DNA of 32,839 nt from Candidatus Uhrbacteria bacterium (GCA_016209345.1 JACQWH010000026.1:1-32839); one strand, 5' to 3'. Counted from the first letter of the stretch, positions 1-32,839 are shown. The notes: generated by a model from the sequence alone, not told the origin. A program made the numbers and translations.

Positions 1-139
1 TCCGGCTCATTTCCAGCCAATTTCGCCCCAAAAATGCGCTGAACTCGTCGGAATACAGCAAGTATTCCTTCTCATTCATCATCATTTTTGGAACAAAATT
101 GTCATGGAACTGACCGGGAAGCTATTTTTCACCACTCTC
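1..139. mobile_element. Partial (left-truncated) MITE-like long-hairpin element related to 23674-23843
   Basis: Shares tccggctcattt, tttcgccccaaaaa, gcgctgaactcgt, ctcat..atcatc, tttttggaacaaaa and tgaccgggaagc with the 23674-23843 element. Internal stems: ttcca/tggaa, caattt/aaattg, ccaaaaatg/catttttgg, ggaatac/gtattcc. Right end is tttttcaccactctc. Confidence 0.65.
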
Positions 140-145
140 AAAAGT

Positions 146-174
146 ACTTTATCATAGTAAAGTAATTGTGTCAA
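146..174 (-). promoter_or_regulatory. Putative sigma70 promoter firing leftwards
   Basis: Minus strand reads TTGACA, 17 nt, TAAAGT with an extended TGn. Predicted start near position 139-140. Confidence 0.45.
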
Positions 175-237
175 GGGGCTGCGCTGGTTTATGATATTCT
201 TGACGTCAAGAAGGGGTTCGTATCATGTCGAAGGAAA

Positions 238-323
238 AGGTCTTCTCATGGAATGATAAGAAAATCCATTCAGTGCGTAAAACATGCTATAGCATGTTTT
301 ACGCACTGAAACACTATCCAATC
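238..323. repeat. ~85-bp repeat copy A containing a 42-bp perfect palindrome (269-310)
   Basis: ttcagtgcgtaaaacatgcta|tagcatgttttacgcactgaa. About 80% identical by hand alignment to the reverse complement of 16716-16800. Confidence 0.9.
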
Positions 324-346
324 ACTATTCACGATGAACCGATGGG

Positions 347-412
347 GAAATTGGTGTCAGAAATTGGTGTCAAGTCCGAATTTTGAACAAAATTCGGACT
401 TGACACCAATTT
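347..412. repeat. 25-bp perfect inverted repeat (REP-like hairpin) preceded by a partial direct copy
   Basis: aaattggtgtcaagtccgaattttg-aa-caaaattcggacttgacaccaattt (361-412); gaaattggtgtca occurs at 347 and 360. Confidence 0.85.
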
Positions 413-447
413 TGCCCTTTTTTAATCTTCTTGATACACTGTATTGA

Positions 448-523
448 CTGGATCTCCCCGATGGTCCGATGACTCCGCTGAGGATGCATAGCGGATTCCT
501 TCGGAGCCAGCGGGGGAATGACA
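448..523. repeat. REP/RPE-like hairpin of the CTGGATC...GRATGACA type
   Basis: Nested stems tccccg/cggggg, tccga/tcgga, tccgctg/tagcgga. Same ends as the right half of the insert in mutY. Confidence 0.55.
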
Positions 524-526
524 TAT

Positions 527-1201
527 ATGTTTCACAAAAAAAAACAGAAAAAGATATACCCACTTCTCATCGCGCTGTGTGCTTTCATAATCGGGGCGGG
601 ACTTTTTTTTGTTTTCCAAGAGCGGGAAGCGCCTCAGGCGGCTGAGCAGAACAGCGCTCCGCAAGAACGTACCGCGCAAGATGAGAATAAGCCGATCATC
701 AACGAGCACGATGGTATTACTGAAATTTCACTGGCAAACGCGGAGAAAATCGTCAATAAGCCATCTTTGGAGCAGCTCAAGGAGTTTCGCAAGCGAAGCG
801 AGGAGCTGGTAAAAGAGGCCGCGGAAAGTAGAGAGAAAAAAATCGTTCATTTGCGAGACGCAGAATTAGAGGTGCTCCCTCTCTATACCTTTGAAGAGCA
901 AAAAAGAGGATTGATTGGCGTTGATTTTTTACCAAAGGATTCCGGAATGCTTTTTGTATTTCAGATGGACGATGCGGGACGCGGATTCGGTACAAAAAGC
1001 ATGAAGTTTCCACTTGACTACATCTGGATGAACAGCGATCTGACGGTGGTCCATTTGACAAAAAATGTTCCACCTGATTTTCCCGGTACTATTATGAGTA
1101 TATGGCCCGCGAGATATGTCATCGAGGCAAACGTCGGATTTATCGACGCGAATGGCATTGCCGTGGGGGATGTCGCCACATTTGAACATATCCCCCATTA
1201 G
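527..1201 (+). CDS. DUF192 domain protein with N-terminal membrane anchor
   Basis: TM segment LLIALCAFIIGAGLFFVF. C-terminal GL..LP...GMLFVF, MKFPLDYIW, PARYVIE and GIAVGD motifs are typical of DUF192. Alternative start at 518. Confidence 0.85.
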   Translation: MFHKKKQKKIYPLLIALCAFIIGAGLFFVFQEREAPQAAEQNSAPQERTAQDENKPIINEHDGITEISLANAEKIVNKPSLEQLKEFRKRSEELVKEAAESREKKIVHLRDAELEVLPLYTFEEQKRGLIGVDFLPKDSGMLFVFQMDDAGRGFGTKSMKFPLDYIWMNSDLTVVHLTKNVPPDFPGTIMSIWPARYVIEANVGFIDANGIAVGDVATFEHIPH

Positions 1202-1209
1202 AGGAGGCA

Positions 1210-1299
1210 GTAGCTTGTAGCCAGTAGGTTATAGTAAAAGCACGCCACCCCTACCTTCTACCAGCTACCTTCTACCTTCTACAAGCTACCAGCTACTTC
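1210..1299. repeat. Inverted 7-nt periodic array (GTAGnnn x4 / CTACnnn x7)
   Basis: gtagctt gtagcca gtaggtt atagtaa ... ctacctt ctaccag ctacctt ctacctt ctacaag ctaccag ctacttc. Confidence 0.85.
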
Positions 1300-1306
1300 T
1301 TAATAT

Positions 1307-2254
1307 ATGGTTGTTTCCGCCTTCATCATCGCACTGTTTTTTCTTTTCTATCTTTTGGGTAAAAGTGCGGATGTTGTTGTCAAGCGTGTTCGGATTATCA
1401 GCGAACGGCTTGGCATCCATGTTTTTTTCATGGGGATTATCCTGGGATTGTTTACGACGCTGCCCGAGATCACCATTGCGGTCAACTCGCTTATCAACAA
1501 CATTCCCGATATTTCACTGGGGAACCTCATGGGGGGATTTATTGTTTTGCTTGGGCTTATCTTGGGAACGAGTTTAATAGCGAGCCGGCGCGTGCATACG
1601 GACGGGAATCTCATGCATTTTGCGCCCATGCTCTGTTATTTTTTTCTCCCATTCCTTTTTTTGACCGACGGAGAGATGTCGCGCATTGAGAGCTTCGTTC
1701 TCGTTGTCGCATATTTTGTCGTCCTTGTGCACGTCTATCGTTCGTATAAGAACGATATCACGAAAGACAAGCAGATTGTTAAGATTCGCACCGCAACGAT
1801 ATTGAAAGATATTTTCATCATTTTTTTTGGTATCGTATCGCTGGCCCTCCTTTCCACGGGAATCATTCGTCTGACTGAAGGGTTCTTGCTCGAAGTACAC
1901 GTCTCTCAGTTTCTTATCGGCGTGCTGCTTTTTAGTGTCGGGACGAATTTGCCCGAGATTATCGTGGCATTTCGCGCATGGCAAAAGTCGATGAAAGAGC
2001 TTACGCTGAGTAATCTGGCAGGGTCTGCATTGGCCGATCCGTTGGTCATTGGCATCATGTCGTTCATTCAGCCCTACCATCTTCAGGTCAATGCCGTGTA
2101 TTATATTTTTATGGCATTCAATGCTTTGCTTTTCATCCTTGTCGGTATTTTTTATAAAACAGGGAAAGTATTGAGCAGAAAAGAGGGGATTGCGCTCCTC
2201 GCAATGTATGGTATCTTTCTTAGTGCAGAGCTCGCATTTGGACTTAAAATTTAA
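1307..2254 (+). CDS. Ca2+:cation antiporter (CaCA, YrbG-like Na+/Ca2+ exchanger family)
   Basis: About 10 TM helices with two alpha-repeats: FTTLPEITIAV...GNLMG and VGTNLPEIIVA...SNLAGS. Confidence 0.88.
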   Translation: MVVSAFIIALFFLFYLLGKSADVVVKRVRIISERLGIHVFFMGIILGLFTTLPEITIAVNSLINNIPDISLGNLMGGFIVLLGLILGTSLIASRRVHTDGNLMHFAPMLCYFFLPFLFLTDGEMSRIESFVLVVAYFVVLVHVYRSYKNDITKDKQIVKIRTATILKDIFIIFFGIVSLALLSTGIIRLTEGFLLEVHVSQFLIGVLLFSVGTNLPEIIVAFRAWQKSMKELTLSNLAGSALADPLVIGIMSFIQPYHLQVNAVYYIFMAFNALLFILVGIFYKTGKVLSRKEGIALLAMYGIFLSAELAFGLKI

Positions 2255-2266
2255 CCACGCGCATTT

Positions 2267-2638
2267 ATGATCAACGAAGGAGAAAAGAGAGAAGAAGATG
2301 ACGGGATCGATAGGGTCGTTCGTCCAGAGCTCGATTCATTCCTTACGGGGCTGCGCGATGCCATTCGCGGCGCAAACGCGGCCGTACAGGCGCGGAAGGA
2401 TGAGCTGGATTCCCTGCTTGACAAGCTTGCGCAGGCGGAAAGCAATCTTGCGGCGCTTGAGCACGATTCGCGACGCAAGTATGAACAAGTGCAGGCCCTT
2501 GCGGAAATGGAAAAAACGCTGAGAGAGATTCAGCACCTCACGAACCAAATGGGGACTCAGAATGCGGAGCAGCGTATGACCATACAGGCGATGGTTCAAA
2601 GTATTGAAGAGATTCTCGAGGCGACGGAGGAGAAGTAA
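2267..2638 (+). CDS. Hypothetical coiled-coil protein
   Basis: 123-aa helical, heptad-rich ORF that fills the gap and ends 3 nt before rsmE. Confidence 0.7.
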   Translation: MINEGEKREEDDGIDRVVRPELDSFLTGLRDAIRGANAAVQARKDELDSLLDKLAQAESNLAALEHDSRRKYEQVQALAEMEKTLREIQHLTNQMGTQNAEQRMTIQAMVQSIEEILEATEEK

Positions 2639-2641
2639 TCC

Positions 2642-3406
2642 ATGCGGCGCCATCGATTTTATCGTAAAGATTTTGTATCGACACATACCCTGCTTGAGGG
2701 TCGTGATATCACACATCAAGTCAGTCGAGTGCTCAGAATGAAAACGGGGGAGGAGATTGTGATATGGAATGGGGACGGGAAGGAGTATGTGTTTATGGTA
2801 GAAACCATAAGCGCAAAAGGGGTTCGCGGGCGCGTTGCGCGCATTGAGGAAAATACTTCCGAGCCCTCTGTACGCGTGACGCTGTATTGCGCGTTGCTCA
2901 AACGCGAGAATTTTGAGACCGTCTGCCAGAAGGCGACCGAAGCGGGCGTGTCGGGTATCGTACCGTTGATGACCGAGCGGACCGTCAAGGTGAAGATACA
3001 TTCTGATCGTGTGAGAAAAATAATACAGGAGGCCGCAGAGCAGTCCGGTCGGGCGCGCATTCCGGTATTATGCGACGCAATGAGTTTTTCCGAAGCGCTC
3101 AAGACGTGCGAAGGGATTGAGAGAGTTATTTTTTTTGATACGGCACAAAATGACATTTCGCATGACAGGTGCTTGCCCGGTCCTCAGGCGGGGAGAAAAC
3201 CCGATGTGATACGGGATCCTTTGGCCCAAGGTCTCGGGATGGCAGAAATTATTCACATATTCATCGGCCCTGAAGGCGGATGGAGCGATACGGAGCGTGC
3301 GGCCGCACAAAAGGCCGGACTCGATACTCGGTCACTGGGTCCGTTAACGCTTCGCGCTGAAACCGCGGCAATTGTTGCCTCATATCTGGCGGCGCATGGG
3401 TTATAG
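2642..3406 (+). CDS. rsmE: 16S rRNA m3U1498 methyltransferase RsmE, with an internal insertion
   Basis: HQVSRVLR, QKATEAGV, EAAEQSGR, IFIGPEGG and LGPLTLRAETA SPOUT motifs. Confidence 0.95.
   Translation: MRRHRFYRKDFVSTHTLLEGRDITHQVSRVLRMKTGEEIVIWNGDGKEYVFMVETISAKGVRGRVARIEENTSEPSVRVTLYCALLKRENFETVCQKATEAGVSGIVPLMTERTVKVKIHSDRVRKIIQEAAEQSGRARIPVLCDAMSFSEALKTCEGIERVIFFDTAQNDISHDRCLPGPQAGRKPDVIRDPLAQGLGMAEIIHIFIGPEGGWSDTERAAAQKAGLDTRSLGPLTLRAETAAIVASYLAAHGL
3151..3244. repeat. Degenerate REP/RPE-like element inside rsmE
   Basis: Imperfect terminal IR tgacatttcg / cgggatggca. Right half gggatcctttggcccaaggtctcgggatggca resembles the GGATC...GGATGACA hairpins. Coincides with about 25-30 extra residues. 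Confidence 0.5.
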
Positions 3407-3416
3407 GGATCTCTTT

Positions 3417-3668
3417 ATGAAAATTTTTGTTCAGGTAAAACCAGGCGCACGCGAAACGAGCATCAAAAAAATCAATGAAACGTCCTACGCGGTTGCCGTC
3501 AAGGAGCGTCCCCAAGAGGGCAAGGCAAACGAAGCGGTCATCAAGGCGCTTGCAGGGCATTTCGATATGCCAAAGTCGCGAATCGATATTGTTCGGGGCC
3601 ATTCATCGTCGAGAAAACACGTGAATATCGATATGGAATATGCCAAACACGGAAAAGAAAAAAATTAA
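3417..3668 (+). CDS. DUF167 / YggU (UPF0235) family protein
   Basis: VQVKPGA, P.EGKANEAVIKALA.HF and IVRG.SSR.K motifs. ATG at 3417. Confidence 0.9.
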   Translation: MKIFVQVKPGARETSIKKINETSYAVAVKERPQEGKANEAVIKALAGHFDMPKSRIDIVRGHSSSRKHVNIDMEYAKHGKEKN

Positions 3669-4575
3669 AACATTTCAAAAAATAATCCTTGAGTGGTTTA
3701 CAAAAAATGGCAGGCATGATTTGCCCTGGAGGCAGACGCAGAATCCTTATCGGATTTTGGTGTCCGAAGTGATGCTCCAGCAGACGCAGGTGGACAGGGT
3801 AAAGGAGAAATATAGCGTGTTTTTAAAGCATTTTTCGACGCCTAAGAAACTTGCCGCCGCCAGCCCGGCAGAAGTGCTGACAGTATGGAAAGGGCTTGGG
3901 TACAATCGCCGCGCACTATATCTCAAGCGCGCGGCAGAGGCGATTATTCGCGACCATCACGGACGATTCCCGCGTGCTGTTTTGGACATTGAAAAGCTTC
4001 CCGGCGTTGGTCCTTATACCGCCCGCGCGGTTGCCGTGTTTGCTTTCAACGAACCCCATGTTTTTATTGAGACCAATATCCGGCGGGTGTTTATTTATTT
4101 TTTTGGAGATGTTATTCCGCCGGAGGCCATCGGGGGAATCCAGAAAAAGAATAATTATGGGCTGGATCCCGCCCTTCGGCGGGATGACAAGGGGCGCGAG
4201 AATGACATATCAGATAAAGAGCTTTTACCCATTATTGAAAAAGCGCTGTATAAAAAAAACCCGCGACTGTGGTATAACGCGCTCATGGATTATGGCGCGC
4301 TCGCGCTTGGAGATATTCCTAATCCTAACCGGCGCAGCCGCCACTACGCGAAGCAGTCGCGCTTTGAGGGTTCGCGCCGCTATGCGCGGGCGAGCATACT
4401 GCATTATCTTCTCAAAAAAAAAGCAACCGTCCGCGAGCTGCACCGTTTCTTTTTGTCCGATCCGCATCTTGAACGATATGCGGACACACATTCTATTACG
4501 GATATCCTCACCTGTCTTAAAAAAGAGGGGTTTCTCGATGTATCACACGACAGGTGGAGCGTGAGTACAAAATGA
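3640..4575 (+). CDS. mutY: A/G-specific adenine glycosylase, MutY-like, short Fe-S-free form
   Basis: RHDLPWR, ILVSEVMLQQTQV, WKGLGYNRRA, HhH LPGVGPYTA, ETNIRRV, ALMDYG. No Cys cluster follows ALMDYG. Confidence 0.9.
   Translation: MPNTEKKKIKTFQKIILEWFTKNGRHDLPWRQTQNPYRILVSEVMLQQTQVDRVKEKYSVFLKHFSTPKKLAAASPAEVLTVWKGLGYNRRALYLKRAAEAIIRDHHGRFPRAVLDIEKLPGVGPYTARAVAVFAFNEPHVFIETNIRRVFIYFFGDVIPPEAIGGIQKKNNYGLDPALRRDDKGRENDISDKELLPIIEKALYKKNPRLWYNALMDYGALALGDIPNPNRRSRHYAKQSRFEGSRRYARASILHYLLKKKATVRELHRFFLSDPHLERYADTHSITDILTCLKKEGFLDVSHDRWSVSTK
4110..4189. repeat. In-frame REP/RPE-like palindromic element inside mutY
   Basis: tgttattccgcc...ggaatccag-[AT-rich loop]-ctggatcccgcc-cttc-ggcgggatgaca. 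Translates as VIPPEAIGGIQ...LDPALRRDD. Confidence 0.8.
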
Positions 4576-4598
4576 GTGACATTTGGATGTCACTCATT
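4571..4598. repeat. 12-bp perfect hairpin overlapping the mutY stop codon
   Basis: aatgagtgacat-ttgg-atgtcactcatt; no U-tract follows. Confidence 0.75.
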
Positions 4599-4646
4599 AG
4601 AAAAGGAAGTTATGCACAGCACTGGGGCTTTTCTTTTTTTTATTGG

Positions 4647-4655
4647 TGCTATAAT
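4647..4655 (+). promoter_or_regulatory. Extended -10 promoter upstream of the giant surface-protein gene
   Basis: TGCTATAAT is a perfect TGn-TATAAT. Predicted start near 4662. Confidence 0.6.
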
Positions 4656-4705
4656 GCAAATATGAAGAAATATTTCTTTTCTCCATATTTTAATAATACA
4701 AATAC

Positions 4706-4742
4706 GGTGAAGACGTGTTCGGCGTCTTCATTTTATTTTTTA
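4706..4742 (+). terminator. Intrinsic-terminator-like hairpin in the leader of the giant gene
   Basis: tgaagacg-tgttcgg-cgtcttca followed by ttttatttttt. Confidence 0.5.
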
Positions 4743-4752
4743 ACATAATTTT

Positions 4753-7700
4753 ATGAGGCATATATTTCGCAAAGCTCGACGGTGTGTTGAGAGGGTCATG
4801 TACATTACGACGATAGCATCAACAGTCCTCTGGACGCTCGGTCCGGCAGCACTGCCGGCCAATGCGACAATTAGCATACTTACATCAGTCTCAAGCGCAA
4901 CAAGTGCGCAGACCATCGGGCCGTCGAGCGTACCAACGGCAATATTCGGCATTAACGCGGTTGGGGACGGCGGTGAGAATTTTACTTCATTTTCTCTTGC
5001 TATTACTCCGTCAGCCGGTTTTGTGATGAGCGACCTCGCTGCGCTTGGCACCGGTGCCAGCTCGGGTATTGCTCTCTATCGCGACGATGGGGCAACCCAA
5101 GGATCGTTTGATGCCGCTACTGACGCAAATATCGCCCTGGGTCTTCCGCCTATCATAACTGACGGATCAACTCGCATTTCAAAGTTGATGCCCAGCGATT
5201 CGGTCGGCGTGAGCGCGACAAATCAGGTGGTGGGTTCGGCCGGACGAGACATGAATTTTGTGGTTGGTGATCTTATTTTTGGCAACACAACGGCAAATTC
5301 AGCATCCCTCAACACCTATGATTGGCACGTTGTGACGACAGCGGAAAATATTACGACTGATGCTGCGCCAACAACCTTGCGCCTTGACGCAAACGCAGGG
5401 GGCGCGCCGACATTTGCGGCAAGCACCAGGATTTCGCAATTGACACCCGCATCAACCGGCTCGTACGTCATTAACGGAACGAGCAATACTACAACGCCCG
5501 CATTGACAACCGGCGACATTATTTTTTATCAAACCGGAGCAGGCGCAGGAACATGGGGAATGGTGACCGGTAATTTTACCGCAGCAGCGTCTCCGGTGAA
5601 TGGAGCAAATCTTGGAAATGCAACCTATCGCATTAGCAAGTTGTCCGCGCTCACGGGTTCGTTTGTTGTTTCGGGAACGGATACGATTACGGCCCCGGGA
5701 ACAGGATATACCACGCCAGTTGTTGGAGATATCGTTCTGTATCGTTCTGGCGGACAGGCACTGTGGGGCATTGTGACAAACGCAACCTTGACCAGCGGAA
5801 CGTTTGCCGTTAATAACGCGGCTCTTCCGCCGGGGACCTATCAAATTAGCAAAGTGAATGCCTATACTCCCTCAAGTGCCTTGACATCCGCCATTCCCAC
5901 AGATCAAAACGCTTTTAATACCAGTGATCTCGTCTTTGGCATGCCGACGCAAAATCCGATAACAACTTCATATAATTGGCATATCACAACTGGCGATTCA
6001 TCCGGTAATGCAGCTAATTTTCGTCTTGATGATCGCATGAGCGCTCCGGCGTTTGGATTCTCCGCAATGATTGCGACCGGTGGCGCAGAGCCGGTTCCGG
6101 CAAACAATACCGGTACTAACGAGGGGTCAGATTATTATGTTGCGCTTCGCACCTCGGCATCCGCAGTCAATGGCCACGCTTTTACCGCGGGACTTGCACC
6201 GGGGACATTTGTGCTGACGGGCGGCGTTGCGGGATTACCGACAGAGACGCCTTCACAAACCTATACCATTGCGACAACCGCTCAGCAGTCGCAGTCGGCA
6301 GGGGCAAACACCACGGTCATGGACATGACCAACGGGTTTCTCAAGCTCAAACAGAGCAGTAACTTTAAGGCGGTTGCGCGTGTTCAGTTTGGCAGTACTG
6401 AAAATACAAAAACATTGACATCCATCGCGATTTCTTTTGCCACTGCAAACAGCACAACGCCGACATGGACCGCAAGCGGTGCAGTATCATCAGAACTTCT
6501 TGACCTTGCCGCAACCGGCGGCGGTATCTCGCTATGGAAAGACGGGGGAACCGCAGGGTTTGGCTTGAACGGCGCCGGCGATACGCAAGTTACCCTGGCC
6601 GCAAGTCCGGTATATGGCGCAAGCAACGCGTTTACCATTACTCCGGCAACAGCGCCAACTATTGCGTCGGATGATGTGTACTTTATCGTACTGAAATCCG
6701 ATACGTCCGGTGTGGCAAACAATAATGCATTTACCGTGAACATGGCAACAACCGCCATTACGACCAGCGGCACATCGCCGACAATCGGTGCGTTTCAGAC
6801 ACCGCCGATCGTTATGGATACCACGGTGCCGACGATTGCAAGCGTGTCAGATGTTCCAGGCCAGACAACAAAACTCAGTGTTCGATTCAGCGAGCCGGTG
6901 CGGAAGCTTAATGATGCAGGAGCTCTTACCACATCCGATTTGACCTATACCAATGATGCAACAAACGGATCAGGACGAACCGTGAGCTCGATTTCCCATA
7001 GTCCGGGCGCGGATATTGCAGAACTCACCATGAGCGGCGCTCTAGCGGCCGGTGATTTTGACGGCACACCGTCTCGGTTGGCGGCTTCCGGAGCAGATAA
7101 AATAGAAGATATGGCAGGCAATGCCATGGCAACAACGGCAACAAATCTTGGCAGCCCCTTGATCATTACAACCTCGGTTATTCCGGCAACCTATGTGGCA
7201 GCAGTTTATGATGCCACAACACCGCTTGTCACGTTTGCGGCTCAAGGCGGGGCAGGAACCTATACCTTTGCGGGAAACACACAAGCTGATACGGATGCGC
7301 TTGTCGCGCTTTTGGGCGCAAGTCCCCTTGCCGGCGCCACAGGAAAGCTCACCGGTACGGTTCAGGCAAATACCGCAGGAACCAGGAACGTCACGATAAA
7401 AGTGACCGACGGCGCAGCCGCAACCGCAACAAAACAATTTACGATTAACGTCGCGGCAACGCAGGGAGGCGGTGTTCCCGGATTGACAAATGTCACGCCG
7501 CCATCAGGTGCGCAGAGCGCAACAAATCTGTCAATCGCTATTACCGGCACGAATACGAGTTTTACCAGCGCCAGCACCGTCGCATTCCTACTGAACGGAA
7601 CAGCCGACACCAATATTACCGTCGGAACAGTGACGGCAAATAGTGCAACATCAATCACGGTTCCCATCACTAGCATTGCGGCGGGCGCGACCGCAGGCGC

Positions 7701-10700
7701 TCGGGATGTAAGAGTGACGAGCGGCAGTCAGGTTGTCACCATGCCGGGTGGATTTAATGTCACCGGAACGGTCGCGGCTGGGCTCAATCTCGTGTTTCCA
7801 ACCGCATCGGCAACGGGAATCCAGTTGCCTACGCCCGGATTTAATTTTAATCCCTCAACAAACACCACATTTACCCATTACCGTATTGTATTGAGCGCGA
7901 CGCAGGATTTTGCAACCGCGCTGTGGAACTATGTTTTTCCAAAGCCGGATGCGCAAGGTACGAATGGAAGTCATTGTACCGCGACTTCATGCAATGTGAA
8001 TTATTCAGCGGGAAACTTTCTCACAATCACCCCCGCGTCGACGCTGACGTCAAACACAACATATTACTGGAAAGTGGAGACCTATCAGGATCCCACACCA
8101 ACAACACAGTTTGCATCATCGGATGTAATAGATCAAAACAGGAAGGAAAACACGCCGGTTCGCAGTTTCACCACCTCGGCATCAGTGACGGATGTCCAGC
8201 CGCCGCAAATAGAACATCGTCCGGTTGTCCAGGCGCGCGCAAACGCGTTGGTTACCGTGTACGCGCGCGTGCTTGACAATATCGCAAGCGCGAGCACGAC
8301 GCCGGCCCTTTCCACGACATTGTCTGCCTGTGCAGGTTCCGGATGCACGCCCTCAACATCAACACTGCCAAGCGCGGATGCAAATGACGGCGTTGTTGCC
8401 GGAACGCATGCGCAGAACGGATACTATAGCTATGTTCTCCCGTCGGCGTTTATTACCGCAACCGTAGGAACTATTGTACGGTATTATATTACCGCCACTG
8501 ACGGCACCAATACGAACAATTTTTATCAGCCGGGCGGAACAACGCCGTTTCAGTTCGCAACAACGGCGGCTATCGCATCGAGCGGCGTGACCATTACCGG
8601 TACGGTAAAAGACACCAGCGACGCATGTCCTGCCGGTGTGCAGGGATCGCTTGTGTTTGCCGAAGGCAGCGGTTTTAGCGCGACGACAGGAGCGGATTGC
8701 GCCTATACATTGGGTGCGGCAAATAACGGATTGGCCGTAGGATTCCCCTATGACCTTGTTGTGGCAAAAGACGGATACTCAACCCAACGAAGAGATGCCG
8801 TTCCGGCAGGGTCAACAAGCATTGCTGTTCAACTGGGGCAGGGCGCTACCGGCGGATTTGGCGGAGACACGACGCGGCCGCGTGTACTGCGCTCAATGCC
8901 CGGTGACAAGATGCAGAATGTGCCGGGGAATGATTCAAACATGAGGATTTTGGTGGTGTTTGACAAACCAATGAGTCAGACATCGGTACTGACAAGTGGC
9001 AATATGGTGGTCAATTCCGTGAATGTTCAGACAGGGGTCCTTACCAACATTACCGCAAACGGGTCATGGGCGTATTATTCAACCTATACCATGCCGTTTG
9101 GTGGAACAGAATCAAATGTCGCGGTATGGTCGTTTTCCGGCACAAATACGTTTGGCGATAGCAAGACGATCGCGGTAAAGGTGACGCCAAGCGTTCTTGA
9201 CACATCAGGAAACGCCGTGCAGGGAAATTTGACTGACGGGAGTTATTCATTTTCGTTCACGACCGGCTCAAGTGCAACATCCGTTGGTTTCAACACGGCA
9301 ACCGGAACGTTTGCTGACGGTGGAGTGTTCGGTCAAGGCACAAACATTGCACCGCACGTGACAACAACGGCACCGTCCATGGGTTCGCCCAGCGTACCGC
9401 GCAATACGAAGATCATGATTAACTTTGACACCTCCATGGCCGATGATGCTGTGGGTACGTATACGCTCGCAAGCGGCGTGAAGCTGTTTGAGGTGTCCTC
9501 GGCAGGTGTCGAGACAGATGTCACGTCATTGGCAGTAAACGCCGTCACGCTGACATCTGATAAGAAAGCCGCAACCGTCACGCTTAAAACCACCTATCCA
9601 AGCGAATGCACCGGCGTGGCCTGTGGCGTATTTAAGGCAACCACTCGTTATCGCCTGAAGGTGCTCGGGTCGGCAAAAGCCGCAAACGGAATGACCATGC
9701 GCGCCCCGGGACAGGAAACGCAAGTGGCGTTTATGAGCGACTTTACAACATCCGCCTCTTCTGACACTGTTGCGCCGACCATTGTCGGATCTGATCCGAC
9801 GACGAATGCGGCCGATGTTCCTTCGATGCTTGGGTCGGTGAGCGTGTCGTTTGATAAGGACATGGATTCTTCATCAATTACGACCTCAACCATGACCCTG
9901 ACGACCGGCTCAACAGCGGTCACCGGCACGGTTGAGTATCGGCCGATGGAGCGCACCGCGTATTTTATTCCGTCGCGCGTATTGACGCCGACCACGCAAT
10001 ACACGCTCTCTCTTACCGCCGGAGTTCGGGGAATCAACGGTACGGCAATAGCGGCGGCAACGCGCGCGTTTACCACCGGCTCTGCCGACACGTCCGCGCC
10101 CACTGTGACGTCGCTGACAGCGGATGACACAAACATCTCAATATCATTCAGCAAACCGATGAACTCATCACCGGCAACCGATACGACAAACTTTACGTCC
10201 AGCGTACTGCGCGTTGCCAACTATACGGTGAAATACGGAACAGCGGGGTTTAACGCGGCAACCGCGGGTACAACACTTACACTTCCCGCGACTGCGCAGA
10301 TTACCTATGATGGGAAGAACAATGCGGCGATGATTTCCGGATACCGTCCGACGAGCACGACTGCGGCGCAAGTTCAGGGACAACAGCTCTATGTCGCGGT
10401 TGCAAACGCAAAGGACATCGGAGGAAACGCAATCAGCACCTCCGGGACCGCTCCGGATACCGCAAATACCAGCCGTGCAACCGTGCAGAACAGCGCGACC
10501 ACCCAAGGACAACTCGGGCCGATGACCATTACCAATGACATGATGAAAGCGGTTGGTGATTTTAAGCCAACCACATTTTCCTCTGCAACATTCGGATTCG
10601 CGCCGCAAACGGAAGTACGGCCGTTCAATATGATGACCGGCACCACCACAATTTACGGCGTACATTTGTCTCTCTCGCGGCAGATACCGGATGGAGGCGC

Positions 10701-13700
10701 CATCGTGCTTACCTTCCCGCAAGGGTTTAATGTATCCGGCGCAAAACAGGATATCAACTCTCCGAAACGCCGCGACATAAACGGGCCGGGCACCGGCACC
10801 GTCACGTTCAAGTGCCAGACGAACGTCGCGGGAATGTCCGGCGCGAAGTCCTGCGGAGGCGGCGCGGCAAATGCCGATGATACCGGAACCGCGCAAGGAG
10901 GTCTTGCCGATGACGGGGTTGTGGTAAACGCGAATGCGCGAACCATCACCATTTATGTGAGCGGGGCAACCAACAGCGAAGGACATGATGTGCTTGATTT
11001 TGACATCGGGGGCATCGTCAACTCAACCGTTCCAAAGGATTTCAACACGAGCGGATATACCGTGAGCATCGCGACAAAGAACGGTACGACAAATCTTGAA
11101 ACACTGAGCTCAGTGCCATTCTTTATCCAGTCGGCGGGGACCACCACCTATACGCTTACCGGAACGATTACCGCGACAAACAATAATCAGAGCGGAACGA
11201 TTTCGGTATTCCTTGACTCGCCAATGACCGGCCCGCTTGAGGCAACATCTGCGGATTTTGGCGGCGGACAAACGGCAACGTATTCTTTCTCCAATCTCCC
11301 GCCCGGTGATTATGGATTGAGAACAGAACCGTACGTAAAGATTAATGACACGACTGAATTTCTCGGGAAATTTCCGGAGCGCGTGATGATGAGCGCAAAC
11401 ACCGTGCGCAATTTTACGCTCTCAAGCGCGACCGCGGCAGGTACGGGAACCTCGGTAACGGTTTCCGTTGACGGACCGTCAAGTGAGCCCATTGATATTT
11501 TCGCAAATGGTCCGGCCGGATTCCGCGTGATGCAAAAAACGCTTGACACCAATGCCGGTGCTGAAAACTTTACGATTCGCCTGTCAGACGGCGACTGGTT
11601 CCTTGGGGTTGGTCCCCAAATGCCAAAAGGACAGATGTCCGGCCCGCCGCCTTCGCCGAGCTATCTCCCGCCGCGGCCGGTCAATATCCGTATCAGCGGC
11701 GCTACTTGTGTGATTGAGGGAACCACGACGTGTACCAAAGCATTTACTCTCACCGCATCAACGAAGGAAATACGCGGTATCGTGAAAGATCTCGCAAGCA
11801 AAGTTATAGCAAACGCCAATGTGTTTGCGTACTCACCGTCCGGAACATCAATGGGAAACTTTGCGAAAACAGACACCACCGGAACGTTTATTCTCAATGT
11901 CACCCAAGGAGTGTTTAATGTCGGCGCGGTTATTGAAGGCATGCCCCAATCAAAGGAAGTGCCGGTTGAGGTGGTAAATGACGTGACTACGGGCGCGAAT
12001 ACAAACCTCAAGATTGACGGTGCCGCAACAGCAGTCACGGCTACCGCGGCCGCAACATCTTTTGTGTTGAAGTTGGCAAAACCAGATTATACGATTTCCG
12101 GAAAAGTGACTGACGGGACCAATGTTATCAACGGCGCGTCTGTCTATGCATATAAGCAGGGTGCGCCCGGACGATCCGGCGCCGCAACAGACAGTTCCGG
12201 AAATTATTCCCTCTTTGTGTCAGCTGGTACATGGAGTGTCGGCGCCTTCTTGCCCCAATACGGAAATCTGACTGAACAGACCGTCATCGTCACAACGGCA
12301 AACGCGACGGATATCAATTTCTCGCCAGGGACATCCTACGCGGTCTCCGGAACCGTCACTGTTGGCGGCACCGCGCGGGAAGGAGCCCGAGTGCGCATTA
12401 AGAACAGTTCATACTTTAATGAAACATTTACCGATACACTCGGAGCGTACAGCTTTAATGTGCCGCAAGGAAACGGCTATGTCGTTGACGGATTCGTGCC
12501 GGGTTTTGGAGATATCGCGCCATTAGCCGCGTTTAATGTATCGGCGGCTGTACCGAACAAAGATCTTACGGTCGCGACCCTGCGCACTATCACGATGACG
12601 TTTTCCTCATCGGTTGCAAGCGCGTTTGTTGAACTCCGTTCAACAACAGGGGCGAATATCCGGAAGAAAATTGAGAATTCAACCACCGGAACGCTTTCGG
12701 CGCCTGACGGCAGTTATATCGTAAATATTGATATGCAGGGAGCGCCGATTCCGTTTACCGCCGTTGCCGCAACCGATGGAAGCACGACCTATGCGAGCGC
12801 GACAGGTATTATGACGGTTGCCGACGGTAATGAAGGACTTACCGTCACCGTTCCAACATTGCGAACGATTACGGTTACCGTTCGCGACGGAGCAAGCGCA
12901 TTATTGGCAGATGCGTGGGTTGAACTTATGAATCCGACCAGCGGTGAGCACTTCGGGAGCAAAACGGGCACAAACGGTCAGGCGACGTTGCGCGCGGCTG
13001 ATGGTTCATACTTTATCAACGCAATGAAGCCCGGGTATTACCGCGTGCCGACCTCATTGACAGTCAATGCGGCTGTCGGGACGCAGGCGCTTGTTCTTAC
13101 GGCAGCAACGAAAACAATAGCGGGTACTGTGCTTATCGGCACAACAGGCGCGGCAAATGCGTTTGTGAGAGCCGAAAAGCAGGGCGGTGGATTTGCCGGA
13201 GCAATGACTGATGCAAATGGGCAGTATACGCTCTCTGTGGCGGAAGGCATCTGGAGAGTATTTGCGCGATCCGACGGATATGCAGAGGCGGAACTGAGCG
13301 CCACTGTTGATACGACAACCGCATCGGCGATCGGTAAAGATATTACCCTTACCACAACTGTCACGGTGTCAGCACCGAAGTCAAAGCCGATGACGCCGTC
13401 AACGGGCGGCAGCATTGAAGATACATCGGCAGGTATTAAGGTGAACGTGCCGGCAAACGCGCTGGGCAGCTCATCGTCAGCCGGAAATATGCAGGTGAAG
13501 AAGACGACGAATTATACGCAGACAGAGACCGCGCGACCGGTCGCCGCAGTTGAGATTAGCGCGACTGACGCAAATGGCACCCCCATTAAAACATTGACAG
13601 AAAGCGTGACGGTTGAGCTCACCTATACGAAGTCAGAGCTTGCGACAACAGCATCCTCATCGGATTCGTCCATTAACACAATGTCAGAAATTGAAAAACT

Positions 13701-14904
13701 CGATGTTGGTTTCTGGGATGAATCGGTATCAAACTGGACGACATTGTCCACGACAACGACCTATGTTGACTCAACAGGAGCAGTCGTCACGAGTCCGTCC
13801 GAAGATCTTTCCAATGTTGCGAGTGTGAAATTGAGCGCCCTGACCGATCACTTCTCCTTGTTTGCGCCGGTAGTTCCAACCGATCCGTCAGCACCATCAG
13901 CGCCGACTAACTTCGTCACAGGCACATCGACGACCAGCACAATCAACTTGCAGTGGACCGCAGTAAGCGGCGCGACCGGTTATGACATCTATCGCAGCAC
14001 ATCGTCGGACGGCACCTTTAGCCGTATTGGTTCCGAGCCAACCGTGTCGAGCGGATCAACGGTCACCTATCAGGATACGGGACTGAGTGCCGGCACGGCG
14101 TACTTCTATAAGATTTCCGCGTTGAACAATAACGGCGAGTCAGCCGCGTCAAGCGCAGCAACAACGTCAACGGCATCTTCAACGTCGAGCAGCAGTTCAA
14201 GCAGCTCCGGAGGCGGAGGAGGAAGCAGCTATGTGGCGGCGGCATCGGCAGCAACAACAACCGCAGCAGCAAAGACGGAAACAGCGACAGCAGGCGCAAC
14301 AGCCGTGACGAGCGTCGGTGCTGGCAAATTTGAGATTACTGTCCCGGCAACGGCGGCAAAAGCATCCGCAACTCCCGCAACACCGGCAACTCCAGCTGTT
14401 CCGGGCGTCTCAGCGGCACAAGCAGCAGCACCGGCAACGCCCGCCCTTGCGGCAGAAAAAGTACTCACCGCTGTTCCTGATGCGAAAATTATCGCCCTTC
14501 CGTCGTTCTCACGCTATCTTGCGCAAGGAGCTCGCGGAAAAGATGTCGAAGCGCTCCAGCTTATCTTGCAGGCGAACGGGTACTATAAAGGAAAAGTATC
14601 AGGTATCTTGAATGCGGATACAGTCAAGGCGGTCAAGACGCTTCAGACCTCGGCAAAGATTGCCACGGCAAAGACGGCAGGATACGGCGATGTCGGTCCC
14701 AAGACGCGAGCGTTCCTGAACTCACTGGTTAAGGAAGCAAAGGCAGAGGTGAAGGCGGAGCAGCAATCCATAGACGCAAAAGCCCCGGCAAAACAAGAGA
14801 CGAAAAAAGAGACGGCGGCGCATTCCGTAAAAACAGAACAGCCATCATCATCCTCGTCGGGTGGGACGGCGCTTGATCTTCTAAAGAAATTGCAAAAGCA
14901 ATAA
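4753..14904 (+). CDS. Giant (3383 aa) secreted cell-surface protein: Ig-like, Big_5, IPT and carboxypeptidase-regulatory-like repeats, ZU5-like domain, FN3, C-terminal peptidoglycan-binding domain
   Basis: Signal-like N-terminus ending ANA; T/G/A/S-rich. About five DT..P.(I/V)...(V/I).F(S/D).(P/D)(M/V) SbsA-type Ig repeats and several ISG.V.D....GA.V...TD..G.Y repeats. FN3 (PSAPTNF..LQW..GYDIYRS..YQDTGL...YFYKISA), Ser/Gly and Ala/Pro linkers, and YLAQGARGKDVEALQ..L...GY...VGPKTRAFLN (PG_binding_1-like). Confidence 0.9.
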   Translation: MRHIFRKARRCVERVMYITTIASTVLWTLGPAALPANATISILTSVSSATSAQTIGPSSVPTAIFGINAVGDGGENFTSFSLAITPSAGFVMSDLAALGTGASSGIALYRDDGATQGSFDAATDANIALGLPPIITDGSTRISKLMPSDSVGVSATNQVVGSAGRDMNFVVGDLIFGNTTANSASLNTYDWHVVTTAENITTDAAPTTLRLDANAGGAPTFAASTRISQLTPASTGSYVINGTSNTTTPALTTGDIIFYQTGAGAGTWGMVTGNFTAAASPVNGANLGNATYRISKLSALTGSFVVSGTDTITAPGTGYTTPVVGDIVLYRSGGQALWGIVTNATLTSGTFAVNNAALPPGTYQISKVNAYTPSSALTSAIPTDQNAFNTSDLVFGMPTQNPITTSYNWHITTGDSSGNAANFRLDDRMSAPAFGFSAMIATGGAEPVPANNTGTNEGSDYYVALRTSASAVNGHAFTAGLAPGTFVLTGGVAGLPTETPSQTYTIATTAQQSQSAGANTTVMDMTNGFLKLKQSSNFKAVARVQFGSTENTKTLTSIAISFATANSTTPTWTASGAVSSELLDLAATGGGISLWKDGGTAGFGLNGAGDTQVTLAASPVYGASNAFTITPATAPTIASDDVYFIVLKSDTSGVANNNAFTVNMATTAITTSGTSPTIGAFQTPPIVMDTTVPTIASVSDVPGQTTKLSVRFSEPVRKLNDAGALTTSDLTYTNDATNGSGRTVSSISHSPGADIAELTMSGALAAGDFDGTPSRLAASGADKIEDMAGNAMATTATNLGSPLIITTSVIPATYVAAVYDATTPLVTFAAQGGAGTYTFAGNTQADTDALVALLGASPLAGATGKLTGTVQANTAGTRNVTIKVTDGAAATATKQFTINVAATQGGGVPGLTNVTPPSGAQSATNLSIAITGTNTSFTSASTVAFLLNGTADTNITVGTVTANSATSITVPITSIAAGATAGARDVRVTSGSQVVTMPGGFNVTGTVAAGLNLVFPTASATGIQLPTPGFNFNPSTNTTFTHYRIVLSATQDFATALWNYVFPKPDAQGTNGSHCTATSCNVNYSAGNFLTITPASTLTSNTTYYWKVETYQDPTPTTQFASSDVIDQNRKENTPVRSFTTSASVTDVQPPQIEHRPVVQARANALVTVYARVLDNIASASTTPALSTTLSACAGSGCTPSTSTLPSADANDGVVAGTHAQNGYYSYVLPSAFITATVGTIVRYYITATDGTNTNNFYQPGGTTPFQFATTAAIASSGVTITGTVKDTSDACPAGVQGSLVFAEGSGFSATTGADCAYTLGAANNGLAVGFPYDLVVAKDGYSTQRRDAVPAGSTSIAVQLGQGATGGFGGDTTRPRVLRSMPGDKMQNVPGNDSNMRILVVFDKPMSQTSVLTSGNMVVNSVNVQTGVLTNITANGSWAYYSTYTMPFGGTESNVAVWSFSGTNTFGDSKTIAVKVTPSVLDTSGNAVQGNLTDGSYSFSFTTGSSATSVGFNTATGTFADGGVFGQGTNIAPHVTTTAPSMGSPSVPRNTKIMINFDTSMADDAVGTYTLASGVKLFEVSSAGVETDVTSLAVNAVTLTSDKKAATVTLKTTYPSECTGVACGVFKATTRYRLKVLGSAKAANGMTMRAPGQETQVAFMSDFTTSASSDTVAPTIVGSDPTTNAADVPSMLGSVSVSFDKDMDSSSITTSTMTLTTGSTAVTGTVEYRPMERTAYFIPSRVLTPTTQYTLSLTAGVRGINGTAIAAATRAFTTGSADTSAPTVTSLTADDTNISISFSKPMNSSPATDTTNFTSSVLRVANYTVKYGTAGFNAATAGTTLTLPATAQITYDGKNNAAMISGYRPTSTTAAQVQGQQLYVAVANAKDIGGNAISTSGTAPDTANTSRATVQNSATTQGQLGPMTITNDMMKAVGDFKPTTFSSATFGFAPQTEVRPFNMMTGTTTIYGVHLSLSRQIPDGGAIVLTFPQGFNVSGAKQDINSPKRRDINGPGTGTVTFKCQTNVAGMSGAKSCGGGAANADDTGTAQGGLADDGVVVNANARTITIYVSGATNSEGHDVLDFDIGGIVNSTVPKDFNTSGYTVSIATKNGTTNLETLSSVPFFIQSAGTTTYTLTGTITATNNNQSGTISVFLDSPMTGPLEATSADFGGGQTATYSFSNLPPGDYGLRTEPYVKINDTTEFLGKFPERVMMSANTVRNFTLSSATAAGTGTSVTVSVDGPSSEPIDIFANGPAGFRVMQKTLDTNAGAENFTIRLSDGDWFLGVGPQMPKGQMSGPPPSPSYLPPRPVNIRISGATCVIEGTTTCTKAFTLTASTKEIRGIVKDLASKVIANANVFAYSPSGTSMGNFAKTDTTGTFILNVTQGVFNVGAVIEGMPQSKEVPVEVVNDVTTGANTNLKIDGAATAVTATAAATSFVLKLAKPDYTISGKVTDGTNVINGASVYAYKQGAPGRSGAATDSSGNYSLFVSAGTWSVGAFLPQYGNLTEQTVIVTTANATDINFSPGTSYAVSGTVTVGGTAREGARVRIKNSSYFNETFTDTLGAYSFNVPQGNGYVVDGFVPGFGDIAPLAAFNVSAAVPNKDLTVATLRTITMTFSSSVASAFVELRSTTGANIRKKIENSTTGTLSAPDGSYIVNIDMQGAPIPFTAVAATDGSTTYASATGIMTVADGNEGLTVTVPTLRTITVTVRDGASALLADAWVELMNPTSGEHFGSKTGTNGQATLRAADGSYFINAMKPGYYRVPTSLTVNAAVGTQALVLTAATKTIAGTVLIGTTGAANAFVRAEKQGGGFAGAMTDANGQYTLSVAEGIWRVFARSDGYAEAELSATVDTTTASAIGKDITLTTTVTVSAPKSKPMTPSTGGSIEDTSAGIKVNVPANALGSSSSAGNMQVKKTTNYTQTETARPVAAVEISATDANGTPIKTLTESVTVELTYTKSELATTASSSDSSINTMSEIEKLDVGFWDESVSNWTTLSTTTTYVDSTGAVVTSPSEDLSNVASVKLSALTDHFSLFAPVVPTDPSAPSAPTNFVTGTSTTSTINLQWTAVSGATGYDIYRSTSSDGTFSRIGSEPTVSSGSTVTYQDTGLSAGTAYFYKISALNNNGESAASSAATTSTASSTSSSSSSSSGGGGGSSYVAAASAATTTAAAKTETATAGATAVTSVGAGKFEITVPATAAKASATPATPATPAVPGVSAAQAAAPATPALAAEKVLTAVPDAKIIALPSFSRYLAQGARGKDVEALQLILQANGYYKGKVSGILNADTVKAVKTLQTSAKIATAKTAGYGDVGPKTRAFLNSLVKEAKAEVKAEQQSIDAKAPAKQETKKETAAHSVKTEQPSSSSSGGTALDLLKKLQKQ

Positions 14905-14926
14905 TACTATTTATATCCTTACGCGT

Positions 14927-16429
14927 ATGATATACAGATATGTCATTTCGGCGCTGATTTTTTCTTTCTTGTTTCTTACCGGCGCGGTATCTGCCCAAGA
15001 GCAGAATCAGCAGCAAGATCAGGCGATTGGAGGCCAGCAGCAGAACATGCAGCAGGGCCAGCAACAGAATATACAGGGTCAACAGAAAGATATGCGGAGG
15101 GTGGACGGTGATATGCGAAAAGATATAAAAAATCCCCGCGAAGATGTTCAAGGGGGCAAAGATATGAGGCGCGATGGCGACAAGATGATGGACAATCAGG
15201 GAAAGACGAACCAGCTTCAGAATAAGCAGCAGCGCCAAGGTGCTCAGATGAAGGGGCAAGAAAATCAGAATCGCGGGAAGGAAGGCGAAATGATGATAGA
15301 TGAACAAGATCAAAATGGATGCGCCGAGGGAACAACCTGTGATGGTCCCAGCGAGGAAGAGATGGCAGAGCAAGAGAAACGTATGGAAGAACAAGAAAAG
15401 AAGCGCGATGAACAGCGGTTCAAACAGATGAAGCAGGGGATGAAGCAGTTTACCGGTGGCGTGAAAAGAATGAAATCAGAGCTATCAAAGCTTGAAAAAA
15501 AGCTTGCAAAATGCGGTGCCGGAATCCCCGAAGAGTTAAAGACGGCAATTGCCGCGAGCGAAGCGGCGGTGCCCAAGATCGAAGCGGCAAAGACCGCCGA
15601 CGAGCTAGAAGAGGTCATGGACAGTATTGGCGAGAATGGCGAGATGATGCGCGAGTGGGGCCCGAAAATGGGAGACCTTCATCGAGGATGCGACATGCTG
15701 AAACGAGCGGATCAGGATCTCAAGAAGATGAAAAAGGAAGTGACCCGACTCGGAAAAAAAGTAGCGGCACAAAAAAAGTTCGATCTCTCGGAGCTTCTGA
15801 ATGACTTGAAGGTTGAGTTTGACAAAATTGCTGCTGCCTTGCAGAAAGCAAAGGATCTCGCGAAGACCGATCCGGAGGGCGCGCTTGAAGCGCTCGACGA
15901 TGAGTTTTTCGACGGGTCATCCGATTTCTATCTTACACGCGAGGCGCTTGACATGGCACTCAATGTGACAAAGGGACTGAAACAATCCGACAGCGAAATC
16001 AAACGCTATACTCGGCTCATTACCCAGCTTGAGAAGCAGAAAAAAGATGTCGGAGAGCTTAAAGATCTTCTCGCCCAGCTCAAAAGCAAGCAAACGGAAA
16101 TCACCGCCCTTGTGAAACAGAAGAAGTTTGACCCCGAAGATCTCGTATCGCTTATAGAGGAGGCATTCGATGTGCGCGATGAGCTTGTCAATGCATTGGA
16201 AGGTCTCGGCGCGATCAAGGATTACATGCCGCAATTCAAGAGCGGACCGGGAGTCAAGTTTGATCTCCCGCCCGGATTCGAACGCCAACAGCAAACGCCA
16301 CAGCGGGAACAATTTCAGAACGATGAAGGCGAGCGACAGGAAAGGGGGCTGCAGAATATGGAATTTGACATGAATGATATTCAGTCCTTCTTCCAGAAGA
16401 CAGAGAATAAAACAGTTGCCTCGCTCTAA
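14927..16429 (+). CDS. Secreted alpha-helical/coiled-coil protein with Gln-rich N-terminal region
   Basis: Signal peptide ending VSA-Q, a Q/G/M low-complexity tract, then K/E/L-rich helical repeats. Starts 22 nt after the giant gene. Confidence 0.85.
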   Translation: MIYRYVISALIFSFLFLTGAVSAQEQNQQQDQAIGGQQQNMQQGQQQNIQGQQKDMRRVDGDMRKDIKNPREDVQGGKDMRRDGDKMMDNQGKTNQLQNKQQRQGAQMKGQENQNRGKEGEMMIDEQDQNGCAEGTTCDGPSEEEMAEQEKRMEEQEKKRDEQRFKQMKQGMKQFTGGVKRMKSELSKLEKKLAKCGAGIPEELKTAIAASEAAVPKIEAAKTADELEEVMDSIGENGEMMREWGPKMGDLHRGCDMLKRADQDLKKMKKEVTRLGKKVAAQKKFDLSELLNDLKVEFDKIAAALQKAKDLAKTDPEGALEALDDEFFDGSSDFYLTREALDMALNVTKGLKQSDSEIKRYTRLITQLEKQKKDVGELKDLLAQLKSKQTEITALVKQKKFDPEDLVSLIEEAFDVRDELVNALEGLGAIKDYMPQFKSGPGVKFDLPPGFERQQQTPQREQFQNDEGERQERGLQNMEFDMNDIQSFFQKTENKTVASL

Positions 16430-16439
16430 GAGCTGATAG

Positions 16440-16470
16440 AAAATCCCCCGATTCCAATCGGGGGATTTTT
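16440..16470 (+). terminator. Intrinsic terminator closing the two-gene surface operon
   Basis: aaaatcccccgatt-cc-aatcgggggattttt. Confidence 0.85.
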
Positions 16471-16515
16471 GTGTTTTCCCTCCGTTCAAGCACACGAACA
16501 TTATTGATACACTTA

Positions 16516-16670
16516 GGGCTTGGAAACAAATAATCACTCAAATCTCATCTCATCTTCAGATCATCTTTACGTAAAAAAATCCTCAAAATATGACTATAGT
16601 ATTCATATTTTTTAACATAAATCTGATATAAATCTGAGCGAACTTGGAGTGATAATTTATTTCCAAGCCC
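16516..16670. mobile_element. 155-bp MITE-like element with TTA direct flanks
   Basis: tta|gggcttggaaacaaataatcactcaaa ... ttggagtgataatttatttccaagccc|tta: ~27-bp terminal IR with 3 mismatches and no ORF. Confidence 0.7.
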
Positions 16671-16715
16671 TTACATACTCCCCGTTGATTTTCAGTTGGG
16701 CTCATCTTGGAAGGG

Positions 16716-16800
16716 GATTGGATAGAGTCAAGTGCGTAAAATATGCTATAGCATATTTTACGCACTGAATGAACCTTTTTATCATTTTATTCAAAGACCT
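16716..16800. repeat. ~85-bp repeat copy B (inverted relative to 238-323) with a 36-bp perfect palindrome (16731-16766)
   Basis: agtgcgtaaaatatgcta|tagcatattttacgcact. Flanks gattggatag and aagacct match copy A on the opposite strand. Confidence 0.9.
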
Positions 16801-16881
16801 CTACACACCATGGGTCATTCCTTAGCGGAACCTATACCGCGGATCGGCTCATCCCATCCCATTGTGTAGGTGGGTTTTTTG

Positions 16882-16890
16882 TGATATACT
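16882..16890 (+). promoter_or_regulatory. Putative extended -10 promoter for the nuclease-VKOR-ileS run
   Basis: TGATATACT. Confidence 0.45.
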
Positions 16891-16935
16891 TAAATCTATA
16901 AGCAGGTTTGTTCTGTCATGTTTTGTTTTAACCAA

Positions 16936-16956
16936 AACTCCTAACTCCTAACTCCT
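16936..16956. repeat. Heptamer tandem repeat (AACTCCT x3) just before the start codon
   Basis: aactcct aactcct aactcct aaccc atg. Confidence 0.75.
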
Positions 16957-16961
16957 AACCC

Positions 16962-17735
16962 ATGTCAGATTTTTACAAAGGCAGACGGACGCGAAATATC
17001 TACGATCCGGAATCAACGGCTCCGTTTAAAGTATCCCGATCAAAAATTGAGCTGTTTACGAATTGCCCTCGTTGTTTTTATATTGATGTCCGCCTTGGCG
17101 TGGGGCAGCCCCCGGGATTTCCCTTTAATTTGAATTCGGCCGTTGACATATTGCTTAAGAAAGAATTCGATATGCATCGCGCGGCAAGCACGGCGCATCC
17201 TCTTATGGAGCATTACGGCGTTGACGCGGTTCCGTATCAGCACGCGAGGATTGATGAATGGCGCGATACGTTCAAAGGAATCGCGCATCATCATACTGAT
17301 ACGAATTTTTTGGTATACGGCGGCGTTGACGATGTGTGGGTAAATCCTGCAGGTGAACTTATTGTGGTTGACTACAAAGCGACAAGCAAGGATGCGGAGG
17401 TGACCATTGATGCGGAGTGGCAGGGCGGATACAAACGCCAAATGGAAATATACCAATGGCTTTTTCGACGGAATGATTTTGCCGTTTCCCCGACAGGATA
17501 TTTCGTGTACTGTAACGGAAAGCGCGACCGGCAGGCGTTTGACGGCAAGCTGGAGTTTGATGTGAAAATCATTCCCTATAACGGAGATGATTCCTGGGTG
17601 CACGATACGCTGTTAGCCATGAAGCGAGCGCTTGACACGACAGCGGTACCCGAGCCGGGCAGAAGTTGCGACTTTTGCACCTATCGACGGGATGCGAGGG
17701 ATGTGCTGACGGAAAATGCAAAACGCAAAGCGTAA
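16962..17735 (+). CDS. PD-(D/E)XK nuclease, Cas4/RecB-like, standalone
   Basis: SRSKI..F..CPRCFY, GGVDDVW, IVVDYKAT, QMEIYQW and C-terminal CDFC. Confidence 0.85.
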   Translation: MSDFYKGRRTRNIYDPESTAPFKVSRSKIELFTNCPRCFYIDVRLGVGQPPGFPFNLNSAVDILLKKEFDMHRAASTAHPLMEHYGVDAVPYQHARIDEWRDTFKGIAHHHTDTNFLVYGGVDDVWVNPAGELIVVDYKATSKDAEVTIDAEWQGGYKRQMEIYQWLFRRNDFAVSPTGYFVYCNGKRDRQAFDGKLEFDVKIIPYNGDDSWVHDTLLAMKRALDTTAVPEPGRSCDFCTYRRDARDVLTENAKRKA

Positions 17736-17860
17736 AAGGGCAAGAGTAAATATCAAATAACAAAGCCCAAATGTCAAATCAAGATCAAAATTCAAAGTCA
17801 AAAGGAGCAGTCATTTGGATTTAGGATTTGATTTGATATTAGGATTTTGACATTAGGTTT
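17712..17860. repeat. Inverted 7-nt periodic array (CAAAnnn / nnnTTTG) overlapping the nuclease C-terminus
   Basis: caaaacg caaagcg taaaagg ... caaataa caaagcc caaatgt caaat ... tttggat ttaggat ttgatttgatattaggattttgacattagg. Confidence 0.8.
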
Positions 17861-17873
17861 TATTATATATCCC

Positions 17874-18869
17874 ATGGCCCTCCTAAAACTTCTTCTCATC
17901 TTCACGTCAATCGCCGGTTTTTTTCTGACGCTGTATATAGCGCGCAAGAAGCATGCGCACGAAAAGATGCTCTGCCCAATCGGCGGCAGATGCGAGCACG
18001 TCATGCATAGCGAGTACGCACGTTTTTTCGGCATGCCGCTTGAGCATATCGGCTTATCGTATTACGCGCTTATTTTTGTCGCGTATACGACGTTTTTCAT
18101 TGCGCCTGATTTTTCGCACCCTCTGGTATTGCTTGCTCTGATCGGGATCACGATCAGTGCTTTTTTGTTTTCCGCATACCTTACGTTTATCCAGGCATTT
18201 ACCCTCAAGGAGTGGTGCGCGCTGTGCCTTGTCTCGGCGGGTTTCTGTACGGTGCTATTTGCAACCGCCGTCATCACTTCGGACGGATCGCTTCTGCCAC
18301 TGCTTGCGGCATACGAACCGCTTATTGATACCGCGCATTTGTTCGTGCTTGCCGTCGGACTTGGGACAGCGACTGTTGGCGATATTTTCTTCTTCAAATT
18401 TTTAAAGGATTTCCATATTTCCGAATGGGAACACGATGTGCTGACGACTATATCGCAGGTTACGTGGTTCACGCTTGCCGCTATCATTCTTTCCGGCGCC
18501 GGACTTGCGTTGGCGCGGGTGGAGGATATCGGAGCACCATCCGCCATGCAGGTTTCCTGGATAGCGCTTGCGGTCATCATCGCGAACAGCGCCGCCGTTC
18601 ATTTGAGCATCCTGCCGCGACTCATCCATATCAGCATGGGGGAAAAACATCGGCATACCCCCGGCGAATTGCATTCAATACAGCGTTTTATTTTCACCTC
18701 CGGAGCGGTTTCGCTCGTATCATGGTATGTCTTATTTCTCTTGGCAATCGCGCGCGACATCTCGCTCTCATTTCAGGCGCTTCTGGTCACCTATGTTGGT
18801 GTTCTTGTATGCGCGGCGATAGGCGGACGCATGATGGAACATATTCTTTCAAAACAGCAGCACCGGTGA
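17874..18869 (+). CDS. Vitamin K epoxide reductase (VKOR) family protein fused to a C-terminal 4-5 TM domain
   Basis: CPIGGRC..V..S.YA.FFG.P loop, YLTFIQAF.LK.WCALC active site. ATG at 17874. Confidence 0.88.
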   Translation: MALLKLLLIFTSIAGFFLTLYIARKKHAHEKMLCPIGGRCEHVMHSEYARFFGMPLEHIGLSYYALIFVAYTTFFIAPDFSHPLVLLALIGITISAFLFSAYLTFIQAFTLKEWCALCLVSAGFCTVLFATAVITSDGSLLPLLAAYEPLIDTAHLFVLAVGLGTATVGDIFFFKFLKDFHISEWEHDVLTTISQVTWFTLAAIILSGAGLALARVEDIGAPSAMQVSWIALAVIIANSAAVHLSILPRLIHISMGEKHRHTPGELHSIQRFIFTSGAVSLVSWYVLFLLAIARDISLSFQALLVTYVGVLVCAAIGGRMMEHILSKQQHR

Positions 18870-18892
18870 TACTAATTCAGCATCCTCGTTTT

Positions 18893-21853
18893 ATGTCCGA
18901 CATATCGAAACGCGAAGAGAAACTCATAGCATTCTGGGAGAAGAACAGAATTTTTGAAAAATCCGTCGACCAGCGGCCCGAGGAAAAGCCGTATGTGTTT
19001 TATGATGGTCCGCCGTTTGCGACCGGTTTGCCGCACTATGGCCATATATTGAGCTCGGTTATAAAAGATGTTGTTCCGCGGTATTGGACCATGAAGGGGT
19101 ATCGCGTGCGCCGGCGCTGGGGCTGGGATTGCCACGGCCTTCCCATTGAGAATCTCATCGAAAAACAGCTTAAGATTTCCGGAAAAAAAGAAATCAATAC
19201 GTATGGCATCGAGCAGTTTAACAATGCATGCCGCTCGGCTGTTTTGACCTACACGCAGGAATGGAAAAAAATGGTACGGCGCATCGGCCGCTGGGTGGAG
19301 TTTGACACCGCATACAGGACGATGGATACCTCCTACATGGAAAGCGTGTGGTGGGCGCTGAAAACGATTTGGGATAAAGGATTGATTTACGAAGGGAGAA
19401 AAGTGCTTTTGTATTGTCCTCGCTGTGAGACACCGATATCAAAAGCGGAAGTTGCGATGGACAATAGTTATCAGGACGTCACCGAGGAGGCGGTGACGGT
19501 AAAGTTCAAACTGGCAAACGCACATAAAAAACTCGGTATTGTCGGAGATGTCTATTTATTGGCGTGGACGACAACACCGTGGACATTGCCGGGGAATGTC
19601 GCGCTTGCAGTAGGGAGCGATATTGATTACTCGCTACTTGAAACGGAAGGGGGTCAGATTCTTGCTGCAAAAGAACGCATCGCGACGGTTCTTGATAAAA
19701 AAGCATACACGATGGTTAAAGAATATAAGGGTTCAGAGATCGTCGGATGTGAATATGAGCCATTGTTTGACATGCCGGCTGTTCGTGAAACAGGCAAGAA
19801 GGCATACTATGTTGCCGCAGCTGATTTTGTCACAACTGATGAAGGCACCGGCGTCGTTCACACGGCGGTCGTGTATGGCGAGGACGACTACAATCTGGGG
19901 CTTGCGTTGGATTTGCCTGTCGTGCCGATGCTCAATGAACGCGGAGAATACACCGACGTTGTTCCCGAATTTTTGCGAGGGCGCGCTATCAAACAAGCGG
20001 AGAAAGATATTAAAAAGAATCTGACTGAGCGAGGATTGATGTTTGCGTGCAATCAGCACACGCATTCCTATCCGCGCTGCTGGCGGTGCGAGACCTTCCT
20101 TATTTACAACGCGATATCGGCATGGTTTATCAATATTCAGAAAATTAAATCGCGCCTGATTGAACTGAACGAAAAAATATCGTGGTATCCGAATCATTTG
20201 AAACACGGTCGTTTTTTGCATATTTTAGAAACGGCTCCCGACTGGAATATCTCGCGCAATCGATATTGGGCAACACCGCTGCCGTTTTGGCGGTGTACAA
20301 ATAGCGATACCGACTGCAAGGAAACAGTGTGCATCGGGAGCGTTCGCGAGCTGAGAAACAAAGCGCTTAATTTTGACGAGGTCTATGGAAGCGATGCGCT
20401 TGATGCGATTGATCTGCATAAACACACGGCGGACAGAGTGCTCGTGAAGTGCGATGCCTGCGGCGGGACAATGGAGCGCATTCCCGAAGTCATTGATTGC
20501 TGGGTGGAGTCCGCATCCATGCCGTTTGCCGAGTTTCACTATCCGTTTGAAAACGAGAACGTATTCAAGAGCCGTTTTCCGGGGCAGTATATTGCCGAAT
20601 ACATCGCGCAGACCCGAGCGTGGTTTTATTATATGCATGTGATGGCTGTGGTGCTTTTTGATAATATCAGCTTTGAACATTGCGTGACGACCGGCACGAT
20701 TCTCAACGAAAAAGGCGAAAAGCTTTCAAAATCAAAAATGAACTATACCGACCCCTGGGTGGTTATCGAACAGTATGGCGTTGATGCGCTGCGCTATTAT
20801 CTCCTGACAAGCGTGGTCATGGATGCCGAGAATTTGTTTTTTAACGACCGTGAAGTGCGCGACGCGTATAACAAGGTGGTCAATATACTTCGCAATGTGT
20901 TTGAGTTTTATACCACTTATGCACCGGATGCGGGCGAGCAGGATGACGTTTCCAAAAACCCGCTTGACGCATGGATTCTCTCCCGGCTTCACTCCCTTGT
21001 CCGCGACGTCACCCTGCATATGGATACCTATGCTACGGTAAAAGCGGGCCGGCTGATGAAGGCATTCATCGATGAACTTTCGACATGGTATCTCCGCCGG
21101 TCGCGCGATCGGTTCAAGAGCGATGATATGCGCGACAGACAACAGGCATGCGCGACAATGCGGGAGGTGCTCGTCACGCTCTGTAAAATCATTGCGCCGT
21201 TCACACCCTTCATCGCCGAGGAACTATATCAAGGAATCACGCGCAAGGAATCAAAAAACCCGAAATGTGAATCGGTGCATTTGGAATCATGGCCGACCGT
21301 TCATGAAGCGCTCATTAACACATCATTGGAAGAAGATATGGCTCTGGTGCGGCAGATCGTTGAAATGGCGCACTCGTTACGCGCAGAGTCGGGTATCAGG
21401 GTTCGCCAACCGCTTATGACCCTCCAGCATACAGGGAAGATTTCCGATGAATTGAATGAGCTTATAGCGGAGGAGGTGAACGTTAAAATGGTTCAAAATG
21501 TTTCGATGACAAACGGAGAAGCATATTGTATAGAGAAGCAGTATGGCGATTTGCGCGTTGCGCTGAACACAACCCTGACACCCGAACTCAAGGAGGAGGG
21601 GATTGTTCGCGAGCTTGTTCGGCATATCAACGCTCTGCGCAAGGAGCAAGGATTGACGCCGAAGGATATCATAGCCCTGCAGTGGGATACGGATAGTACC
21701 GACCTCATTCATATAATTGAAATTCATAACGAAGAGATTGCCGCAAGCGTTATTGCCGGTACACTCCTGCGGGGAGCAACAGGGGGCATGCAGGCCGTGC
21801 CCCTTGGAGGACGGGAGATACGTTTTAAGCTTGACGTTATTTCAGTACCTTGA
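18893..21853 (+). CDS. ileS: Isoleucine--tRNA ligase, type 2 (archaeal/eukaryote-like)
   Basis: FYDGPPFATGLPHYGH, GWDCHGLP, WTTTPWTLP, WNISRNRYW, KLSKS and type-2 C-terminus EG.VRELVR.IN..RK. Real start MSDISKREE at 18893. Confidence 0.96.
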   Translation: MSDISKREEKLIAFWEKNRIFEKSVDQRPEEKPYVFYDGPPFATGLPHYGHILSSVIKDVVPRYWTMKGYRVRRRWGWDCHGLPIENLIEKQLKISGKKEINTYGIEQFNNACRSAVLTYTQEWKKMVRRIGRWVEFDTAYRTMDTSYMESVWWALKTIWDKGLIYEGRKVLLYCPRCETPISKAEVAMDNSYQDVTEEAVTVKFKLANAHKKLGIVGDVYLLAWTTTPWTLPGNVALAVGSDIDYSLLETEGGQILAAKERIATVLDKKAYTMVKEYKGSEIVGCEYEPLFDMPAVRETGKKAYYVAAADFVTTDEGTGVVHTAVVYGEDDYNLGLALDLPVVPMLNERGEYTDVVPEFLRGRAIKQAEKDIKKNLTERGLMFACNQHTHSYPRCWRCETFLIYNAISAWFINIQKIKSRLIELNEKISWYPNHLKHGRFLHILETAPDWNISRNRYWATPLPFWRCTNSDTDCKETVCIGSVRELRNKALNFDEVYGSDALDAIDLHKHTADRVLVKCDACGGTMERIPEVIDCWVESASMPFAEFHYPFENENVFKSRFPGQYIAEYIAQTRAWFYYMHVMAVVLFDNISFEHCVTTGTILNEKGEKLSKSKMNYTDPWVVIEQYGVDALRYYLLTSVVMDAENLFFNDREVRDAYNKVVNILRNVFEFYTTYAPDAGEQDDVSKNPLDAWILSRLHSLVRDVTLHMDTYATVKAGRLMKAFIDELSTWYLRRSRDRFKSDDMRDRQQACATMREVLVTLCKIIAPFTPFIAEELYQGITRKESKNPKCESVHLESWPTVHEALINTSLEEDMALVRQIVEMAHSLRAESGIRVRQPLMTLQHTGKISDELNELIAEEVNVKMVQNVSMTNGEAYCIEKQYGDLRVALNTTLTPELKEEGIVRELVRHINALRKEQGLTPKDIIALQWDTDSTDLIHIIEIHNEEIAASVIAGTLLRGATGGMQAVPLGGREIRFKLDVISVP

Positions 21854-21878
21854 CTTTATAATCGTATTCGTGTATACT
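21850..21878 (+). promoter_or_regulatory. Near-consensus sigma70 promoter for the RRM gene
   Basis: TTGACT, 17 nt, TATACT. Confidence 0.7.
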
Positions 21879-22011
21879 TATATCAGAGTTAAGTAAGTGT
21901 CTCGTGTAATGACTTGCTGTGCTATGCGCCTCAAAAAGCGTGAGCGAGGAGGTCAAGAGGAGAGAAAGAAGGTCGCCTTACGCTCATTAATAGAAAGGAA
22001 TAGTTTCGAGT

Positions 22012-22347
22012 ATGGCATATAAAGTTTTCGTCGGAAGCTTGTCCTGGGACACCACGGACGACTCACTCCGACAGGCGTTTTCTCAAGCGGGAAACGTGCT
22101 CACGGCAAACGTCATTACCGATCGTTTTTCCGGACGATCGCGCGGCTTTGGTTTCGTTGAGTATGAGACTGAAGAGGAAGCAAACAAAGCGATCGAACTG
22201 TGGAACGGCAAAGAGCTTGATGGACGTCCAATCGTCGTCAACATGGCCCGACCGCAGGGAGATCGCGACGATCGTCCCCGACGTTCTTCGGGTGGATATG
22301 GCGGCGGCAATCGCGGCGGCCAGTCATCCGGCGGCAGTCGTTGGTAA
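22012..22347 (+). CDS. RRM-domain RNA-binding protein with Gly/Arg-rich tail
   Basis: RNP2 VFVGSL, RNP1 RGFGFVEY; AAAGGA ribosome-binding site upstream. Confidence 0.95.
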   Translation: MAYKVFVGSLSWDTTDDSLRQAFSQAGNVLTANVITDRFSGRSRGFGFVEYETEEEANKAIELWNGKELDGRPIVVNMARPQGDRDDRPRRSSGGYGGGNRGGQSSGGSRW

Positions 22348-22365
22348 TCGATTTCTTGCCAAAAT

Positions 22366-22399
22366 AAAAAAGCAGCTCCCGAAAGGGAGTTGTTTTTTT
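22366..22399. terminator. Bidirectional intrinsic terminator between the RRM gene and tgt
   Basis: aaaaaa-gcagctccc-gaaa-gggagttgt-tttttt. Confidence 0.88.
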
Positions 22400-22425
22400 A
22401 TTGATATCTCTCACGCATGGGGCTC

Positions 22426-23550
<1,125 letters not shown>

Positions 23551-23673
23551 CTACAAATTACGAATATGCGAATACTATAGCAGAAATATCTATTTTTTCA
23601 TACTTTGTATGTGAATCGAGGCACGGCATCATTCTTGTCCACACGCACAATGAAATAACTATGCTATACTTAA

Positions 23674-23843
23674 GAGACCTCTGCAAAAGTCCATTGTGTA
23701 TTTCTTCCGGCTCATTTTTGTCCAGTTTCGCCCCAAAAAAGCGCTGAACTCGTTGCTCGGCCACGGCCGGGCTCCTCATCCATCATCTTTTTTGGAACAA
23801 AACCGACTCAAAAATGACCGGGAAGCCCTTTTGCAGAGGTCTC
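23674..23843. mobile_element. 170-bp MITE-like element, 16-bp perfect terminal IR, TTAA flanks
   Basis: ttaa|gagacctctgcaaaag ... cttttgcagaggtctc|ttaa. The interior folds into one long imperfect hairpin. Confidence 0.8.
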
Positions 23844-23979
23844 TTAATGCATTATTCTTGATTCGTAATTCGTTTATCTATGGCACAAAAGAAACATCAG
23901 AAGCAGCGAGTCGGCGTGAAGCTTCCAAAGCTGAAATGGCGGCAGAAGGATAAAAAGCTCACTAAGAAGAAATAGCGGT

Positions 23980-25347
23980 ATGCCAAAGGAAAAAAATCCG
24001 GCACATGGAAAAGCGTGGGTCATTACGGTGGATATGGGATATGGACATCAGCGCGCCGCTTACCCGCTGCATGATATTGCGTATAAGGGTATTTTGGCAA
24101 TGAATGATTATAAAGGGTTGCCAAAAGCAGAGCGCGATCTGTGGAAGCAGAGCCGTGAGGGGTACGAGATGGTATCACGCCTTCAGGCGCGATCCATCAT
24201 TGGGAAATATATATTTGAAGTGTTCGACAAAATTCAGGAAATCCCGCGGTTCTATCCCCGCAGGGATCTCTCCCGTCCGAATCTTCAGCTTCTCCAGACC
24301 TATGCCCTTATTGAAAAGAAAGGTCTTGGGAAGCATTTGTTTACAAAAGTACTGACGGAGAATCAAAGATTGCCGCTGATCGCAACATTTTTCCTTGCCG
24401 CGTTTGCGGCCGAGTTTTACGGGTACGAGGGTGAGATTTATTGTCAGGTGTGTGATGCGGATGTCAGCAGAACATGGGTTCCCAAAGACCCCAAGCGAAG
24501 CCGTATAAAATATCTTGCGCCAAACCGACGCGTTGTTGAACGGTTGAAGCTGTATGGCGTAAAAGAGGAGAACATATTTTTTACCGGGTTTCCGCTTCCA
24601 AAGGAAAATATCGGCGGACCCGGTATGGCTGCGTTGAAACATGACCTTGGATCGCGACTTATCAATCTTGATCCCAAAAAGCTCACGCTGCATAAGTTCG
24701 GACATATTATCAATTATCATCTTGGCAAGAAACATGTGCCAAAACGCGCCGGCCATCCTCTCACGCTCGTGTTCGCGGTAGGGGGAGCGGGGGCGCAAAG
24801 CGATATAGGCCAGGCAATCATAAAGAGCTTGCGGCAGCGCATTTTGGGCGGTGAGCTCTGCCTTCACCTTATCGCGGGAAGCCGGAAAGAAGTAAAAGAA
24901 TTTTTCGAGGAGGAGATAAAAAAGAATACGCTCACCGAGGAACTGGGGCGCGGTATCCATGTCCTATACCGCAAAACGAAATTTGAATACTTCCAGGCGT
25001 TCAATGCGCTCCTGCGAAAAGCCGATATGCTTTGGACCAAGCCATCGGAACTTTCTTTTTACACCGGTCTTGGGCTGCCCATTATTATGGCGCCCTCCGT
25101 CGGATCGCAAGAGGACTTCAATCGTACCTGGTTGAAAACGGTCGGAGGCGGTATTACGCAAGACGATCCGCACTATGCCGACGAATGGCTGTTCGACTGG
25201 CTGGAAAGCGGTTGGCTGGCTCGTGCCGCGCTGAACGGATTTATTGAAGCGCCGATTATGGGGGCGTACGCGGTGGAAAAGCTCGTATTGGCCGCGCATG
25301 ACCACGAAGCAGAGGCATTCGAAGAAAAATCACCTTTGGCGGTATAA
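23980..25347 (+). CDS. Putative GT-B fold glycosyltransferase (UgtP/MGDG-synthase-like motifs; possibly DUF6938)
   Basis: MGYGHQRAA, TGFPL, VGGAG, ADMLWTKPSE..GLPII....GSQE.FN. Confidence 0.7.
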   Translation: MPKEKNPAHGKAWVITVDMGYGHQRAAYPLHDIAYKGILAMNDYKGLPKAERDLWKQSREGYEMVSRLQARSIIGKYIFEVFDKIQEIPRFYPRRDLSRPNLQLLQTYALIEKKGLGKHLFTKVLTENQRLPLIATFFLAAFAAEFYGYEGEIYCQVCDADVSRTWVPKDPKRSRIKYLAPNRRVVERLKLYGVKEENIFFTGFPLPKENIGGPGMAALKHDLGSRLINLDPKKLTLHKFGHIINYHLGKKHVPKRAGHPLTLVFAVGGAGAQSDIGQAIIKSLRQRILGGELCLHLIAGSRKEVKEFFEEEIKKNTLTEELGRGIHVLYRKTKFEYFQAFNALLRKADMLWTKPSELSFYTGLGLPIIMAPSVGSQEDFNRTWLKTVGGGITQDDPHYADEWLFDWLESGWLARAALNGFIEAPIMGAYAVEKLVLAAHDHEAEAFEEKSPLAV

Positions 25348-25353
25348 ACGAAC

Positions 25354-25489
25354 AAAGCACTAAGCACCAAATCAAAAATTTCAAATCACAAATAAATCAC
25401 AATTCATAAAATCCAAAACAACACTACCCGCCTTTTGAATTTTGGATTTGAAATTTATTTGGAGCTTGGAGTTTAGAATTTGTGATTTG
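25354..25489. repeat. Inverted 7-nt periodic array, closely related to 32660-32822
   Basis: aagcactaagcaccaaatcaaaaatttcaaatcacaaataaatcacaat ... atttatttggagcttggagtttagaatttgtgatttg. Confidence 0.85.
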
Positions 25490-25534
25490 TGTCGTGTGTT
25501 TTTGTTTTGGTGTTTTTGTATCCCCTAGGATTAC

Positions 25535-26533
25535 ATGCATCTCAAGAAATTGTTATTCGTATTCGTTATTATTATCGGAGCGATCTTCGCTATTTTTTTA
25601 TTTCTGTTGAATCTCCCCGGTACTCCTGCGAACAACGACACAAAGTTTGGCGTCACATTCAGTCCCGCGTACGCGGAGTCGTTTGGTGTTGACTGGCGCG
25701 CGGCATATCGCGCCATACTAGACGATTTGGGTGTGCGGTATGTTCGTCTATCTGCGTATTGGAATACGACTGAACCGGAGGACGATTATTTTACTTTTGA
25801 CGACCTCGATTATCAGCTCGACTGGGCTGCGCGCCGGAAAGCCCATGTAGTGCTGGGGGTTGGCAGGAAGCTTCCTCGGTGGCCGGAGTGCCACGACCCT
25901 GAGTGGGTAAAGGGTTTTCCAGCACCCCAATTCGATGAGAAAGTCCTGGACGCTGTGCGAGCGGTTGTTGAGCGCTACAAAGACCATCCCGCACTTTCCC
26001 GTTGGCAGGTGGAAAATGAGGTTTTGTTTCCCTTTGGCCGCTGTTCTCGGCCATATAATCTCGGCCTCTTGAAAAAAGAAATTGACCTGGTTCGATCGAT
26101 TGATCCGGGCCATGAGATTGTCGTAACGGATTCAGGGGAGTGGACCGTATGGATGCCGCTTGCTTTTTACGGCGACGTGCTGGGAGTCAGCATGTATCGC
26201 GAAGCATGGAACGATTTTTTCAATACGCACATCCCGTTTCCCATTAAGGAAGGATGGTATCAGTTCCGCGCACGACTCATCAGTCCATGGAGAAAGACAA
26301 TTATTGTGACGGAGCTGCAAACAGAACCATGGGCCGGCAAGCCCGTCGAGAGCATGGGGCCGGATGAAAGCATGCTTTTGATGCCGCTCGATAAAATCAA
26401 AGATAATGTGCGTTTTGCGCGCAATGTCGGCTTCCCTGAAGTGTATCTGTGGGGGGTGGAGTGGTGGTATGCGCTTCGGGAACAAAATCTGCCGGAAATT
26501 TGGGACGGGTTGAAAGATATTTTTGGAGCATGA
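25535..26533 (+). CDS. Membrane-anchored clan GH-A glycoside hydrolase (GH5/GH42-like TIM barrel)
   Basis: N-terminal TM; VRLSAYW..EP....F..LD; WQVENE (acid/base); VTELQ.EPW (nucleophile); YLWG.EWW. Confidence 0.8.
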   Translation: MHLKKLLFVFVIIIGAIFAIFLFLLNLPGTPANNDTKFGVTFSPAYAESFGVDWRAAYRAILDDLGVRYVRLSAYWNTTEPEDDYFTFDDLDYQLDWAARRKAHVVLGVGRKLPRWPECHDPEWVKGFPAPQFDEKVLDAVRAVVERYKDHPALSRWQVENEVLFPFGRCSRPYNLGLLKKEIDLVRSIDPGHEIVVTDSGEWTVWMPLAFYGDVLGVSMYREAWNDFFNTHIPFPIKEGWYQFRARLISPWRKTIIVTELQTEPWAGKPVESMGPDESMLLMPLDKIKDNVRFARNVGFPEVYLWGVEWWYALREQNLPEIWDGLKDIFGA

Positions 26534-26534
26534 T

Positions 26535-27380
26535 ATGAAAACGCCGCTGCATATATTTTTAGACACCGTACATGCGCTTGGAAAGCGCCCCTTTCATTTT
26601 TTTGATAAAAAAATACAGCAAACGATTTTGTCCGAAACACGGCAAGCGTGCGTAAGGTTGAAAAACACCCTTGTAAAACAAAATCTTAAAGACACCCATG
26701 CATATCGAGTGCTTGAAATGATAGAGTCAAGCATACTGCCAAAAGAAATAAATGAGGTTATGTTTATTCAAGCGCTCGGGAATCTCATTGAGGTCTATCA
26801 GCATGGCACCCTCGATGCAAAGACAAAAAAACTTGTTCAGGAACTCCAGAGCGCAGTGCAGAGCGCGAAGAAAGGCGTTCTTGAGTACCACCTCATCATT
26901 GAATCCGTACACAAAAAAGGAGCAACGATGAGCGAGGAACAGAAGAGGAGCGCCGATCTCAACCATCTTCAGAATGTCGGCGTGTTTTATGTCCTTGAGT
27001 ATACCCTGCAGGTCCTGTACGAGTTTTCCCATCTTTCGGATGCAGACAAGAAAAAACTTCTTCAAGAGGGACTGCAAACAAAGGCGGGAAGTTTGCCGGC
27101 ATACCTTCCACTCGAAGATACGTTTCGCAAGGATTTATGCCTAAAATTACACGATTCCACGCTTCGTGAGCGGTTGCTTTGGGCATTTTACAATTTTGAA
27201 GAAGTGTTGTATGCTGGGAACATAAAAAAGATCGGCTCTGCCTTGAAACACTTTAACAGTGAGCTTTTGCATGCTTATGAGGAAAAGGGACTTACAACGT
27301 TTAAAGCATTGCTGTATAAGCCGTTTGGGAGTAATGTGTTATTAAAAGATGTTATTTATTTGGTAGAAAAGATACCGTAA
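26535..27380 (+). CDS. Hypothetical alpha-helical protein
   Basis: 281-aa ORF starting 1 nt after the GH stop; no motif recognised. Confidence 0.7.
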   Translation: MKTPLHIFLDTVHALGKRPFHFFDKKIQQTILSETRQACVRLKNTLVKQNLKDTHAYRVLEMIESSILPKEINEVMFIQALGNLIEVYQHGTLDAKTKKLVQELQSAVQSAKKGVLEYHLIIESVHKKGATMSEEQKRSADLNHLQNVGVFYVLEYTLQVLYEFSHLSDADKKKLLQEGLQTKAGSLPAYLPLEDTFRKDLCLKLHDSTLRERLLWAFYNFEEVLYAGNIKKIGSALKHFNSELLHAYEEKGLTTFKALLYKPFGSNVLLKDVIYLVEKIP

Positions 27381-27407
27381 CTATATTATTTGTAACCATT
27401 TATCACT

Positions 27408-28073
27408 ATGGCACACGATCGTCCAGATGATTTAGAGGAAGGATCTGAACAGTCCGCACAGCAACAAAATGAACCGGGGGTAGCCGGTATCCCTTCGGAT
27501 GAACAACGAGCCGCGCATGCGCTCGCGCAGGCCGAAACCGGAGGAGATCGGCATGAGCGCGCAGCGCTTGAAGTATTACAGAATAGCCCCCTTCTTATAA
27601 TTGAGGATGATAAGGAGAATATTGAGAGTATCCAAGTGGAACTCAATAGGGTAAATAAAACCGACGCCGTTTTTGCAGATTCAGTGCCTGGAGTGGGGAC
27701 AAGAATTGCGGAGATGTTGAAGAATAAAGAAGGAGGAGAGCGCCTATTGGTGATTTCAGATTTACAGATTTTTAACCAAGATGGTGATGATATTGCAGAT
27801 GAACGTGCGGGGATTCGCGCGATAGCGAATGTTCAGAAAGAGGTTGAAAAATGGAATACTGCACATCCGGGCGTAGAACCAATCCGCCTCGAAATTATCG
27901 TGAATTCAAGTATGCTTAATAGTCAGCAAGACCTCGACGATTTCATAAAGGAAAATTCAGATAGATTTAAGCTACCCGAAACAATCGTTGCAGGTAATCA
28001 TGGACGTAAGGCGGAGGCCGTAGATACTTTTCTTTCCTATTTGAAAGCGCAGGAAGAACAAAAAGAACAGTAA
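27408..28073 (+). CDS. Receiver-domain-like protein with acidic disordered N-terminus
   Basis: LLIIEDD, LLVISDLQI, IIVNSS and GRK match CheY-like beta1/beta3/beta4/beta5 positions. Confidence 0.6.
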   Translation: MAHDRPDDLEEGSEQSAQQQNEPGVAGIPSDEQRAAHALAQAETGGDRHERAALEVLQNSPLLIIEDDKENIESIQVELNRVNKTDAVFADSVPGVGTRIAEMLKNKEGGERLLVISDLQIFNQDGDDIADERAGIRAIANVQKEVEKWNTAHPGVEPIRLEIIVNSSMLNSQQDLDDFIKENSDRFKLPETIVAGNHGRKAEAVDTFLSYLKAQEEQKEQ

Positions 28074-28123
28074 ATAATAGAATGGACTTCAGGCAAAGAA
28101 AAGGAACCGGGTATTTTGTGGTA

Positions 28124-28152
28124 TTGAAAAAATGAGTCGAATATGGTATACT
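28124..28152 (+). promoter_or_regulatory. sigma70 promoter giving a probably leaderless transcript
   Basis: TTGAAA, 17 nt, TATACT with TGn extension. ATG at 28159 lies 7 nt after the -10. Confidence 0.65.
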
Positions 28153-28158
28153 GTCTGT

Positions 28159-28479
28159 ATGAAGAAGATCAAAAAAATGAAAAATACAGCGCAAAAACAG
28201 CGCCTTCCGGAATCGTTCCGCCCGATGTTTTGGTCGTATCCTTTCAGAGATCTCAATAAGGATGAGGACGCCTCTCTCATCATCAAACAAATTTTATCCT
28301 ACGGCGATTTGTTCCAATGGAAATGGATGATGCGGCAGTATGGGACACGAAAAATTAAGGGAATACTTTCACGAACCCCAAAAACCGCCGTTCGACCAAG
28401 TTTGGTTGAACTTTCAAAAACAGTTTTCAATGTAACTTCAATGCCTCATGCACGACGAGTGCCTCACGGGAGAAGCTAA
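28159..28479 (+). CDS. DUF6922-like small protein (putative antitoxin partner of AbiEii)
   Basis: FWSYPFRDL.......IIKQILSYGD...W.W....YG..KI pattern; overlaps the downstream nucleotidyltransferase. Confidence 0.7.
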   Translation: MKKIKKMKNTAQKQRLPESFRPMFWSYPFRDLNKDEDASLIIKQILSYGDLFQWKWMMRQYGTRKIKGILSRTPKTAVRPSLVELSKTVFNVTSMPHARRVPHGRS

Positions 28480-29078
28480 ACGATTGTTTCCGCGTCTCGC
28501 GAACTTTCGCGGCTATCACTTAGTCGGCGGTACTGCTTTGGCGCTCCAGATCGGACATCGTGTTTCCTACGATTTTGATCTTTTTACGGAACATGCGCTC
28601 GCTCCAAACCTTCACGCAAAAGTAAAAAAAGTATTTTACGGAGAACGAGTCAAGCCGGTTTTTCGTATGACAGAACAATATGATATTTTCGTATCTGACA
28701 TCAAAACGACATTCCGTTATTACCCCTATCCGCCGGTACACCCGCTAAAAAAACATCATGGCGTTCCTGTACTCTCAATAAAAGATATTGGTGCATCAAA
28801 GACATTTGAAATCGGTCAGCGAGCGGCATATCGCGATTACGTTGACGTCTTTATTTATACTCAATGAACGGTACGCAACGCTTGACGAGCTGATACGGCT
28901 TTCGGAGAAAAAATACGGAGATGATTTTAACGGCCGGCTCTTTCTTGAGCAACTGGTGTATCTTGGTGACATCAGTGATAGAAAGGTTGAATTTCTTCGT
29001 TCACCATTGACGGAAAGGCAATTGATGTCGGGATTAAAAAAAGAAGTGAGGCGCTATATAAAAGCATTTGCTGTATGA
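28448..29078 (+). pseudogene. AbiEii/AbiGii-family nucleotidyltransferase toxin split by a +1 frameshift near 28850
   Basis: LVGGTALALQIGHRVSYDFDLF and K...I..R...RDYVD in one frame; continuation FIL.....L.ELI....KKYG..FN..LFLEQLVYLGD in the +1 frame. Confidence 0.8.
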
Positions 29079-30328
29079 TCGAGAATACAGAGGTTCCTGT
29101 TTTTTCCGTTTCTGAATTCGTCGAGTACGTTAACATCGCGCTGGGTCAGCGGCGCGTCAGTGTTGAAGGCGAGATTTCGGGATACCGCCTTAATCAGAAC
29201 AAGTGGATTTTTTTTGATTTGAAAGATGAGAACAGTATCATCGGCTGTTTTGCGGCCGCATGGAATCTTCACGCCGCGCTTGAGGACGGCATGCAGGTCG
29301 TCGTACACGGTGTTCCGCGCGTGTACGGCAAGAGCGGAAAGTTTTCGATTACCGTTGATGCCGTTGAGTTAAGGGGTGAGGGTGCTCTGCGCCGCGCCTA
29401 CGGGATCACGAAGAAAAAACTTGATCAAGAGGGACTCTTTGATCCTGCTCGGAAGCGGGGACTCCCGCGCTTTCCGGAAAAAATCGGTGTGATTGCATCA
29501 CGGGAGTCAGCCGCGTACACGGATTTTATGAGAATCGTCAATGCTCGATGGGGCGGACTTGAGATTTCTCTTTTTCACGTGCAAGTGCAAGGGCATCGAG
29601 CGATCAGGGATATTGTCAGCGCTTTTGAGTGGTTTAATACGGATGGAATACAGCAGGGTATTCAATCGCTCGCGCTCATTCGCGGCGGTGGCTCTCTTGA
29701 AGATCTCCAGGCGTTTAATTCTGAGTCAGTTGCCCGCGCGGTGTTTGGTTCAAAGATTCCGATCATCTGCGGCGTAGGCCATGAGCGCGACGAGAGTTTG
29801 GCAGATTATACGGCGGATGTGAGGGCCGCAACGCCGACCCATGCGGCCACGTTGATGGTTCCCGACAGGGAGGAGGTGGGCGGAGTGGTGAGCGATTCAC
29901 TATCGTCTTTAAGCCGGTCGCTTGAGTACGCGCTTGAATGGTACGGCGGTCGCATTCATACATCTACGCTCTCCATCCACGCATCTGTGCGTGATACCGT
30001 TGCCCCCATTGGCGCGCTGATGCATCGGTTTGACGTGGCTGGCGGGCAGGTACATGCGACGATAGCCACGCTTCGCCATACGTGCGCGCAGAATGCTCTG
30101 CGTCTCGCAGATTACCTCGCTTCACACGTATCGTCCGCTCGGCAGTCGCTGGCGTTTATGGATCGTACGCTCGGACACATGAATCCATTGACCGTCCTTG
30201 CGCGCGGGTATACAATCGTTAAAAGAAACGGCGCGCTTATCACGAGAAAAGCACATCTGAAAAAAGGAGATGAGCTTGCGCTGACATTTGCCGATGGCAG
30301 TGCGCTAACTGAAGTAAAACATCTATGA
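29075..30328 (+). CDS. xseA: Exodeoxyribonuclease VII large subunit
   Basis: VEGEIS, FDLKDE, L.QEGLFD.ARKR.LP, VQVQG, RGGGSLEDL.AFN, GVGHERD, RAATPT, P..VLARGY. Confidence 0.96.
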   Translation: MIENTEVPVFSVSEFVEYVNIALGQRRVSVEGEISGYRLNQNKWIFFDLKDENSIIGCFAAAWNLHAALEDGMQVVVHGVPRVYGKSGKFSITVDAVELRGEGALRRAYGITKKKLDQEGLFDPARKRGLPRFPEKIGVIASRESAAYTDFMRIVNARWGGLEISLFHVQVQGHRAIRDIVSAFEWFNTDGIQQGIQSLALIRGGGSLEDLQAFNSESVARAVFGSKIPIICGVGHERDESLADYTADVRAATPTHAATLMVPDREEVGGVVSDSLSSLSRSLEYALEWYGGRIHTSTLSIHASVRDTVAPIGALMHRFDVAGGQVHATIATLRHTCAQNALRLADYLASHVSSARQSLAFMDRTLGHMNPLTVLARGYTIVKRNGALITRKAHLKKGDELALTFADGSALTEVKHL

Positions 30329-30546
30329 CTTTGGCAAAAACAAAAAAAGACCAATCGTTTCAAGAAGCATTTGATGAACTTGAAAAAATCGTCAAAAAAT
30401 TTGAAGAAGGGAAACTTGATCTTGATGAGAGCATCTCACTCTACGAGCGCGGACTCGAGCTTGCCGCGGTATGCAAAAAACGTCTTGCCGCTGTCGAGAA
30501 TCGCGTGCAGGAAATCAAGAAAAAATTCGGCGACCTTGATGATTAA
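30325..30546 (+). CDS. xseB: Exodeoxyribonuclease VII small subunit
   Basis: SFQEAFDELEKIV..FE.G.LDLDESI.LYERG..L...C...L; ATGA overlap with xseA. Confidence 0.95.
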   Translation: MTLAKTKKDQSFQEAFDELEKIVKKFEEGKLDLDESISLYERGLELAAVCKKRLAAVENRVQEIKKKFGDLDD

Positions 30547-30680
30547 TGCATGATTTATTTCGTCCTTCTCGCAAATGGCAAAAAATTATTTTTTTCGAAG
30601 CGCGAGAGATATGGGGAAGTACGACCATTTGACAATCACCCTCGCACAAATAATTATGATGAGTAGAGGAATACAACTAT

Positions 30681-31673
30681 ATGCATCCGGACGGAAATGA
30701 AAAAAATATAAAAATTGAGCTCGGAACACAGGAAGCTGTTCTCAGTCATTTTTTGGCGGCTGCAACGCGCGTCGGGCTTCCAAATCCTGAAAAATATATC
30801 AAAGATACTGCCGGAATCCCCGCGCTTAACCTGCCCCCAGGAAAAGAAATTGATTGGAGCGCTGTTGCATTTTCACTTTCTGGGATTCCTCACACGCACA
30901 GCCGCAATGCGGTGGGTGAATTTTATCGCGATTTTTTTTCACCGTATCCGCATGGAGACGAGCTTGCTACGTTTATGGACCGTCTAAACATCGCGCCCTG
31001 CTTTAGGGTGTATGGACCTGTTTCGGAAGATCAAAATAGCGCACATTGGCAGATTGTAGGCGCACAGGAAGATGCCGAGGATTGTATCGCGATACTTCAG
31101 CGACAATACGATATGGAAAGAGATCTGCAGGTGAAAATTGTTTCATCACTGGATGAGATTTCAGGATGGCGTTCCACCTCGAGCTTGTGCATGCTTGAAG
31201 CGGGAGAGTTGCTCCATGATAGAATGAAACAAGTAATGGGTGAGCACGCAACAGATGCGTTGGTGGGCATAGCAATAGGGGCGGGGAAAATCCATGTCTT
31301 AGGCGAACTTGTTGCTGCCCCTGATGATGTTTTTCATGACGCTATGGCTCAGATTCGGCGTGTTGAAAAAGTGCGGCGAGCGACAAGCGGTACGGAAACG
31401 CGCGATCTTTTGACAGCGTTGCTAAAAAATGCCGCTGAGGTACACGATTGGGCTGCTGCTTCGGCATTGGGGAATAATGCAGCTTATCACGTCCTCTATC
31501 TTGCCGGGCAGGAGATATTTGCGCGGGATGGCAAGACAGAAGATCCATTTATAAAAATTATCAATCTTGCGTATGAGCGAGGAACATTTTTAATGGGAGT
31601 GTATGAAAATCCGCAAACTGATGAAGATACCCTGGTCTTTCGTATGCTGTCGGCAGGAGCTCTCCCGGAGTAA
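30681..31673 (+). CDS. Hypothetical protein
   Basis: 330-aa ORF with GAGGA ribosome-binding site upstream; no motif recognised. Confidence 0.7.
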   Translation: MHPDGNEKNIKIELGTQEAVLSHFLAAATRVGLPNPEKYIKDTAGIPALNLPPGKEIDWSAVAFSLSGIPHTHSRNAVGEFYRDFFSPYPHGDELATFMDRLNIAPCFRVYGPVSEDQNSAHWQIVGAQEDAEDCIAILQRQYDMERDLQVKIVSSLDEISGWRSTSSLCMLEAGELLHDRMKQVMGEHATDALVGIAIGAGKIHVLGELVAAPDDVFHDAMAQIRRVEKVRRATSGTETRDLLTALLKNAAEVHDWAAASALGNNAAYHVLYLAGQEIFARDGKTEDPFIKIINLAYERGTFLMGVYENPQTDEDTLVFRMLSAGALPE

Positions 31674-31690
31674 AATAGGCAGTAGTTCGT

Positions 31691-32086
31691 TTAATGCGAT
31701 CGGAGATAGTCCTCAATCACGGGCCTGATATTCGGCGCGCAGTCGGATGGGAGGTTATGAATATCGTGCCATGCCCACTGTGTTGTGTCGCCACTGGCGA
31801 CTACCTCGCCAATACGACGTGAAAGCCAATGGATAAGCACGATTATTGTGGAGTCGTCCTTTTTTATCATCATCGGTTTGAGCGGTCGGATGATTTCAAT
31901 ATCAATTCCCATTTCTTCCTTTACCTCTCGACGCGCCACTTCCTCCAGTGAACTCTCCCAGTCGGAAAAATCGCAGAGCTCCCATTTTCCTCCTGGAAAT
32001 TTCCAAAAAAAATCCACCACGTCCTTATTGAGCAGCACGGTATCATGTTCAATAATCACCGGTCCGGACGCAATGATATATTCCAT
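31691..32086 (-). CDS. Nudix hydrolase
   Basis: WKFPGGK..[short insert]..ESSLEEVARREVKEEMG Nudix box. Confidence 0.88.
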   Translation of the reverse strand: MEYIIASGPVIIEHDTVLLNKDVVDFFWKFPGGKWELCDFSDWESSLEEVARREVKEEMGIDIEIIRPLKPMMIKKDDSTIIVLIHWLSRRIGEVVASGDTTQWAWHDIHNLPSDCAPNIRPVIEDYLRSH

Positions 32087-32091
32087 ATACC

Positions 32092-32649
32092 CTAGATACC
32101 TTTCTGGAAAAAATGCAAGACGCTGCTGATTTTTTCCTCGACAGTGAGAAGCTCTGAATTCAGCGTAATATGATACCCGCTGGCGTCGCGATAGTCATAG
32201 TCCGTTCCGTATAGCTTCTTTGCCAGCGCAAGCTGTCTTTCCTCGCGCTCATTGAGCAGTGCTTTGACTTCGTCAAATGTTTTTCCCGCAATTTCCTTTT
32301 TGTCGGTGTTCATGCCGCGCCGCGCGCGAATATCAAGGGGAGCAGTGATGAAAACGCGCAAGATAGGAAGTCCCTCGCCAATGATACCGTGCCACATATC
32401 GCCGATAATGGTTCCCTGCGCCAGCATGTCGTGAGCACGCCGGTCCATTGCACGATCTTCTTCCAAAGTAATTGAGCGAATAAAATTTTCAAATGAGACC
32501 TCGCCATCGGGATATTTTTTTGTCCACTCTTCCCGCCACAGGCCGCCAACATAAAAAACCTGCCAGCCAAGCTTTTCTGCAAGTTGCCGTGACGTTGTCG
32601 TCTTACCCGACCCGGGAAGACCGGAGAAGAGAATACCGTTGAAACGCAT
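32092..32649 (-). CDS. Cytidylate kinase-like protein (archaeal-type CMP kinase family)
   Basis: P-loop SGLPGSGKTT, DRAMD, VFITAPLDIRARR, LYG.DY....Y...LNS. Confidence 0.8.
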   Translation of the reverse strand: MRFNGILFSGLPGSGKTTTSRQLAEKLGWQVFYVGGLWREEWTKKYPDGEVSFENFIRSITLEEDRAMDRRAHDMLAQGTIIGDMWHGIIGEGLPILRVFITAPLDIRARRGMNTDKKEIAGKTFDEVKALLNEREERQLALAKKLYGTDYDYRDASGYHITLNSELLTVEEKISSVLHFFQKGI

Positions 32650-32659
32650 AGAAATAATA

Positions 32660-32822
32660 AAATCGCAAATTCGAAATCTCAAAGCTTGAATCTCAAAGCA
32701 CTAAATTCAAAATTCCAAATCACAAATAAATTACAATCTCAAAATTCAAAAAATGACGCTCATCTGTTTTGTTTTAGATTTGTGATTTATTTGGAGCTTT
32801 ATGATTTTGAATTTGTAATTTG
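32660..32822. repeat. Inverted 7-nt periodic array, closely related to 25354-25489
   Basis: aaatcgc aaattcg aaatctc aaagctt gaatctc aaagcac taaattc aaaattc caaatca caaataaattacaat ... atttatttggagctttatgattttgaatttgtaatttg. Confidence 0.85.
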
Positions 32823-32839
32823 AACGATTGGTGTTTGCA

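Follow-up and report, generated by a model that had tools for sequence, protein, structure and literature searches.

A giant, putatively wall-anchored fibrillar-adhesin-like protein and its helical neighbour in an Uhrbacteria-like Patescibacterium

The window, that is, the whole 32,839-nucleotide stretch of DNA that was analysed, carries two open reading frames on the plus strand that lie 22 nt apart, as the original prediction had described. The first encodes a protein of 3383 aa, here called the giant, and is the longest ORF of the genome (1,062,749 bp in 84 contigs, 93% complete); the second encodes a protein of 500 aa, here called the partner. The source organism is a tiny groundwater bacterium, an Uhrbacteria-like Patescibacterium, and its small genome suggests that it is probably an episymbiont. 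The locus contains the following features:

4647..4655, plus strand: promoter-like extended -10 element (TGcTATAAT) of the giant gene, read by eye
4706..4732, plus strand: 5'-leader hairpin with U-run, a conserved terminator-like site 20 nt 5' of the giant ATG
4753..14904, plus strand: giant gene, ORF of 3383 aa
4753..4866, plus strand: giant signal peptide (aa 1-38), read from the sequence, with predicted cleavage between LPANA and T; N-terminus conserved in relatives
4867..6312, plus strand: N-terminal head (aa ~39-520), a beta-sandwich plus four small beta repeats (aa ~141-435)
7228..7452, plus strand: PKD/Ig-like module (aa 826-900), matched to collagenase PKD domains in the PDB (E ~1e-4)
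8590..10077, plus strand: one CarboxypepD_reg (aa 1280-1355) and three Big_5 domains (aa 1372-1775), from Pfam
11770..13350, plus strand: array of about five CarboxypepD_reg-like modules (aa 2340-2866), from Pfam
13897..14163, plus strand: fn3 domain (aa 3049-3137), from Pfam and a PDB sequence match; strongly conserved among relatives
14173..14517, plus strand: Ser/Ala/Thr/Pro-rich low-complexity linker (aa 3141-3255), from composition
14533..14712, plus strand: PG_binding_1 domain (Pfam aa 3261-3304, 31.1 bits against a cut-off of 23)
14710..14901, plus strand: Lys/Glu/Ala-rich C-terminal tail (aa 3320-3383), from composition
14905..14926, no strand: intergenic gap of 22 nt, with neither a hairpin nor an obvious Shine-Dalgarno sequence
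14927..16429, plus strand: partner gene, ORF of 500 aa
14927..14995, plus strand: partner signal peptide (aa 1-23), read from the sequence, with predicted cleavage between VSA and QE
14996..15346, plus strand: Gln/Met/Asp/Lys-rich disordered region (aa 24-140), from pLDDT <50 and composition
15353..16216, plus strand: helical-rod core (aa 143-430) of seven helices, from a model with pLDDT ~90 and the alignment of relatives
16265..16279, plus strand: LPPGF motif just 3' of the core (L447 and P448 invariant, F451 nearly so), from the alignment
16439..16470, plus strand: intrinsic terminator, 14-bp stem and T-run

A single promoter-like site had been claimed for the pair. The extended -10 element can be read by eye and lines up with TTGACG-spacer-TATACT or TAAACT promoters 5' of the giants in two relatives (G007 and G009), but a two-hexamer promoter scan of the plus strand (4576-4752) listed no site, because the -35 element is poor at this locus. 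The leader (4660-4755) has a folding energy of -22.2 kcal/mol (z -4.9). The stem arms of its hairpin, GGTGAAGAC and GTCTTCA, have the same letters in G000, G007 and G009, and they are unchanged in G009 although the giant protein of that genome shows just 26-33% identity; the hairpin is a candidate attenuator or mRNA stabiliser, either being possible. The strong terminator of the original prediction was borne out, with a fold of -23.9 kcal/mol (z -4.4) and none of 200 shuffles folding as well. Giant and partner are probably co-transcribed in this genome, on a message that would start from the element at 4647-4655 and end at the 16439-16470 terminator.

Giant domains were assigned by Pfam searches of the whole protein and of 300-aa tiles, and the predicted chain of beta modules was recovered as CarboxypepD_reg, Big_5 and fn3 domains. 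PDB sequence matches were restricted to the fn3, PKD-like and PG-binding pieces; at aa 826-900, Pfam gave weak matches to Big_9 and He_PIG, under their cut-offs. Between head and linker, ~2,600 residues carry Ig-like, Big_5, CarboxypepD_reg and fn3 domains, with ~1,300 of these residues (aa ~520-825, 900-1280 and 1800-2340) outside the assigned folds. The claim that the giant ends in a peptidoglycan-binding domain is right as to the domain but not quite as to its place: ~80 residues follow the PG_binding_1 match, the final 64 being the Lys/Glu/Ala-rich tail, and the last motif of this tail, ALD.LK.L.KQ, is common to the G007 giant. The mature protein is ~340 kDa, acidic, high in Thr, Ala, Ser and Gly and low in Cys, and its body (pI 4.8) is followed by a C-terminal anchor region of pI 9.8.

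Signal peptides can be read on both genes, as had been proposed. That of the giant consists of a basic n-region and a moderately hydrophobic stretch before the LPANA site, and no 19-residue window along the whole giant reached a Kyte-Doolittle mean of 1.6. As the giant combines this signal-like N-terminus with the lack of any other hydrophobic segment and with closely paired cysteines (1075/1080, 1193/1198, 1292/1316, 1619/1624, 2021/2034 and 2319/2327), we read it as extracytoplasmic; the partner would be so too, export of both being suggested by their N-termini. The wall that it would bind is likely to be the cell's own, because the genome encodes two PBP transpeptidases, the PG_binding_1 profile matched in it only once, in the giant (37.4 bits), and searches of this 93% complete genome for sortase and SLH found no match. 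The PG-binding part also weakly matched the N-terminal region of SleB. A low-complexity linker abutting a wall-binding module is the usual wall-spanning layout. Among relatives, the C-terminal module varies (PG_binding_1, a second copy or an unnamed module) and the N-terminal head is kept, as would be expected of a head that acts as working tip.

The head was modelled as all-beta (AF2, pTM 0.78, pLDDT 79.6), and its profile match spans 4798-6312. A Pfam search of aa 39-520 gave no family match, including no known adhesive family, and Foldseek with the head model returned nothing at E <= 1e-3. Only two of 48,161 chains reached Z >= 8 against the head, and both are sialidases: the best fold match, 6mnj_A (Z 11.6, rmsd 2.8, 141 aligned), and 8gn6_A (Z 9.0, rmsd 3.2, 135 aligned), the latter within the N-terminal residues 31-177 of its chain. 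The likeness is moderate, lies between the N-terminal beta-sandwich of sialidases and the fold of the head sandwich, and covers ~140 of 480 head residues; identity is 10-14%, and the head side does not include the sialidase catalytic domain. On this model the relation is at most a shared fold, and the head is a new all-beta domain. It is common to 23 further proteins of 2,232-4,812 aa, which bear generic names only, and the named members of the giant family all come from Uhrbacteria or Patescibacteria.

The giant family as a whole is unnamed; fibres of this kind are already known. Fibrillar-adhesin-like proteins in the sense of Monzon and co-workers (PMC8286594) are, like the giant, long secreted proteins that have a stalk of tandem beta-sandwiches, a distinct domain at one terminus and a domain for cell anchoring, and PG_binding_1 is on the list of anchor domains that define them (section 18). 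The giant has the corresponding length (3383 aa), signal-like N-terminus, PG_binding_1 domain over its cut-off and tandem stalk (three Big_5 and at least five CarboxypepD_reg domains, plus fn3 and PKD-like modules). It differs in that its head matched no known adhesive Pfam family; the names Big_5 and CarboxypepD_reg are absent from the main text of that paper. Similarly, the accessible text on Vampirococcus lugosii (PMC8080830) and Patescibacterium danicum (PMC11809585) describes reduced genomes of which, as here, ~1% encodes one huge multi-domain, presumably surface-exposed protein, inferred there to mediate host contact. Those proteins have other domains (FhaB and DUF2341; WD40, PKD, DUF11 and integrin), and the same text makes no mention of the giant's head, its PG_binding_1 anchor or a helical neighbour.

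The partner (mature protein ~54 kDa, pI 5.1) had been described as all-helical, which holds for the core but not for aa 24-140 and 434-500, both predicted to be disordered. It has a hydrophobic stretch at aa 1-24. The partner aligns along the entire core with 20 relatives, among which C196 and C255 are nearly invariant, and contains the motifs of the core family (MDEQRFKxMK, KCGVGxPEEL, MQEWGP and AKTDP, then LPxxF). The core profile matched 608 cluster representatives at E <= 1e-3, and 279 remain when the limit is set to 1e-30. Among the 150 matches listed, the core lies mostly near the C-terminus of proteins of ~300-1,070 aa. By this profile, the core marks out a large family of Patescibacteria proteins that is uncharacterised and that we call unnamed beside the precomputed label PF27226.1 that some of its members carry. 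Family members are mostly encoded alone, usually with their own membrane anchor. The family protein of G010 ends in a ~200-aa module akin to the one at the C-terminus of the giants in G009 and G012 (36-39% identity, E 1e-39 and 1e-36), suggesting an anchoring logic common to partner family and giants. Like the NR-alpha region of Fap1 (2kub, 3rgu; Z 10.2 over 81 residues), the modelled core is made up of antiparallel helical bundles in a chain, and DUF1542, FIVAR and GA clusters are among its structure matches; all these likenesses to helical rods are sub-threshold (Z < ~13, TM < 0.5) and a resemblance only, and no sequence relation of the core to Gram-positive helical-bundle rods was found.

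The predicted linkage of the two genes recurs in other genomes, though not in all. Giant and partner are adjacent in five of the eight giant-bearing genomes of the family (G000, G001, G002, G003 and G009), on the same strand and in at least four genera; the genes are 21-100 nt apart, and three of the five gaps measure 21-38 nt. G002 and G003 have a hairpin between the two genes, followed in G002 by a promoter-like TATAAT. However, the G007 giant, 83% identical over 3,155 residues, has no partner gene: it is followed by the same PD-(D/E)XK, VKOR and IleRS genes as in the source genome, and a search of that genome, which is 93% complete, gave no match to the partner family. G010 has giant and partner on separate contigs, G012 has a giant and no partner, and in G005 the syntenic slot holds just a partner-like gene. 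The partner is therefore not obligatory, and the idea of a two-gene apparatus survives as a recurring pair but not as obligate co-occurrence or adjacency. Nor do these data support a helical protein dedicated to the giant as stalk or chaperone, given the G007 giant and a partner family that is mostly giant-less: 22 of 25 public loci of the family have no giant upstream, although for five of these 22 the upstream sequence at hand was shorter than ~350 nt or lacking altogether. The head occurs in 8 of 16 family genomes and, across the class, in 10 of 251, against 33 of 251 for the partner family and 3 of 251 for both.

We lean towards an explanation in which the giant is a Sec-exported, wall-anchored, fibrillar-adhesin-like protein and the partner an optional accessory in the same envelope zone rather than a required subunit. 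The basic C-terminal end (PG_binding_1 and Lys/Glu tail) would hold the cell's own peptidoglycan non-covalently, and the ~115-residue Ser/Ala/Thr/Pro linker would span the wall. The ~2,600 residues, in large part beta-sandwich modules of recognisable type (PKD-like, Big_5, CarboxypepD_reg and fn3), would then form an acidic stalk, with a length on the order of 100 nm as a rough estimate from the number of modules. At its end, the ~480-residue head, a CBM/Ig-like sandwich into which four small beta repeats are inserted, would be the likely ligand-binding tip, perhaps for glycans. The partner would be a separate secreted envelope protein whose core comes from a Patescibacteria-wide family; most members of this family would be tethered by their own N-terminal membrane anchor, that of G010 by a giant-type C-terminal module, and in this clade the protein has a cleavable-looking signal peptide only and is encoded directly 3' of the giant.

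What counts against an optional companion is the one-strand adjacency in five genomes, three with gaps of 21-38 nt, which would fit a functional pair. The two proteins might then form one appendage, a true two-component apparatus, with the secreted helical rod bound to the giant and serving it as sheath, cap, spacer or assembly factor. All five giant-linked partners are of the short form with a signal peptide and no anchor, as against 3 of 25 unlinked family ORFs that are complete at the 5' end, a comparison between groups set after looking and among genomes that are kin; it hints that a partner encoded beside the giant may need the giant in order to be retained. The partner has also diverged more than the giant between G000 and G001 (48% against 61-74% identity). 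Yet synteny among kin extends over the entire block, so that adjacency does not count as independent evidence, and an obligate pair sits poorly with the partner-less G007, with the unlinked or single genes of G010, G012 and G005, with a partner family far wider than that of the giant and with the housekeeping genes that neighbour it elsewhere. Fused forms of 876-2,500 aa were not found save for one 884-aa protein, which weighs weakly in the same direction, and one co-fold of the giant C-terminal 344 aa with the partner core gave no call for or against contact. We regard such an apparatus as unlikely.

Sulfolobus S-layers consist of a large beta-rich outer protein, SlaA, and a smaller helical protein, SlaB, encoded side by side. 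A comparable envelope, in which the giant would cover the wall as a canopy or lattice with the helical protein for a spacer, would suit the composition of the giant, the rank of its gene as the largest of the genome, the fact that no other protein of the genome has a recognised wall-binding module, and the conserved structured leader of the giant gene. Its Big_5/Ig 'beads on a string' also resemble Bacillus-type SbsC, as described in the available part of PMC13635256. Unlike SlaB, however, the partner is dispensable, as in G007, lacks a membrane anchor in this clade and is modelled as a bundle rod rather than one long coiled coil. Close homology of the giant to a characterised S-layer protein, which would speak against the original prediction, was not seen: the PDB sequence search found no relative among solved S-layer proteins, and none is among the listed fold matches, which cover the head only. 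The anchor is PG_binding_1 instead of SLH, the 340-kDa head-stalk-anchor layout is more like a fibre than a lattice unit, and the head is too patchy across genomes for a core envelope layer, making this reading very unlikely. We give least credence to a reversed topology, in which the N-terminal hydrophobic segment is a membrane anchor and PG_binding_1 a distal tip gripping a host wall. Any peptidoglycan could be a ligand of PG_binding_1, residues 2-28 were modelled as a single helix (AF2), and the organism is probably an episymbiont. But the N-terminal segment has a Gly-Pro break, an A-x-A site and a hydrophobicity below transmembrane grade, the linker lies beside the wall-binding module, as is usual in a wall-spanning arrangement, and relatives exchange the C-terminal module and retain the head.

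Overall, a fibrillar-adhesin-like giant with an optional accessory remains our preferred explanation. It is conceivable, though quite unlikely, that the wall-tethered fibre and an anchor-less helical rod decorating or spacing its base or shaft make up an undescribed envelope structure of ABY1-type Patescibacteria, the wider core family being a general lineage-specific envelope scaffold. If true, this would open a first molecular route to the surface structures that have been seen on groundwater cells of ultra-small size.

No ORF in the source genome (G000; 1.06 Mb in 84 contigs, 93% complete) is longer than the giant. Of this genome, the window is one entire contig of 32,839 bp, and giant and partner together take 11.7 kb, ∼1.1% of the assembly. 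Two ORFs spaced by 22 nt and followed by a terminator had been described at this locus, and all material points of that description were borne out.

Features of the locus
up to 4575, HhH-GPD glycosylase gene, the next gene upstream of the giant
4647–4655, + strand, extended −10 TGcTATAAT, promoter-like as read in the sequence
4706–4732, leader hairpin GGTGAAGAC-loop-GTCTTCA plus U-run, between the −10 and the giant ATG
4753–14904, + strand, giant ORF, 3,383 aa
14927–16429, + strand, partner ORF, 500 aa, starting 22 nt past the giant
16439–16470, terminator hairpin, 14-bp stem plus T-run, fold −23.9 kcal/mol, z −4.4

The 22-nt gap showed no hairpin, and an Rfam scan of 4400–17000 at E ≤ 1 returned five weak matches, all rejected as far under the gathering scores. 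Past the terminator, ∼490 nt (16471–16961) lack a long ORF and contain a second terminator-like hairpin (16858–16874) and three CTCCTAA units in tandem (∼16939–16960) immediately before the ATG of the next gene. At 28132–28867, a DUF6922 ORF adjoins an AbiEii-like ORF (N-terminal part only), and the two resemble either a short type IV toxin-antitoxin-like pair or what is left of one. Groundwater contigs from four runs of one study matched the window, short ones only. One contig of run X1, possibly the source sample, covers 14733–16589 across the giant/partner junction and is no independent support for the locus.

We mapped the giant with Pfam, using both the whole protein and 22 overlapping 300-aa tiles.

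Domain map of the giant
aa 1–825, no Pfam match
aa 826–900, PKD/Ig-like, also matching a PDB collagenase PKD (E ∼1e-4)
aa 1280–1355, CarboxypepD_reg (Pfam)
aa 1372–1775, three Big_5 (Pfam)
aa ∼1800–2340, no Pfam match
aa 2340–2866, about five CarboxypepD_reg (Pfam)
aa 3049–3137, fn3 (Pfam)
aa 3141–3255, 115-residue linker rich in Ser/Ala/Thr/Pro
aa 3261–3304, PG_binding_1 (Pfam, 31 bits; cut-off 23)
aa 3320–3383, Lys/Glu/Ala tail of 64 residues

The protein is rich in Thr, Ala, Ser and Gly, and its N terminus reads as a signal peptide (...GPAALPANA/T); a scan of the whole length found no 19-residue window with transmembrane-grade hydrophobicity. Its body is acidic (pI 4.8) and its C-terminal anchor region basic (pI 9.8). 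As the modules are too diverged, self-BLAST at E ≤ 1e-3 gave no internal repeat pairs, and ∼1,300 residues of the stalk (aa 520–825, 900–1280 and 1800–2340) carry no assigned fold. The peptidoglycan-binding domain with which the giant was said to end was confirmed, though not as the exact end, as ∼80 residues lie beyond PG_binding_1. This is the only PG_binding_1 match in the genome; sortase and SLH searches of the same 93%-complete assembly gave no match, and its two PBP transpeptidases indicate that the cell makes its own wall.

Past the signal peptide, the giant has 12 cysteines, arranged as six close pairs. The PD-(D/E)XK, VKOR-family and IleRS genes downstream of the pair (16962–21853; 13089–17895 at L049, the locus of relative G007) keep their synteny in G000, G007 and a further relative, G005, and it would fit if the VKOR homologue supplied disulfide formation for neighbouring paired-cysteine secreted proteins. 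Each of the four groundwater runs has a contig that links 14762 back to 14351, two letters lying in between; this may be a tandem-duplication variant around PG_binding_1 or an artefact of assembling the low-complexity repeats. Another X1 contig, over 10120–11579, has a word depth of 206 versus ∼15 elsewhere, with 118 differences and 3 gaps, and its small deletions near 10839 recur in contigs of two other runs; a relative that is more abundant in this water seems to have a ∼92%-identical segment of the giant. G000 also holds further very large ORFs (for example, contigs C4 8963–17797, C42 2717–9508 and C9 23664–29114), among them one of 2,945 aa with CBM_4_9, a 2,264-aa ORF with a subtilase plus DUF5018 repeats, a 1,817-aa ORF with Big_7 and TSP3, and four ORFs of 1,407–1,692 aa without a Pfam match.

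For the head, residues 1–560 were modelled from a 24-row alignment, giving an all-beta structure (pTM 0.78, mean pLDDT 79.6). Foldseek returned no match to it at E ≤ 1e-3. In an exhaustive structural search, 2 of 48,161 chains reached Z ≥ 8, and both were sialidases: 6mnj_A (Z 11.6, rmsd 2.8, 141 aligned) and 8gn6_A (Z 9.0, rmsd 3.2, 135 aligned, at chain residues 31–177). Ig-like adhesin and cohesin domains came next, at Z < 8. Head residues in the sialidase alignments span ∼43 to ∼510, and between these ends the sequence contains four repeats of ∼70–85 residues with motifs like R-I-S-K-L, G-D-I-I-F and W-G-x-V-T. From this model, we read the head as a putative CBM/Ig-like sandwich with four inserted small beta domains; a glycan-binding role would be a lead, not a result. 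Elsewhere in the genome, contig C36 (116–316) matches one head repeat weakly (E 9e-5) with four in-frame TAG stops, and may be a decayed head-repeat fragment.

A word-indexed search with the head recovered 23 other proteins of 2,232–4,812 aa, and the named ones were all from Uhrbacteria or Patescibacteria, with generic names only. The head was present in 8 genomes of the family set of 16 and in 10 of 251 genomes in an even sample of the class; for 6 of these 10, the match was limited to the first ∼100 profile positions, at the N terminus of other ORFs of 2,850–3,080 aa. C-terminal PG_binding_1 was found in the giants of G000 and its relatives G001, G002 and G003 (two matched stretches in G003), and by alignment in G007, whereas the giants of G009 and G012 end in an unnamed ∼200-aa module. 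In G002, the giant (4,828 aa; L023 3024–17507) has the head three times in tandem. That the head is kept and the anchor swapped among relatives fits an N-terminal working tip and a C-terminal wall anchor. Compared with G000, the G007 giant has ∼450 extra residues before PG_binding_1 (L049 ∼11100–12500), holding two copies of a ∼45-residue repeat with the motif ...YYLDP...KR..L.RP.[ED]AF..MR..[GA][IL]G[IV][ST]N.D...IP.

Upstream of the giant, a two-hexamer promoter scan gave nothing between the HhH-GPD end (4575) and the giant start. The extended −10 aligns with TTGACG-spacer-TATACT or TAAACT promoters upstream of the G007 and G009 giants. Folding the leader gives −22.2 kcal/mol (z −4.9), and the arms of its hairpin stem do not differ between G000, G007 and G009. 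As the G009 giant is only 26–33% identical as a protein, the leader is conserved better than the coding sequence; the identity of the stems also means that no covariation is seen. The hairpin may act as an attenuator, an mRNA stabiliser or a translation element. The whole of 4647–4752 (promoter, A/T-rich stretch, hairpin and U-run) is near-identical in G007 and G009. Its A/T-rich stretch opens with an ATG at 4662, and the frame in which the short uORFs from there end, relative to the hairpin, differs among the three genomes, making a conserved leader peptide doubtful. The locus may be compared with the SlaA/SlaB pair and, for its leader, with the leaders of S-layer genes.

The partner has a hydrophobic N terminus up to VSA/QE, then a Gln/Met/Asp/Lys-rich stretch to residue 140. 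AF2, run with a 21-row alignment, gave a core of seven helices at pLDDT ∼90 (143–195, 202–220, 224–281, 288–312, 316–370, 376–397 and 403–426) followed by a disordered tail, so the proposed all-helical nature holds for residues 143–430 and not for the rest. Motifs in the partner-family alignment are strongly conserved: C196 and C255 are nearly invariant, and just past the core lies an LPxxF motif with invariant L-P. We considered LPPGF as a possible sorting signal of the sortase or PGF-CTERM type and rejected it, as no hydrophobic segment follows and the genome has no sortase match. No relative of the partner turned up in Pfam, in NCBIfam or among PDB sequences, with nothing below E 0.045 in a PDB profile search, and Baculo_PEP_C was discarded at 20 bits against a Pfam cut-off of 38. 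With the core, Foldseek gave 0 matches at E ≤ 1e-3, and fold searches yielded generic helical bundles only, below the tools' thresholds for helical proteins (best, a designed minibinder at Z 11.9; EzrA at Z 10.4, rmsd 12). ESM Atlas feature scores of ≤ 0.78, with structure rows under the bar, are leads only.

Against 1.84 billion representatives, the core profile matched 608 proteins at E ≤ 1e-3 and 279 at ≤ 1e-30; among the 150 matches listed, the core lay mostly near the C terminus of proteins of ∼300–1,070 aa. Most family members have a long pre-core region that opens with a single transmembrane-like segment. The core occurs in 33 of the 251 class-sample genomes, and this extracytoplasmic family, with at least 608 sequence clusters, seems confined to Patescibacteria. 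Our literature search found no paper on either the giant family or the helical-core family.

The original prediction placed both proteins in one host-attachment or S-layer-spanning apparatus, with the helical protein as stalk or chaperone, and its check, that the genes be adjacent across Patescibacteria, left it only partly supported. Ten of the 16 family genomes have the partner core, and adjacency was found in 5 of the 8 with a giant: G000, G001, G002, G003 and G009, with the partner 3′ of the giant on the same strand at gaps of 22, 38, 100, 92 and 21 nt. As the pair sits within a syntenic block common to kin, these five cases are not independent; the HhH-GPD gene is also upstream of the giant in G002, G003 and G009. 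Nor is co-transcription general, as the G002 and G003 gaps contain a hairpin, followed in G002 by a TATAAT-like box. The giant and the partner-family gene of G010 are on separate contigs (C6 and C1), and G012 has a giant without a partner. Over 3,155 residues, the G007 giant shares 83% identity with that of G000; no partner follows it, protein and profile searches found none in that genome (93% complete, 10 contigs), and PD-(D/E)XK, VKOR and IleRS genes come after the giant as in the window. G005 has no giant and carries a 550-aa partner-like gene between HhH-GPD and PD-(D/E)XK/VKOR, and in G011, G013 and G014 a partner-family gene occurs without a head match. These absences rest on incomplete genome bins. 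A survey outside the family, in a collection with one genome per species, covered 25 core-encoding loci: 3 had a giant homologue upstream (the G001, G009 and G003 contigs) and 22 had none, 5 of the latter with little or no upstream DNA. Neighbours elsewhere are mostly housekeeping genes (Dus, PCMT, radical-SAM/UPF0004 and others), with no recurring functional partner of core genes beyond tandem paralogues (L042, L045), LTD+PKD and DUF4012 proteins. In some other Patescibacteria, a ∼975-aa LTD + PKD surface protein adjoins the partner-family gene at L043 (4836–7760) and L044 (648–3641), and a ∼930-aa DUF4012 protein at L038 (11031–13841) and L047 (824–3610). Within the class sample, head and core co-occur only in G000, G002 and G066, the last with a giant-like ORF (cut by the contig end) and a core gene that are divergent and 2.5 kb apart. 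Co-folding one region pair, the giant C-terminal 344 aa and the partner core, scored 0.00, which speaks neither for nor against binding, and the only fused giant + core form among proteins of 876–2,500 aa is an 884-aa protein, which is weak evidence.

All five giant-linked partners are of the short form with a signal peptide only, against just 3 of 25 unlinked 5′-complete ORFs; with this grouping set after the fact, among relatives, the short form would be a hint in favour of a link. The G010 partner-family protein has, after its core, a ∼200-aa module that is 36–39% identical to the end of the G009/G012 giants (E 1e-39, 1e-36). Pfam has no match for this module (within L017 17165–19186; L014 2543–9886; L051 5533–12666), with motifs GERAGV..SYK, MAYGLR and AI.YSGA, a candidate for a new kind of wall-binding module. 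Its presence in both means that the families use the same modules; they probably live in the same envelope layer, a further hint of a link. Overall, we consider it improbable that giant and partner form a real two-part envelope structure. Their link is loose, and we take the partner to be an envelope protein that is co-located with the giant but presumably optional, and that comes from a large family not described before.

By its sequence, the giant agrees with the operational definition published for fibrillar-adhesin-like proteins. As described in PMC8286594, such proteins share with it a tandem-domain stalk, an anchor domain (PG_binding_1 is on the list there) and a distinct terminal domain; the head of the giant matches no known adhesive family. 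Giant surface proteins are a recognised theme in CPR genomes (PMC8080830, PMC11809585), and the giants described there belong to families other than that of the G000 giant; another source (10.1101/2023.11.21.568195) has CPR in its introduction only. The locus overturns nothing, as giant adhesin-like proteins in CPR genomes are already an established theme. Little is known of how uncultivated, ultra-small Patescibacteria contact hosts or surroundings, a role for which giant surface proteins are the usual candidates. The locus provides a concrete, foldable case in which head, stalk and wall anchor are defined, and it would be reasonable to take both the giant and the helical family into expression, binding assays and cryo-ET.
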